A stretch of 64,000 nucleotides of DNA from an uncultured Bacteroidales bacterium (lineage in GTDB: Bacteria > Bacteroidota > Bacteroidia > Bacteroidales > CAIXZF01), in contig CAZSDK010000016.1 of NCBI GenBank assembly GCA_964605655.1, forward strand, positions 27,455 through 91,454. The letters run 5' to 3'. Below are positions 1 to 64,000 of this stretch, in pieces. Every line of letters begins with the position of its first letter. The first letter of the stretch is position 1. Under the pieces are notes generated by a model. It did no database searches, was not told where the DNA came from, and saw nothing but the letters and a program-made list of their open reading frames with translations. Made by a program: the position numbers and the translations under genes.

Positions 1-2
1 TA

Positions 3-104
3 ACAGATATCGTCAGGCAGACCGTGGGTGATGTGAATCAGTATGCTGCCGGGGTGAGCCAGTCGGACGATATTACCGTGTTGGGACTAAGATACCGGCC
101 ATAG
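3..104 (+). CDS. C-terminal end of a SpoIIE/PP2C-family Ser/Thr phosphatase (partial, runs in from the window start)
   Basis: Frame 3 reads TDIVRQTVGDVNQYAAGVSQSDDITVLGLRYRP*; QSDDIT(V/L)L is the terminal motif of SpoIIE/RsbU phosphatases. Not in the ORF track. Confidence 0.75.
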   Translation, partial: TDIVRQTVGDVNQYAAGVSQSDDITVLGLRYRP

Positions 105-153
105 GAACTGCCCTTCAAACGGTAGTCCGGCCCTCACAACCCTGTTTGGTCTT

Positions 154-1806
154 ATGACCTGTTTACCCAACCATCATCATTCTCTGTCAACTTCATTCAG
201 ATCGGATGCAGGCCTTTCGCTCATACTGCTGTTACCTGTGCTCATTCTTTACCTTTTACACGGATTATCGACTTTTTTTACGGGAGGTCTGCCTACCTGG
301 TTTTTACAGTACGACCAGGCTTTCTATATGGCGTCCGCCAGGGAATATGCCGACCAGGGCAGCCTCATCTTTTATTCCAACCCTGCCGATCCGGGGCTCC
401 ATCCCCCTGCCATCTATTTCCAGCTGCCTGTCTTTTTGTTATCCATCCTTTGGAGAATCACCGGTATTAACCCGGGTATATTACTGGTAATCTTTGGTTT
501 AGCATCTGCATGGTGGTGCTTTCTTACAGGAGTCAGGTTCTGGAGATCTTATACCCGGCCGGGGAAAGGCCCGGTGTGGCCAGGTCTTCTCATGTTCAGC
601 TGGGGTGGCGGATTATTGGCTTGTGGCGGCCTCCTTTACCTTCTTTTCAGAGGGGGAGACTTGTCGACCCTGTTCCATTTTGATCCTACCGGGGGATGGT
701 GGTTCCAGAATTGGGGAAGGAACATGGTCCTGCCGCTGGAAGCCTTCTATCACGCGCTTTTTCTTAACATCCTGTTTCATATTTACCAGAAAAAATACTG
801 GAATTCAATTGTTTACTTACTCCTCCTGGCACTATCCCATCCCTTTTCAGGATTACAGGCCACGTTGATCATGCTTGCCTGGGCATGCCTGAAGAAAATA
901 CTTTTTAAAGACCAAACCCTTTCGTGGTGGCATCTGTTATCCATTTCGGCACTGCTCACCGGGCAGTTGTACTATTACTTTATTTACCTGCAGTCTTTTT
1001 CCAGTCACCGTGAAGTGTACGAACAATGGCAACTCCCTCTGAACCTCGGCCTGGTTCCGGCCTTGCTTGCCTACACACCGGTCGCCATTGCGGCCATACG
1101 GAGTTCCTTCCTTAAGAAAGGAAGGGTTTGGGAGGACTTCAACGGGTTTCTCATCATTGCTGCAGTGGTTACTTTCCTGCTGATGTTCCACCAGTGGTTC
1201 ATGCAGGCCCATCAGCCGCTTCATTTCTCCCGGGGCTATCTGTGGCTGTTCCTCTTCCTGTTAGGATATTCTTCTTTCAAAGACCTGATAGCCTTGTTCA
1301 ACAGTTACAGACCACTTACACGTAGCATGCTGACCCTCCTCTTTTTCCTTCTGTTCTTTTTAGATAACCTCGGTTGGTTCACCGTACAGGGAATCCATCA
1401 GTTGAAAGGCACGTCCCTGCATCTGAGCCGGGATGAGAAGGAAGTGATTGGTTACCTGAAGGAACATACTACAAACCAAACGATTTTATTCAGTGAGGAT
1501 CAGAAAATGAGTTACCTGGCCCTGGTGTATTCTCCCGTGAGATCGTATTATTCCCACTGGGCGAACACTCCCGCCATCAGAAAGAAGATCCGGAATACCG
1601 GTTTGTTTTTCCATACCGGTCAGGTACCGGAGGGTTTCGATGATCGAGAGGTCCTGTTGTTGCTTCCGGTGCAACCCAAAGCGAATAATCCCTTTCAGCA
1701 AAAACTCAGTGAGAACTACTCCATTTGCTTTCAAACCCAAGATCATCTGATCTTCAGGTCCAGAATTCCCGTCAAGCAAGCTTTACAGGGAAAAGCTTTT
1801 CCTTAA
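154..1806 (+). CDS. Polytopic membrane protein, GT-C glycosyltransferase-like
   Basis: 550 aa with about 11-13 hydrophobic segments; acidic/aromatic first loop (LQYDQAFYMASAREY) and a soluble C-terminal tail. Confidence 0.5.
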   Translation: MTCLPNHHHSLSTSFRSDAGLSLILLLPVLILYLLHGLSTFFTGGLPTWFLQYDQAFYMASAREYADQGSLIFYSNPADPGLHPPAIYFQLPVFLLSILWRITGINPGILLVIFGLASAWWCFLTGVRFWRSYTRPGKGPVWPGLLMFSWGGGLLACGGLLYLLFRGGDLSTLFHFDPTGGWWFQNWGRNMVLPLEAFYHALFLNILFHIYQKKYWNSIVYLLLLALSHPFSGLQATLIMLAWACLKKILFKDQTLSWWHLLSISALLTGQLYYYFIYLQSFSSHREVYEQWQLPLNLGLVPALLAYTPVAIAAIRSSFLKKGRVWEDFNGFLIIAAVVTFLLMFHQWFMQAHQPLHFSRGYLWLFLFLLGYSSFKDLIALFNSYRPLTRSMLTLLFFLLFFLDNLGWFTVQGIHQLKGTSLHLSRDEKEVIGYLKEHTTNQTILFSEDQKMSYLALVYSPVRSYYSHWANTPAIRKKIRNTGLFFHTGQVPEGFDDREVLLLLPVQPKANNPFQQKLSENYSICFQTQDHLIFRSRIPVKQALQGKAFP

Positions 1807-1883
1807 ATGTTTGGCTGTTGCGTGAACAATTTTCAAAATATTTGGTTAATAAGTGATACTAATGTGATTTATAATCAAACGCC

Positions 1884-2357
1884 ATGATGAACACCATCTT
1901 ATTTATTGCAGGAGTCCTTGCGGGAGCAGGATTATTGTTTTTCATCCTTTATGCAAAAGCTCCCTCTATGATGATCTTAGAGAACGAGTCAAAATACTCC
2001 CTGGCGGAGACAGAAGAAAAGCTCGTGCAGAAAGCCACCGATATGGGTTGGAGAATCCCGACGATCCATGACTTGCAGCAGACCATGGACAAGAATGGCT
2101 TCGAGGTGTTGCCCGTAAAAGTCCTTGAGATGTGTAAACCGGTTTATGCCCACGAGATCCTTTCCAGGGACCAGGAAAAAGTGGTGTCCAGCCTTATGCC
2201 CTGCCGCATCGCCATCTATCAGAAATCAGACGGCAAGGTTTTTATTTCGAGAATGAACTCCGGACTAATGGCTAAACCCATGAAAGGAGTGATCCCCGCC
2301 ATCATGAAAAAAGCCACCGATGATGTGGAACTCATAATATCTGACCTGAAAAAGTAA
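1884..2357 (+). CDS. DUF302 domain protein
   Basis: N-terminal TM helix, then IHDLQQTM...VLEMCKP...SLMPCRIAIYQKSDGKVFISRMN, typical of DUF302. Confidence 0.85.
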   Translation: MMNTILFIAGVLAGAGLLFFILYAKAPSMMILENESKYSLAETEEKLVQKATDMGWRIPTIHDLQQTMDKNGFEVLPVKVLEMCKPVYAHEILSRDQEKVVSSLMPCRIAIYQKSDGKVFISRMNSGLMAKPMKGVIPAIMKKATDDVELIISDLKK

Positions 2358-2364
2358 GGTTCCC

Positions 2365-2631
2365 ATGGATTCACCGAAAGGAAACAGCAAAAAAAGATAC
2401 CTGACACCCTGGTCTTTAGCAGGATTGGTGGTTGGTGCTATCGGAGGCTGTGTTTATTACCTGAAAGTCGGTTGTGTCTCAGGGTCCTGCCCAATCTGGT
2501 CCTCACCCTGGCTCAGTATGGGCTGGGGTGCTGCCATGGGATATCTTTTGGGAGACCTGATCCCGTATAAAAAGAAAGCGGCGGGTGATGGCGGGGAAGC
2601 CCCCTACTCTCCTGAGGAGAAGGAGTACTGA
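2365..2631 (+). CDS. DUF6132-like small membrane protein
   Basis: GAIGGCVYYLKVGCVSGSCPIWSSPW; the GC.SG.CPI motif is characteristic of this Bacteroidota family. Confidence 0.7.
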   Translation: MDSPKGNSKKRYLTPWSLAGLVVGAIGGCVYYLKVGCVSGSCPIWSSPWLSMGWGAAMGYLLGDLIPYKKKAAGDGGEAPYSPEEKEY

Positions 2632-2634
2632 CCA

Positions 2635-2970
2635 TTATTTTTTCTTCGGGTTTTTCCCTTTGGAAACCAGATGGTAAGAGTGGTCAATCATTTCATGGAT
2701 CTGATCGTCTGAAAGACTTCCGTCGATAAGCACTGTGTTCCAATGCTTTTTATTCATGTGGTATCCCGGGATCACACAGGGATACTGCTCTCTCCATTCC
2801 AAAGCCCTTTCCGGGTCACATTTCACATTGATGCTTAATGAGGCATCCAGGGAAGTCAGAAGGAATATTTTATTCAATACCTTGAATACCAGGGTATCTT
2901 CGTCAAAAGGAAAACTTTCGCTCACCCCGGGTTTGGAGAGACAATACTCGCGGAGGGTTTCTATATTCAT
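2635..2970 (-). CDS. MmcQ/YjbR family protein
   Basis: ESFPFDEDTLVFKV...NVKCDPE...PGYHMNKKHWNTV. Confidence 0.92.
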   Translation of the reverse strand: MNIETLREYCLSKPGVSESFPFDEDTLVFKVLNKIFLLTSLDASLSINVKCDPERALEWREQYPCVIPGYHMNKKHWNTVLIDGSLSDDQIHEMIDHSYHLVSKGKNPKKK

Positions 2971-3021
2971 ATTTTTATTATATTGATAATCAAAATGCTG
3001 CTCAAGGAGAAGTAAGAGAGT

Positions 3022-3053
3022 TTTGGTAATTCAAAACTGTGTCCTTATCTTTG
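3022..3053 (+). promoter_or_regulatory. Bacteroidota sigma70 promoter (-33 TTTG / -7 TATCTTTG)
   Basis: TTTG at 3022-3025, a 20-nt spacer and TATCTTTG at 3046-3053, 53 nt before the carboxyltransferase ATG. Confidence 0.75.
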
Positions 3054-3106
3054 CCTAAATTGGTGCGGAATTGACGTGAAGAAAAGTTTCACCAAATTTA
3101 ATCAAT

Positions 3107-4654
3107 ATGTCACTTCGACAAAAGACCCTGGATTTAAAGCGCCGTATGCAGGAAGCTCTGCAAGGCGGTGGTTCCCAGGCTATTGAAAAGCAGAAGCAGA
3201 TTGGTAAGATGACGGCCCGTGAAAGGATACTGACCATTCTGGATCCCAAATCCTTTCATGAGTACGATCTTTTTGTGGAACATGCCGGCAAGGACTTCGA
3301 CATGGACAAGAAGTACCTACCCGGTGACGGGGTGGTTACCGGAACTGGGACCATTTACGGGCATCCGGTATGTATTTTTGCCCAGGACTTCACGGTTGCC
3401 GGGGGATCGCTGGGTTATATGCATGCCAAGAAGATCACCAAGATCATGGACCATGCCATGAAGCTGAAGATTCCCCTAATCGGGATCAACGACAGCGGGG
3501 GTGCGAGGATACAGGAAGGGGTGAACTCCCTGGCCGGCTATGGGGAGATCTTTTACCGCAACACCCAGGCATCTGGGTTTATTCCCCAGATTTCTGTCAT
3601 TCTGGGTCCCTGTGCCGGAGGTGCCGTGTATTCTCCCGCTCTGACCGACTTCGTATTTGTGGTTGATAAAATCTCGAAGATGTTCATCACCGGCCCGGAA
3701 GTCATCAAGACCGTACTGGGAGAAGAAATCTCTATGGAGGAGCTGGGAGGTGCCAGGGTACAATGTGAGATCGCCGGGAATGCTCATTTCTTTGCTGAAA
3801 GCGAAAGGGAGTGCTTCGACCAGATCAAACAGCTGATCACTTTCATTCCCTGGAACAACGAGAGAAAGGCAGAGGCTTTTCCAAAAAGACCTCCCAAGAC
3901 CCGACAGTACAAGATCGACGATATCATGCCTTCCGACCCTAAGCAGCCTTATGATGTGAGGAACATCATCAGGGCCATGGTGGATGATTCCGAGTTTCTT
4001 GAGGTCCAGGAGTTGTTTGCCAGGAACATCGTCATCGGATTCGCCCGTATGTCGGGAGAAACCGTTGGTTTTGTAGCCAACCAGCCCATCGCCCTTGCCG
4101 GGGTTTTGGATGTGGACTCCTCCGACAAAGCTGCCCGGTTTATCCGCTTTTGTGACGCTTTTAACGTACCCCTGGTCACCCTGGTCGACCTGCCCGGTTA
4201 CCTGCCCGGTATCGACCAGGAACATGCAGGAGTTATCCGTCATGGGGCCAAGGTCCTGTACGCCTATTCGGAAGCTACCGTTCCCAAAATCACTGTTATA
4301 CTCAGGAAAGCTTATGGCGGAGGTTATATCGCCATGTGTTCCTCCCATCTGCGGGCCGACTTCGTATTTGCCTGGCCTACCGCAGAAATCGCAGTGATGG
4401 GGCCTGAGGGTGCCGCCAATATCATTTTCAGGAATGAGATCAAGAATGCTGAAAATCCTGAAGAAGTCAGAAGACAAAAGATCAAGGAATACAAGAAGAA
4501 ATTTGCCAACCCCTATGTGGCTGCTGCTTATGGTTACATCGACGCGGTGATTGAACCCACCGAAACCAGACACTTCGTGGTTCATGCCCTGGAAATCTCC
4601 AAACAAAAATCTGTCAGACGTTCGTTCAAGAAACATGGGATCCCTCCCTTCTAA
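3107..4654 (+). CDS. Acyl-CoA carboxylase/decarboxylase carboxyltransferase (beta) subunit, PccB/MmdA family
   Basis: GKMTARERI, GDGVVTG.G.I.G..V..FAQDFTV.GGSLG, NDSGGARIQEG, GPCAGGAVYSPA, RKAYGG, KKHG.PPF. Confidence 0.95.
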   Translation: MSLRQKTLDLKRRMQEALQGGGSQAIEKQKQIGKMTARERILTILDPKSFHEYDLFVEHAGKDFDMDKKYLPGDGVVTGTGTIYGHPVCIFAQDFTVAGGSLGYMHAKKITKIMDHAMKLKIPLIGINDSGGARIQEGVNSLAGYGEIFYRNTQASGFIPQISVILGPCAGGAVYSPALTDFVFVVDKISKMFITGPEVIKTVLGEEISMEELGGARVQCEIAGNAHFFAESERECFDQIKQLITFIPWNNERKAEAFPKRPPKTRQYKIDDIMPSDPKQPYDVRNIIRAMVDDSEFLEVQELFARNIVIGFARMSGETVGFVANQPIALAGVLDVDSSDKAARFIRFCDAFNVPLVTLVDLPGYLPGIDQEHAGVIRHGAKVLYAYSEATVPKITVILRKAYGGGYIAMCSSHLRADFVFAWPTAEIAVMGPEGAANIIFRNEIKNAENPEEVRRQKIKEYKKKFANPYVAAAYGYIDAVIEPTETRHFVVHALEISKQKSVRRSFKKHGIPPF

Positions 4655-4666
4655 TTCCCTGAAAAT

Positions 4667-4993
4667 ATGAGCGATAAGACAGATAAAAACCAGTACATCA
4701 CCCTCTCTCTGGAGTTCGACAAGTTCAAGACCCTGCCGACAGTCAAGTATCTGAAGCGGAAACCCTATGCTCCCGTCAATAAAAAAAAGGTGACCGCTTT
4801 TATACCAGGTGTCATCAAAAAAATCCTGGTGGAAGAAAAAAAGAAGGTCGTTATTGGCCAACCGCTGCTGATCCTTGATGCCATGAAGATGAACAACCAG
4901 ATCCTCTCAGAGGTTAACGGGGTGGTGAAGAAGGTGAACGTTAAAGAAGGAGAACTGGTGACCAAGAGCCAGGTCCTGATGGAGCTAAAATAG
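4667..4993 (+). CDS. Biotin carboxyl carrier protein
   Basis: AFIPGVIKKILV...LLILDAMKMNNQI.S...GVVKKVNVKEG; AMKM biotinylation motif. Confidence 0.9.
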   Translation: MSDKTDKNQYITLSLEFDKFKTLPTVKYLKRKPYAPVNKKKVTAFIPGVIKKILVEEKKKVVIGQPLLILDAMKMNNQILSEVNGVVKKVNVKEGELVTKSQVLMELK

Positions 4994-5002
4994 ATACTTC
5001 AA

Positions 5003-5605
5003 TTACCGGGTGAAAATAGGATTGGTCGTTTCGATCATTCCGAGAATTTGTTCCCTTCCCGTGAGACTTATTGAAGAAGTGACAATGCTGGGCGGGAGTT
5101 CTTCCCACTCCTTCAGCATGATTTCCTTGTATGTCATTATGTTGCTGATCAACTCACCCTTCCCGAGTTTATCGGATTTGGTAAAGACCAGCGTAAACGG
5201 GAGTTGTTCTGTGGCCATCCATTCCATAAATGACTGGTCTATAACCTGCGGACGATGCCTGCAATCGACAAGTACAAAAGTATTGAGCAGATTCTTCCTG
5301 TTGAGCAGGTAGCGGGTGATCAGAGGTGCAAAGGTGCTGCGGACGGCTTTCGAGGTCCTGGCATACCCATAACCCGGCAAGTCGGCCAGGTACCAGGCCT
5401 CATTGATAAGAAAATGGTTGATGAGCCTGGTCTTACCAGGGGTCACCGAGGTTTTTGCCAGGCCCTTTTTCTGGGTCAGCATGTTGATCAGTGAAGACTT
5501 GCCCACATTGGAACGTCCAATGAAGGCATATTCCGGCAATGTATCAGGCGGACATTTTTTATGATCGTCTGAACTTTTGACAAACACTGCAGACCGGATA
5601 TCCAT
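5003..5605 (-). CDS. engB: Ribosome biogenesis GTPase YihA/YsxC
   Basis: PEYAFIGRSNVGKSSLIN, DLPGYGY, FTKSDK. Confidence 0.96.
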   Translation of the reverse strand: MDIRSAVFVKSSDDHKKCPPDTLPEYAFIGRSNVGKSSLINMLTQKKGLAKTSVTPGKTRLINHFLINEAWYLADLPGYGYARTSKAVRSTFAPLITRYLLNRKNLLNTFVLVDCRHRPQVIDQSFMEWMATEQLPFTLVFTKSDKLGKGELISNIMTYKEIMLKEWEELPPSIVTSSISLTGREQILGMIETTNPIFTR

Positions 5606-5619
5606 TTTAAGAGGATGTT

Positions 5620-6540
5620 CTATTGTACACTCAGGTGCCGTTCTTTTTTGGCCGGGTGAATATCGTTGATGGTGACCAGGATGCCTGTTTCTTCCACGTT
5701 GCCGAAACCAGGGTTTAGGGCTGTTCCAAAGGTTTTCATGGTGGTGGAGAGGTTCATGTAGGCATTCACCAGGGGCGGTACATTTTCACCCAGTTTTCTG
5801 ACTTCCTGGATGAGGGTCTTAAAATTCTCCTCGTAAGTACTTCCTGTAAAAGGTTTTGACAACAGTTCCGGGTCATGCTCCAAGGGCAAAGGGTGGATGG
5901 GTGTGACCAAATGATCAGGATCGGGAAAGAAACGGTAAAGGAAATAGAGGATATAGTCTCTGGCCAGGATATTGTAATGCCTGTACATGGTTATTTTACC
6001 GAAAAAATAAGCGACCTCTGGATTTTGCATGATGATGGCTCCCAGTCCGTCCCAGATATTGTCAAGTGCAAACATTCCTTTACGGATATCCTGCTGCGGT
6101 TGATAGGCAGGTTGAACGAAGGAACGCCCCAGTTCGATGGTCCAGGGCCAATAATTCTGCGTGAAATTCTCCGAGAAGCGGAACAGCTCAGCAGTAGGTG
6201 TCAGTACCTGGAAGTTCTCATCATGAAGGCTGTCTGCCCCATTGAAGAACCTGTATCCGCCAACGATTTCACTTTCCCTTGGGTTCCAGACGATCAGTTG
6301 TTGAAACGGAGGCGACATGGAATCAAACTCATCCATATCGACTGGTTTTCCGGTACCTCCTCCGGCCGACCTGAAGGTGAGCTCCCTCAGCCGGCCGATT
6401 TCCATCATGACATTGGGGGCATTTTCATGATTGACAATGAAGATCTGGTTGTTACCATTATTGGTGTTCTTCACAAATCGCCCGGGAGTCAGTTCCTGGA
6501 TGAGCAATTCCGGAGGAACAGGGTCTATGATCTTTTCCAT
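5620..6540 (-). CDS. GNAT (Acetyltransf_5/OlsB-like) N-acyltransferase, likely glycine-lipid synthase GlsB-type
   Basis: EIGRLRELTFR.AGGGTG...DMDEFD, IVGGYR, IELGRSFVQP.YQ, VPPLVNAYM. Confidence 0.75.
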   Translation of the reverse strand: MEKIIDPVPPELLIQELTPGRFVKNTNNGNNQIFIVNHENAPNVMMEIGRLRELTFRSAGGGTGKPVDMDEFDSMSPPFQQLIVWNPRESEIVGGYRFFNGADSLHDENFQVLTPTAELFRFSENFTQNYWPWTIELGRSFVQPAYQPQQDIRKGMFALDNIWDGLGAIIMQNPEVAYFFGKITMYRHYNILARDYILYFLYRFFPDPDHLVTPIHPLPLEHDPELLSKPFTGSTYEENFKTLIQEVRKLGENVPPLVNAYMNLSTTMKTFGTALNPGFGNVEETGILVTINDIHPAKKERHLSVQ

Positions 6541-6574
6541 AGGTAAGATATTGCAAGCGTTCCGGATATTCTAT

Positions 6575-7465
6575 TTAACTCTGAAGGGTTTCACTTTGTT
6601 GCGTGGCATGGATGAGTCCGTCAAAATCATCAACACCTTTACCCAGTCGGTACACATGTTCTTTCACCAGTGTTGCCCATTGAAGGTCGGTCTTATCCCT
6701 GGTAAAACCACTCCAGGGCAGGGGTTTGCCAAAGGTTATGATGAGTGTTTTGTCTTTTTGCCGGAACATCTCATCAGGGAGATAGATCATCTCGATGTTC
6801 GCTTTGATCCCCAATGATTTGCGTATCCCTGCCAGGTTGTAAAAGAAGGAAGAGTTTTTCCCTTCGATATGCGTGGGAACGATGTCCCTTTTATATTTCC
6901 TTGTTTTGGAGATGAAGGTCTTTTTCCATTCCAGATCGGTGATCTCACCGCGAATCTTTCGGGAGCATAAGCCGGCCGGAAAATACAGTATCGTCTTTTC
7001 TGAGGCAAAGGTGGCATCCATCAGCTGTATGTTTTGTGCGTTGGAGCCATGCTTGTTGATGGGAATGAACAACTCCCTGATATTGGGTAAGTTCATCAGC
7101 AGGTCGTTCACCGGGAAGACGATATCTGGATGAACTTCTCCGGCCACCTTCATCAGGGCCATGCCGTCAAGACCTCCGAGCGGGTGATTGGAAGCCACCA
7201 GGCAACGGGTAGTCTGCCGCAGGTAATCCTGACCCGACACTTTAATGTCGACTCCGAACTCTTTCAGAATCTCGCCGATGAATTCAAGCCCATGAAGGTC
7301 CCTGAGCCTTAGCATGGCATCGTTGATCTGGTCCTCATGGATCACTCTTTTGAGATAACGCATGAGAAACCCCGGGATGATCCTCAGCAGACGAGGGTTT
7401 TTCGAGGCGATCAGCTTTTCGATTTCGATAAAAGGCACCTCCTGTTTTGGTGGGTTGCCGCTCAT
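6575..7465 (-). CDS. PlsC-like O-acyltransferase, likely GlsA-type
   Basis: SNHPLGGLDG (HX4D), YFPAGLCSR, YLPDEMF; sits immediately upstream of the GNAT gene. Confidence 0.8.
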   Translation of the reverse strand: MSGNPPKQEVPFIEIEKLIASKNPRLLRIIPGFLMRYLKRVIHEDQINDAMLRLRDLHGLEFIGEILKEFGVDIKVSGQDYLRQTTRCLVASNHPLGGLDGMALMKVAGEVHPDIVFPVNDLLMNLPNIRELFIPINKHGSNAQNIQLMDATFASEKTILYFPAGLCSRKIRGEITDLEWKKTFISKTRKYKRDIVPTHIEGKNSSFFYNLAGIRKSLGIKANIEMIYLPDEMFRQKDKTLIITFGKPLPWSGFTRDKTDLQWATLVKEHVYRLGKGVDDFDGLIHATQQSETLQS

Positions 7466-7540
7466 AGACCTGGATTTTGTGGTAGTTCAAAGGCAGGATA
7501 AAAATATTAAAAAAGAGCACCCCTTGGAGGATTTATCTTC

Positions 7541-7564
7541 TCCCACTTTTTTCCACCAAAATTA
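7541..7564 (-). promoter_or_regulatory. -7 promoter (TAATTTTG) of the acyltransferase operon followed by two GTGG boxes
   Basis: Minus strand reads TAATTTTG-GTGGAAAAAA-GTGGGA; the GTGG units are 10 nt apart. Confidence 0.5.
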
Positions 7565-7647
7565 TTATCACTATATAATTGATTTTCTTCACTTTAAATA
7601 TTACAAATATTAAATATTAACAAGAAAATGAAACTTTTTTACACTTT

Positions 7648-7691
7648 GGTGGTATTAGGTGTTGATAAGTGTGTTTTTTGTATTATCTTTG
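7648..7691 (+). promoter_or_regulatory. mraZ/dcw promoter with three 10-bp-periodic GTG boxes (putative MraZ operator)
   Basis: GTG at 7649, 7659 and 7669 (GGTGGT, GGTGTT, AGTGTG), then TATCTTTG at 7684-7691. Confidence 0.6.
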
Positions 7692-7748
7692 ACCAGGTAA
7701 TTCAGCGCCGATTATTAAAAGAACCTTACACACGGAAAGCAAAGAAAA

Positions 7749-8222
7749 GTGACGAGCCTCATTGGTGAATACGAATGCAGGATGGATCCCAAGGGAAGGG
7801 TTATGATCCCTACCCAGCTCAGGAAGCAGATCCCTGAGGCTGCCCGTGACCACTTTGTGATACATCGTGGATTTGAGAAGCACCTGGTCTTATACCCTCT
7901 ATATGTTTGGAACGAGATCATAGAAGAAATCAAAAACAACTATGATCATTTTGACAAGGATCACAGACAGTTTCTCCGTTACTTCTACCGGGGAGCCATC
8001 CCGGTCGACCTCGATACGGCAAGCCGTCTTCTGATCCCCAAAAATCTGCTTGAATATGCGGGTGTTGAAAAAGACCTGGTTCTGTTTGCGGTGTTTAACC
8101 GCATTGAGATCTGGGCCAAGGACGCCTATAACCAGTTACTCTCAGACGAACCAGAAGATTTCGCCAGGTTAGCTCAGGAAGTAATGGGGAAAAAGCATAA
8201 TCAGGCAGACCATGTATCATAA
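7749..8222 (+). CDS. mraZ: Division/cell-wall cluster repressor MraZ
   Basis: GEYECRMDPKGRVMIP, LDTASRLLIP, NRIEIW; GTG start. Confidence 0.95.
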   Translation: MTSLIGEYECRMDPKGRVMIPTQLRKQIPEAARDHFVIHRGFEKHLVLYPLYVWNEIIEEIKNNYDHFDKDHRQFLRYFYRGAIPVDLDTASRLLIPKNLLEYAGVEKDLVLFAVFNRIEIWAKDAYNQLLSDEPEDFARLAQEVMGKKHNQADHVS

Positions 8223-9105
8223 TCCAGTTCTATTAAAAGAAAGCATCGAGGGCCTGGCAGTCAGGCCCGAAGGGATCTACATCGATGCCACCTTCGGCGG
8301 GGGCGGTCATACCCGTGCCATCCTCGACAAGCTGACTACCGGGAGGCTGATCGCCTTCGACCAGGATGAAGCGACACAATCGAACCTGATCGAGGACGAA
8401 CGCTTCATCCTGATTAACCGTAACTTTCGTTATCTCATCCATTTTCTCCGGTATCTGGAAGCCATCCCCGTCGACGGGATCCTGGCCGACCTGGGCATCT
8501 CCTCCTACCAGATCGACACGCCCTCCCGCGGTTTCTCCACCAGGTTCGAAGGCCCTATCGACCTGAGAATGAACCAGAAACTGAAAATATCGGCCAAAGA
8601 AGTCCTGAATACCTACGAAACCGATAAACTGGCAGAGGTCTTTGCCACCTACGGCGAACTGGAGAACCCGTCCCGTATTGCCTCACTGATCGTAGAGTAC
8701 CGGAAAAATAAGGAGATCTCCACCACCGATCAGCTTAAGGATGCCATCCGGCAGGCCGTGCCCCGGAGCCGCGAAAACCAGTTCCTGGCCCAGGTATTCC
8801 AAGCCCTCCGTATTGAAGTGAATGCCGAAATGGAATCGCTGCAGGATCTCCTGGAACAATCGTTGCAGGTCCTCAAACCCAATGGCCGCCTGGCCGTCAT
8901 CTCCTACCATAGCCTGGAAGACCGCATGGTAAAGAACTTCATCAGGGCCGGTAATGTGAATGGTAACGTCAGCAAGGACTTCTACGGCAACCAGCTGACC
9001 TCCATCAAGCCGGTGAACCGCAAACCCATCACTCCCTCTGAAGAAGAACTGTCAAAAAACCCCAGATCAAGATCTGCCAAACTAAGAATTGCCGAAAGGA
9101 TCTGA
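8212..9105 (+). CDS. rsmH: 16S rRNA m4C1402 methyltransferase
   Basis: HNPVLL.E, DATFGGGGH, DLGISSYQID, ISYHSLEDR, NPRSRSAKLR. Confidence 0.97.
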   Translation: MYHNPVLLKESIEGLAVRPEGIYIDATFGGGGHTRAILDKLTTGRLIAFDQDEATQSNLIEDERFILINRNFRYLIHFLRYLEAIPVDGILADLGISSYQIDTPSRGFSTRFEGPIDLRMNQKLKISAKEVLNTYETDKLAEVFATYGELENPSRIASLIVEYRKNKEISTTDQLKDAIRQAVPRSRENQFLAQVFQALRIEVNAEMESLQDLLEQSLQVLKPNGRLAVISYHSLEDRMVKNFIRAGNVNGNVSKDFYGNQLTSIKPVNRKPITPSEEELSKNPRSRSAKLRIAERI

Positions 9106-9111
9106 CACGCC

Positions 9112-9561
9112 ATGACCGACAAAGAAAATATATCACCCAAAGCCCAGGAAGCCGAAAACGCTCCTGTAAGTCCGGAAGAAGCCTCACCCCAGACCAAAAA
9201 ATCAGGCCCGGAAAAGTGGTCGACGGGCCAGACCCTTCAAAGCATCCTCAACGGCACCTTCCTGACCAGAGAACAGGTATTGCGTTCTATACCCTACCTG
9301 TTTTTCCTGGCCTTCCTCGGACTGATCTATATCGCCAACACCTACCAGGCAGAAAGGACGATCAGCTCCATTGATGCCTGTAAAAAGGAACTGAAGGAAC
9401 TCCGCTATGAACACATAACCGTAAAATCTGAACTTATGTACCTGAGCAAACAGTCGGAGATTTCCAGAAGACTCGAAGGATCAGGCCTTAAACCCGTGGT
9501 GACGCCCCCTGTAAAAATCACCCTTCCCGCAAAAGAACAAACCCCTCAATACAAGGATTAA
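9112..9561 (+). CDS. ftsL: FtsL-like cell division protein
   Basis: Single TM helix followed by a coiled coil (KELKELRYEHITVKSELM); canonical position between rsmH and ftsI. Confidence 0.8.
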   Translation: MTDKENISPKAQEAENAPVSPEEASPQTKKSGPEKWSTGQTLQSILNGTFLTREQVLRSIPYLFFLAFLGLIYIANTYQAERTISSIDACKKELKELRYEHITVKSELMYLSKQSEISRRLEGSGLKPVVTPPVKITLPAKEQTPQYKD

Positions 9562-9563
9562 TC

Positions 9564-11669
9564 ATGACGAAAGAGAATAAAAAGGACATTCTTTGGAGGG
9601 TTTACCTGATCTATTTTAGTGTGGTTGTTTTCTCCCTCCTGATTGTCGGACGTATCATTCAGATCCAGTTTGTACAGGGAGACCATTGGAAGAAGAAATC
9701 CAAAGAGCTGTCAATCAGATACTTTCCCATAGATGAAATGAGAGGAAGCATCCTGGCCTGCGACGGCAGCATCCTGGCCACCAGCATTCCCATCTTTGAC
9801 CTCCGTATGGACGTTTCCGAAACCCTGTTCAAAGAAGACTTTCTTTATGCCCATATCGACTCCCTGGCCTTCTGCCTGAACCAGTTGTTCCACGACAGAA
9901 GTCAGAAAGACTACAAATCACTGATCCTCAATGCCTGGAAAGATCAGGACCGTTTCCTGCTGCTCAAACGTAACATCACCTATGGCCAGCTTAAGAAGGT
10001 AAAAACCTTTCCCATCCTCAGGCTGGGACAGTTTAAAGGAGGATTGATCGCCATAGAAAAGAGCCGGCGTGAACTTCCTTTCCGGATGCTGGCTGCGAGG
10101 ACCATCGGCTTTGAGCGTGGTGGTGTCAGCGTGGGCCTGGAAGGCGGATACAATAAATATCTGAAAGGAGAAAGCGGTAAAAGGCTGATGCGAAGGCTGG
10201 CCAATGGTGTCTGGATCCCTATCGACAGTGACACTGACATTGAACCAAAAGATGGCAATGACATCCTTACGACCATCGACATCACTTTCCAGGATGTGGC
10301 CGAAGACGCGCTTTATCGCTGCCTGCTCGAGAACGAAGCCGACCACGGCTGCGCCATCCTCATGGAAGTGGAAACCGGGGCCATCAGAGCGATCTCGAAC
10401 CTCACACGGAAAAAGGACGGAACCTACGGAGAACTGATGAACTACGCCATCTCAGAGTGCACAGAGCCCGGCTCCACTTTTAAACTTCCTTCCCTGATGG
10501 TCGCGCTCGAAGATGGTCTGGTCGATCTCGACGATACGGTGGACACCGAAGGAGGACAGCACCACTATTTTAACCAGACCATGAAAGACTCCCATGCCGG
10601 CGGCTATGGCAGAATTTCAGTCAAGAAAGCCTTTGAACTCAGCTCCAATGTGGGGATCTCCAAAGTCATCTACCGATCCTACTATGAGAATCCTCAGAAA
10701 TTCATCGACGGACTCAACCGGATGAGCATTAATCAGCCCCTAGGACTGGAAATCAACGGTGAAGCAAAACCCCTCATAAAGTCCACCAAAAATCCCATCT
10801 GGTCGAAATACTATTCGCTTGCCTGGATGTCGGTAGGCTATGAAGTCGGCATCACTCCCCTTTCACTGCTCACTTTTTATAATGCAGTGGCCAATAATGG
10901 CAAGATGGTCAGACCCATGTTCGTGAAAGAGATCAGGCAGTCAGGAACCGTTATTGAGTCTTTCGAACCATACGTCATCAACAAATCCATCTGTTCCAAA
11001 GAAACCATCGGCAAAGCCAGGGCTATTCTCGAGGGAGTGGTCACTAACGGCACAGCCAAACACCTTTTCAATACTACCTATTCCATCGCCGGAAAGACCG
11101 GAACAGCTCAAATAGCGAACGACAGTGCCGGTTACGACCATGTCAACTACAAGGCCACCTTTGTGGGTTATTTCCCAGCCGACCATCCCAAATATTCCTG
11201 CATCGTGGTGGTTAACAACCCTACAGCCGGCAAGTTCTATGGCGGTGCCGTGGCAGCACCTGTCTTTAAAGAAATTGCCGACAAGGTTTACGCCACCCAA
11301 CTCGACATCCACCAGAACAAGCCAGACAGCGCTGCCATCGCTTCCGGACCGCCCAGAGTCCTGGCAGCCAGCACTGCCGATTTGAACACCGTTTACAATA
11401 CCCTTGGTTTCAGAGCCACTACCGAGGAGGGAAGCCTTTGGCAGGAACATTACAGCGACAGCACGGGGAACGGCTTCCGCGCCAGGACGTTTACCGACAA
11501 TTGTGTTCCCAATGTGGTGGGCATGGGTGCCAAAGACGGCGTGTATCTCCTTGAACGCAACGGACTCAAAGTCAGGGTAATCGGAAAAGGGATCATCAGA
11601 AACCAGTCGATTGAACCCGGAACCAAGATCCAAAAAAAACAGATCGTCACTCTTGAACTGAAAAGCTAG
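9564..11669 (+). CDS. ftsI: Penicillin-binding transpeptidase FtsI with C-terminal PASTA domain
   Basis: EPGSTFK (SxxK), SSN, GKTGTAQ, VPNVVGM. Confidence 0.93.
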   Translation: MTKENKKDILWRVYLIYFSVVVFSLLIVGRIIQIQFVQGDHWKKKSKELSIRYFPIDEMRGSILACDGSILATSIPIFDLRMDVSETLFKEDFLYAHIDSLAFCLNQLFHDRSQKDYKSLILNAWKDQDRFLLLKRNITYGQLKKVKTFPILRLGQFKGGLIAIEKSRRELPFRMLAARTIGFERGGVSVGLEGGYNKYLKGESGKRLMRRLANGVWIPIDSDTDIEPKDGNDILTTIDITFQDVAEDALYRCLLENEADHGCAILMEVETGAIRAISNLTRKKDGTYGELMNYAISECTEPGSTFKLPSLMVALEDGLVDLDDTVDTEGGQHHYFNQTMKDSHAGGYGRISVKKAFELSSNVGISKVIYRSYYENPQKFIDGLNRMSINQPLGLEINGEAKPLIKSTKNPIWSKYYSLAWMSVGYEVGITPLSLLTFYNAVANNGKMVRPMFVKEIRQSGTVIESFEPYVINKSICSKETIGKARAILEGVVTNGTAKHLFNTTYSIAGKTGTAQIANDSAGYDHVNYKATFVGYFPADHPKYSCIVVVNNPTAGKFYGGAVAAPVFKEIADKVYATQLDIHQNKPDSAAIASGPPRVLAASTADLNTVYNTLGFRATTEEGSLWQEHYSDSTGNGFRARTFTDNCVPNVVGMGAKDGVYLLERNGLKVRVIGKGIIRNQSIEPGTKIQKKQIVTLELKS

Positions 11670-11672
11670 AAA

Positions 11673-13151
11673 ATGAACAGATCCCTGAGCGACATCCTTT
11701 ACAAGACCGGACTGCTGGAAATCAGCGGCGGTACCAATATTTCGATCAGCTCCGTAGCTTTTGATTCTCGTAAGGTTCAGCCGGGAAGTGCCTTTTTCGC
11801 AGTAAAAGGCACATCAGCTGATGGTCATGATTTTATTGATGTTGCCATCGAAAACGGGGCAGTCGCCATCATTTGCGAGCACCTTCCCAAAAAACGCAGG
11901 GAAGGCATCTCTTATGCCAGGGTCAACGACACCCAGGCGGCACTCGGACAGGCTGCATCCAACTTTTTTGATAATCCGTCGGAAAAACTTTCCCTGGTGG
12001 GCGTCACCGGCACCAACGGCAAAACCACCACGGCCACCCTCCTTTTTGAGGTCTTCAGAAGCCTGGGCTATGGAGCCGGTCTCCTTTCCACCATTGAGAA
12101 CAGGATACAAGACCGTGTGATCCCTGCCTCCCACACCACCCCAGATGCCATCGCCCTGAACAGCCTCTTACATGATATGGTGACGGCAGGTTGTGAATTT
12201 GCTTTCATGGAGGTCAGTTCCCATGCCATTGCTCAGGAAAGAATTCACGGGCTGACTTTCAAAGGTGGCATCTTCACCAACCTTACCCATGACCACTTGG
12301 ATTATCACCAAAATTTCCGCAACTATTTGAATGCCAAGAAGAAATTCTTTGACCAGATGCCAAACAAATCCTTCTGCCTGGTCAATGTCGACGATCCTAA
12401 TGGCATGACCATGGTTCAGAATACCAAGGCAAAGATCTTTACTTACGGTCTGAAAACGATGGCCGACTTCAAAGGAAGGATCCTGGAAAGCCAGTTTGAC
12501 GGTACCAAGATAGACATCAACGGCCATGAGATCTGGAGCCAGCTCATCGGGCAGTTCAATGTATATAATTTCCTGGCTGTCTTCGCTGCTTCTGTCCTGC
12601 TGGAACAGGAAAAAGAAGACATATTGATACTGCTCAGCCAGGTCACTCCGGTGGAAGGAAGATTCGACTGCCTGCGATCCACGGAAGGGATCACCGCCAT
12701 TGTGGATTATGCGCATACCCCCGATGCAGTGCAGAACGTCCTCAAAACCATCAGTGACCTAAGGACCGGCGCCGAAAAGGTGATCACGGTGATCGGTGCC
12801 GGAGGTGACAGGGACAAGACGAAACGGCCGATCATGGCAAGCATTGCCTGCCAGTTCAGTGATACTGTGATCCTTACATCTGATAACCCGAGGTCGGAAG
12901 ACCCGGAACAGATCATCGAGGACATGAGGTCGGGCCTCGACTATATCCAGAAAAAAAGGACGATCTCCATACTCAACCGCAGGGAAGCCATACTCACAGC
13001 CTGCCGCCTGGCATCGGGAGGAGACATCATCCTGGTTGCCGGGAAAGGACATGAAAAGTACCAGGAGGTGAAAGGGGTACGGACCCCTTTTGATGATAAA
13101 CAGATCCTCAGAGAAGCCCTTGAGCTTTACGAACAACCTAACAGTCACTGA
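11673..13151 (+). CDS. murE: UDP-MurNAc-dipeptide:DAP ligase
   Basis: [28 protein letters not shown] (DAP-specific), AGKGHE. Confidence 0.96.
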
Positions 13152-13153
13152 CC

Positions 13154-14407
13154 ATGCTGTACTATCTCTTTAACTATCTCGACAAAGCGTTTGACATCCC
13201 GGGTGCCGGTGTTTTCCATTACATCTCCTTCAGGGCTTCCATGGCCGTCATAACCTCCCTCCTGATATCACTCATCTTCGGAAAGCGACTGATCAACCTT
13301 CTTAAAAAGAAACAGGTGGGAGAACTCGTTCGCGACCTGGGCTTACAAGGCCAGATGGAAAAGCAGGGCACCCCGACCATGGGAGGATTGATCATCCTGG
13401 GAGCCATCCTGATCCCGACGCTTCTTTTTGCTAAACTGAACAACATCTATATTATCCTTATCCTGTTCACCACCGTATGGCTTGGCACCTTCGGATTCCT
13501 GGATGATTATATCAAGGTCTTCAAGAAAGACAAAAAAGGCCTGGCAGCCAAATTCAAGATCCTGGCCCAGGTGGTGCTGGGACTGATCGTCGGATTCACC
13601 CTCTACTTTCACCCCGCCGTAGTAATTAAGGAGAAAAAAGAAGGGACCGCCTTTGTCTATTCAAAGACAGCTTTCAATATTGAGAACGAGACCACTACCG
13701 GGCATCTCTACCCACAGAAACCCATAAAATCGACCAAAACCACCATCCCCTTTATAAAAAACCATGAGTTGGACTATGCCGTACTTCTGTCCTGGATGGG
13801 TGGAAATTACAAGCACTGGGCCTGGCTTGTCTTCGTACCTATCGTGATCCTTATCGTCACCTTTATTTCAAACGGAGCCAACCTGACAGATGGCATGGAC
13901 GGACTGGCGACAGGGACATCAGCCATTGTGGGGGTCACTCTTGGTATCCTTGCCTATGTCTCAGGCAACACGGTCTTTGCTAATTATTTGAACATCATGT
14001 ACATCCCAAACACCGGGGAGCTGACCATTTTCGTCAGTGCTTTTGTAGGGGCCTGTATTGGATTTTTATGGTACAACACCAATCCGGCCCAGGTTTTCAT
14101 GGGAGATACCGGCAGCCTGACCATTGGAGGCATCATCGCTGTATTTGCCATCATGATCAGGAAGGAACTGCTCATACCCATCCTCTGCGGTGTATTCGTC
14201 ATTGAAAACATCTCGGTGATGATGCAGGTCACATACTTCAAGTACACCAAACGCAAATACGGGCAAGGCAAGAGGATTTTCAGGATGTCACCGCTGCATC
14301 ATCATTACCAGGTTCTAGGATATGCTGAACCCAAAATTGTGATGAGGTTCTTCATTATCGGCCTCATGCTGGCAGTAGTTAGTATTATAACGCTTAAAAT
14401 CAGATAA
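13154..14407 (+). CDS. mraY: Phospho-MurNAc-pentapeptide transferase
   Basis: [39 protein letters not shown]. Confidence 0.97.
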
Positions 14408-14430
14408 ATATAACACCCTAAAACAGGCAT

Positions 14431-14979
14431 ATGACATTAGATGCATTAGCATTACAAGGGAAGGGTCAGGTTTGCCAGCCTATGGCAGCGGCTCTCAGGC
14501 AAAGACTTAGTGATCTTCGCAATCCTTTGGTAAGGGAGATCCTAAGTGACTTTGTCAATACCGGCCACCGCCTGGAATTAGTGTCGACCATCCACCATGT
14601 TGACTATATCAACGACAGCAAGGCCAGCAACATCAATGCCACCTGGTTTGCGCTGGAGAGCATGAACCGCCCGGTAGTCTGGATTGCCGGTGGGCAGGAA
14701 GGATCCGGCAATTACACCCTGCTCACTGAACTGGTGAAGTCGAAAGTAAAAGTGCTGATCTGCCTGGGAGAACAAACAGAGGCCCTTTTCTCAACTTACC
14801 TCGGTGTTGTCCCAAATATTTATCGCGCCAAGAACATGGAGGAGGCTGTACAGATCGCCTTCCAGGTAAGCAAGGAAGGGGACACGGTACTGCTTTCTCC
14901 CGCCTGCCCGAGTTTCGATCGATATGAAAATTATGAAGAGAGAGGAAATCATTTCAGAGACATTGTATTAAGCCTTTAA
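14431..14979 (+). CDS. MurD C-terminal domain only (182-aa mini-MurD)
   Basis: HRLE, YINDSKASN, WIAGG and LLSPACPSFD.Y.NYEERG..F match MurD domain 3; there is no N-terminal or ATPase domain. Confidence 0.85.
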   Translation: MTLDALALQGKGQVCQPMAAALRQRLSDLRNPLVREILSDFVNTGHRLELVSTIHHVDYINDSKASNINATWFALESMNRPVVWIAGGQEGSGNYTLLTELVKSKVKVLICLGEQTEALFSTYLGVVPNIYRAKNMEEAVQIAFQVSKEGDTVLLSPACPSFDRYENYEERGNHFRDIVLSL

Positions 14980-14989
14980 TCAACGCGGT

Positions 14990-16156
14990 ATGTTAAAGTT
15001 CATCAAAAACAGCAAAGGAGACAAGGTACTACTGGTAGTGGTGATCATCCTTTCGATTTTTTCTTTGCTGGCGGTATACAGTTCCACTGGCACGCTTGCC
15101 ATGCGCAAACAGGGCGGCAATACCGAGTACTATCTGCTGAAACACTTCATCATTCTGATTTTCGGGTTTACCCTGATGTACCTGACCTACCGGATCAAGT
15201 TCATTTATTTTTCCCGCCTGTCGCAGATCGCCATGATCATCAGCATCGTCCTGTTAGCCGGAACGCTCATTTTCGGTGCATCTATCAACGATGCCAAAAG
15301 AGCATTGATCGTACCTTTTCTGAACCTCACTTTTCAGAGCTCCGACTTCGCCAAGTTAGCCCTGATCATGTACACTGCCAGGATACTGAGCATGAAGCAG
15401 GACCAGATCAAGGAGTTCAAGACTGCCTTTCTTCCCATCACATGGCCCATTCTGATCATTTGCGCCCTTATTGTTCCTGAAAACTTTTCCACCGCAGCCA
15501 TGTTGTTTGTCACCTGCCTGGTACTCATGTTCATTGGCAGGGTCAACATCAGATATATTCTCTCCATGATAGGCACCGGGGTTGTCATTCTGGCCCTTAT
15601 TATTGCCTTCATTTATGTCACCAAGCCCGATAAGGGAAGGGTGCTTACCTGGAAGAACAGGATAGAGAGCTTCGCTAACGGCACCAACAGCGAAGAAGGA
15701 TACCAGGTCGAGCAGAGCAAGATAGCCATCGCCACTGGGGGTGTGTTTGGTAAAATGCCCGGCAAATCAACCCAAAGGAACTTCCTGCCACATCCATACT
15801 CTGATTTCATCTATGCCATTATCATCGAGGAATACGGACTCCTCGGTGGTCTTTTAATGGTTTTGCTGTATCTGATCATTCTTTCGCGTGGGACACGTAT
15901 CGTGGTGAAAAGCCCCGGCAATTTCGGGGCTTTTCTCGCGATCGGGGTAAGTTTCAGCCTGGTTTTCCAGGCCATGATCAATATGGCGGTTTCCGTCAAC
16001 CTCTTCCCCGTGACAGGACAACCCCTCCCTTTTATAAGCATGGGCGGAACTTCCATCTGGTTCACCAGCATCGCCATTGGTATTATCCTGAGTGTCAGCA
16101 AGGAACTTGATAACAATAACCAAACAAAAAATGAGCCAGTCGCAGCCATCGCATAG
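14990..16156 (+). CDS. ftsW: SEDS peptidoglycan glycosyltransferase FtsW
   Basis: FQSSDFAKL, PHPYSDFIYAII.EEYG, PVTGQPLPFISMGGTS. Confidence 0.93.
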   Translation: MLKFIKNSKGDKVLLVVVIILSIFSLLAVYSSTGTLAMRKQGGNTEYYLLKHFIILIFGFTLMYLTYRIKFIYFSRLSQIAMIISIVLLAGTLIFGASINDAKRALIVPFLNLTFQSSDFAKLALIMYTARILSMKQDQIKEFKTAFLPITWPILIICALIVPENFSTAAMLFVTCLVLMFIGRVNIRYILSMIGTGVVILALIIAFIYVTKPDKGRVLTWKNRIESFANGTNSEEGYQVEQSKIAIATGGVFGKMPGKSTQRNFLPHPYSDFIYAIIIEEYGLLGGLLMVLLYLIILSRGTRIVVKSPGNFGAFLAIGVSFSLVFQAMINMAVSVNLFPVTGQPLPFISMGGTSIWFTSIAIGIILSVSKELDNNNQTKNEPVAAIA

Positions 16157-17252
16157 GTTTATCCTCAGCGGAGGAGGGACGGGAGGGCATATTTTCCCTG
16201 CCCTGGCCATTGCTGATGCGATCAGGCAGCGGGAGCCGGGAGCCTCCATCCTCTTTATCGGTGCCAGGCACCGCATGGAAATGGAAAAGGTGCCGGCAGC
16301 CGGATATACTATTAAAGGGCTGTGGATTAGTGGTTTGCAGCGAAAACTTACTGTCAGAAACCTGCTATTCCCCTTGAAACTGGTCAGCAGTCTGGTGAAG
16401 GCAGGGTTTATTGTAAAGCAATTCAAACCCGACGTAGTGATCGGGACCGGAGGTTTTGCCTCTGGGCCCACGCTCAGGATGGCATCCTTGTTCGGGATCC
16501 CCACCCTCATCCAGGAACAAAACTCCTATCCGGGCATCACCAACAGGATGCTGGCTGGAAAGGCTGATCGCATCTGCGTCGCCTATGAAGGTCTGGAACG
16601 ATATTTCCCAAAAAACCGGATTGTGATCACCGGTAACCCGGTAAGGAAAGATCTGTTGTCGCTCCATGAAAGAGTAAAAGAAGCCCTTTCATTTTTCAAA
16701 CTCGAAAAGGACAGGAAGACCGTGTTGATGATCGGAGGCAGCCTGGGGGCGCTCAGCCTGAACGAAGGGATGAGACTCTGTTCCTCAAAACTGCAGGAAA
16801 GAAGCATACAGGTGATCTGGCAAACCGGCAAATCGTATTACCCCATTGCCAAAAGTCATTGCGAACAGCAAAACCTGACCAATGTTCATGTTTTTGATTT
16901 TATTCATAGAATGGACCTGGCTTACGCTGCAGCCGATATCATTGTCTCCAGGGCAGGTGCCATCGCCATCTCGGAGCTGTGCATCGCCTCCAAACCATGT
17001 ATTTTGATCCCATCACCCAACGTGGCAGAGGACCATCAGACTAAAAATGCAAAAGCACTCACCGAAAGAGGAGCCGCTTTACTGTTGCCTGATAATGAAA
17101 CCCGCGAGAAACTGGGAGATATGGTCCTTGAAACGCTGGAGAACACCGAAATAAGGGTAAGACTCTCCGACACCCTTCATACAATGGCCAGGCCTGATGC
17201 CACAGAACATATTGCCGATGAAGTTTTTAAATTGATACGAACGGACAGATGA
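16131..17252 (+). CDS. murG: Lipid II N-acetylglucosaminyltransferase
   Basis: GGGTGGHIFP, GTGGFAS, QEQNS.PG.TN, GGSLGA, SRAGA; start moved to the ATG at 16131. Confidence 0.96.
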   Translation: MSQSQPSHRFILSGGGTGGHIFPALAIADAIRQREPGASILFIGARHRMEMEKVPAAGYTIKGLWISGLQRKLTVRNLLFPLKLVSSLVKAGFIVKQFKPDVVIGTGGFASGPTLRMASLFGIPTLIQEQNSYPGITNRMLAGKADRICVAYEGLERYFPKNRIVITGNPVRKDLLSLHERVKEALSFFKLEKDRKTVLMIGGSLGALSLNEGMRLCSSKLQERSIQVIWQTGKSYYPIAKSHCEQQNLTNVHVFDFIHRMDLAYAAADIIVSRAGAIAISELCIASKPCILIPSPNVAEDHQTKNAKALTERGAALLLPDNETREKLGDMVLETLENTEIRVRLSDTLHTMARPDATEHIADEVFKLIRTDR

Positions 17253-18619
17253 AACGACTCGGACATATCAGCTCAGCCTATTTCCTGGGGATCGGAGGCA
17301 TAGGGATGAGTGCCCTGGCAAGGTATTTTCTATCCATGGGCATCCGGGTGAATGGCTATGACCGGACGGTCACCCCGCTGACCAGGGAGCTGGAAAAGGA
17401 AGGGATCCCTGTCCATTATGAGGATAGACCCGGGCTGATCCCCGGCACGATCGACCTGGTTGTGTATACTCCGGCTGTCCCATCGTCACTGGATGAGTTT
17501 CAATTTCTCAAGCATTCCGGTATCCGGATGATGAAGAGATCCGAAGTGCTCGGGCTGATCTCTGAAGATTTTCACTGTATGGCCGTGGCCGGTTCCCATG
17601 GCAAGACGACGACCTCCACCCTGATGGCTCACCTCATGCATCTTGCCGGAGGAGGCTGCCTGGCGTTACTGGGAGGTATTTCGAAGAACTACAGATCAAA
17701 TTTCATCAACGATCCCTTCGCCCAGGTTCTGGTCACAGAAGCAGATGAATACGACCGTTCCTTCCTTCAGCTGTCACCCAGCCTGGCCGTCATCACCTCC
17801 GTCGAACCTGATCATCTCGACATTTACGGCACCTTTGAGGCATTACAGTCATCCTTCCGGGAATTCATCCGGCGCATCAGGCCTGGCGGCACCCTGCTGA
17901 TAAAATCAGGAATTGATTTTCAGTTCGATGCACCGGCCAACCTGAAAGTTTACACCTATGGACTCGATGCCGGTGGAAACTTCCATCCTGCAAACCTGAA
18001 AATTGAAGACAATACCTATCATTTTGATCTTCAGACACCTGATGCACTTCTCCAGGGATTTCAGCAACAGATTCCCGGTCTGATCAACGTGGAGAATGCC
18101 ACGGCCGCCCTGGCAGCCTGCCTGCTGACCGGCTGCCATCCTGCTTCCCTGGCTGAAGGGCTCACAACCTATACCGGTGTGAGACGCCGTCTGGATAAGA
18201 GATTTGATGAAGGGAACATAGTATATATTGATGATTATGCCCACCATCCCGATGAACTCAAAGCCTGTATCCTTTCAGTAAAACAACTTTATCCCGGAAG
18301 GGAGATCACAGGGATATTTCAACCCCATCTTTTTAGCAGGACCAGGGACCTGGCCTCAGGATTTGCTGACAGCCTGGCCCTTCTCGACCGTATCATCCTG
18401 CTGGATATTTATCCTGCCCGTGAAGAACCGATTCCCGGGGTGGATTCGCAGTATTTATTCAACCTGATCAACCATCCTGATAAGGCGATGAGCAACAAGG
18501 AGGACCTGCTACCCCTGCTTGGCCAGATGAACATTGAAGTCCTTCTCACCCTGGGTGCCGGCGATATCGATCAGTTGGTGGGCCCCATTGTAGACCTGTT
18601 AACCAAGAAAACCATTTAG
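17249..18619 (+). CDS. murC: UDP-MurNAc:L-Ala ligase
   Basis: GIGGIGMSALA, GSHGKTTTS, EADEYDRSF, DDYAHHP, FQPHLFSRT. Confidence 0.96.
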   Translation: MKRLGHISSAYFLGIGGIGMSALARYFLSMGIRVNGYDRTVTPLTRELEKEGIPVHYEDRPGLIPGTIDLVVYTPAVPSSLDEFQFLKHSGIRMMKRSEVLGLISEDFHCMAVAGSHGKTTTSTLMAHLMHLAGGGCLALLGGISKNYRSNFINDPFAQVLVTEADEYDRSFLQLSPSLAVITSVEPDHLDIYGTFEALQSSFREFIRRIRPGGTLLIKSGIDFQFDAPANLKVYTYGLDAGGNFHPANLKIEDNTYHFDLQTPDALLQGFQQQIPGLINVENATAALAACLLTGCHPASLAEGLTTYTGVRRRLDKRFDEGNIVYIDDYAHHPDELKACILSVKQLYPGREITGIFQPHLFSRTRDLASGFADSLALLDRIILLDIYPAREEPIPGVDSQYLFNLINHPDKAMSNKEDLLPLLGQMNIEVLLTLGAGDIDQLVGPIVDLLTKKTI

Positions 18620-18634
18620 AAAAGATAACAAACC

Positions 18635-19447
18635 ATGAGCAAGTCCCTGATCAAGAAAATAGCGACCATCTGTTTCTGGATTGGCTTTTCAGCGGCGACG
18701 GTCGTCACGGTAGGCTTTGTGGAATCAGAACACAGCAAACTGAGATGCAAGGATGTTGACATTTCTTTAAATACGGCTGGCGAAAATTCCTTCCTTACCC
18801 AGGCCGAGGTGATGAAGACTATTGAGCAGCTGCTGGGCGACACGGTAGTCGGGAAGCCCATGAAGGAGATCAGTATCAGTCTGATCAGGTCACGCCTGGA
18901 GGAAAATCAGTATGTGGCCCATGCCACGGTCTATGCCACGGTCGACGGCATCCTCAAGGTGGAGATTTCCCAGAGATCGCCTATGGTCCGGGTACAAAAT
19001 GCCCTGGGAGAGTGCTTCTACCTTAGTGATGACGGCCGCATGATTCCTGTCAGCTTCCTGTACACCGCCCGTGTCCCTTTTGCCAATGGCCTGATCACCG
19101 AAAAATACGATGTTGCCAGAGACCTTGTACCCGTGATCGATGGTCCGCCCGAGATCAGCAACAGGATCACCACCCTTCAGAAGATCTATATGCTGGGCAA
19201 TGCCCTGCAGCAGTATCCCTTTCTCAAGGCACAGATCGAGCAGATCTTTGTCGACAGTGAGGGTGACATCGAACTTATCCCGCTGGCAGGTGAACATACG
19301 GTGATCCTTGGTAATGTGGACTACCTCACCGAAAAACTCGACAAGCTTACCGCCTTTTACCAATACGGGTTAAAACTGAAAGGGTACAATACATACAAGA
19401 GCATCAACATCAAATTCAAGAATCAAATTATCTGTTTAAAAAACTAA
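18635..19447 (+). CDS. ftsQ: Cell division protein FtsQ/DivIB
   Basis: N-terminal TM helix, POTRA-like region and C-terminal INIKFKNQIIC; canonical position. Confidence 0.85.
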   Translation: MSKSLIKKIATICFWIGFSAATVVTVGFVESEHSKLRCKDVDISLNTAGENSFLTQAEVMKTIEQLLGDTVVGKPMKEISISLIRSRLEENQYVAHATVYATVDGILKVEISQRSPMVRVQNALGECFYLSDDGRMIPVSFLYTARVPFANGLITEKYDVARDLVPVIDGPPEISNRITTLQKIYMLGNALQQYPFLKAQIEQIFVDSEGDIELIPLAGEHTVILGNVDYLTEKLDKLTAFYQYGLKLKGYNTYKSINIKFKNQIICLKN

Positions 19448-19453
19448 AACAAT

Positions 19454-20818
19454 ATGAGCATGGAATCTTCAGACATTATTGTCGGACTCGACATCGGTAC
19501 GACCAAAATTGCGGTCATTGTCGGCCGACTCAACGAAAACAACAAGATTGAAATTCTTGGCATGGGCAAATCAGACTCCATCGGTGTGAGAAGGGGTGTG
19601 GTTTCGAACATTGAAGACACGGTACGCTCTATCAAAACGGCCGTGGAAAACGCTGAGAAAAGTGCCAATGTGACGATCAGGAATGTATATGTAGGCATCG
19701 CCGGTCAGCACATCAAGAGCCTTCAGCATCGCGGAAGCCTGATCCGTAACAGCGGAGAAGAAGAGATCTGCGAGGAGGACATCGACCGTCTGCATGAGAA
19801 CATGTATAAGCTGGTGATGCCACCCGGTGAGGAAATCATACAGGTGATCGCCCAGGACTACATTATTGACGGAGAACAAGGTATCAAGCAACCCATCGGT
19901 ATCTGTGGGGTGTCACTCGAAGCCAACTTCCATATTATTGTAGGCCAGACCGCTGCAGTGAAGAACATTTACAAATGTGTTACCAAAGCAGGGCTGCAGG
20001 TCATCGGAATGATGCTGGAGCCCCTGTCCTCAGCAGCTGCAGTCCTGAGCGAGGAAGAAAAAGAAGCAGGTGTGGTTTTGGTCGATATCGGCGGAGGCAC
20101 TACTGACATCGCCATCTTCCAGGATTGCATCATCCGTCATACCGCGGTGATTCCTTTTGGAGGGGATGTCATCACCGATGATATCAGGGAAGGTTGCCAT
20201 ATCATTCGTAAACACGCTGAAGAACTGAAAATTAAGTTTGGAAGCTGCCTGGCAAGTGAGAACAAAGACGAGGAGATCGTGGCCATCAGGGGGCTTCGTG
20301 ACCGTCCAGCCCGCGAAATCTCACTAAAAACCCTTGCCTTGATCATCGAGGCCCGCATGGAAGAGATCATTCACTTCGTCAGGAATGAAATCAAAAACTC
20401 AGGCTACGAAAAGAAACTGATCGGTGGTATCGTTCTGACGGGGGGTGGGTCGATGATGAAACATATCTCACAGCTGACAGAATTTCAAACCGGCTACGAC
20501 ACCCGCATTGGTTACCCTAACGAACACCTTGGCAAAGGGGTATCGAACGAACTGGCCAATCCCATGTTTGCTACCGGTACCGGCCTGGTTTACCTGGCTG
20601 GAGAAAAATTGGCCAAAGAACTGCGCCTGAACACCCAGGAAGAGTTTGTAACCACCGATGCCGAGATCAAGGAACCCGACGCGGAATCCGGAGATGCCAC
20701 GAACGCTGGCGTATCCAAACCACCCAGGGAAAGACCCATTAAGGTCTTCAATATCGGGGAGAGACTCTTCAAGATTGTCACCGAGTTTTTTGAAGCCGAC
20801 GGCAAAAAACTTGCGTGA
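19454..20818 (+). CDS. ftsA: Cell division protein FtsA
   Basis: VGLDIGTTK, VDIGGGTTD, LTGGGS. Confidence 0.97.
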   Translation: MSMESSDIIVGLDIGTTKIAVIVGRLNENNKIEILGMGKSDSIGVRRGVVSNIEDTVRSIKTAVENAEKSANVTIRNVYVGIAGQHIKSLQHRGSLIRNSGEEEICEEDIDRLHENMYKLVMPPGEEIIQVIAQDYIIDGEQGIKQPIGICGVSLEANFHIIVGQTAAVKNIYKCVTKAGLQVIGMMLEPLSSAAAVLSEEEKEAGVVLVDIGGGTTDIAIFQDCIIRHTAVIPFGGDVITDDIREGCHIIRKHAEELKIKFGSCLASENKDEEIVAIRGLRDRPAREISLKTLALIIEARMEEIIHFVRNEIKNSGYEKKLIGGIVLTGGGSMMKHISQLTEFQTGYDTRIGYPNEHLGKGVSNELANPMFATGTGLVYLAGEKLAKELRLNTQEEFVTTDAEIKEPDAESGDATNAGVSKPPRERPIKVFNIGERLFKIVTEFFEADGKKLA

Positions 20819-20904
20819 CAACATATTAACAAACAGTTGAAAAATATTTTGAACTGGTCAGTCCATCCAAGCAATATAATTAGTTAATTTGAGGAGGAAA
20901 TAAT

Positions 20905-22686
20905 ATGACTTATTTAGAAAATCAAAATCATACGCCAAGCATGATCAGATTTGATTTACCAAAGATCGATTCATCCATTATCAAGGTTATTGGCGTTGGT
21001 GGAGGAGGAAGTAATGCGGTCAACCACATGTTCCGCCAGGGAATACAGGGTGTTGACTTCGTGGTGTGTAATACTGATTCTCAATCTCTTACTTTAAGTC
21101 CCATTGCCAGGAAGATACAACTGGGCTCCTCACTGACGGAAGGCCGGGGCGCCGGTTCCCTTCCTTCGGTCGGCAGAAATGCAGCATTGGAGAATATCGA
21201 GGACATCAGGAAGATGTTGGAAAACAGTACCAAGATGCTTTTCATCACGGCAGGAATGGGAGGAGGAACCGGTACGGGAGCAGCTCCGGTAATCGCCTCT
21301 GTTGCCAAAGAACTGAATATTCTTACCGTAGGCATCGTTACCATGCCTTTCAGCTTTGAAGGGATCAAAAGGAAAAAACAGGCGGAAGAAGGGATCAAAG
21401 AACTGAGAGAACACGTGGACAGCCTTCTGGTCATCTCCAATGACAAGCTGCGGGAACTTCACGGTGACCTCACCCTCTCTCAGGCATTTGGTAAAGCCGA
21501 TGATATCCTCACCATTGCCGCAAAAGGAATAGCGGAGATCATTACCGTTCCTGGTTATATTAATGTTGATTTTGAGGATGTTAAGACTGTGATGAAGGAC
21601 AGTGGCGTGGCTATTATGGGTTCCGGTACCGCAGAAGGCGAAGACAGGGCTCTTCATGCCGTGGAATCCGCCCTCACCTCTCCCCTGCTCAATGACAATA
21701 ATATTGACGGTGCCATCAACATCCTCCTGTATATCTCCTCCGGAACCATGGAAGTGACCATGGACGAAGTGACCATCATCACCGATTATATCCAGAGCAA
21801 AGCAGGACAGGATGCCGAGATCATCTGGGGCAACGGAAGAGATGAGAACCTGGGTGAAAAGATCAGCATCACCCTGGTAGCCACAGGCTTCGAAATCAAC
21901 GGTTCAGAAAAAAGGGCAAGACAGGCCATCGAAAACAAAGCCATCTTCGTTGGTACGGTCGGCGATGCCGTGGTGCCCGAAAAACCTACCTTCGGCAAAG
22001 ACAATACCATCGTCCCAGGTGTGCCCGAACCACAGGAAGAATTTGTTCTCAGTACAGAGCCCATCATCATGGACTTTACCCTGGAACCGAAAGAATCAGA
22101 GCCCGTTGTACCGGAGCACACCCCTCCTGCTGAAGAACCTCAGGACTTTCCATTCAATGAACGGCCCATCGTCTTTGATCTCTCTCCGGAAACCGAGTCA
22201 GAACCTCAGCCTGAGGCTATTTTTGAACCTGAACCAATGCCTGAGTTTGAGCTTGAACCTGAGCCGGAAGTTGAGCAGGTGCGTGAGCCTGAGCCTGAAC
22301 CATTTACAGGGTTTCAAGGGTTCAGCAGTTTCGAACCATCCTTCGAGTTAAAGGATGAGGAAACCCCTGACAACCACTTCTTTAATGAAGTCCCCATGGA
22401 AACAAACGCTGAACCGGTTCCGGAGCCCGTGGATGAGACCTCCTCCATCGACAGGAATCACCAGGACCGTATCAGCCGTCTGAGGGAACTCAGTCTGAGG
22501 CTTAAAGCCCCGGAAGTCATCGATAAGCTTGAAAGGGAACCGGCCTACCTCAGAAAACAAATGGAACTTTCCGAGCCCAAACATTCCTCCGAATCCGAAG
22601 TTTCTCAATTCACCCTTGCCGGTGATTCCAATGGAGGGATAGAACTCAAACAGAATAACTCTTTCCTTCACGATCAGCCTGACTGA
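20905..22686 (+). CDS. ftsZ: Cell division GTPase FtsZ with a long acidic linker
   Basis: GVGGGGSNAV, AGMGGGTGTG, NVDFEDV; Bacteroidota C-terminus EPAYLR...NSFLHDQPD. Confidence 0.98.
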   Translation: MTYLENQNHTPSMIRFDLPKIDSSIIKVIGVGGGGSNAVNHMFRQGIQGVDFVVCNTDSQSLTLSPIARKIQLGSSLTEGRGAGSLPSVGRNAALENIEDIRKMLENSTKMLFITAGMGGGTGTGAAPVIASVAKELNILTVGIVTMPFSFEGIKRKKQAEEGIKELREHVDSLLVISNDKLRELHGDLTLSQAFGKADDILTIAAKGIAEIITVPGYINVDFEDVKTVMKDSGVAIMGSGTAEGEDRALHAVESALTSPLLNDNNIDGAINILLYISSGTMEVTMDEVTIITDYIQSKAGQDAEIIWGNGRDENLGEKISITLVATGFEINGSEKRARQAIENKAIFVGTVGDAVVPEKPTFGKDNTIVPGVPEPQEEFVLSTEPIIMDFTLEPKESEPVVPEHTPPAEEPQDFPFNERPIVFDLSPETESEPQPEAIFEPEPMPEFELEPEPEVEQVREPEPEPFTGFQGFSSFEPSFELKDEETPDNHFFNEVPMETNAEPVPEPVDETSSIDRNHQDRISRLRELSLRLKAPEVIDKLEREPAYLRKQMELSEPKHSSESEVSQFTLAGDSNGGIELKQNNSFLHDQPD

Positions 22687-22714
22687 TCGCTTTTTGCCAT
22701 TCAATGATAGTATT

Positions 22715-23167
22715 ATGAGCCTTAGTGATAAGATCAATGAGGATATTAAGGCAGCCATGCTTGCCAAAGAAAAAGACAAGCTGGAAGCCCTCCGGGCTGT
22801 GAAATCTGCTCTTCTCCTTTTAAAAACAGCCGAAGGTGCCAGCCAGGAGATCACCCCGGAAGAGGAGATCCGGCTGTTGCAAAAACTGGTCAAACAAAGA
22901 AAAGAAGCAGCTGAAGTGTTTACCGCCCAACACAGGGATGATCTTGCTTCCGTCGAATCGATGCAAGCCACCGTCATCGAAGCCTATCTTCCCAAACAGA
23001 TGTCAGCCGAAGCAATTAAGGACGCTGTAAATGAAGTCATTAAGGAAACCGGTGCTTCGTCAATCAAAGATATGGGCAGAGTGATGGGACTCGTATCCTC
23101 CAGACTGGCCGGAAAGGCCGACAATAAAACCATCGCTTCAGTGGTGAAAGAACTTTTAGGGGTCTAA
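22715..23167 (+). CDS. GatB/YqeY domain protein
   Basis: KAAMLAKEK..LEALRAVKS, KQRKEA, KDMGRVMG, GKAD; start moved to the ATG at 22715. Confidence 0.92.
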   Translation: MSLSDKINEDIKAAMLAKEKDKLEALRAVKSALLLLKTAEGASQEITPEEEIRLLQKLVKQRKEAAEVFTAQHRDDLASVESMQATVIEAYLPKQMSAEAIKDAVNEVIKETGASSIKDMGRVMGLVSSRLAGKADNKTIASVVKELLGV

Positions 23168-24375
23168 TTCTTTTTAAACAGACGGCCCGGACCCTCTTTC
23201 GACTTTTTAATGAACACAATAAGCTTTGAAAGCAATATCATCGGCTTCCATAAAAGCCTGAACCTGTTCATCTTATTTCTGAATTCCTGGTAGCTCACCT
23301 GGCCTCTTAAAACCTTACAAAATCCTTTCCACAGCCTTTCCCTCTTTTTCAACTGACAATGGATCAGCCGTGGTGCCGCATTAAAAACCTGCATGAGAGG
23401 GTAGGCAGCAAGCAACTCACTGATCACCTCAGCATCCATCCGTTGCCGGTACTGGAAAACATCAGCGGTGACCCCTTCCAGACACTCCATGATAGCAGCA
23501 GCTGCCATCTTTCCGCTTTTCAGGGCATAATAGATACCTTCACCGGTGAGCGGGTCGGTGAGCCCGGCAGCATCCCCGACCACCATGACCCTTGAAGCCT
23601 GTATCCTTCCCGTTGCTGTCCGGAAAGGCAAAGGATAGGTCCTGAAACTCAGGATCTCTATATCATCGATATTCAAGGATTCGAGGAAATACAGAAAGTA
23701 CTTCTTCAGATATTTGGCTTGTTTCACGGGTCCGCCCACACCGATGGAAAGATGATCCTTTTTGGGGAAAGCCCAGGCATATCCCCCGATGATGGTCCCC
23801 CAGTCAAGATGGACCGTATCCTGAAACCTGGGCAGTTCATGCTCCTTGATCCGGATCTCGCTCTCGATCCCTATCCCTTTCTTAATGTTATCATTGAGCT
23901 GGAAACACCTGGCAGTAATGCTGTTGACTCCATCCGCCCCGATCACGAACTTTCCCACGTACTCCTTGCTGTCGGTATGAACCAATATATGCTCCATAGC
24001 CTCTGTGAAACCCGTGACCTTCACCCCCTGGATAAGCTCAGCACCTTTTTCAATGGCCTTATTTACAAGCAGATGATCGAATTTATCACGCATCACGCAA
24101 CACATCAGCGGATCTGCTGATTCCCTCAGATAACTGTACTTGAATTTATGGGAAAACCGGAATTTATAAATCGAAGTCTCTATGATCTCATCAATAGAGA
24201 ACGGAAGAAGCTCCAGAGTGCGGTAAGTGATGCCTCCTCCGCACGGTTTCAGGCGGGGAAGAAACTCCTTCTCGATGATCAGAACCTGGTACCCCCTGTC
24301 AGCCAGATGGTAGGCAGCAATGCTTCCTGCCGGCCCGGCACCCACCACGATCACATCAAACTTCTGAAGATTCAT
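23164..24375 (-). CDS. Geranylgeranyl reductase-family FAD oxidoreductase
   Basis: VGAGPAGS, PR.KPCGGG, GADGVNS, YAWAFPK, GDAAG.DPLTGEGIYYA. Confidence 0.9.
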   Translation of the reverse strand: MNLQKFDVIVVGAGPAGSIAAYHLADRGYQVLIIEKEFLPRLKPCGGGITYRTLELLPFSIDEIIETSIYKFRFSHKFKYSYLRESADPLMCCVMRDKFDHLLVNKAIEKGAELIQGVKVTGFTEAMEHILVHTDSKEYVGKFVIGADGVNSITARCFQLNDNIKKGIGIESEIRIKEHELPRFQDTVHLDWGTIIGGYAWAFPKKDHLSIGVGGPVKQAKYLKKYFLYFLESLNIDDIEILSFRTYPLPFRTATGRIQASRVMVVGDAAGLTDPLTGEGIYYALKSGKMAAAAIMECLEGVTADVFQYRQRMDAEVISELLAAYPLMQVFNAAPRLIHCQLKKRERLWKGFCKVLRGQVSYQEFRNKMNRFRLLWKPMILLSKLIVFIKKSKEGPGRLFKKN

Positions 24376-24403
24376 AGCACTGGCCTTGAGCTAACCGCTT
24401 GTT

Positions 24404-27400
24404 CTATGCTGTCACAGATCCACCGTGACAGTGTTTATATTTTTTACCACTGCCACAGGGGCAGGGATCGTTCCTTCCGACTTTCTTTTCAACGCGCACC
24501 GGCTGAGGGCGCTGGGGTTCTGAAGTGCGGTTCGGTGCAGCGACGTCATCACGACCTGTCTTCAGGTTACTCATATCGGTCTGCCTGGGAATCCTGGCCT
24601 CCTGAACCTTGTTGTTCTCCATACCCGGCACCACACCCTTCAGCAGAAAACTGCATATCTCCTTGTTGATCTTCTGGACCATGGTCTTGAACAGCTCAAA
24701 GGACTCGAATTTGTAAATGAGCAGTGGATCTTTCTGTTCATAGGTGGCATTCTGTACCGATTGTTTCAACTCGTCCATTTCCCTCAGATGCTCCTTCCAG
24801 GCATCATCGATCAGGGCGAGGTTCAGTCCCTTCTCGATGGCCAGGTTCACCTCCCGGCCTTTGTCGAGATAGGCCTTTTTCAGGTTGGCGATCACCTGCA
24901 GGGTTTTCAGACCGTCGGTGACAGGGATGGCAATATTCTCAAAATGAGTATTGTTCTCGTAAATATCCTGTATCAAAGGATAAACATTGGTAGCCAGTAT
25001 ATCCCGTTTGGTCTTGTAGAAGGAAGTGACATTCTGGAAAAGTTCTTCCGTCAGTTCCTTCTGGCTCCCGTTCAGAAATTCCTTCTCAGTAAAAGGTGTT
25101 TCAATAGCCATAGACCTCAATAACTCCAGGCGGAACCCGTCATAATCACCGCTGTCGGAATAGTCTCCCACGATCGCTTCACTCACATCAAAAAACAGGT
25201 TGGAAATATCAAGCGACAAACGTTCACCATACAGGGCATGTCTTCTCTTTTTATAGATGACCTCTCTCTGTGAGTTCATTACGTTGTCATACTCCAGCAG
25301 TCTTTTCCTGATGCCAAAGTTGTTCTCCTCCACTTTCCTCTGGGCTCTTTCGATGGATTTGGAGATCATAGAATGCTGGATCACCTCCCCTTCTTTCAAT
25401 CCAAGGCGGTCCATGACCCTGGCAATCCTTTCAGATCCAAACAGCCGCATCAGGTCATCTTCCAGGGAGACAAAAAACTGGGAGCTCCCCGGGTCACCCT
25501 GCCTGCCTGAACGTCCTCTGAGCTGCCGGTCTACCCTTCGTGACTCATGGCGTTCCGTGCCGATGATCGCCAAACCACCTGCATCCTTCACACCGGGACC
25601 CAGTTTTATGTCCGTTCCTCTACCAGCCATGTTGGTGGCTATGGTCACACTGCCCGGCAGACCGGCATGGGCGACGATCTCTGCTTCCTTGGCATGAAGC
25701 TTGGCATTCAACACGTTGTGCTTAATATTCTTCCTGACAAGCATACGGCTCAGCAATTCAGAGGTCTCAACAGAGGTGGTACCCACCAATACCGGCCTGC
25801 CCTTCTGTGTCAGGTCCACGACCTCGTCAATGACCGCATTGAACTTTTCCCGCTTCGTCTTATAGACCAGGTCCTCGCGGTCATCCCTGACAACAGGCCT
25901 GTTGGTCGGGATGACCACCACATCCAGCTTATAGATATCCCAGAACTCGCCGGCTTCCGTCTCTGCAGTACCGGTCATACCTGCCAGTTTCTTGTACATC
26001 CTGAAATAATTCTGAAGGGTGATGGTGGCATAGGTCTGGGTGGCTGCTTCCACCGTTACATTCTCCTTCGCTTCAATGGCCTGGTGCAGACCATCGGAAT
26101 ACCTTCTCCCTTCCAGGATACGCCCGGTCTGCTCATCCACGATCTTGATCTTGTTGTCCATGATCACGTATTCCACATCCTTCTCAAAGAGTGCATAAGC
26201 CCTCAGAAGTTGGTTCACCGTGTGAATACGCTCCGATTTAATGGAATAATCCCTGATGATCTCGGTTTTCTTCTCCAGCTTCTTCGCATCCGTGAGGTTC
26301 AATTTGTCGAGATCAGCCAGCTCGGCTCCTATGTCGGGGATGAGGTAGAATTTAGGATCCTCATAGGATTCCGTAATAAGATCGATCCCTTTTTCAGAAA
26401 TATCAATCGTATTGTTCTTTTCATCGATGACAAAAAACAACTCATCATCGATCAGGTGCATGTTTTTCGACTGTTCCGCCATATAGAAGTTTTCGGTCTT
26501 CTGCAACAGGGCCCTCATTCCAGGTTCACTGAGAAACTTGATGAGTGCCTTGTTCTTTGGAAGGCCACGGTGAGACCTGAGCAGATACTCCCCGCCCTTC
26601 TTCTCTTCCTCCGGCGTCAGGTTTTCTTTACCCAGGAGCGATTTTGCGTCGGCCAAAACCTTGGTTACCAGGTTCTTCTGCGCATTATACAGTTTGAGTA
26701 CCGGTGGCTTCAAGGCATCGAACTCCTGGTTATCACCTTTTGGAGTCGGACCAGAGATGATCAGAGGAGTACGTGCATCATCGATGAGGACAGAGTCCAC
26801 CTCGTCGACAATGGCATAGTTATGCACCCTTTGGACCAGTTCCTCAGGATTACGCGACATGTTATCACGCAGGTAATCAAATCCGAACTCGTTATTGGTA
26901 CCGAAGGTGACATCTGCCAGGTAAGCGTTTTTCCTTTCTTCTGAATTCGGCTCATGCCTGTCGATGCAATCGACCTTCAGGCCGTGGAACTCATAAAGGA
27001 CACCCATCCATTCCGAGTCTCTTTTGGCAAGGTAATCGTTCACCGTCACCACATGAACCCCCTTTCCAGGCAAGGCATTTAAAAAGACAGGCAAGGTTGC
27101 GACCAGCGTTTTCCCTTCCCCTGTCGCCATTTCAGCAATCTTCCCTTCATGAAGAACAATACCGCCGATCAGCTGGACATCGTAGTGAACCATGTCCCAA
27201 CGGATGGAATTCCCTCCTGCCATCCAGCTGGAATGGTATTTAGCCTTGTCCCCCTCAATGACCACGCTCGCCCTGGTGGCAGCCATATCCCTGTCCATCT
27301 GAGTTGCCGTCACCTCCACCCATTCGTTCTCAACGAACCTTTTGGCTGTTTCCTTCATCACGGCAAAAGCTTCCGGAAGGATCTTACCCAGCATCTCCTG

Positions 27401-27700
27401 GGTCTTTTCATACAGTCTTTTATCCAGACGGTCTATCTCAGTATAGATCCTTTCCTTTTCATGGGCATCCATTTCCGGGTCCTGCTCCATTTGCTCCCTG
27501 AGAGTAGCAATACTCTCTTCTTCCTCAGCTATATAATCCCAGATTCTCTTCCTGAATTCCTGGGTCATCGACCTGAGCTCATCATTACTCAACAGCTTGA
27601 TCTTCTCATAGGCAAGACGGATGTCATCTACCAGCGGATTCACCAGTTTCAGGTCCCGTTCCGATTTAGTGCCCAGAAATTGCTTAAAAAGTCCCAACAT
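24404..27700 (-). CDS. secA: Preprotein translocase ATPase SecA
   Basis: [41 protein letters not shown] motif [18 protein letters not shown]. Confidence 0.99.
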
Positions 27701-27812
27701 AATATTCTATTTTATTTCGACCGCCTGAAAACTTGTATGCAGAAAGGTAAAAAACCTCGTTGATTTTTTAATGACAGAATCTCTGATCTTTCGACCTGAA
27801 TCCTGTAAAACA

Positions 27813-27820
27813 CAAAAGTA
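27813..27820 (-). promoter_or_regulatory. -7 promoter element (TACTTTTG) upstream of secA
   Basis: Matches TAnnTTTG, 112 nt before the secA ATG. Confidence 0.55.
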
Positions 27821-27934
27821 CGGTTTATCACGATTGATTTATAAACACTGAAATGAACTGTGAATTAATCCCTGGAACGGGGCGGTGTCAAAAACGATGC
27901 CGCAGAAGAACATCTGACTTTATGGTTTACTATT

Positions 27935-27963
27935 AAAAAAAAAGCTGCCTGTACGGCAGCTTT
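27935..27963 (-). terminator. Intrinsic terminator after the DUF2795 gene
   Basis: Perfect 9-bp stem AAAGCTGCC-tgtac-GGCAGCTTT, with a T-run on the minus strand. Confidence 0.85.
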
Positions 27964-27995
27964 ATCGCATTCATCATATAAGTCTTGAATGATTC

Positions 27996-28217
27996 TCAGT
28001 ATTCATCCTCGTGAAAGAAAAAATCCTCTTTGGTCGGGTATTCAGGCCATAAGTCCTCAATACTCTCATACACTTCACCTTCGTCTTCGATTTCCCGAAG
28101 GTTCTCAATGACCTCAATAGGTGCTCCGGAACGGAGGCAATAATCAATCAACTCTTCCTTAGTGGCGGGCCAGGGAGCATCTTCCAGTTTTGAAGCCAAT
28201 TCCAGTGTCCAGTACAT
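27996..28217 (-). CDS. DUF2795 domain protein
   Basis: MYWTLELASKLEDAPWPATKEELIDY is the highly conserved Bacteroidota/Chlorobi sequence; TATTTTTG promoter at 28253-28260. Confidence 0.92.
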   Translation of the reverse strand: MYWTLELASKLEDAPWPATKEELIDYCLRSGAPIEVIENLREIEDEGEVYESIEDLWPEYPTKEDFFFHEDEY

Positions 28218-28432
28218 CGCTTGTCGGTTTAAACAGTAAACGTATTTTGCTGCAAAAATATATCTTTTTAAAAAAAAGTCAATATATGTCTAAAATCAGC
28301 AGGATTTTCTGTAAAATATTTTGTATTAACCACATTTAAAATCATTTACAAAATACCTTTTTCATGAGGATTCGCATTGGTAAAGTAAGGCATTTCCTTC
28401 TTCATTGATTACCTTTGACACGCTTTTAAACA

Positions 28433-30520
28433 ATGAAGAACAAACCTGTACCTTTTGGGAAGGATGGACGGACCGCATGGATTGCGGCTTTGCTGACCGC
28501 TGTAATCCTTGCCTATCTGCCGGTATTCTCCAACCAGTTTGTATCCTGGGATGATGGGGTTTATATTATTGATAATCCGCTTATTAAAACATTCTCTCTC
28601 TCTAACCTGTCAGCTATTTTCGGAAAATCTTTTGAAGGGCACTATCATCCTTTCACCCTTCTTTCCCTTTCTTTGGATTATCATCTCTGGGGATTGAACC
28701 CTGTCGGATTTCATGCTCATAACCTCTTTCTGCACCTTGTGAATACGGTTCTCGTTTTTCTGATTGTCAGGAAATTAACCTTCGGGGCTCACCTGGCCGG
28801 TTTGGCGGCCCTGCTTTTTGGCCTGCATCCCCAGCATGTGGAAGCCGTCGCCTGGGCAACCGCAAGAAAAGACGTACTATATTCCTTATACTTTCTCCTT
28901 TCTCTTTGGTCGTACCTGCAATATAAAAAACTCCACTCCAGGAGGTTGCTGTATCTAAGCTTCTTTGCTTTTATCTTTTCAGTCCTGTCGAAAGGACAAG
29001 GGGTTTTCCTGCCATTTTGTCTGCTGCTTATCGATCATGCCTGGGGTGATTCCCTTCGTTTGCGTGCTACCTGGACCAATAAACTCCCGTTTTTCGGGAT
29101 TGCCCTTTTCCTGGGTATTGTGGCTTACCTCACCCAGCGGTCCACCGGCTACACCGGAGAATCCGTTGCCTGGCCCACAGCCTGGAACACCCTGCTGATC
29201 GCCTTTTCCAGCTTCGCCTTTTATATATACAAATTCCTGCTGCCCATCAACCTTTCGGCCTACTATCCGGTCCCCGGAACACAAGGCCTGGCCCTATATC
29301 TGATGGCAACGGCCGGATTCCTTTTGATGGCCGGGTTGTTCTGGTGGATGAAACGAACGTATAAAAGGGCCCCGCTGGTGTTTTTCGGACTTGCCTTCTT
29401 TCTGGTGAACATCGGGATGTTCCTTCGCTGGATCCCCATTTCCAACTATCTGATCGCTGACCGATACACTTATATGGCCTCCATGGGAATTTTCATTTTG
29501 GCAGGTAAGGGTTGGGACTGGCTATATTCCCACCCGCGATGGAGATCATACTCCTATGTGCTGGTTCCCCTGCTCATCGTGACCCTGGCAGGGCTGACCT
29601 TTCAGCGGTCACAAGTATGGAGAGACAGTCTGAGCCTCACCAACAACATTCTGGTACAATACCCTGACGTTTACCCTGCCCTCAACGCCAGGGGGAATGA
29701 ATGGATGGCAAGAAAAGACTACAAAGCCGCCCTGGAGGATTTTAACCATGCCATCATCGTACAGCCCTCCCATTCAAGAGGATGGGCCAACCGCGGTTCC
29801 TTGTACTTCAAGACCGGGGACATCCCAAAGGCACTGCATGATTTTAAGCAGGCGGTCATCCTGGAACCTGGAAACCCCAGAATACTCAATAACAGGGGCC
29901 TTCTGCTGGATGCCCTCGGCAGGAGAGAGGATGCCCTGGCCGATTTTAACCGTGCCATACAGATCAGTCCGGGATTTTCAGAAGCCTATAACAACAAAGG
30001 GATGACCCTGGCGAAAATGGACCGTTGCAAAGAAGCCCTCGGTGACTTCGATACAGCCATTGAAACAGACAGAAACATGGCCAAAGCTTATGCCAACCGG
30101 GGCAAATGCAGGAACCAGACCTCCGATTTCGAAGGTGCCATCCGGGATTTTCAAAAATGCATCGACCTCGACCTGAAAGTGCCCCTGGTGTATTATGAGA
30201 TGGGACAGTCTTTCTACAACCTGAAAGATTTCTCAAAAGCCATACAGAACTTTGACCAGGCATTGAGCCTTCAACCTGACTACCTTCCGGCACTCACCTA
30301 CAGGGCTTACGCTCAGTTCAACATGGGTGATTTCGTTTCAGCTCTTCAAGACCTTGACAAGGTCATGCAGGCCGGCAGCACCGATCCTCTTGCTTTTGCC
30401 ATGAGAGGAATGTCGCTGGTCAAGCTGGGAAGAAAAGAAGAAGCCTGCCAGGATTTCCAAAAAGCCAGGGACCTGGGTCTTATCCAGGTAGAAAAACAGA
30501 TAACCAAATACTGCAATTGA
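28433..30520 (+). CDS. TMTC-like GT-C membrane glycosyltransferase with C-terminal TPR array
   Basis: WDD..YI.DNP, FHAHNL.LH, LFGLHPQHVEAVAW...RKD, ADRY.Y, then about 8 TPRs; TACCTTTG promoter at 28410-28417. Confidence 0.85.
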   Translation: MKNKPVPFGKDGRTAWIAALLTAVILAYLPVFSNQFVSWDDGVYIIDNPLIKTFSLSNLSAIFGKSFEGHYHPFTLLSLSLDYHLWGLNPVGFHAHNLFLHLVNTVLVFLIVRKLTFGAHLAGLAALLFGLHPQHVEAVAWATARKDVLYSLYFLLSLWSYLQYKKLHSRRLLYLSFFAFIFSVLSKGQGVFLPFCLLLIDHAWGDSLRLRATWTNKLPFFGIALFLGIVAYLTQRSTGYTGESVAWPTAWNTLLIAFSSFAFYIYKFLLPINLSAYYPVPGTQGLALYLMATAGFLLMAGLFWWMKRTYKRAPLVFFGLAFFLVNIGMFLRWIPISNYLIADRYTYMASMGIFILAGKGWDWLYSHPRWRSYSYVLVPLLIVTLAGLTFQRSQVWRDSLSLTNNILVQYPDVYPALNARGNEWMARKDYKAALEDFNHAIIVQPSHSRGWANRGSLYFKTGDIPKALHDFKQAVILEPGNPRILNNRGLLLDALGRREDALADFNRAIQISPGFSEAYNNKGMTLAKMDRCKEALGDFDTAIETDRNMAKAYANRGKCRNQTSDFEGAIRDFQKCIDLDLKVPLVYYEMGQSFYNLKDFSKAIQNFDQALSLQPDYLPALTYRAYAQFNMGDFVSALQDLDKVMQAGSTDPLAFAMRGMSLVKLGRKEEACQDFQKARDLGLIQVEKQITKYCN

Positions 30521-30521
30521 A

Positions 30522-31103
30522 CTAAACCCTTGGTATCCAAGGCAGTTCATCCCCCTCTTCCTTAAGAACAAGAAAACGGGCCAACACAAAAAGGTAGTCC
30601 GACAGACGGTTCAGCAATTTGATCACCAGGGGTTCAACGGGAATTTCTTCCGAAAGCCGGAGTACCGTTCGCTCTGCCCTGCGGCATACACAACGGGCTA
30701 CATGCGCCTGTGCCGCGGGTTTGGATCCCCCGGGAAGAATGAAAGTACTGAGTTCCGGTAAGGATTCATTCATCTTATCAATCTCTTGCTCAAGTATGAG
30801 GATATCGTCCTCCTTCAGGGTCGGAATAGGCCTTTTGCTGACTGGCTGATCATTGCCACCTGCCTGGTCCAGTGCAAGGAGGGATTCGGAAGTAAAAAGC
30901 CGGTCCATGACCTCGAGCAACACCTCTTGTGCATGAGGTTCAAAATCAATCATTTCCCGCAGGAGCCCTATATGGGCATTCAGCTCATCCACCGTGCCAT
31001 AGGCCTCGATCTGCACATGATGTTTCGGGACCCGGCGACCACCGATGAGGCTTGTCTCACCCTTGTCGCCCGTCTTGGTGTAGATCTTCCATTCCCTGCT
31101 CAT
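30522..31103 (-). CDS. ATP:cob(I)alamin adenosyltransferase, PduO type
   Basis: [41 protein letters not shown]. Confidence 0.95.
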
Positions 31104-31831
31104 GATCCCTCCGCCTGGGAATAATCAGCCATGGTGTGAATTTGGCTGTTCATCTCGTCGGATGCCACCTCCCCGTCCCAGAGTCGGATGATGCGATGAG
31201 CATGTTGAGCAATACTCTCCTCGTGGGTGACCACAATAAGGGTATTCCCGGCCTTATGAATTTCTTCAAACAGGCCCATGATCTCAATGGAGGTCTTGGA
31301 ATCCAGGTTCCCGGTCGGTTCATCCGCCAGGATGATGGAAGGATGGTTGACCAGGGCTCTGGCGATGGCAACCCTCTGACGCTGTCCTCCCGAAAGCTCA
31401 TTGGGTTTATGTTCCACCCTGTCGGTAAGGTTCACATCTTCGAGGGTCTTCCTGGCCATCTCCATACGCCTCACCTTGCTAAACCCGGCATAGATAAGAG
31501 GCAGCATCACATTCTCCAGGGCACTGGACCTTGGTAAGAGGTTGAAGGTCTGGAAGACAAAACCAATCTCTTTATTCCGTATCTCCGCCAAACGATTATC
31601 GTCCAGTTTACTTACGTCGGTGCCATTCAGGAAATACTGGCCGTGGGTCGGGGTATCCAGACAACCCAGGATATTCATCAGGGTGGATTTCCCTGACCCT
31701 GATGGTCCCATCAGGGCAACATATTCGTTCCTTTTAATGGTAAGAGTGACCGTTTTAAGTGCCAGCACCGATTGTGAACCAACCTTATAGTGTTTGGCGA
31801 TATCTGTTAGACGAATGACTTCCTGATTCAT
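31100..31831 (-). CDS. ABC transporter ATP-binding protein (LolD/MacB-N type)
   Basis: [33 protein letters not shown]; start moved to the ATG at 31831. Confidence 0.95.
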
Positions 31832-31865
31832 ATTGCTGAGTTGATCAAACAAAATTAACACATTT

Positions 31866-32693
31866 TCAGTACCTGAGTTCAAAAAACTGCCTGCTGAGCT
31901 CTTCCCGGAAGAACACCAATCCGATATGAAACAAGTCGACCGACTGGGTGACTTTTTCATGTGACCGGATATATTTCCAGGCATTATTCATCCCGGCAGA
32001 CCAATGGATGTCATCGAAGACAAACAATGTCGAAGGATGGGCCCTGGCAAGGCAAGCATTGAAGTATTCTTTGGTCGGATGCTCATGGTGGTGGCCATCA
32101 AAGAACACCAGGTCCAGCCTGGGAACTTCCTTCAATATCTGTGGCAGACAATCATTAAAAAGCCCGTTGCGGTAATCGACCTGCTGCGGTCTTATCTGAG
32201 GATACTTTGTTGCCATCTTATTTAAGAGCAGTCCGGCTTTGTCGGACAGTTCCCTCACCGCGTCCACCGTGATAAGCCTTGCTTCTGGATGGCCTGCATG
32301 AAGGCTGAAGGTCCCCACGCCCAGGTTGGTCCCCAGTTCCAACATATATTCTGGCTTAAAATACCTGACCAGCCTGTACAACAGCTTGCTATCCTTCAAA
32401 ACAGAGGCTTCCCTTTTCATTACCCCGGAAGGTTTGACAGAACGTGGGACCGAAGCAGCTGATCCTGCCGTTTGGTATTTCAAAAGCGTCTTGTCGTCTG
32501 CTACCAGCCTGCGGTAGTGTTTCAGCATGTTAACAGCACCCGGGTCGGTTTCAGCACGGATCACGTCGTTATATAGATGGAACAGGAATGGAGAATGAAT
32601 GCTATGGGCATTACCTGCCCTCAGCCAGAAACCCGCCCCCTGAAGGAACAGTTTCGCCTTACCGTGAGGAATATCGGAAAATAGCTCTGGCAT
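31866..32693 (-). CDS. Class I SAM-dependent O-methyltransferase (Methyltransf_24-like)
   Basis: [36 protein letters not shown]. Confidence 0.88.
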
Positions 32694-32811
32694 AGTTTGG
32701 CAGCTGGATGAAAACGTTGAAAGAACACTGATATTATAACCGGCGGCAAAGGCAGATGGGTGTCGGTTTGAAACATCCTTTTTATCTTTGCGGGGAGATT
32801 AATATTCCACC

Positions 32812-33684
32812 ATGAACAAGCTGGCCCGCAAGGTAACCGATTTTTCCTCCCTGATCAAGTTCTCACACAGCTTGTTCGCCTTGCCTTTTGCCCTGATCGG
32901 CTTTTTCCTGGGAGTCACAGCGCCCGGACAATCTTTTGATCCCTGGTTACTGGTAAAAGTGCTGGCCTGCATGGTTTTCGCCAGGAACGCGGCCATGAGT
33001 TTCAACCGCTATACAGATAAGGAGATCGATAAGATGAACCCGCGCACCCTTCTCAGGGAAATCCCTGCCGGCATCATCAAAGCCCGGTCAGCCCTGCTGT
33101 TCAGCCTGATAAACGGTTTGTCGTTCATCCTGACCACCTGGTTTATCAATCCCGTCTGTTTCTTTCTCTCCCCTGTCGCCCTGATCGTGATCCTGGGCTA
33201 CAGTTTCACCAAAAGATTCACCTCCTACTCTCACCTTATCCTTGGTCTCGGACTCTCCCTGGCGCCCATCGGAGCCTACCTTGCAGTCACCGGCCGGTTT
33301 GACCTCCTGCCCATTTATTATTCCATCAGCGTTATCTGCTGGGTCTCCGGTTTTGATATCATCTATGCCTTGCAGGATGAGGAATTTGACAAGTCGAACC
33401 GCCTGAAATCCATGCCAGTTAAGATGGGAAGAAAAAAAGCACTCCAGGTTTCCAGTTTTTTGCACCTGGTCAGTATGCTGTTTATCATCAGGGCAGGCTT
33501 TGCCGGCGGGAGTGGCTGGCTCTTTTGGACGGGGACCCTCGTCTTTGCCATCATGCTGCTCTATCAGCACCTGATCGTCAAACCCAATGATCTCTCCAGG
33601 CTCAACCTTGCCTTCTTCACCCTCAACGGGATCGCAAGTCTTGTTTTTGCCACTTTCGTCATCACTGATTTGTTATTGCGGTAA
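32812..33684 (+). CDS. UbiA-family polyprenyltransferase, MqnP-like
   Basis: IKFSHSLFALPFA, ARNAAMSFNRY.D..ID..NPRT..REIP, YSFTKRFT, GFDIIYALQD; TATCTTTG promoter at 32783-32790. Confidence 0.85.
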   Translation: MNKLARKVTDFSSLIKFSHSLFALPFALIGFFLGVTAPGQSFDPWLLVKVLACMVFARNAAMSFNRYTDKEIDKMNPRTLLREIPAGIIKARSALLFSLINGLSFILTTWFINPVCFFLSPVALIVILGYSFTKRFTSYSHLILGLGLSLAPIGAYLAVTGRFDLLPIYYSISVICWVSGFDIIYALQDEEFDKSNRLKSMPVKMGRKKALQVSSFLHLVSMLFIIRAGFAGGSGWLFWTGTLVFAIMLLYQHLIVKPNDLSRLNLAFFTLNGIASLVFATFVITDLLLR

Positions 33685-33813
33685 ACGGGTTCCAAAATCC
33701 TTTTTGACATTTTAATATAAAGATTTATCTTTATTCCGTAAAAATGTAAAACCTGTCCACCCATTGATTGCTACTAGTCAAGAATTAACAATGACCTACA
33801 AAAACTCAAACCT

Positions 33814-34692
33814 ATGAAAAAGAGAACCTTACTATTTTTTCTTTTTACCTGCTCCCTTTCCGTGGTCTTGGCACAGACCGATACCTTACATTGGAAAAAA
33901 TCGGTACAGACCGGGATTAACCTGAACCAGGCCTCCTTCAGCGACAACTGGAAAGGGGGAGGTGTCAATTCCATTGCTCTGGGAGCCTTCTTCAACGGTA
34001 AAGCCAACTACACGGATTTTAAAAAGATGACCTTCGACAATGATCTGCAGCTTTCTTACGGATACCTGCAGAACAAAGGACAAACTGCCAGGAAATCAAC
34101 CGATAAGATCTTTTATGATGCCAAGTTGGGTTATAAAATTGCCTCGAAATGGAACCTGTTCGTTTCCCTGAACTTTCTTTCACAATTTGATGCAGGTTTT
34201 GAATATGTGAAAGACGATCAGGGTGTCGAACACGGAGTGTTGATCTCGAAATTCATGGCTCCTGCCTACCTGACCAGTTCCATCGGTGTCGAGTACAAGC
34301 CTGTCGATTACTTCTGGGCCCGTTTCGGCACCGGTACGCTGAGGCAGACCTTTGTGCTGGATACCTCTTTATATTTGAACTTCCCAAAGAACTATGGAGT
34401 GGATTATGGTAAAAAGGTCCGCAATGAAGTGGCTTTTCAGTTCATCAGCAATTTTGACAAGGACATCGCCAAGAACCTGAACTTCAAAGCCCGGTTCTCT
34501 GCCCTGGCTCCTTACGAAAACCTGGGGCGCATCGTTTCCAGGCTGGATGCCGGGATTGCCGCCAAAGTGAACAAGTTTATCAACGTCAACCTCTCTGCCG
34601 TGGTGCTTAACGATCCTGACATGGACAATGATGTGCAGTACAGCCAGTTCTTCGCCTTAGGCATCTTATACAGTTTCAGCCAGTTTAAATAA
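33814..34692 (+). CDS. DUF3078 outer-membrane beta-barrel protein
   Basis: Signal peptide, NQASFSDNWKGGG, RKSTDKI, FMAPAYL. Confidence 0.85.
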   Translation: MKKRTLLFFLFTCSLSVVLAQTDTLHWKKSVQTGINLNQASFSDNWKGGGVNSIALGAFFNGKANYTDFKKMTFDNDLQLSYGYLQNKGQTARKSTDKIFYDAKLGYKIASKWNLFVSLNFLSQFDAGFEYVKDDQGVEHGVLISKFMAPAYLTSSIGVEYKPVDYFWARFGTGTLRQTFVLDTSLYLNFPKNYGVDYGKKVRNEVAFQFISNFDKDIAKNLNFKARFSALAPYENLGRIVSRLDAGIAAKVNKFINVNLSAVVLNDPDMDNDVQYSQFFALGILYSFSQFK

Positions 34693-34720
34693 AAACCAAT
34701 AACCCTTTAAAAAAATAATT

Positions 34721-35116
34721 ATGGCAAAAATGGTACAAGAATTCAAGACGTTCATCAGCCGTGGTAACGTCCTTGACCTGGCAGTCGGTGTGATCATCGG
34801 TGCTGCCTTCGGAAAAATCGTGACCAGTCTTATCAACGACATCATCATGCCACCCGTAGGACTGCTACTTGGCAACGTGAATTTCACCGACCTGAAATTC
34901 GAATTGGGAGGACTTACGGAAAAACCTGTCACCATAAATTATGGGAACTTTATCCAGGTTGTCTTCGAATTTCTCGTCATTGCTTTTGCCATCTTTATGG
35001 TAATTAAAGCTTTTAATTCCATGAAGAAAAAAGAAGTTGAGAAACCAGAAGCCCCTCCTGCACCATCACCAACAGAGAATCTTTTATCAGAGATCAGGGA
35101 TTTATTAAAAAAATAG
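34721..35116 (+). CDS. mscL: Large-conductance mechanosensitive channel
   Basis: [39 protein letters not shown]. Confidence 0.97.
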
Positions 35117-35404
35117 ACTCCCCTGATTTCAAGGCTTTTTATTAACTGATTCAGCCCAAAGGATAACACTCTCAAGTCATTGCTTTTGTGTATTTTACAT
35201 AGCACCTGAGATCTTATCCTTATGCATTTGTGGAAAAAATTCAATTACGTTCAATCCAAAATGACGATTTAAGAAGGATTATTTTATATCTTTATGCTTT
35301 AAATAGCTACAGAACGCATCTAGAAATTCGAATATTTGACGGAAAGAATATAGGTGCCTGTTGAGTAGCTTGAATAAGTACATGTTTAACCAAAATTTAA
35401 TATT

Positions 35405-36136
35405 ATGAAAAATTCAATGAGACTGTTACTGATTTCAGTATTGGTAATCTGCGGATTACAAGGCTTTTCCCAGATCAAGTTCGGAGCAAAAGCCGGGGTA
35501 CTTTTCACTAATGCTGCCTTCAACTATGATGACAATGACCTTGAACCGGCATCCAAAATGAAGGTTGGTTACACCATAGGTCCTGCCGTCGAATATAGTT
35601 TTACCGACAACCTCGCCCTTCAGACAGGTTTGTTCTGGGCTACCAAAGGATATGCCACTGACCTTGAAGACGATCTCCCTGAAGGAGTCTCAATCGATGG
35701 CTGGGACAGATCAACCCTCAATTATTTAGAGATCCCTATCACCTTTGCTTATAAAATCAAGGACTTTCAGGTGTTTGCCGGTCCTTACCTGGCTTATTGC
35801 CTGGGTGGAAAAGAAAAATGGGATTACACTACCACTGTGGAAGTGATGGGACAAAGTGTTTCCACCGATTATAAGGATGACATGAAGATCAAATCTTTCA
35901 TGGGCAAGGTTAAAGAAGGTGACCTGGACGCAAATGAAGCACCAGTATCAGCACTGGATTATGGTCTGAACCTCGGTGTAGGCTACCAGGCAGGTCCTGT
36001 TCTCATTAACCTGGGTTATTCCCTTGGACTCGGTAACCTGATGCCAGATATGGATGTCGAAGGTTTTGACCGTGGAGATTTCAAGAGTTCCAACCGGGTG
36101 ATCAGCCTCACTGCCTCCTATTATCTCGGAAAATAA
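35405..36136 (+). CDS. Outer-membrane beta-barrel (porin family, PorT/OMP_b-brl_2-like)
   Basis: Signal peptide ending FSQ, FGAKAG, LNYLEIP, FAGPY, alternating C-terminal strand ending YYLGK. Confidence 0.8.
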   Translation: MKNSMRLLLISVLVICGLQGFSQIKFGAKAGVLFTNAAFNYDDNDLEPASKMKVGYTIGPAVEYSFTDNLALQTGLFWATKGYATDLEDDLPEGVSIDGWDRSTLNYLEIPITFAYKIKDFQVFAGPYLAYCLGGKEKWDYTTTVEVMGQSVSTDYKDDMKIKSFMGKVKEGDLDANEAPVSALDYGLNLGVGYQAGPVLINLGYSLGLGNLMPDMDVEGFDRGDFKSSNRVISLTASYYLGK

Positions 36137-36169
36137 GGTTGGCTTACATTCGTTAAGTCCAAACATTTG

Positions 36170-36205
36170 AAGAAGGTGGCCCTCCGGGACCACCTTCTTT
36201 TATTT
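36170..36205 (+). terminator. Intrinsic terminator after the porin gene
   Basis: AAGAAGGTGG-CCC-tcc-GGG-A-CCACCTTCTT followed by TTATTT. Confidence 0.8.
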
Positions 36206-36282
36206 ATACGTGGTGATGAACCATAACGACTTGGCTGTTTGCCGTTTCGTAATTATCCCTATTTTCGCAAAAAAACCTCCCT

Positions 36283-38298
36283 ATGTCAGAACACTCATCA
36301 GAACCCATCAAAGGTCTTCCTGAAAATGCTTACAAGGAGCTGAAAGAAGGCGAATCGTACCGGCCGGTGATGCCACCCGAACAAAAATTCTCCGAACTGA
36401 CCGCCTGGTCGATAGGTCTCGGACTGCTTATGGCCGTCATTTTTTCGGCTGCGGCTGCCTATTCCGGTCTGAAGATCGGCCAGGTCTTCGAAGCGGCCAT
36501 CCCCATCTCCATCATCGCTGTCGGTGCCTCGGCAGCCGTGAGAAAGAAAAATGCGCTCGGACAAAACGTGATCATACAGTCGATAGGTGCCAGCTCCGGG
36601 GTCATCGTGGCAGGTGCCATCTTCACCATCCCGGGATTATATATCCTTCAGGCCAAATATCCCGACATCCAGGTGAACTTCTGGCAGATCTTCTTTTCTT
36701 CCCTGCTGGGAGGTTTCCTGGGCATACTGTTCCTGATCCCTTTTCGCAAGTATTTTGTGAAGGACATGCACGGGAAACTCCCTTTCCCTGAGGCCACGGC
36801 CACTACCGAGATCCTCATCACCGGTGAAAAAGGAGGCTCCCAGGCGAAGCTCCTGCTGGTAAGCGGGCTCATCGGAGGTATTTTTGATTTCTGCTTTTCT
36901 GCACTCCGTATCTGGAGCGAGGAATTCACCTCCAGGATGATCCCCATCGGCGAGACCATTGCCACCAAAATAAAAATGGTATTTAAATTTAATGTCAGCG
37001 CCCTGATCTTCAGCTTCGGGTACCTGGTAGGATTACGCTATGCACTGATTATCACCATGGGATCCATCCTTTCCTGGTTTGTTCTCATCCCCCTGGTGAA
37101 CGAAATAGGAGCCCTGGTGGCACAAAACAGCGGGGGTGTCAATCCTTTTACTGCCCTCTCGGCTGAAGATATTTTCAAAGCTTATGTGCGTCCCATCGGT
37201 ATCGGGGCCATTGCCATGGCAGGGATCATCGGCATCATCAAGTCCTCCGGGGTCATCGCCAGCGCTTTTAAACTGGCCTTCGGGATGGGGAAAGCAAGCC
37301 ATGCAGAAATGAAAGTGGAACGCACCCAGAAAGACCTGAAGATGTCTTTCGTCATGCTTTTTATCTTCCTCACCCTGGTGGCCATCTTTCTTTTCCTTCT
37401 CTTCGGGGTTAAAGTCACGTTCATCCAGGCCGTGGTGGCCCTGGTCACGGTGCTCGTCATCTCGTTTCTGTTTACCACTGTGGCAGCCAACGCCATTGCC
37501 ATCGTGGGTACCAACCCTGTGTCGGGAATGACCCTGATGACACTGATCCTTTCCTCGGTGATCCTCGTTTCCGTGGGACTGAAAGGATGGCAGGGCATGG
37601 TAAGCTCCCTGGTCATAGGAGGCATCGTCTGCACGGCCCTCTCCATGGCAGGAGGCTTCATCACCGACCTCAAAGTCGGCTACTGGCTGGGCACCACACC
37701 CCAGAAACAAGAGTCATTCAAGTTCCTGGGGACCCTCCTTTCGGCAGCTACGGTGGGCATTGTGATCTTTGTCCTGAATGAAGCCTATGGTTTTGTCGAG
37801 ACCGCCAAACACACCAAACCCATGGTCGCCCCCCAGGCCAATGCCATGGCTGCCATCATCGAGCCCCTGATGTCGGGAGCCGGTGTCAGCTGGGTACTGC
37901 TGGGCATCGGAGCCATGATCTCTGTCATCGTCAACTGGCTGAAAATATCACCCCTCGCCTTTGCTCTCGGAATGTTCATCCCCCTTCCCCTCAACACCCC
38001 GCTGGTGGTCGGTGGATTACTCAATCACTGGTTCTCCAAGTCAACCAAAGATGCAAAACTGAATGAAGCCCGCCTCCAGAGAGGCATCCTCATCTCATCA
38101 GGATTTATTGCCGGTGCTGCCATCTTCGGGGTGATCGGTGCTTTGATCATATTCTTTACCAACAAATCTGATGCAGTCGATCTGAAAGTATGGGCCAACG
38201 ACACCGGACCCGGAGCCCAGCTGTTGGCGCTCCTGGCCTTTACGGTCCTGCTTGCTTACTTTGTGTGGGAGTCATTCAGGGCAAAAAAGGAAGAATAG
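36283..38298 (+). CDS. OPT-family oligopeptide transporter
   Basis: [47 protein letters not shown]. Confidence 0.93.
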
Positions 38299-38326
38299 CA
38301 ACTTATTGAATCACTGTTATTTATTA

Positions 38327-39559
38327 ATGATGAAAGAAAAAGTTTTAGAACGTTTTTTACGGTACATCAGCATTGATACCCAGTCTGATGAGTCTTCCTC
38401 CACTTTCCCGAGCACAGAAAAACAGTTTACGCTGCTCAGGATGCTGTTAAAGGAACTCCAGGAATTCGGACTCGAAGATGCAAGGATGGATGAACACGGA
38501 TATGTGATGGCCACCCTTCCGTCGAATACTGGCAAAGCGGTCCCGGTGATCGGATGGATCGCTCATGTGGATACCAGTCCTGATATGCCCGGTGATAATA
38601 TCAAACCTCAATTCATCAAAAATTACGATGGCACGGATATCCTGCTCAATGCTGAGAAGAACCTGGTGCTAAGTCCCGGAGAATTCCCGGAACTTCTTCA
38701 CTACAAAGGAGATACCATCATCACCACCGATGGCAACACCCTCCTGGGCGCCGATGACAAGGCAGGCATTGCAGAAATCATGACGGCTATGGAATATCTG
38801 GTACAACACCCTGAAATCCCTCATGGCACGCTCAAAGTGGGATTTACTCCCGATGAAGAGATCGGCAAAGGAGTAGACCATTTTGACGTACAGGGTTTTG
38901 GTGCCGACTTCGCCTACACCATGGATGGAGGCGGACTGGGTGAGCTGGAGTATGAGAACTTCAATGCTGCCCATGCCAAGGTGCTGATACAGGGCAGAAA
39001 CATACATCCCGGGTATGCCAAGAATAAAATGATGAATGCCATGCTGATGGCCATGGAGTTCAATGCCCTGCTACCAGTAAATGAAAGGCCGGAATTTACT
39101 GCCCATTACGAAGGGTTCTTCCATATCATCAAGATGGAAGGCACGGTGGAGAATGCGAGTCTTCAGTATATTATCAGGGATCATGACCGGACTAAGTTTG
39201 AAAACAAGAAGAAACTGATACAGGAAGTGACCGATTATCTGAACCAGAGGTACGGAGAGAAAACCTTTGTGCTGGAACTTCGCGACCAGTATTTCAACAT
39301 GAGGGAGAAGGTAGAACCGGCCATGCATATAGTGGATACTGCCAGGAAAGCCATGGAAGATCTTGGCATTGAACCTGTTGTAGTGCCTATCCGCGGCGGG
39401 ACTGACGGAGCCAGGCTCTCCTACATGGGCCTTCCTTGTCCAAACATCTTTGCAGGCGGACATAACTTTCACGGGAAGTTCGAGTTCGTGCCCGTGGAAT
39501 CCATGGAGAAAGCGGTGAAGGTCATTCTGAAGATCATTGAACGTTATACCCAGGCATAG
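38327..39559 (+). CDS. pepT: Peptidase T (M20B tripeptidase)
   Basis: [44 protein letters not shown]; start moved to the ATG at 38327 or 38330. Confidence 0.96.
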
Positions 39560-40415
39560 CATCAGGTTTTTATGGGAAGGCAGGATCAGGGAACTCGCCT
39601 TTCCTTCTCCTGATTATCAACCCACTACACTGTTATCAACCTTCCTGGCCCTGCCTGGGCAGCCGGCAGAAAGGGCTCAGTATGACAGGGTGTTGCTCGC
39701 AGAGCCGTCACCCGGTGGAAACATCCGGTTCAGGGAGGTGCAACCTGACCAGGTAATGATTCCTCAACTATTAGGTAAAGAGCTTATAACAAGCGACATA
39801 CAACCTGATTCCGATACCGGTACACTTCTTCGGAGGCACGCCAGACTACAGAAGCTGAACCAGGTGGGAGAAATTCTTGCCCTGCAGGGAAAAGATGAAA
39901 AATATTTTATTCCTTTCACCATGGACCAGGCTGTATCGCTCATCTCAGCTTTTCCGGAATCATGGTTTCTGCCTTGTCCTGCAGATTCTGCATTGAATCC
40001 CCAGGACCCACCAGTGTACATTGACCTCTCCCACGTGGATGCGCTTTCCTTTTATTTCGAAGATCATGCCTTTTGGTTTGTCGGATCGGCTTTACCGCTG
40101 GAGGACCTGAAAGAGACCGCCTCTGACCGAATCGCTGTGCTTTATCCAATTTTAGAGTCCTACGGCAGCATCTCCCGGAGACATTTGCTCAGCCTGGCAG
40201 GAGCTTTTACCAACCAGGCAGCACTTGGAGATCTCCTTAACTGGCTGCTTCAACAAGGAAGCAGGGTACACCTGATGCAGGCTGAAGGGAACCAGGTACT
40301 GCCGCTTGAAACTTACCTGCAAAAACTGAAAGAAGGGCATGAATACCGCAGGATGTTGATGACTATGGTGAGCATACCAAAAAAACAATATAGCCCAAAG
40401 TCACCCGAACCATGA
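39537..40415 (+). CDS. Degenerate xanthine dehydrogenase small-subunit (XdhA)-like protein lacking the Fe-S cysteines
   Basis: IRFL..., [54 protein letters not shown]...G...LPLE follow the XdhA layout; TTG start. Confidence 0.6.
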
Positions 40416-41263
40416 TCTATCTGATACTCACTCCTCTTGCTTCTACGCTGATCCTGATTCTTTTCAAGATCTTTGTCGACCATAAGGTGGATATTCTGAA
40501 GGCCATCTCCATCAATTACCTGACTGCTACCCTGCTGGGCATCATCCAGGAGACCGGTTTCACTGCACTAGCTGCAACCCCGTCAAAATCCTGGTTCTGG
40601 TTATCGCTCGCCTTCGGGGTCCTCCTGATTGCGGGGTTTAACCTGTTCGGTCAGTCGACCCGGAGGGCCGGGATGACCATCACGGCCATGGCCGGGAGAT
40701 TGTCGCTGGTGATCCCTGTTTCACTGGGGCTTATTTTCTTCGGTGAAGCTGTGTATTCACTGAAAATTGCAGGAATAGCCCTTGCCCTGCTGTCTTTCTA
40801 TTTAATTTTAAGAAAGGAAGAGAAAGGTCGCAGTCCTATGAGGTTGATGATTTACCCAATCTTGCTTTTCCTGGTCGGAGGCAGCGGCGACAGCCTCATG
40901 AAGACTGCCCAGTATTTCTACCTGGCAGGCGACACCGCTCACTTTCTCACCTTTGCCTTTTCGATTTCCTTTATCCTCAGTATTTTCCAGGTCCTCTTTC
41001 AAAAGAAACCCGGCAAAGGCTTCACTGACTGGCAAACCATAGCCGGAGGTATCCTTCTGGGCATCCTTAACTGGTACTCCACCCTTTTCATGTTAAGGGG
41101 TATCGGGACTTTCGACATCAGCATGTTCCTGCCCGTGGTCAATGTCAGCATCGTCGCCTTAAGTGCCCTGGCAGGGACTTTCCTGTTCCATGAAAAGCTG
41201 AGCCGTATTAACCTTGCCGGCCTGGTCCTGGCCGTTTTAGCCATCGTCTTCCTGGCCAGATAA
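40412..41263 (+). CDS. EamA/DMT-family transporter
   Basis: About 10 TM helices in two repeats; AISINY, SLVIPV, PVVNVSIV. Confidence 0.85.
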   Translation: MIYLILTPLASTLILILFKIFVDHKVDILKAISINYLTATLLGIIQETGFTALAATPSKSWFWLSLAFGVLLIAGFNLFGQSTRRAGMTITAMAGRLSLVIPVSLGLIFFGEAVYSLKIAGIALALLSFYLILRKEEKGRSPMRLMIYPILLFLVGGSGDSLMKTAQYFYLAGDTAHFLTFAFSISFILSIFQVLFQKKPGKGFTDWQTIAGGILLGILNWYSTLFMLRGIGTFDISMFLPVVNVSIVALSALAGTFLFHEKLSRINLAGLVLAVLAIVFLAR

Positions 41264-43286
41264 CCAGCATCACCAGGTTTAACAGCAGGCATCCGAGACA
41301 GACTGCCGATACACAAAAAACCCAGATTACGGATTCAGGCCGGTACCTGAATATCACTTCAGTGGTACCCTTTGGTATTTTCACCGACATGAAGACATCT
41401 TCCAGGACCCACAGCCTTTCCTTCGCTCCGTTGATCCTGACACTCCATCCAGAATAGTTGTTCTGTAACAGGCATAAGGTATCCGTAACCCCGGAGGTTA
41501 CTTCCATTTTCCAACAGTCAGGAGAAAAAGCGATTATTCGCGGTTTTATTCTTTCCTGCTGTTTCAGAAAAAAAGGCGGCTTTTGAATCAGACTGTCGAA
41601 AACTTCTTTTCTATAAAAAGCAAGATCTTCAAATTCCTTTAATGAAAAAGGGTTATACCCCTCATATCCAATTTTTTTGTAGAAACAATTCAGGTTCACC
41701 CATAGGTCCTTATAACTTTGAAAGGCATCGCGATTGTAGCATACAGGCCTGTCTTCCGGCGGAGGGAAATCCCTGGGACGTTGTATTAATCTCTGGTTGA
41801 GCTCTTTTACTGTAGTCCGGGAAGAATAAACAGTAAATGGACCATTGGCGTTGGCCATGATCACAAGGTCTAAGGCTGTGATCATCAATAAGACCATCAG
41901 AGGGTGAAGTTTTTTCCGGAAAGTCAATAAAAGCATGATTCCCAATAATGAAAGAATCATAAGCGCCATGATGTTTGCAAAGAGTCTTATGACCAAGGGT
42001 GAAGGAGTCCCCGCTTCCCCAGATATCATCCGAAGTGTTTCCGGGATAATTTCAGGTCTTCTGAATACAACAAAAATTCCCAAAGCCAACATGGTCATCG
42101 CACTAAGGATCAGGATTATACGCACCGATTTTCCGGAAGAAATTTCCGATTTTCGCCAATATTCCAGAGAATACCCCATGGCCACCAGGAACCCCAGTAT
42201 GGTAAACACCCTGAAAATGGCCGGCATCCGGAAATAATTCATCAGGGGGAGATGATGATAGAGAAAGGCTCTTACCGGAAGGAAATCCCCCAAAGCTGCC
42301 AAGAGGGAAAAGAGTCCGAATCCAAAGAAGATCCATTTCATGGCAGCGTCTTCCCTGAATAATGACCCAATCATCAGAATAAGAGGAAGGTACCCAAAAT
42401 AGATATTGGTCATGGAGGGGTCGGTTTGAAACCTTTGGGCATCGCCGACGACAGCCATGGGGAATACAAAGGAGATCAGGCTGGGTGGTGAAAATGGGCA
42501 TACCAGGGCTTGCAGGATCCCTGTTCCATCACCTCTGGTTATAAATGGAAGCGACTGATAGAAGGAAAGGAGGTAAGGTAAAGAAAGGACAGTACCTATC
42601 ATGGTGGCAACCAAAAGCAGGAAATAATATCCGGCTAAAGGTCTGGCGCCATCATTTCTAATTATGGCGATGGTTTTACAGAGAAGCAGCACCACCAGCA
42701 GATAGGCAAGAATGATGGTAAAACCCGGATAGCCACCTGTTATAACCAGCCAAAGGACCAGTGACAGGATGAGGGCCGCTTTCCAGCTCCTTTCATCGGA
42801 CAACCACAAGAAGCCTGCGATGCAAAAGGGGATCCAGCAACCACTGATCACAAAAGGAAGGTGCTGTGCATTCCCCACAAAAAAACCGGAACAGGAATAG
42901 CAAATACCCATCAAGGTGGCTGTGGCAGGGCTCATCTTTAAACGTAACCCCAGCCACCTCATGCCAAATCCTGCCATGACAATATGGAACAACCATTCGA
43001 AGGAAAGGCTGTAGAAATCATAACCGTACAAGGACCCGATGATCCAGACCGGCAGGTACCAGGCGCCGCTCTGTGGATCAGCATGGATGGGATATCCAAG
43101 GTTCTGATAAGGGTTCCAGAGAGGCAAAATTCCATGTTGCAGACAATCAGCTATATACGAACGCCAGGGCAAAGCGGTGGTGATGATGTCATAGACCAGG
43201 GGGTGCTTTCCAATACTTACAGGGAAAAAAGCAAATACAGGAATTATGACCAGCAGCAGCGCCTGAATCGAGGTCCTTAATCTCAT
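41208..43286 (-). CDS. YfhO-family membrane glycosyltransferase (GT-C)
   Basis: GILPLWNPYQNLGYPIHADPQ, polytopic core, C-terminal NNYSGWSVRING...V.IPKG....FRYRP; TATTTTTG promoter at 43306-43313. Confidence 0.8.
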   Translation of the reverse strand: MRLRTSIQALLLVIIPVFAFFPVSIGKHPLVYDIITTALPWRSYIADCLQHGILPLWNPYQNLGYPIHADPQSGAWYLPVWIIGSLYGYDFYSLSFEWLFHIVMAGFGMRWLGLRLKMSPATATLMGICYSCSGFFVGNAQHLPFVISGCWIPFCIAGFLWLSDERSWKAALILSLVLWLVITGGYPGFTIILAYLLVVLLLCKTIAIIRNDGARPLAGYYFLLLVATMIGTVLSLPYLLSFYQSLPFITRGDGTGILQALVCPFSPPSLISFVFPMAVVGDAQRFQTDPSMTNIYFGYLPLILMIGSLFREDAAMKWIFFGFGLFSLLAALGDFLPVRAFLYHHLPLMNYFRMPAIFRVFTILGFLVAMGYSLEYWRKSEISSGKSVRIILILSAMTMLALGIFVVFRRPEIIPETLRMISGEAGTPSPLVIRLFANIMALMILSLLGIMLLLTFRKKLHPLMVLLMITALDLVIMANANGPFTVYSSRTTVKELNQRLIQRPRDFPPPEDRPVCYNRDAFQSYKDLWVNLNCFYKKIGYEGYNPFSLKEFEDLAFYRKEVFDSLIQKPPFFLKQQERIKPRIIAFSPDCWKMEVTSGVTDTLCLLQNNYSGWSVRINGAKERLWVLEDVFMSVKIPKGTTEVIFRYRPESVIWVFCVSAVCLGCLLLNLVMLVIWPGRRWLKRPGPGRQG

Positions 43287-43380
43287 GATTATCTTTGAGT
43301 TCCTGCAAAAATAAGATGTTCCCTGATGAAGTGGTCGAATATTCAGAATTTTTTCTTAATTTTGAAGGAGGGAATAGGAG

Positions 43381-46300
43381 ATGAGACGGCTTTTTATTTT
43401 CGGTGCGTTGATCCTGCAGGCATTATCATTGCTTGCACAACCGGCTCCGTATTCCAACACGACCTGTGACTCAGCCACCCAGATCTGTTCCGGTCAGAAT
43501 TACGTCTATCCGGCCTGGTACAACAACCATCCCTCTGAAACAGGTCCTTATTATGGCTGTCTCAGTTCTCAACCTGACCCGGCCTGGTTTTATTTTGTGA
43601 TTGGGAATCCCGGTGATATTCATATTTATATGTTCTCAACTCCTAACAGAGATATCGACTTCATCTGCTGGGGCCCCTATGATTCCCTCTCTGAGGGCTG
43701 TGACGGCGGGTTGACACAGGCCAAGGTGATCGATTGCAGTTATTCCAGCTCATGGAATGAGACGTGTGACGTCCCCAACGGGATAGCGGGAAAATACTAT
43801 GTCTTATTGATCACCAACTTCTCAAAGCTGGAATGCACGGTCTCGTTATCTCAAAGCTACGGCATAGGGACCATGGTGTGCATCCAACCCCCTGCCATCA
43901 GCAGCAACAGCCCGCTCTGTGCCGGACAGACCATTCAGCTGACTGCCGGAAGCGTGAGCGGAGGCACCTATCAGTGGACAGGTCCCAACGGATTTTCATC
44001 CAGCCTCCAGAACCCGGTGATACCCGATGCGACCACTTCACATTCAGGTGTTTACACACTGGTCGTTTCAGTGGGCAGCGTGGTACTCAGTCCGGTCACT
44101 CTTTCCATTACCGTCAACCCGGCACCTGCCTTTCAAATCGTTCAGGATACTTCTATATGCTCCGGATCAACCATCGACCTGGGTGGGCCTTCGATGCCAG
44201 GATATAATTATACCTGGACCTCAAGTCCCCCCGGGTTCTCCTCTTCCCTGTCAAATCCAGCGGTTGCTCCTACTGTAAATACAAAATACTACCTCTCTGT
44301 CACCTCTGACCAGGGTTGTAACGGGGCTGACAGTGTTACGGTCCAGGTGAAACCTGTTCCTTATGCAAGTGTAGTACCTAACAGTACTGTATGCCAAGGT
44401 ACTTCAGTGCCCCTGGGAGGTCCACCCAACCCTTCCAATACCTATGCCTGGTCCTCAAACCCTCCGGGATTCACCAGCACCTCCTCCAACCCCACTGTAA
44501 CAGCCAATATCACTACCACCTACACTTTGACCGTCACTAACAATCAGGGATGTTCCAGGACCTACCAGGTAGTGCTTACCGTCAACCCGCTGCCTGCAGC
44601 CAATACGGGTCCTGCACAAAGTGGGTGCATTGGAACCGTCTTCGTTTTGGGAAGTTCCGCCATAACCGGGAACACTTACACCTGGACCTCCGACCCTACA
44701 GGGTTCACTTCGGCACTATCCAATCCGACCGTTACACCCATTATAACGACCACCTTCACACTGACTGAAACCATCACTGCCACTTCCTGTTCCAAAACAA
44801 ACACGGTCCTCATCACCATCCATCCGATGCCTGCCGCCATTACCGGACCGTCAGTGACACTTTGCCAGGGCAGTAGTGCAACCCTCGGAACAACAGCTGT
44901 TCCCGGCAATACCTACAGCTGGACTTCCACACCAAGCGGTTTTACTTCATCTTTGGCCAACCCAACTGTGACCCCTTCAGCTACCACTGTTTATCATTTA
45001 ACCGAAACAACATCCTTCGGATGCACAGCCACCAACAGTGTGACGGTGACTGTAAACCCTCTGCCCCAGGCGTATACCGGACCAAACACCCCGGTCTGCA
45101 AAGGCAGCTTTGTCACCCTGGGAGGAGCTCCGGTGCCTGGCAACACCTACCAGTGGTCTTCTATCCCTTCCGGTTTCTCATCTGCAATCTCCAATCCTCA
45201 GGTCTACCCAAATGTGAACACTACCTATACGCTGGTTGAGACCATATCATCGACAAATTGTTCTGCCTCGAATAGTGTCACTGTCACTGTTAACCCTCTT
45301 CCTGTCACACAAGTCATCCCGAACTCCTCCATCTGCGCAGGCACATCTATCTTCATTGGCGGTCCCAGCACTCCCGGGAACACCTACCAATGGACCTCCA
45401 TACCCTATGGATTTTTATCTGCCTCAGCGAATCCGCAAGTGAGTCCCCTGATCACCACTACGTATTTCCTTACACAAACCATTTCCGCAACAGGCTGCAC
45501 GAAACTTGCATCAGTAACCATCACTGTCAACCCGACTCCCGCTGCCTATACCGGACCCGATCAGACCATCTGTGCCGGGAGTCAGGTCACTATTGGCGGC
45601 CCACCGGTTTCGGGGAACGGATATTCATGGACGTCAAACCCTTCAGGATTTACTTCTCAGGTATCTAATCCATTAGTATCGCCTTCTGTTACAACCACAT
45701 ACACTTTAGTTGAGACCCATCTATCCAGCGGGTGCTTCGCTTCCCATTTTGTAAAAATAACGATCACCCCCCTGCCGCAGGTTTCTTTGTCTCCTTTCAC
45801 TCCCTTATGTAAAGATGCCCCTCCTCTTACACTATCAGGGGGGAATCCACCGGGGGGGACCTATTCAGGTACAGGAGTCACCTCTAATGTCTTTTACCCG
45901 TCAGTGGTGGGCCCGGGAAACTATCTCATCACCTATACCCTCATAGATCCTCAGGGTTGCAGCGGAACTGCGTTTCAATCGATACTGGTTCTAAATAAAC
46001 CCCGCATTTCAGGCACCATCAACTACCTGAACGGGGCCAATACCCCTCTCGACAGCACCAGGATCAGGATTCTGAGCCAGACCAATGTTCCGCTGGACTC
46101 AGTGAACACCAACAATACAGGCAATTATGCTTTCAACTGTCTCAACCCGGGGACCTACAAGATTCGAAGCTCCTGTAAGAAAAAATGGGGAGGAGGGAAT
46201 TCCCTCGATGCATTGCTCATTGCCCGTTATTCCGTTGGACTGATCAGTTTCAACTCCATGCAGATGAAAGCTGCCGATGTCAATGCCAGCGGATCCATCA

Positions 46301-46551
46301 ACGCAGGAGATTCCTACCTGGTCATGAGAAGATTTGCAGGCATGGTTACTACTTTCCCTGCAGGGGACTGGTGCTATTCAACCCATGACACAGTCATCGT
46401 CAACACCTCTGATATCATCGTTCAGGTGAAAGCGCTCTGTATAGGCGATGTCAACGGTTCCTATTCTCCTTACACAGCAAATAAAAGTTCTCTGAGTCCA
46501 TTCCTGTTCAGAAATTCTTGGATATTGGGATATTTGAAGAAGAATGACTGA
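43381..46551 (+). CDS. Secreted Cys-rich Ig-like repeat protein with C-terminal dockerin-like module
   Basis: Signal peptide (LLAQ), N-terminal CDSATQIC...DIDFICWGP domain, nine Ig-like units, NSLDALL...ADVNASGSINAGD...GDVNGSY. Confidence 0.8.
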   Translation: MRRLFIFGALILQALSLLAQPAPYSNTTCDSATQICSGQNYVYPAWYNNHPSETGPYYGCLSSQPDPAWFYFVIGNPGDIHIYMFSTPNRDIDFICWGPYDSLSEGCDGGLTQAKVIDCSYSSSWNETCDVPNGIAGKYYVLLITNFSKLECTVSLSQSYGIGTMVCIQPPAISSNSPLCAGQTIQLTAGSVSGGTYQWTGPNGFSSSLQNPVIPDATTSHSGVYTLVVSVGSVVLSPVTLSITVNPAPAFQIVQDTSICSGSTIDLGGPSMPGYNYTWTSSPPGFSSSLSNPAVAPTVNTKYYLSVTSDQGCNGADSVTVQVKPVPYASVVPNSTVCQGTSVPLGGPPNPSNTYAWSSNPPGFTSTSSNPTVTANITTTYTLTVTNNQGCSRTYQVVLTVNPLPAANTGPAQSGCIGTVFVLGSSAITGNTYTWTSDPTGFTSALSNPTVTPIITTTFTLTETITATSCSKTNTVLITIHPMPAAITGPSVTLCQGSSATLGTTAVPGNTYSWTSTPSGFTSSLANPTVTPSATTVYHLTETTSFGCTATNSVTVTVNPLPQAYTGPNTPVCKGSFVTLGGAPVPGNTYQWSSIPSGFSSAISNPQVYPNVNTTYTLVETISSTNCSASNSVTVTVNPLPVTQVIPNSSICAGTSIFIGGPSTPGNTYQWTSIPYGFLSASANPQVSPLITTTYFLTQTISATGCTKLASVTITVNPTPAAYTGPDQTICAGSQVTIGGPPVSGNGYSWTSNPSGFTSQVSNPLVSPSVTTTYTLVETHLSSGCFASHFVKITITPLPQVSLSPFTPLCKDAPPLTLSGGNPPGGTYSGTGVTSNVFYPSVVGPGNYLITYTLIDPQGCSGTAFQSILVLNKPRISGTINYLNGANTPLDSTRIRILSQTNVPLDSVNTNNTGNYAFNCLNPGTYKIRSSCKKKWGGGNSLDALLIARYSVGLISFNSMQMKAADVNASGSINAGDSYLVMRRFAGMVTTFPAGDWCYSTHDTVIVNTSDIIVQVKALCIGDVNGSYSPYTANKSSLSPFLFRNSWILGYLKKND
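44125..45774 (+). repeat. Seven tandem repeats of about 78-79 aa (P...C.G...LG....G.TY.W.S.P.GF.S..SNP.V.P..TT.Y.L)
   Basis: Visible in the translation; 1650 nt divided by 7 gives about 236 nt per unit. Confidence 0.9.
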
Positions 46552-46580
46552 GTCTTGCACCCCAACACTCACTTAGATTA

Positions 46581-47255
46581 ATGATTACAATGATGAAAGG
46601 AAATAAGATCCCTGCAATACTGTTGTTAAACCTCATGCTCCTGACAGGAATCTCAGGTTGTTACTCTCAGAATACCATTGCATCACCAGTGCCTGCCGAT
46701 CCTTTCATGGACAGGGTCCTTAAAGAGAGAAATCAGAAAGATGCAGAATTCAGGGACCCCAAAAAATCTCCTCTTCCTTCAGATGAAATATCTGATTTTC
46801 AAGGTCTCCAGTATTTCTCTTACCAGTCAAAGTACCGTGTCACTGCCAGTCTGGAGAGAATAGATCATCCTGCCGTTATCAAAATGAAAACCACCACGGA
46901 GAGAAGACCGGAGTACCTGACCTATGCTTACGCTCATTTTTTTCTGGATGGTGTTGAGTACAAACTGATGATCTACCAGCCTGTTGATTTCATGAACCAG
47001 AAAGGATTTGAAAAATACCTTTTTATGCCTTTCACGGATGCTACTTCAGGAATCCAGACATACGGGGGAGGAAGATTTATGGAGCTCACCATGGTAGAGA
47101 CAGACACCATCACTCTTGATTTCAACACGGCATTTAATCCGTATTGTGCTTATAACCACAAATATTCGTGCCCTGTTCCTCCCGAAGAGAACGATCTTCC
47201 TGTTCCCGTTCCTGTCGGCGAACTACCGTATAAACCGATAGGCCGGGAACATTGA
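46581..47255 (+). CDS. DUF1684 domain protein
   Basis: F.DPKKSPL, LFMPFTDATSG..TYGGGRF, LDFNTAFNPYCAY...YSCPVPP.EN. Confidence 0.92.
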   Translation: MITMMKGNKIPAILLLNLMLLTGISGCYSQNTIASPVPADPFMDRVLKERNQKDAEFRDPKKSPLPSDEISDFQGLQYFSYQSKYRVTASLERIDHPAVIKMKTTTERRPEYLTYAYAHFFLDGVEYKLMIYQPVDFMNQKGFEKYLFMPFTDATSGIQTYGGGRFMELTMVETDTITLDFNTAFNPYCAYNHKYSCPVPPEENDLPVPVPVGELPYKPIGREH

Positions 47256-47339
47256 CCATGCGGAGGCAACCTTCCGGTTTTCTATACATCTACCTTTTAA
47301 GTATTTTTGTAAGAGTAGTCTTCAAAAAACAAATAGGAA

Positions 47340-50300
47340 GTGATACATCGCTACTATTTATCAATTTTATTGATACTGTGCAGCATAGCCACTGCTTTCG
47401 CACAAATCAGTCTTACTTCTTCTACCGAGCAGAACACTGAATGCAATGGTTTTGGATGCAACTACAGTGGTCCGAGCATACTCATCAATGAGGTGATGAT
47501 AAGGCCTGTTTCGGGCAATGGATCAATTTATGGCTGGGAACCGGGAAGTTCTGCGTCTGCCAGGCAGGGTGAATGGATAGAGTTGTACAACCCTGATATC
47601 TGCCAGTCGGTGGATGTTTCCTGCTACTTCCTGGGCAATTGTGCCCACGACGGCTCCCCATTACAGTATTACGGCGCAGGATATGAGATCCCCCAGGGGA
47701 CGATCGTCCCTCCCCGGGGTTTTGTTATTGTCAGAGGGGTGAATGCGCCTGCTGTGCCTCCTGCTCTGCTGATCCAAAACGGTGGAAAAACGGTAGAACT
47801 TGTTATCAGCAACACTTCAGCCGTATGCCTGGATGGCGGATATCGCATGTGGTTCCCCGATGCCGGGGGGTGGTTCGCTTTTTATGATGATGAAGGAATC
47901 CCCCAGGATGCCATTTCCTGGTACAATCCCATGGCGCTGGAACTGAGTGACAGTCCGTGCAACCCTACCGGAAGCTGTCCCTATTCCGGAACGCTTTCCT
48001 CCTATAATAGTATCCCTTCGAACAGAAAAACCTATATTTACAGCAGTACCCCCTCTCTGGGACAGAGTGTCAGACGTATTCCCGACGGAGGTCCCTGGAT
48101 GGTTAATACCACAGCCAGCGCCACCTATGGGAACTGTAACTCGACTTGTATCCCTCCGCCGGTCATCACCTGTAATGGCACCGCCACCGTGTCAGCCAGC
48201 GGAGGAACTCCGCCATACAGCTATGAATGGTCCGACGGGCAGGCTCAGTCCACGCCCACTGCCACAGGTCTTTGTGGTGGATTGTATTGTGTGACCGTAA
48301 CCGATGCCCTTAACGATTCCAGTACCATCTGTGTCAGTGTTCCTGACTATAAACCGGAGGTATCGATGAGCTCTCTGTCTGATGTCTGTATCAGCGCCAG
48401 TCCGTTCCCTCTGACGGGTGGTTCACCACCCGGAGGGAAGTACCTGGGTGAAGGTATCGTTAACAATATCTTTAGTCCTTCCCTGGCTGGACCGGGAACC
48501 CATTGGATTCGCTATCGCTATGCAAACCAGGATTCATGCTGGAGTATGGACAGCACCCAGATTACGGTACACAGTCTTCCTACAGTGAGTCTGCCAGCCT
48601 TTCAGCCCCTCTGCTTTAACAGTGCGCCTCTGTCGCTCAACATGGCTGAGCCTTCTGGTGGCATCTACAGCGGTATCGGGGTCACAGGGAACTACTTCTT
48701 CCCGGCAGTGGCAGGCGTCGGAACGTATGCCATCACCTATACCTTTATTGACAATAATTCCTGCCAGAATACTGCTGTACAAAATATTACCGTGACGCCC
48801 ATACCCATGGCTTCGGCCGGTCTTGATCAGACTATCTGTCCGGGACACACTGCCGAACTTGGGGAACCTGCTGTCCCCGGGAACTCCTATTCCTGGACCT
48901 CACAGCCACCGGGTTTCACCTCCACCCTTTCAGACCCGGTTGTTTCACCCCTTGTTACCACCCAATACACCCTGACGGAGGTCATTAATGCTACCCAATG
49001 CAGTCAGACTCATTCAGTAACCGTTCAGGTGACAGCAGGACCCGTTGTCAACGCCGGCAGTGACCAGGGTATTTGTCCGGGAGGAACGGCAACCATTGGA
49101 TCTTCACCCATCGCCGGGTACACGTATTCCTGGTCATCGATTCCTGCGGGATTCTCCTCCACAGTTGCCAATCCAAGTGTGAGTCCTGCCGTCACCACCG
49201 TATACCAGGTCACTGCCACTACGGTTGACGGCTGTATCGGAACCAGCCAGGTGACCGTCACGGTCCACCCTGTTCCACAAGCCATAACTGGCAATAATAC
49301 CGGAATCTGTTCCGGTTCTTCCACAACGATCGGCATTCCGGCTGTCGCAGGCAACACCTACCTTTGGTCGTCCCTTCCTGCCGGGTTTTCGAGTACTCTT
49401 GCCAATCCTACGGTATCACCCAGTGTGACCACCAGTTATTTTCTGACCGTCACCAACGCTTTTGGCTGTTCCGGCGCCAGCCAGGTCACGGTCAGCATTC
49501 TACCCCTGCCTGCAGCTTATACCGGCCCGGGACAGAGCCTCTGTTCAGGGGGGCATGCCACCATCGGCGGACCTCCGGTTTCAGGCAACACCTATTCCTG
49601 GATATCCGCTCCCCCAGGGTTCCAGTCACAGGTTTCCAATCCCGTTGTCTACCCATCTGCAACGACCGTTTATACCCTCACCGAAACCAACCTCGCCACC
49701 GGCTGCAGCAATTCCCATTCTGTCACTATCGTTGTCAACCCTTTGCCCCAGGTAAGCCTCCAACCTTTTACACCTGTCTGCAAAAATGCAAGTCCCTTCC
49801 TGCTCTCCGGCGGGAATCCGGCCGGTGGAACCTATTCGGGGCCGGGCGTGTCCAATAATGTTTTTAATCCGACTTCGCTCAACCCGGGCTTGTACCTCAT
49901 CAGCTACATTTATTTCAATACATACGGATGCATGGGAGTAGCCTATCAACAGATTCAGGTACTCAACAAACCCAGGATCTCCGGCACGCTGGTCTACATG
50001 AACACCGCCTCAACACCACTCGACAGTTCAAAAATCAGGCTTTTTACCCAACAGAATGTTTTGGTCGATTCCGCTACTACCGGCAATAACGGGAGTTTTG
50101 CCATGAACTGCCTCAATCCCGGGAACTATAAACTACGGACCACTGTTCCCAAAAAGTGGGGAGGAGGGAATTCCATCGACGCCCTGCTCATTGCACGTTT
50201 TTCAGTCGGCATGATCAGCCTTACACCAATGCAACAGATGGTAGCTGATGTGAATGCCAGTGGCAGCCTCAATTCAGGGGACTCCTACCTCATCATGCGA

Positions 50301-50561
50301 AGGTACGTGGGAATCACCACCAGTTTTCCTTTCGGCGATTGGTATGCAGAACCTGTTGACACCCTGCTTATTACCACCAACGATCTGACGATTGCCCTTC
50401 ATGCCGCCTGTTTCGGGGATGTCAATTTTTCTTATGTGCCTTTTACCGGCATGAAATCAGGCATAGGGTCAATCAAACCCTGGATGTCCGCTACTCTCCA
50501 GGATATCCTTTTAACCAGGCTCCCCGGATCTGAAAAAAAGGGACTAATTCCCAGGCAGTAG
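47340..50561 (+). CDS. Secreted lamin-tail-domain/SprB/Ig-repeat protein with C-terminal dockerin-like module
   Basis: Signal peptide (AFAQ), ILINEVM...GEWIELYNP (LTD), SGGTPPYSYEWSDG (SprB-like), Ig units, NSIDALL...ADVNASGSLNSGD...GDVNFSY. Confidence 0.8.
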   Translation: MIHRYYLSILLILCSIATAFAQISLTSSTEQNTECNGFGCNYSGPSILINEVMIRPVSGNGSIYGWEPGSSASARQGEWIELYNPDICQSVDVSCYFLGNCAHDGSPLQYYGAGYEIPQGTIVPPRGFVIVRGVNAPAVPPALLIQNGGKTVELVISNTSAVCLDGGYRMWFPDAGGWFAFYDDEGIPQDAISWYNPMALELSDSPCNPTGSCPYSGTLSSYNSIPSNRKTYIYSSTPSLGQSVRRIPDGGPWMVNTTASATYGNCNSTCIPPPVITCNGTATVSASGGTPPYSYEWSDGQAQSTPTATGLCGGLYCVTVTDALNDSSTICVSVPDYKPEVSMSSLSDVCISASPFPLTGGSPPGGKYLGEGIVNNIFSPSLAGPGTHWIRYRYANQDSCWSMDSTQITVHSLPTVSLPAFQPLCFNSAPLSLNMAEPSGGIYSGIGVTGNYFFPAVAGVGTYAITYTFIDNNSCQNTAVQNITVTPIPMASAGLDQTICPGHTAELGEPAVPGNSYSWTSQPPGFTSTLSDPVVSPLVTTQYTLTEVINATQCSQTHSVTVQVTAGPVVNAGSDQGICPGGTATIGSSPIAGYTYSWSSIPAGFSSTVANPSVSPAVTTVYQVTATTVDGCIGTSQVTVTVHPVPQAITGNNTGICSGSSTTIGIPAVAGNTYLWSSLPAGFSSTLANPTVSPSVTTSYFLTVTNAFGCSGASQVTVSILPLPAAYTGPGQSLCSGGHATIGGPPVSGNTYSWISAPPGFQSQVSNPVVYPSATTVYTLTETNLATGCSNSHSVTIVVNPLPQVSLQPFTPVCKNASPFLLSGGNPAGGTYSGPGVSNNVFNPTSLNPGLYLISYIYFNTYGCMGVAYQQIQVLNKPRISGTLVYMNTASTPLDSSKIRLFTQQNVLVDSATTGNNGSFAMNCLNPGNYKLRTTVPKKWGGGNSIDALLIARFSVGMISLTPMQQMVADVNASGSLNSGDSYLIMRRYVGITTSFPFGDWYAEPVDTLLITTNDLTIALHAACFGDVNFSYVPFTGMKSGIGSIKPWMSATLQDILLTRLPGSEKKGLIPRQ
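48804..49745 (+). repeat. Four tandem repeats of about 78-79 aa, same type as in 44125-45774
   Basis: PMASAG..., PVVNAG..., PQAITG... and PAAYTG..., each containing YSW.S.P.GF.S..S/ANP.V.P. Confidence 0.9.
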
Positions 50562-53500
50562 AGGCACGGAAACAGTGATGATCTCATAGGGTTTCAAGGT
50601 AATCTGCTCCATTCTTTCTCCTGTGATGTCACCATTAGGATCGCACTTTCGAAAGGGCACATTCCCGGCAAACGGCTTGAATGTCAATAATTTGTCGGTG
50701 ACATTATATAAACGGTACATGACTTCCTTTGGAACCTCCTGATTCATAGAGAGGGCACTTACCACAACGGAGGAATTCCCTGCCCAAGCCGGCAGATGGA
50801 GTCCATCCTCAGGCACTTCTCCTGCCATGACCACCAGGGGCTGAGAAGACTCGGTCCCAAAACGGTAGTTCTCAACAGGGTCGTAGATTCCGTGCGGCCG
50901 GATCACATACCGGAAAGAAACCTCACCATCCTGGTCGGCCCGGAAGTTGGTGTGCCATGAATTGTTCATCACCCAGGAAAACAGGAGGGAAGACTTCAAA
51001 GGTTGCGTCAGCCATTGCTTTTCAGGTCCGTTGGTCATCCAGGATTCGCCGGTCATCGCTCCGGTCTCCCAAAGAAGCGCGTCAGGTGTGGCCATCGTGA
51101 TGCCCGAGGTCTTATCTGAAACATCAATCCATCGCTGGACCGAATAAAAATTATTGTTGGCCCCTGTAAGCTGGTTGATACCGGGTTCCAGGACAAACCC
51201 GGCCATATCCATGCGTACCTCCGGATCCTTCAGTGAGAAAGGAAAGGTAAAACGAACATTTTCCTTCTCACGTACCGGGTTCTTTAAGATCTTGTCAAGA
51301 ATGCAGATGCTGCCGTCATTGGAACACAGGCTGATCTTCCTCACCAGGGTAATGCAGCCCGGAGCGGAAGAAGCCAGTTCGACCGAACAAAGGAGAGGTC
51401 CGTTGTTTGTCAATCTTATGGTTGACCGTCCCTGCTTTTTGGGATTCACCCCATCCGTACCCGTGTATACATATTCGTTCATCCCAAAGGCAGCATTCCG
51501 GTCGACCCATTCCTTCTTCCTGACCTTATCCCAGAGTGAAGTGATGTTGCCGGTAACAGAGTCCCATTCTACTCTTAAAACATTGTTCTCCAAAGAGCCA
51601 GATGTACTTACAAGTTCACTTGCCATGGGTTTCTTTGCAGGACGGAAGTCGAAGTTCCGGTAGCCAAGAGAGGGTACGCTGCTGATATTACTGCATGCCA
51701 TGCCGTTTTCCAACTTTTGTACCTGGCATTCATGTCCCTGGTCATCGAAAAGAGAAAGGTTACCGGGAGGCATCAGACTCTGAGGGAAATAAATCATTCC
51801 CTGCCTGGCCCAGGAGGAGGGGTTGAAAACCGTAATAACTTCCTTGCCTTTAGGATCCTTTACCATCCTGAACCTGATTTTTTCTGTCATTGAGGAGGAA
51901 ATCATCTGGGCAGCCTCCGCAAAGCCCCTCTTCACCTGCCATTGCCCTTTAACCTCCGGCAGATCAGGATCTGAGGTGCTGTTCCAGGCACCCCAGGTAT
52001 GTTCAGAATAGAGCACCACCTGTTTCCAGCCTTCTCTGACATCCGGTTCTGGGTATAATCCCGGTGCTGCCATGCAGTATACTTTCTCGCCTGTCACCAT
52101 TTTTTCTGCGGAAGCCCGGTTCATACCGGTCTCCAGAGCTGAGGATGCTGCCCCGTCTTCCCAGTAAGGGGAAAAATCACCCTGAAGGCTCGGCAGTTGC
52201 CTGCCATACTTCCCTTCAAACTCCTGAAACATACGAGTGGCGGTCGAGATGCATAGTTCAGGGCTCACATACTTCTCATTCCAGGCTTTGACATAAGCCG
52301 GCAGCAGGGAATCAGGAGGGCCGTTGTCGCCCAGGATGGTATAACGGAGCTGAACCAGGTCATATGGGTAATTGCTTTCACTAAGGTCCCGCAAATAGCC
52401 CAGCACCTGCGAACCATCGGTCTTGGCAAGGCTGCCCCTGTGAAACAAGGCATACCCCATGGACGACATCCAGAACAGTATGCTGTCGCATCGGGAGGGA
52501 GAAAGCCAGTAAAAAGGTTTATCTCCCCAGGCGGTGATGGTGTTCCCGATACGGTCACCGGAATTGGGGCCGACCGAAAAATAACGGATCCCGCTTTGCG
52601 CCATGGGACTCACCAGGCCCCAGACATAACCCGGAATGTCGGTGATCATGGCAGAGGGAAGCGTGAATCCGTATTTTTTCTCCAGCTCTTTCTTGTAATC
52701 GAAAAGATGGAACAGCTCTTCATCGCGGCACAAGCCGGTCATCACCCCGGCGTACATCCCTTCGAGCTCTATCTCACCATTTTTCACCATGGAAATGAAT
52801 TCCTTTTTATCCTCCTCAGAAGCCCTTTGAAGGAATGCTTCTGCTTCCCAAAGCATTTCGACATTCCAGCGGAAGCGGGCATTCTCAGGCAGGTTCCTGC
52901 TCTGTTTCACCAGCCTCATGGCAGCCTGCACATGACGGGCATGACGTTCAGCCACCACCTCCTGAAGGGCGGTGTAACCGATATCGACATGAGAATGGGG
53001 CAAAAGGTACACTTTGTAGGCCCTGACCGGTGAAAGCTGAAAAGAGACCTCCCGGGTATGGCTTTTGCTGATGACCTTCAGAATCCGGGTCTCTCTTTTC
53101 ACTGCCGGGTTCACCGCAAGTATGAAATCATTCACACCGAAACGGAGCCTGCCGGTCTGTACGGAATCCCCCTCATACGCAAACCTGATGTCTTCCTCTG
53201 TTCCAAAATGGTCCAATGACAACTTGATCCTCTGGAATTTTGAATCCCGGGGTCCTCTTATCAGTGCTTCCTCAGGTACCAGTGACATCCTGGGTTGTAT
53301 CGAATACCGCATGGTCATATACCAGTCGCGGCTGCCGCTGGCATCCCCCTGCACCCTGATCTTCAGAGCCTGCCCGGCCGTGACCAGCTTTTGCGGCACC
53401 TTCAGAAAGAAATACCCGAAATGGTCCCTGACATGGTCTTCAGAGGCAAACCTGAAATCAAGGATGACACCCTTCTCCCCTTTTATCTTCCATCCTGAGA

Positions 53501-53879
53501 GTAGCATTCCCATCCTGGTGGTGAACAGCAGTCGGTCCACTCCCTCAATGCTCAGCCTGAAGGTATGAGTCCCGGTGGAGGTCCCCGTCGAAAAACCTCC
53601 TATCCAGCAGAAAATCAGCGTATCATCATTCCTTGAAGCATCAGTAACAGCCGTGAGCCATTCAATGTAATCCGTGGCATTCAGACAACGGATCAGCAGA
53701 GAGGAATTGGCTTCGGGGTGACAGGAATGATACGCCAGTACTTCTCCGGCAAGGTCTTTTGCGTACCCGCTGTAGAGCGTATCCTGTGGCTTCTTTCCGG
53801 CGGTCAGAGGTAAAGTAGCTGCCATCCAAACGGCGACAAGAATTGATAATTTGAGTCTGCTGTTGTTCATAGTTTTCAT
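50544..53879 (-). CDS. GH38-like (alpha-mannosidase clan) glycoside hydrolase, secreted, with an extra N-terminal domain
   Basis: LLPHSHVDIGYT, FRWNVE, AMITDIPG, YSEHTWG, VFNPSSW.R; TATTTTTG promoter at 53898-53905. Confidence 0.8.
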   Translation of the reverse strand: MKTMNNSRLKLSILVAVWMAATLPLTAGKKPQDTLYSGYAKDLAGEVLAYHSCHPEANSSLLIRCLNATDYIEWLTAVTDASRNDDTLIFCWIGGFSTGTSTGTHTFRLSIEGVDRLLFTTRMGMLLSGWKIKGEKGVILDFRFASEDHVRDHFGYFFLKVPQKLVTAGQALKIRVQGDASGSRDWYMTMRYSIQPRMSLVPEEALIRGPRDSKFQRIKLSLDHFGTEEDIRFAYEGDSVQTGRLRFGVNDFILAVNPAVKRETRILKVISKSHTREVSFQLSPVRAYKVYLLPHSHVDIGYTALQEVVAERHARHVQAAMRLVKQSRNLPENARFRWNVEMLWEAEAFLQRASEEDKKEFISMVKNGEIELEGMYAGVMTGLCRDEELFHLFDYKKELEKKYGFTLPSAMITDIPGYVWGLVSPMAQSGIRYFSVGPNSGDRIGNTITAWGDKPFYWLSPSRCDSILFWMSSMGYALFHRGSLAKTDGSQVLGYLRDLSESNYPYDLVQLRYTILGDNGPPDSLLPAYVKAWNEKYVSPELCISTATRMFQEFEGKYGRQLPSLQGDFSPYWEDGAASSALETGMNRASAEKMVTGEKVYCMAAPGLYPEPDVREGWKQVVLYSEHTWGAWNSTSDPDLPEVKGQWQVKRGFAEAAQMISSSMTEKIRFRMVKDPKGKEVITVFNPSSWARQGMIYFPQSLMPPGNLSLFDDQGHECQVQKLENGMACSNISSVPSLGYRNFDFRPAKKPMASELVSTSGSLENNVLRVEWDSVTGNITSLWDKVRKKEWVDRNAAFGMNEYVYTGTDGVNPKKQGRSTIRLTNNGPLLCSVELASSAPGCITLVRKISLCSNDGSICILDKILKNPVREKENVRFTFPFSLKDPEVRMDMAGFVLEPGINQLTGANNNFYSVQRWIDVSDKTSGITMATPDALLWETGAMTGESWMTNGPEKQWLTQPLKSSLLFSWVMNNSWHTNFRADQDGEVSFRYVIRPHGIYDPVENYRFGTESSQPLVVMAGEVPEDGLHLPAWAGNSSVVVSALSMNQEVPKEVMYRLYNVTDKLLTFKPFAGNVPFRKCDPNGDITGERMEQITLKPYEIITVSVPLLPGN

Positions 53880-53965
53880 TCAATGATCTGTATGAACCAA
53901 AAATACGGGGAATATGATTAAATTAGGATGAAAGGAGGGAGTTATTATATTCGCGGGGAGGGATG

Positions 53966-53983
53966 GCCTGCCGGAAGGCAGGC
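53966..53983. repeat. Short GC-rich palindrome GCCTGCC-GGAA-GGCAGGC (REP-like)
   Basis: Perfect 7-bp stem with a GGAA loop in the intergenic region. Confidence 0.6.
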
Positions 53984-54030
53984 GGAAGAGGGCAAGGCAG
54001 CTATCAAAAACTGACAAACGGAAAATCAAC

Positions 54031-55392
54031 CTATTCCACCTTCATACACCGTACCGAATAGCCGTAATCCATCTCCTGTACATCCTGGAATATCCACATC
54101 GAAACGTAATTCAGATAGCGGCTTACCGCCCAGGTATTGGCATAATAATCAGAGCTCCAGAATTTGGCATGGGTCCTCAGGTGGTAAAAATCGCCTGTGG
54201 TATGTCGGAAACCTGCCGGCAGTCCGGTGAAACCGCTTGTATTGATGGCACAGGTATTGGGTGGTTTGAAAAAAACTGTGTCCGGGACCTTCATCTTACA
54301 CCCTATGTCGCTTCCTGTCCAGTCGAAGGTGGTACAATCCACCGTGCTGTCGAGGGCAAGCTCCATGTTGCACCATTCCTGGTGCGAAGGCAGGTGAAAC
54401 CCGTCTGGACAAATCCCTTTGGTTGAAGGCGTCTGTGAATACTGCATCATCTCGTTCCACTGGTATAATCCGCCGTAGACCTCACAGTAGGCAGGATCGT
54501 CATCGTAACAGTACTTTTCGATCACCCCGTTGTTATGGGCATCGCCGGTTCCCGGTATCATCGTGCCCCGGTTGAGGTTGTCCCGCATCCAACACTGGTT
54601 TCCAATATGCACCGTATTGTAGATCCGGCCGTCGCATAAGATGTAAGGTTTTGAATGACAAGGGTATCCCTGATGAAATAAAAAGGTGTAATCCTTGCTT
54701 TGGTGCGGATTGTCGGCGAAAGCCGCCGAATCGCCCTCACTGTAACCCTGGCAGTACAGAATGTCACCAAAAGTGAAGGTGAACAGGCTTCCAGCCGAGA
54801 CTTTAAAGGGTTCCTGGACCTCAGGTGTGGCACTGCTTTCTATGAGGCTTACACAGGCTGTGCCCTGTGATTTACTGCAGTTCAGTGCTTTTAAGGTGAG
54901 GCAAAGGTTCTGCAGGCAAACCCTTAACAAAACCATCCTTTCGTTTCCGGGCTCCAGGAGAAAACGGTGGGTCCCCGCCGGAAGAAACATACGCTCCCTG
55001 TACAAGCTCCTCCCCATCTGGTCCGTCATGCTGAGCTCCACCTCACCGCCTGCCGGAACACTCACCCTGAATTCAGCATTTCCCGGTGAGGGGTTGGGAA
55101 AGGGTTCGGTAAGGGCAAACGACCCTGCAAGGCCAGTCTCCTCACTGATACCCACATGTTCCAGCCATAGGACTGTATCGGGCCAGTACAGCACCGTGTC
55201 GGCATCGCTGCTCAGGTTTACCACACGGATGCTGTCCAGCACGCGGTGGAGCCCCGGCTCCTTCCCCGTGAAGGTAAAGACAGCCTCCTGACCCGGGGCT
55301 GTTTCATTGGACCAGCAGAAAAGGAGCAGTAAAATCCAGCATAAATGAAAACGATCAGACATCAGCCGCAAATCATTTCTAATGAATACCAA
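54031..55392 (-). CDS. FISUMP (Fib_succ_major) domain protein with an internal T9SS-CTD-like domain
   Basis: YNTVHIGNQCWM..NL, YGGLYQW.E, GICP.GFHLPS..EW, SGFTGLPAG.R, FWSS, GYSVRC; FPNP motif near the N-terminus; true start may be 55362. Confidence 0.88.
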   Translation of the reverse strand: MVFIRNDLRLMSDRFHLCWILLLLFCWSNETAPGQEAVFTFTGKEPGLHRVLDSIRVVNLSSDADTVLYWPDTVLWLEHVGISEETGLAGSFALTEPFPNPSPGNAEFRVSVPAGGEVELSMTDQMGRSLYRERMFLPAGTHRFLLEPGNERMVLLRVCLQNLCLTLKALNCSKSQGTACVSLIESSATPEVQEPFKVSAGSLFTFTFGDILYCQGYSEGDSAAFADNPHQSKDYTFLFHQGYPCHSKPYILCDGRIYNTVHIGNQCWMRDNLNRGTMIPGTGDAHNNGVIEKYCYDDDPAYCEVYGGLYQWNEMMQYSQTPSTKGICPDGFHLPSHQEWCNMELALDSTVDCTTFDWTGSDIGCKMKVPDTVFFKPPNTCAINTSGFTGLPAGFRHTTGDFYHLRTHAKFWSSDYYANTWAVSRYLNYVSMWIFQDVQEMDYGYSVRCMKVE

Positions 55393-55621
55393 AGTTAGTA
55401 CTTATCCTCAACAGCTTGAGAATTTGTTTAATAACCTCAAAAATCTTTTTCATTTTAATATTTCCTTGACTTTTATCATTCTGCTTTATATATTTGGACA
55501 AAATACATTGAACTGATCAATGATTTTATCTATACACCACCATGCTTAGAAACGGCATTTTTTTTCTTACCCTAGTTCCTGAAGGGAAAGGTTCTCTCAA
55601 TAGCAAATTGATCATTGTCAG

Positions 55622-56845
55622 GTGATTGCAATAAAGAACCATTGCTTTTGGAGGATAAATATCCTCATTCTGTTCTATTTACTTAGCGTACAACTGCTTT
55701 CTTCACAGAACTTAGTTCTGAATCCAAGTTTCGAAGACACTCTTCAATGTCCAAACGGCGGGAGTGCTACACTTGGAGATGCTCGATACTGGTTCTCTCC
55801 AATCTATCCTGATTGTACGAGTGAATTATTCCACTCCTGCGATGACCTGTGGCGTGTGTACGAGCATCAAAAACCCCATTCAGGAAATGCATTTGCAGGA
55901 TTCTCAATATTTGACGGGGGATTTTGGAGGGAGTACGCAGAAGTATCATTGATAAAACCTTTAACTTCAGGCAAGAAATACAATGTCAACTTTTATATTC
56001 GATCATTATATTTTACGGCTTCAACAGTTGATGCAATCCAGGTATATTTTTCAAAAGATTCTCTGCTGGTTCCTTTCGTAGGAAATATTAATGTTTTTCC
56101 TCAAATTTCAAATAATAATGGTATTATCCAGGATTCCCTTAACTGGGTCAGGATAACAGGTTCATTCATTTCACATGGAGAAGAACTATTCATGACTGTT
56201 GGAAATTTCAAGCCCTCAGATAGCACACTCTTTATCAGCTATCTTCCGCTTTTTCTTGGAATAGGCCCTGCATATTATCTCTTCGATGATTTCTCTGTAT
56301 ATGAATGTGATGCGGTGAGCTATACGGCCGATGCCGGCCCCGGCACCTCCATCTGCAGAGGAGAAAAGGTGCAGCTGGGCACTACCGATTTCCCGGACTA
56401 TTGGTACGAATGGTCAGAACCGGGTGGGAAAATATTTTCCCGTCAGGGAAGACCCTGGGTCAGTCCCACGGAAACCACCACCTACCACCTGCTCCAGAAG
56501 GACTTCAAGTTTGATGAGTCCTATTCCAGTGTGACCATCATCGTGGAAGACTGTGATAAAGACCTGGTCATTCCCAATGTGATCACTCCCAACGGTGACG
56601 GCGCCAACGACAGGCTGGTGATCCTCAACGAGAGCCGGCTTCAATATACCCTCCGCATCTTCGATCGCTGGGGAACGGAGGTGTTCACCGGCACGGAGGA
56701 ATCCTGCTGGGAGGGCACCCGGAGCAAGGGAACGGAATATATGTCAGAACAAGCCGGTCCCGGAGTTTACTATTATTACATCGATGCCGTCACCCGCCTT
56801 GGAGAAAAACGAAGGTACACCGGGGCTGTTCAGGTGATCAGGTAG
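55622..56845 (+). CDS. Secreted protein with T9SS type-B (CHU_C, gliding-motility-associated) C-terminal domain
   Basis: QNLVLNPSFE N-terminus; IPNVITPNGDGAND...IFDRWG.EVF...GVYYY; TATATTTG promoter at 55489-55496. Confidence 0.88.
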   Translation: MIAIKNHCFWRINILILFYLLSVQLLSSQNLVLNPSFEDTLQCPNGGSATLGDARYWFSPIYPDCTSELFHSCDDLWRVYEHQKPHSGNAFAGFSIFDGGFWREYAEVSLIKPLTSGKKYNVNFYIRSLYFTASTVDAIQVYFSKDSLLVPFVGNINVFPQISNNNGIIQDSLNWVRITGSFISHGEELFMTVGNFKPSDSTLFISYLPLFLGIGPAYYLFDDFSVYECDAVSYTADAGPGTSICRGEKVQLGTTDFPDYWYEWSEPGGKIFSRQGRPWVSPTETTTYHLLQKDFKFDESYSSVTIIVEDCDKDLVIPNVITPNGDGANDRLVILNESRLQYTLRIFDRWGTEVFTGTEESCWEGTRSKGTEYMSEQAGPGVYYYYIDAVTRLGEKRRYTGAVQVIR

Positions 56846-56850
56846 AAATA

Positions 56851-56957
56851 TCAGTTAATCAGTTTACCAGTTTACCAGTTTGCAAATAATTGATTGACTG
56901 GTACATTGGTACATTGGTACATTGATACATTGGTACACTGATAAACTGTTAAACTGA
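56851..56957. repeat. Composite 8-bp-period tandem repeat array
   Basis: (T/C)CAGTT(A/T)(A/G) x4 at 56851-56882; TGGTACAT x5 at 56899-56938; TGATAAAC TGTTAAAC TGA at 56939-56957. Confidence 0.9.
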
Positions 56958-57019
56958 ACGATTCTCCCCTCCCTCTTCACAGAAAATTCTATCTTTGCCC
57001 TTTCAAACACTCCCATCCT

Positions 57020-57742
57020 GTGTCGCTCAGGCAATTCCTGAAAAACCTTTTCTTCCACCTTCATCTCGACCTTACCAGGAACCAGAGGTACGACAGGCTG
57101 ACCTACCGCATCATGAAACGATGCCTGGTCGCGGGAAGTCATTGTGTCGATATCGGCTGCCATAAGGGAGAGATGCTGCCCTGGATCCTGAAGTTCAGTC
57201 CGGGAGGCCCCCATTACGCTTTTGAACCCTTACCGGAAATGTACCAGAAACTGGTAAAGAAGTTCGGGACTTCCCCGGTCAGGTTCTTTGATCTGGCCCT
57301 GAGCAACCAAAAAGGCACCCTGCCCTTTCATCATGTGGTCGATATGCCGGCATACAGCGGCATACAGAAAAGGAAGTACCCGGTCAGCAATCCTGATATT
57401 CAGGTAATTGAGGTAAAGACCGACTGCCTCGACCAGGTCATCCCACCCGATTTTCCTGTCCATTTTATCAAATTGGATGTGGAAGGTGGTGAATATCAGG
57501 TCCTTCAGGGCGCAAAAGCCCTTCTGCAAAAACAGCGGCCACTGGTGCTCTTTGAGTTCGGACTGGGAGCTGCCGAATGTTACGGGACCCAACCCGACAT
57601 GATGTTCAATCTGTTTGAATCCTGCCAAATGAACATCTCCACCCTCCAGGATTACCTGAACAGAAGAGCCCCCTTGAAAAAGGATGAATTCTCAGAACAT
57701 TTCACCTCTGGAACGGAATACTATTTTATTGCCCATCCATGA
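57020..57742 (+). CDS. FkbM-family methyltransferase
   Basis: VDIGCHKG, AFEPLP, FIKLDVEGGE..VL.GA; GTG start; TATCTTTG promoter at 56990-56997. Confidence 0.9.
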   Translation: MSLRQFLKNLFFHLHLDLTRNQRYDRLTYRIMKRCLVAGSHCVDIGCHKGEMLPWILKFSPGGPHYAFEPLPEMYQKLVKKFGTSPVRFFDLALSNQKGTLPFHHVVDMPAYSGIQKRKYPVSNPDIQVIEVKTDCLDQVIPPDFPVHFIKLDVEGGEYQVLQGAKALLQKQRPLVLFEFGLGAAECYGTQPDMMFNLFESCQMNISTLQDYLNRRAPLKKDEFSEHFTSGTEYYFIAHP

Positions 57743-58371
57743 AAACCATCCTTGCCTTTCTTTTATTACCCGTGAGCCTCATGAGCCAGAACCTGACAGA
57801 CATCTCTCTTCCCCAACCCAGGACCACCGGAGGAAGACCCCTGATGGAAGTCCTGACGGAAAGACATTCTTCCCGGGAATTCGCTAACATTCCCATTGAC
57901 CTGCAAAACCTTTCTGATCTGCTCTGGGCAGCGGACGGGTACAACCGTCCTTCCGAGAAGAAGCGTACCGCCCCAAATTCAAGGGATTACCAGGAAATCG
58001 ACATTTATGTCGTGACAGAGAACGGGGTGTTCCTGTGGAATGCCGGGTCCAACGTGCTGAAAGCCGTCGTATCCAAAGACATCAGGACTGCCACCGGGAA
58101 ACAGGATTTCGTGGGACAGGCTCCCTTATGCCTGGTGTATGTGGCCGATTTCACCAGGGTGCCGGGAGGGAAGACCCCTGCCCAGGTCAATTCATCCTAT
58201 GCAAATACGGCCTTCATTGCTGAGAATGTTTACCTCTTCTGCGCCTCGGAAGGGCTGAATACCATCATCCGCGACTACTTCGATGAGGTCCTCCTCTCGA
58301 AGGAGATGCTCCTGAAAGATACTCAGCAAATCATTCTCTGCCAGACTGTTGGCAAACCTCCTAAAAACTAA
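57739..58371 (+). CDS. SagB/ThcOx-type nitroreductase-family protein with signal peptide
   Basis: LPQP..TGG.PLM.VL..RHSSREF, LSDLLWAA.G, RTAPNS, AENVYLFCASEGL. Confidence 0.88.
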   Translation: MKTILAFLLLPVSLMSQNLTDISLPQPRTTGGRPLMEVLTERHSSREFANIPIDLQNLSDLLWAADGYNRPSEKKRTAPNSRDYQEIDIYVVTENGVFLWNAGSNVLKAVVSKDIRTATGKQDFVGQAPLCLVYVADFTRVPGGKTPAQVNSSYANTAFIAENVYLFCASEGLNTIIRDYFDEVLLSKEMLLKDTQQIILCQTVGKPPKN

Positions 58372-58374
58372 CAA

Positions 58375-59058
58375 ATGAAAACGATTGGCATCCTGGGCGG
58401 GACCGGCTGGGTCTCCACCGTCGATTATTACACCTTACTCAACCAGACCGTGAACAGGCGCCTGGGTGAGATGCAGTATGCACGCTGCATCATCTACTCC
58501 CTGAACTTCGCCGAGCTGATGGAACGCAAGAACGATCCCAGGGCCATGGTCATTTTCCTGGAAGATGCCGCCAACCGCCTCATTGCTGCGGGTGCCGAAT
58601 GCCTGATGCTCGGTGCCAACACCCTTCACATGTTTGCCGATAAGATCGAAAAAGACCTGCCCGTTCCCCTGATCCATATCGCCCGTTCCACGGCTGCCGG
58701 GGTAAAAAAAACCGGATTTACCAGGGTTGGGCTGCTGGGTACCAAACAGACCATGGAAAAGAGCTTCTACAAGACCATCCTGAACCATGAAGGCATTGAG
58801 GTGATCATCCCCGAAGCAGAAGACCGGAACTTCATCGACCACACCATACTGAACGATTTCTTTAAGGAGATCTTCACAGAAGAAACCAGGCAGAAGTATC
58901 TCAGGATCATCGGTTCCTTAAAAGTTCAGGGCGCACAGGGCATCATCCTGGGATGCACCGAGATCCCGTTGTTGATTAAACAGGAACACTGCGACATTCC
59001 TCTCTTTAACACCACAAAAATCCATGTGGAAGCTGCCGTGGAATTTGCTCTGCAATAG
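58375..59058 (+). CDS. Asp/Glu/hydantoin racemase-family protein (YgeA/RacX-like)
   Basis: KTIGILGG.GW.ST, ANTLH, GLLGTKQTM, ILGCTEIPL. Confidence 0.9.
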   Translation: MKTIGILGGTGWVSTVDYYTLLNQTVNRRLGEMQYARCIIYSLNFAELMERKNDPRAMVIFLEDAANRLIAAGAECLMLGANTLHMFADKIEKDLPVPLIHIARSTAAGVKKTGFTRVGLLGTKQTMEKSFYKTILNHEGIEVIIPEAEDRNFIDHTILNDFFKEIFTEETRQKYLRIIGSLKVQGAQGIILGCTEIPLLIKQEHCDIPLFNTTKIHVEAAVEFALQ

Positions 59059-59109
59059 TACCGGCACCTGTCGTTAAGAAAAGAAACACATCTGTCAAAT
59101 AAGACAAAC

Positions 59110-59859
59110 TTATAAGCGTTCCCTCAGTCTTTTATAACCCTCAGCGCTCACCTTGAGCCTTGCACCGTTCTTCAGTAAGGCCAGATGGGTGTCTTTACCG
59201 TAAGGTTCAATGGAAGTGATCTGGGAAAGATTGACGATGTAGCTTCGGTGCACCCTCAGGAAAACCTGGGAGGGAAGATGCGATTCAAAATACTTCATCG
59301 TCTTCTCTTTCAGATAATTGCCTATCTCAGAATAAACCATCACGTAATCATCCTGTGATTCAACGTATTGGATCTTTTCCACCGGGATGACATGCAGTTT
59401 GCTTCCCACCCTGCAAATCACCCTGTCGATACTCTGTTCGGCCTCCGACACCTGTTCCTGGATTCGGAATATTTTTTCCTTCTGATCGTCGCTTCCGGCT
59501 TTCAGCTGAGCCCTTACCCTTTCCACGGCCTGTATGAGGCGGTCTTTGGGAAAAGGTTTGAGAAGGTAATCCACCGCATTCATCTCGAAGGCCTTAATGG
59601 CAAACTGATCGTAGGCCGTGGCAAAAATGATGGCCGGTTTGGGATCGATCACCTCGAGAAGTTCAAAGCCATCGATCTTGGGCATCTGGATATCCAGGAG
59701 CAGAAGGTCGGGCTTCAGATCAGAAATGGCCTTGATAGCCTCGAATCCGTTCTCGCATTCACCGACAACTTCCACATCAGGCTGGTCTTCAAGGTATTTA
59801 ACGATGATCTGCCGAGCCAGGGGCTCATCATCCACTATAAGTATCTTCATTTTATCCAT
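59110..59859 (-). CDS. LytTR-family response regulator
   Basis: IVDDE.LAR, LDIQMP, FATAYDQFA, DYLLKPF, FLRVHRSYIVN. Confidence 0.96.
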   Translation of the reverse strand: MDKMKILIVDDEPLARQIIVKYLEDQPDVEVVGECENGFEAIKAISDLKPDLLLLDIQMPKIDGFELLEVIDPKPAIIFATAYDQFAIKAFEMNAVDYLLKPFPKDRLIQAVERVRAQLKAGSDDQKEKIFRIQEQVSEAEQSIDRVICRVGSKLHVIPVEKIQYVESQDDYVMVYSEIGNYLKEKTMKYFESHLPSQVFLRVHRSYIVNLSQITSIEPYGKDTHLALLKNGARLKVSAEGYKRLRERL

Positions 59860-60901
59860 GATACGGAAAATTGATCAAAACGGTGAACTGTTCATGGTCT
59901 TTGACGGTGTTCATCAGGTTGTGCTGTTTATAAACGGTGGCCAGTCTTTTCCTCACATTCAGCAGTCCCATGCCGGTCCCTTTTCTCTGTACGACATCGG
60001 GATCAAAAGCATTCACGATCCGGACCGTCATCATCCCGCTTTCTTCTTTACCGGCATGGACCAGGAGACCTGCCGGAGCAGTGGCCTCATATAACCCGTG
60101 CTTTACGGCGTTTTCAATGATGGGTTGAAGGATCATGGCAGGAACAGGCCAGGCTTTGCATTCTTCACAGATATCGTACTCCACCTTTAACTTTTCACCA
60201 AAGCGGATCTTCTCAATGTCGAGGAAAAGACGGATATGATACAATTCTTTCTCCAGGGTGCTCATGGTCTCTCCCTGGTAGGTAAGTGAATACCTCATGA
60301 AATCAGATAGCTTGATGATCATCTCATGGGCGCGGGCAGGGTCGGTAAGCGTGAGGGCACTGATGGAGTTCAGGCTGTTAAACAGAAAGTGTGGCCTGAT
60401 CTGTGATCGAAGCATATTCAATTCAGCTTCCCTGAGCTGTCCGGTGAGCTGTTCTTCGTACTCCTTTTTCTCCTTGAGTTGTCGGTTCTTGATCAGGAGG
60501 TAGAAAAGCGTGATCATGACACAATAGTACATGATCCCGGTAACGATGCGAATACTGAGCGTCGCGTTCAGGAAAGAAAGATAAACATTGTCATCCTCAT
60601 ACAGGGTATTCAAAAGATAATCGGATACACCAGTCCATACCAACAGGAAAGCCGCGCCCATCGTCACCTGGCGGATCAGCTCCTCCCATCCCGAGCGGGC
60701 ATCGTTGACCGTATATTCCACGATGAACCACAGGCCAACGCCCATCATGCAAAAGATCGTGTTAAAGATCAGGCTGTCGGAAAGTGCCTGCATCATGGCC
60801 AGGTCATAAAGGTTACTCAACAATAGAAAATGACCTGCCGCGATGGTGGTCCAAAGCAGCAGGTAAATGAGAATAACCTGGTAACGAAAACCCCTGATCA
60901 T
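59852..60901 (-). CDS. LytS/YehU-type sensor histidine kinase
   Basis: Several N-terminal TM helices, LRSQIRPHFLFNSLNSI, LQPIIENAVKHG, G.GMGL.NV. Confidence 0.93.
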   Translation of the reverse strand: MIRGFRYQVILIYLLLWTTIAAGHFLLLSNLYDLAMMQALSDSLIFNTIFCMMGVGLWFIVEYTVNDARSGWEELIRQVTMGAAFLLVWTGVSDYLLNTLYEDDNVYLSFLNATLSIRIVTGIMYYCVMITLFYLLIKNRQLKEKKEYEEQLTGQLREAELNMLRSQIRPHFLFNSLNSISALTLTDPARAHEMIIKLSDFMRYSLTYQGETMSTLEKELYHIRLFLDIEKIRFGEKLKVEYDICEECKAWPVPAMILQPIIENAVKHGLYEATAPAGLLVHAGKEESGMMTVRIVNAFDPDVVQRKGTGMGLLNVRKRLATVYKQHNLMNTVKDHEQFTVLINFPYHG

Positions 60902-60915
60902 AATTAATACTGAGC

Positions 60916-61632
60916 TTAAAAGCTTTTAACTTCTCCTCCTCCAAAAATGGTTACACCCCTGATGATCAGAGTTTTAGTATGATCGACCGGAGCAAGGTTG
61001 CGCTTGTCGGAAACGCCTCCGAAAACATGCACTACCTCCATTTTCACATTCCATTCGGGGGGAACGATCAGGGTCACCCCTCCGAATAAGCACACAATTT
61101 CTATCTCAGCAGATTCAGAAAGAAACTGGGCCTGTAACATATTGAGTTTGACCCCTCCGAATACGGCCACCACCCTGCCTCCTTTAAAATGAGGCGTGGA
61201 GATGAATTTTTCTACGCCTCCAAACACGGCCACATCTTCGAAAAAGTCGTCTGACGACTGCATCTGGTTCAGCCTCCTTCGCCTGCAATGAGTGAAGTTA
61301 CCGAACATCAGCACCAGGCCGGCCAGGATGATGATCGCAGGCCAGAAGAGTTTTGAAAAGGAAAACTGAATATCGAAAATATGAGGCAGCAAAAATGCTC
61401 CTCCCACGGCGATCAGGATCACTCCTAAGCCCTTGTTCCTGTCGAAAAGGTTGATGACACCAATGGCAATCAGCAACATTTCCCATGAGAAGAAAACATG
61501 GAACACCTCTTCCGGCATCAGCTTCATGTTCCTTAAAAGAAGGATGACGCCAAAGGCCAGAATGATGAGGCCGAATACACCTGATTTGAGTTTAAATTGT
61601 CTTTTTGGACGCGGGTCCTCCTGGATTTCCAT
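60916..61632 (-). CDS. LiaF/DUF5668-like membrane protein
   Basis: Four TM helices (SWEMLLIAIG, FWPAIII), then VFGG repeats (AVFGGV.L, CLFGGVTL.VP.EW). Confidence 0.88.
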   Translation of the reverse strand: MEIQEDPRPKRQFKLKSGVFGLIILAFGVILLLRNMKLMPEEVFHVFFSWEMLLIAIGVINLFDRNKGLGVILIAVGGAFLLPHIFDIQFSFSKLFWPAIIILAGLVLMFGNFTHCRRRRLNQMQSSDDFFEDVAVFGGVEKFISTPHFKGGRVVAVFGGVKLNMLQAQFLSESAEIEIVCLFGGVTLIVPPEWNVKMEVVHVFGGVSDKRNLAPVDHTKTLIIRGVTIFGGGEVKSF

Positions 61633-61676
61633 AGTATTTATAATTTTAAATGGACGAGGCCATTGTGTTGATGGGG

Positions 61677-61743
61677 CAAAATTAAACCTGCATTAGCCCC
61701 CCGGAAAGGACATTTCGGTAAACAACGGTTATTTACCGGTAAA
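61677..61743 (-). promoter_or_regulatory. Putative LytTR operator (two 9-bp direct repeats, 21-bp period) upstream of a TAATTTTG promoter
   Basis: Minus strand: TTTACCGGT-N12-TTTACCGAA (61743-61714), then TAATTTTG at 61684-61677. Confidence 0.6.
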
Positions 61744-61748
61744 GAGGA

Positions 61749-62261
61749 TCAGGAGGTGTAAGCCGGGGTGCGGGCATCATTACGTTCCCACACTCTCCTG
61801 ATCACGGCTGCCAGATCTTCCGGCCTGCGGGTACCCAGCATCATCTTTTTCCCGTTCTTCAACTCAAGCATCAGTCCCATGTTCCCAGAGACGTTGTACA
61901 CCTTTCCTTTGGGTCCGTATTTCACTCCCCACCCGCCATAATCCCTGATGGGATGATACTTGATGACCATAGCTTTATCAACATCCTTCCAGGCAACTGT
62001 CTTCTGCCTTCGCAACAGCGGAAAATACGTGATCGTCAGGCTTTCATCAGTGATCTCCGTTTTCAGCCGGACCCAGAAAAACAATGCCAGCAGGGCCAAC
62101 AGGATCAAATTGATCAGGATCAATAACCACAGCGGATCCTTGGGATCCCTGAACACCCATACGGAAACCATGGAAAACAAAGTGACCGGCAAAATGCTGA
62201 TCCATAACCACCACTGCCTGAAATACTGTGTTTCTTTAAAAAGAGGATCGCTCGATTTCAT
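61749..62261 (-). CDS. DUF6141-like membrane protein (two TM helices plus PH-like domain)
   Basis: F.ETQYFRQWW, L.TEI.DE...I.YFP, Y.P..DYGGWG, GNMG..L; start moved to the ATG at 62261. Confidence 0.75.
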   Translation of the reverse strand: MKSSDPLFKETQYFRQWWLWISILPVTLFSMVSVWVFRDPKDPLWLLILINLILLALLALFFWVRLKTEITDESLTITYFPLLRRQKTVAWKDVDKAMVIKYHPIRDYGGWGVKYGPKGKVYNVSGNMGLMLELKNGKKMMLGTRRPEDLAAVIRRVWERNDARTPAYTS

Positions 62262-62401
62262 GGTTGCCGATATTTCAGTCAAAATTAAAAAGAAATAGTC
62301 AGCATCTCTGTGCTGGCTGATTTTCATTTCATCATTAAAAAGCTTGTTAATTTCATACCTTTGTTCTCCTTTTTGCGTTCAGATACTTAACTACCAGAAT
62401 T

Positions 62402-64000
62402 ATGAAAATGAGAACATTCAACGCTTTGGTTGGTATGTTGATCCTCATCCTCTTCAACCAGAGACCTTCTGCCCACGCTCAGAACATCCAGGAAGCTGTC
62501 CGTCTGACAGAAAGCGAACAATTTGAATCTGCCCGTGTCCGGTTTAACGACCTGATCAGACAGTTCCCCAACAATGCCGGCCTTCATTATTATGCGGGCG
62601 ATAATTTCTTACGTTCTTACCTGGCTGACACAGGCAATGTCGTGCTTAAAGACGTGTCGGATTCCGCCAACAGGCTCTTCCAGGCCGGCATTAAGGGTGA
62701 TCCACGTAACCCTTTGAACTACATTGGCCTTGCTAAGATGCATTTCATCAAGAAAGATACGGCCACAGCCAACAAATACCTGAAAGAAGCCTATGCCCTC
62801 CTTCCTCAGAAAAAAGATCCGAAACCTTACCTGACACCCAAAGAACATGGTCTGGCCCTGTCGGAGATCGGTGGTGCCATGCTCACCTCCCGCTACCGTG
62901 ATACCACGCATATCCTTCCTGTTCTCAGGCTGGCCAGAAAGCTCGATCCCCAGAACATGGAGACCTCCATCTTCATGGGCGATGCCTACATGATCGTCAA
63001 CGACGGCAGTGGTGCCATCCTGTGTTATAAGCAGGCGGCAAACATCAATCCCAAATCGGCCAAACCCATCATGAGGATAGGGAATCTGTGGACCAGGGCA
63101 AAAATGTGGTCCAATGCCCTCAACGAGTTTCGTGCTGCCCTGGAGATCGATTCCACCTTCGCTCCCGTTTACAAAGAACTGGGTGAAATGTATGCCAGGG
63201 TCGGGCAACATGAAAATGCCTCCGAATACTATAAGAAGTTCCTGGAGTTGTCGTACAACAATATCTCCGCCCGGATCAGCTATGCCAACTCTCTGATCAA
63301 CAGCAAACAATACAAAGAGGCCATTCCCGTGATCCTCGACATCATGAAGGCCGACAGCTCCCGCAACGACCTCAACCGTGCCCTCGCATACTCCTATTAT
63401 GAAAGCGGCCAGTACGACAAAGGACTGACCTATATGAAAAAGTTCTTCAGCAAGACCAGACCTGAAAAAATCATGATAAGCGACTACATCTATTACGGAC
63501 GGCTGCTGACCAAGAACAAAATGGACAGTCTGGCCATTCCGCAATTGCTGAAAGCCTGGGACCTCGATACCACCAACCTCGACATCCTGTCAGAACTGGG
63601 CACTTCCTATAATAAAGTGAAAGACTATTCATCCGCCCTTCAGACCTTCAACAAACTGGTCCGTATGAAGGAGACACCGGGCTATTACGATTATTACAAT
63701 TTGGGTAAGACCTATCTGAACCTTGCCCAGTATGAAAAGGCAGACACTATGTTCGCCAGGGTCAACGAGATGAAGCCGGATTATGTCCCTGCTTACTTCT
63801 GGAGGGCTTCCGCTAACGCCAGCCTTGACCCCGAGACCAAAGACGGAAGAGCTAAACCCTATTACGAAGCCCTCATTGAAAAGACCCTCTCTGATCCAGT
63901 GAAATACAACAAGGAGCTTATCACCGCCTACCAGTACCTGGGTTACTATTTTCTCAAGATGAAGGACTACCCCCAGTCAAAAGGGTACTACGAAAAGATT
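62402..64000 (+). CDS. Secreted TPR-repeat protein (partial, runs off the window end)
   Basis: MKMRTFNALVGMLILILFNQRPSAHAQNIQEAVRLTESEQFE..., with TPRs such as GDAYMIVNDGSGAILCYKQAANINP and APVYKELGEMY; TACCTTTG promoter at 62356-62363; absent from the ORF track because it has no stop codon in the window. Confidence 0.88.
   Translation, partial: MKMRTFNALVGMLILILFNQRPSAHAQNIQEAVRLTESEQFESARVRFNDLIRQFPNNAGLHYYAGDNFLRSYLADTGNVVLKDVSDSANRLFQAGIKGDPRNPLNYIGLAKMHFIKKDTATANKYLKEAYALLPQKKDPKPYLTPKEHGLALSEIGGAMLTSRYRDTTHILPVLRLARKLDPQNMETSIFMGDAYMIVNDGSGAILCYKQAANINPKSAKPIMRIGNLWTRAKMWSNALNEFRAALEIDSTFAPVYKELGEMYARVGQHENASEYYKKFLELSYNNISARISYANSLINSKQYKEAIPVILDIMKADSSRNDLNRALAYSYYESGQYDKGLTYMKKFFSKTRPEKIMISDYIYYGRLLTKNKMDSLAIPQLLKAWDLDTTNLDILSELGTSYNKVKDYSSALQTFNKLVRMKETPGYYDYYNLGKTYLNLAQYEKADTMFARVNEMKPDYVPAYFWRASANASLDPETKDGRAKPYYEALIEKTLSDPVKYNKELITAYQYLGYYFLKMKDYPQSKGYYEKI

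Follow-up and report, generated by a model that had tools for sequence, protein, structure and literature searches.

Two large adhesin-like proteins of an uncultured Bacteroidota bacterium, encoded by g1 and g3, are assigned by sequence to the dockerin-terminal ('cargo-only') class B of a large protein family. Most relatives continue past the shared C-terminal module with a cohesin and a T9SS CTD, which makes g1 and g3 resemble a cargo-only variant within a cohesin-dockerin surface-assembly network. They are probably, at slightly better than even confidence, adhesins whose dockerin docks in trans on a CTD-anchored cohesin. Both genes lie in a 64-kb window, the whole stretch of DNA that was analysed, and the source bacterium was found in wastewater/sediment.

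Architecture of the two dockerin proteins

The three genes g1, g2 and g3 are encoded on the same strand with intergenic gaps of 29 nt and 84 nt (Table 1). The Sec-type signal of g1 (residues 1-19) ends in SLLA followed by QPAPY. The head at residues ~20-172 matched no Pfam family, and 10 Cys lie within the first 180 residues. The stalk (residues ~175-870) comprises eight Ig_7 stretches ('CHU_C-associated Ig'). In g3, a signal ending in TAFA followed by QISL precedes a head with an SprB repeat above the cutoff (33.8 bits vs 28) and a sub-threshold lamin-tail match (22-25 bits vs 34.3). The signal peptides, MRRLFIFGALILQALSLLA and MIHRYYLSILLILCSIATAFA, each followed by Q, were read from the sequence by eye; as in T9SS cargo, a Sec signal is thus present in both proteins. 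No polysaccharide-degrading enzyme domain was found in g1 or g3, and their heads are non-catalytic. The two proteins share 46% identity over 790 aa and their C-terminal modules about 56-60%, which marks g3 as an old paralogue of g1 with the same ending. The gene arrangement, signal peptides, differing heads, Ig stalks and shared module given in the original prediction were all confirmed. g2 belongs to DUF1684 (PF07920, E 6e-44) and has a lipoprotein-type N-terminus (LTGISG followed by C). The stop of g3 overlaps the 3' end of a convergent GH38 gene by 18 nt. A nearby predicted cargo gene with a CHU_C CTD shows that the organism uses the T9SS.

Table 1. Coordinates of genes and modules in the window
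Feature	Position	Strand	Description
g1	43381..46551	+	1056-aa dockerin-terminal (class B) adhesin-like protein
g1 module	45994..46470	+	CnaB/transthyretin-like beta-sandwich, strands flanking the inserted dockerin; ends in CIGDVNGSYSP
g1 dockerin insert	46180..46359	+	degenerate first loop KKWGGGNSLDAL, canonical second Ca-loop ADVNASGSINAGD, three helices
g1 tail	46471..46548	+	26 aa, non-conserved; low model confidence
g2	46581..47255	+	224 aa; DUF1684 lipoprotein; neighbour through local synteny only, not a component
g3	47340..50561	+	1073 aa, GTG start; g1 paralogue with different head and same C-terminal module
g3 module	49965..50441	+	beta-sandwich::dockerin; dockerin 50151-50333
g3 tail	50442..50558	+	39 aa
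CHU_C type-B T9SS CTD gene	55622..56845	+	62.5 bits vs cutoff 27; outside the feature

According to the AF2 model (pLDDT 92, pTM 0.82), the module is a genuine dockerin inserted in a loop of a small beta-sandwich, and the dockerin helices (70-80, 88-94 and 104-114) form a three-helix fold. Foldseek searches with the module returned SdrD-B/UafA/CnaB2/CPD-regulatory folds together with the solved dockerin 4uyq_B (TM 0.71, rmsd 1.8 Å, 36% identity); the PDB dockerins 4uyp_B and 5nrk_B also matched the g1 insert. Dockerin_1 (PF00404) was detected in g1 at residues 940-985 with 28.0 bits vs a gathering cutoff of 22.9. In g3 it was sub-threshold alone (15.6 bits), and the g3 module matched the family profile at E 1e-59. 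Profile E values down to 1e-59, the confident fold and the match to a solved dockerin place the similarity far beyond chance, and the dockerin fold proposed originally was thereby upheld. Of the two Ca2+ loops, the second (DVNASGSINAGD) is canonical; in the first, WGGGNSLD, only positions 9 and 12 of DxNxDGxxxxxD are left. As this degeneration (WGGxNxxDAL) is common to the whole family, binding properties may differ from those of classical dockerins. Both dockerin helices have retained the symmetric N[SA]xDAL signature seen in dockerins that bind cohesins. The family's module ending C.GDVNGSY.P is present in g1 and g3, and a six-frame search located the module in these two genes only within the window.

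No type-A or type-B CTD was detected in g1 or g3 with Pfam, NCBIfam or a family-specific CTD/cohesin HMM. The six reading frames of the window gave the same result for the two genes, and no cohesin was found anywhere in it. Both proteins stop 26 and 39 aa past the module, respectively, where cohesin and Por_Secre_tail are absent; the g1 tail sits where class A relatives have the dockerin-cohesin linker. A frameshifted CTD remnant downstream of either gene was not found, since g2 begins directly after the 29-nt gap and g3 runs into the GH38 gene. The absence of a CTD, intact or frameshifted, had been predicted and held. Contigs of four public runs, which come from two studies (wastewater 2020, sediment 2025), match the 3' ends of g1 and g3 with 0 differences, and the stops are therefore not assembly errors.

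A module family with two classes

In a profile search, the family comprised 4,490 protein clusters at E<1e-3 and 1,508 at E<1e-10. Species-representative Bacteroidota and Ignavibacteriota MAGs, a set that excludes the source organism and has a best match of 51%, contained 543 confirmed module loci. The T9SS-bearing hosts were uncultured Bacteroidales, Lentimicrobiaceae and Ignavibacteriales, sampled from wastewater, sediments and lakes. All members are known from MAGs, and the family is known here from sequence alone.

Two classes were defined. Class A, with the architecture sandwich::dockerin-cohesin-type-A CTD, accounted for about 55-60% of members and 83 of the top 150 representatives. Past the module it continues for about 200-245 aa with a cohesin and then Por_Secre_tail. 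The cohesin was recognised by a profile match to PDB 2xdh (E 2.7e-8), by Pfam Cohesin in 8 of 21 members and by an AF2 model with Foldseek TM values of 0.6-0.7 to solved cohesins; the dockerin-cohesin cassette was modelled as a single rigid unit (pTM 0.86). The dockerin-terminal class B held about a third of the family. Among the top 150 representatives, about 50 stop with the module or shortly behind it, and in 14 of these the last residues are precisely GDVNGSYxP. Class B ends at the last strand of the sandwich, to which g1 and g3 add a linker remnant, and its representatives carry N-terminal signal peptides. The class B stops in genomes fall inside contigs (38 cases). Only one of them has a cohesin-CTD gene directly behind it, and that gene stands apart and encodes a signal peptide of its own, which speaks against readthrough or frameshifting as the pattern. 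The modules of the two classes have their conserved residues in common, are phylogenetically interspersed and coexist in single MAGs (8A/3B, 6A/6B, 6A/4B, 4A/3B and 3A/2B). CTD-less dockerin proteins are accordingly a recurrent, real class that shares MAGs with cohesin-CTD partners. Other heads in the family were GH18, S8 protease, CUB, BNR and PKD; no cellulase head was seen among the members examined. The original description of the cargo as adhesins rather than enzymes thus fits g1 and g3, but the family includes GH18 and S8 protease heads as well.

Proteins joining a cohesin to a T9SS CTD, which the original prediction had named as possible docking partners, were abundant in the closest available genomes. 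They included free single-cohesin anchors of roughly 250 aa (cohesin+CTD) and scaffoldins with 3, 4, 6 and 10 cohesins. The MAGs LacPavin, ELA540, RA.bin97 and co22_40 held a scaffoldin or an anchor. ELA540 combined a class B orthologue of g1 with the 10-cohesin scaffoldin, and at locus L049 a class B gene adjoins a cohesin-CTD anchor gene.

The positional orthologue of g1 at locus L002, a class A gene, is 55.5% identical over residues 1-1037 and colinear with g1 up to the module end. This conservation is on par with that of the flanking genes (55% vs 44-53%). The orthologues at L002 and L033 carry cohesin and CTD, ending in Por_Secre_tail, and that of a third relative lacks them. Contrary to what had been suggested, the dockerin therefore does not replace the CTD; the common cassette is sandwich::dockerin-cohesin-CTD, kept in L002 and L033, and g1 and g3 by sequence lack its cohesin-CTD half. 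In the orthogroup defined by the g1 head, seven of the nine members have no cohesin and CTD. g3 is absent at the syntenic loci of three relatives and thus represents an extra copy in this genome.

Probable docking in trans and alternative readings

In class A, export and attachment to the cell surface would both be the work of the T9SS, leaving the cohesin close to the membrane. In g1 and g3 the cohesin-CTD half would have been lost or never present. Both would be exported by Sec as Ig-repeat, adhesin-like cargo, and their dockerin would bind, in a Ca2+-dependent manner, the cohesin of a CTD-anchored partner in this genome. That partner might be a protein with the full cassette, a small anchor made of cohesin and CTD, or a scaffoldin with several cohesins, and the outcome would be a non-covalent tethering of the adhesin to the surface, the outer membrane being crossed by co-export with the partner or otherwise. 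The T9SS cargo protein encoded in the window is in favour of docking in trans. Against it count the lack of a cohesin gene in the 64-kb window and the rigid class A cassette, in which the dockerin adjoins its own cohesin, so that the class A cohesins may already be taken up in cis and unavailable to class B. Nor is any route known by which a soluble protein lacking a CTD passes the outer membrane of Bacteroidota. A doubtful though conceivable extension is that CTD-less dockerin proteins bind the cohesin of a CTD-bearing partner in the periplasm and cross the type IX translocon as a folded complex; the T9SS exports folded proteins (PMC9251779).

The terminal sandwich::dockerin or the short tail might instead be a cryptic secretion signal read by the T9SS or another exporter, with the dockerin acting afterwards or never. 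Non-canonical T9SS CTDs that escape HMMs do exist, such as F. johnsoniae ChiA. In class B the chain stops precisely where a folded beta-sandwich ends, and the T9SS needs a folded C-terminal domain (PMC9251779). This reading is nevertheless unlikely: the module has no similarity to type-A or type-B CTD models, its top Foldseek matches are CnaB/SdrD-B/transthyretin folds rather than T9SS CTDs, class A carries the sandwich internally plus a canonical CTD, and the tails are not conserved. It is quite unlikely that the insert serves the sandwich as a structural part stabilised by Ca2+, or binds a ligand or glycan, with the class A cohesin as a cis partner only and class B binding nothing through it. 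The degenerate first loop and the rigid cis cassette would fit, and dockerins outside cellulosomes are known to have other roles (Peer et al. 2009, cited in PMC8542988). However, multi-cohesin scaffoldins and dockerin-free cohesin anchors share MAGs with the family and make sense only with trans partners, the L049 class B gene adjoins such an anchor gene, and both helices keep the N[SA]xDAL signature.

Decay, in which g1 and g3 would be class A genes stripped of cohesin and CTD by deletion and, with products mislocalised to the periplasm, heading to loss, is distinctly improbable. The L002 and L033 orthologues and the tails resembling linker remnants agree with it. Against this stand intact ORFs of 1056 and 1073 codons, a g1 conserved like its neighbours, an old paralogue with the same ending, sequences identical in four samples, and the prevalence of class B in the orthogroup and the family, many members stopping exactly at the domain boundary with all invariant module residues kept. 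These observations speak against a recent, accidental truncation. Cooperation of the DUF1684 protein with its two flanking dockerin proteins, a three-gene system as the title of the original prediction implies, is hardly credible. The short same-strand gaps and a DUF1684 gene near the g1 orthologue in three relatives had suggested it. Of 77 foreign loci, only 3 had DUF1684 near the module gene, each time at one and the same syntenic site but with differing genes between the two (a PD40/OmpA gene in L033), and all three relatives lack g3. On this linkage the three-gene system was rejected, and DUF1684 is incidental synteny.

Known systems and significance

Like type I clostridial cellulosomes (PDB 1ohz, 2vn5, 4uyp, 6kgf), the family has dockerins with duplicated loop-helix repeats, jelly-roll cohesins, cargo with C-terminal dockerins, multi-cohesin scaffoldins and anchoring cohesins. 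Its hosts, in contrast, have an outer membrane; anchoring is via the T9SS CTD instead of SLH or sortase, the dockerin is inserted in a beta-sandwich and has a degenerate first Ca loop, most members hold dockerin and cohesin in a single chain, and the cargo is adhesin-like, with no cellulases seen. In the type II X-dockerin (4wi0), a dockerin is likewise coupled structurally to an Ig-like beta module, but the two are consecutive rather than inserted between sandwich strands. The best sequence and structure matches to the family's cohesin were non-cellulosomal (A. fulgidus 2xdh; C. perfringens NagJ/GH84C 2jh2, 2w1n). Such modules also serve general protein-protein assembly and not cellulose degradation, although with other hosts and partners and no T9SS link. 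With Bacteroidota T9SS cargo adhesins (SprB/CHU-type with Ig_7 and CHU_C; type-A Por_Secre_tail), g1 and g3 share the Sec signal with Gln at +1, the huge Ig-like repeat stalks, the SprB repeat and Ig_7 domains, and the g1 orthologues of L002/L033 also share the Por_Secre_tail; unlike them, g1 and g3 end without any recognised type of CTD.

Assembly through cohesins and dockerins is seen as a trait belonging essentially to Firmicutes and their cellulosomes. In a genomic survey from 2024 of bacteria that display cellulosomes, Bacteroidota appear only in the reference list. For Ca. Stygibacter (Cloacimonadota), Williams et al. 2021 proposed in silico a cellulosome-like complex of signal-peptide proteins with C-terminal dockerins (GH18, S8, C25) and a large tandem-cohesin scaffoldin with a T9SS-type CTD for surface attachment (PMC8542988). 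The idea is thus not wholly new. The phylum differs, and the passages of that paper considered here say nothing of a dockerin inserted in a sandwich, a Doc-Coh-CTD cassette, a split into two classes or adhesin cargo with Ig repeats.

The same assembly logic appears at large scale in uncultured Bacteroidota and Ignavibacteriota, T9SS-anchored and with a new inserted-dockerin module, in a large and barely described network. If docking in trans is true, it would account for the display of many large 'orphan' surface proteins that lack a sorting domain, and it raises the question of how such proteins cross the outer membrane. Co-export as a folded complex, if true, would be the first hitchhiking export described for the T9SS and would give a self-assembling surface coat in which Doc-Coh-CTD proteins are both scaffold and cargo. 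Protein engineering might draw new orthogonal cohesin-dockerin pairs from the family. Annotators need not read the absence of a CTD in such proteins as an artefact of truncation.

Anatomy and endings of g1, g2 and g3

The three co-oriented genes lie close together: g2 begins 29 nt past g1, g3 follows g2 after 84 nt and the g3 stop overlaps a convergent GH38 gene by 18 nt. ORF calls and Pfam agreed with the original prediction on the two gaps, on the signal peptides and on a dockerin-like ending shared by g1 and g3. The g1 protein comprised a signal peptide and eight Ig_7 ('CHU_C-associated Ig') stretches, and its head, with 10 Cys within the first 180 residues, matched no Pfam family. Dockerin_1 was detected at residues 940-985 of g1 with 28 bits, the gathering threshold being 22.9. 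g3 held a signal peptide and a SprB repeat, together with a sub-threshold lamin-tail match and a weak dockerin match, and was 46% identical to g1 across 790 residues. g2 was affiliated with DUF1684 (E 6e-44) and has a lipoprotein-like N-terminus.

Features of the window and of module-family loci in relatives
Feature	Sequence	Position	Strand	Description
g1	window	43381-46551	+	ORF, 1056 aa
g2	window	46581-47255	+	ORF, 224 aa
g3	window	47340-50561	+	ORF, 1073 aa, GTG start
g1 helix 3	window	46300-46330		variant of the g1 orthogroup
g3 head stretch	window	47472-47507		36 nt, ECNGFGCNY...
dcw cluster and SecA	window	9564-22686 and 24404-27700 (given jointly)		PBP, MurE, MraY, FtsW, MurG, MurC, FtsA, FtsZ; SecA
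Fib_succ_major protein	window	54031-55392	-	105 bits
CHU_C protein	window	55622-56845		type-B CTD
550-aa ORF	window	154-1806	+	no Pfam match at E<=1e-5
Three-gene cluster	L010	32-5887, ~8500-11160, 11167-11925
Multi-cohesin protein	L006 (ELA540)	2-11161		>3,720 aa, N-terminus cut by locus end
Multi-cohesin protein	L056 (Melioribacteraceae)	3486-11231		2,582 aa
Class B gene with anchor gene	L049 (RA.bin97)	5069-6991	-

As predicted, no T9SS CTD was found in g1 or g3 with Pfam, NCBIfam or family-specific HMMs, and the family-specific HMMs detected no cohesin or CTD in other frames or downstream of either gene. Judged by the CTD that defines T9SS cargo, neither protein belongs to that group. Contigs from four public metagenome runs, which stem from a wastewater study of 2020 and a sediment study of 2025, showed the same 3' ends without any difference. 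This confirms the stops as real and rules out assembly or sequencing error as their origin. Each of the four runs also held a second contig (3,798 bp in X1) that matched the g3 head stretch with three mismatches and then diverged. These communities thus contain a paralogous or related head at another place.

The window holds a complete dcw cluster and SecA and thus represents a chromosomal, not a mobile, context. The CHU_C protein places the organism among the T9SS-bearing Bacteroidota. Residues 93-150 of the Fib_succ_major protein matched the CTD-start part of the family cohesin+CTD tail HMM (E 5e-6), suggesting an internal CTD-like/FlgD-Ig-like beta domain. A 550-aa ORF is listed in the table.

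The dockerin-containing module and its two classes

Twenty-two modules were aligned and the structure of g1 residues 872-1039 was predicted with confidence (pLDDT 92, pTM 0.82). The model showed five beta-strands, three helices and three further strands, in this order. In Foldseek, the strands matched CnaB/SdrD-B/UafA/carboxypeptidase-D-regulatory (transthyretin-like) sandwiches in alignments covering the entire model, and the helices matched the solved dockerin 4uyq_B (TM 0.71, rmsd 1.8 Å, 36% identity). Based on these matches, the apparent 'dockerin plus extension' is a single unit in which a loop of a small beta-sandwich carries an inserted dockerin. A PDB sequence search with the module returned dockerins only. 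The conserved ending GDW...C.GDVNGSY.P makes up the closing strands. Of the two Ca2+ loops, the second (DVNASGSINAGD) has the canonical form and the first is reduced to WGGGNSLD, a reduction present throughout the family. By score and fold, the module counts as a dockerin with one atypical loop, which bears out the proposed dockerin fold. Helix 3 of the g1 orthogroup (L002, P0009, P0014) reads D[AS]YL[IV].RR[FW] versus DALLI.RRF in the family consensus; this variant may mark a separate cohesin-specificity group.

With the 192-aa C-terminus as query, a word-indexed search of proteins recovered a single relative, so an exhaustive profile search was needed. At E<1e-3 the profile recovered 4,490 protein clusters; the stricter cut-off of E<1e-10 gave 1,508. 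Among the best 150, the module was followed by ~200-245 more residues in 83, and the C-terminus lay at the module or <=40 residues past it in ~50. Fourteen of these ~50 short-ended proteins stopped exactly at ...GDVNGSYxP; signal peptides were normal. In the long form, termed class A, a cohesin and then a type-A T9SS CTD make up the extension; class B proteins are dockerin-terminal. The extension profile matched the PDB cohesins 2xdh (E 2.7e-8), 6kg8 and NagJ, Pfam Cohesin matched 8/21 members and Por_Secre_tail was above threshold in every full-length protein scanned. Class A heads varied (GH18, S8 protease, CUB, BNR, PKD, fn3). An AF2 model of the whole cassette, made on a database class A protein and not on the g1 orthologue in L002, reached pLDDT 89.8 and pTM 0.86, with TM 0.6-0.7 to solved cohesins. 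The high pTM suggests a fixed arrangement of dockerin and cohesin, and the cohesin of a class A protein may already be taken up, in cis, by the dockerin of that protein. No NCBIfam model covers the cassette.

g1 and g3 are class B members of this family. Their residues beyond the shared module (26 and 39, respectively) are non-conserved and occupy the position of the class A dockerin-cohesin linker. The dockerin had been proposed to replace the CTD; this did not hold, as the same module continues into cohesin and CTD in class A, including the orthologues in L002 and L033. The consensus is the same in both classes, no systematic sequence difference between their dockerins was found and the nearest neighbour of a class B module was a class A module in 34/88 cases. 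The two classes are interspersed, and the cohesin-CTD half has evidently been gained and lost often.

Further architectures were observed. A protein of 827 aa in the LacPavin MAG (L065) continues for ~300 aa after the module, and this stretch holds neither cohesin nor CTD. A similar sequence, putatively linked to L065, runs on as ...QVCGDTFTDLRNGKKYPTVQIGNQCWFAKNLN, which looks like a candidate Fib_succ_major domain. The metagenome protein P0003 (5,359 aa) holds a module at residues 81-176 near its N-terminus and another near its C-terminus, the latter followed by cohesin and CTD, as well as internal cohesin-like stretches; a dockerin thus seems to lie at each end. P0004, P0007, P0010, P0011, P0020 and P0075 matched the profile 6-10 times in tandem, in its dockerin part only (positions ~5-65); they are multi-dockerin repeat proteins that lack the closing strands.

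Anchors and scaffoldins in related MAGs

A scan of species-representative genomes, which do not include the source genome (best match 51%), confirmed 543 loci. The best 77 of these 543 originated from about 28 MAGs affiliated with Bacteroidales, Bacteroidota, Lentimicrobiaceae, Ignavibacteriales and Melioribacteraceae. Single MAGs held both classes (8A/3B, 6A/6B, 6A/4B, 4A/3B and 3A/2B), and the class B stops are situated inside contigs. The 20-kb flanks contained cohesin-only proteins, ~250-aa signal-cohesin-CTD anchors and proteins with 3, 4, 6 and 10 cohesins, several ending in a CTD. Pfam independently confirmed Cohesin (33 bits) with Por_Secre_tail (35 bits), and Cohesin x5 (135 bits) with Por_Secre_tail. 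Both the CTD-less dockerin proteins and the cohesin+T9SS-CTD proteins that the original prediction had called for are therefore present in relatives. Two giants are scaffoldin-like: L006 encodes 10 cohesins, a dockerin module and a CTD, and L056 six cohesins (Pfam Cohesin 135 bits) and a CTD.

In L049, a class B gene adjoins a small signal-cohesin-CTD anchor gene, and the pair amounts to a 'split' class A cassette. This was the only one of 38 cases with a cohesin-CTD ORF directly behind the class B gene, and since this ORF starts with a signal peptide of its own, it is an independent gene. Programmed readthrough or frameshifting at class B stops was thereby ruled out. A three-gene cluster was conserved in Bacteroidales MAGs (L009, L010, L016, L034, L036). 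It encodes a CARDB-repeat protein of ~1,950 aa, whose signal peptide leads directly into a cohesin, a ~884-aa class A protein (dockerin-cohesin-CTD) and a 253-aa cohesin + Por_Secre_tail anchor, and looks like a dedicated cohesin-dockerin operon.

Orthology and the probable docking of g1 and g3

Gene order at the g1 locus in the window and in three syntenic MAGs
Sequence	Gene order
Window	M20, FAD-binding, EamA, YfhO(-), g1, DUF1684, g3, GH38(-)
LacPavin (L002)	YfhO(-), g1 orthologue, DUF1684, GH38(-)
ELA540 (L003)	M20 ..., g1-like (527 aa), DUF1684, GH38(-)
Ja_bin-4767 (L033)	molybdopterin dehydrogenase, g1-like, PD40/OmpA, DUF1684

Por_Secre_tail scored 31 bits in the L002 orthologue and 29.5 bits in that of L033, which makes both class A; the L003 orthologue is class B. 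g1 was 55.5% identical to the L002 protein over residues 1-1037, as far as the module end, and is without its last 227 residues. The genes flanking g1 showed 44-53% identity to their L002 counterparts; g1 therefore evolves like its neighbours. The orthogroup defined by the g1 head comprised seven class B and two class A proteins, so the orthologues do not all carry a CTD. g3 was absent from the syntenic loci of the three relatives and is an old extra paralogue (46% identity) in which the short ending was already shared. Because of this orthogroup composition and the same ending in g3, the short ending is not a recent truncation, and decay of g1 and g3 is very unlikely. DUF1684, placed between g1 and g3 and originally counted as part of the system, occurred in 3/77 foreign loci among the best 77 of 543, all at the g1 syntenic site with variable intervening genes. 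It is thus an incidental neighbour, and a joint system with g1 and g3 was rejected as extremely improbable.

Gln is located at +1 of signal cleavage in g1 and g3, which fits the Bacteroidota 'Q-rule'. On balance, it is probable that both proteins are exported by Sec and that their dockerin would then bind a cohesin of a CTD-anchored partner. We infer this binding, the partner in the source genome and the localisation of g1 and g3 from relatives, where the anchors, scaffoldins and coexisting classes lend docking in trans comparative support; the window itself encodes no cohesin within its 64 kb. This absence, the degenerate first Ca2+ loop and the possible cis occupancy of class A cohesins are problems for docking. 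In view of the cohesin anchors and scaffoldins of the relatives, a structural or ligand-binding, non-docking insert is quite unlikely. A cryptic export signal in g1 and g3, for which all CTD searches came back empty, is rather unlikely. Hitchhiking through T9SS, with g1/g3-type proteins co-exported with a cohesin-CTD partner, is unlikely, and we know of no precedent for such co-export. It is conceivable because T9SS transports folded proteins and requires a folded CTD (PMC9251779).

Rumen Bacteroidetes were already known to have dockerins, and modules outside cellulosomes had been described as well (PMC6487960). The original interpretation is supported in part; its trans-docking concept is not wholly new, since a related phylum offers a published example: a complex of dockerin cargo and cohesin scaffoldin with CTD was proposed from MAGs of Cloacimonadota (PMC8542988). 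The literature search turned up no description of the cassette, of the division into two classes or of how it has expanded in Bacteroidota and Ignavibacteriota. Clostridial cellulosomes follow the same logic, with cargo that carries dockerins, scaffoldins built of cohesins and further cohesins that serve as anchors. In contrast to these, the module family is anchored by a T9SS CTD, its dockerin is inserted in a beta-sandwich and most members hold dockerin and cohesin in a single chain. As cargo, g1 and g3 also differ in being adhesin-like, and dockerin-cohesin binding would tether an Ig-repeat adhesin to the cell surface.
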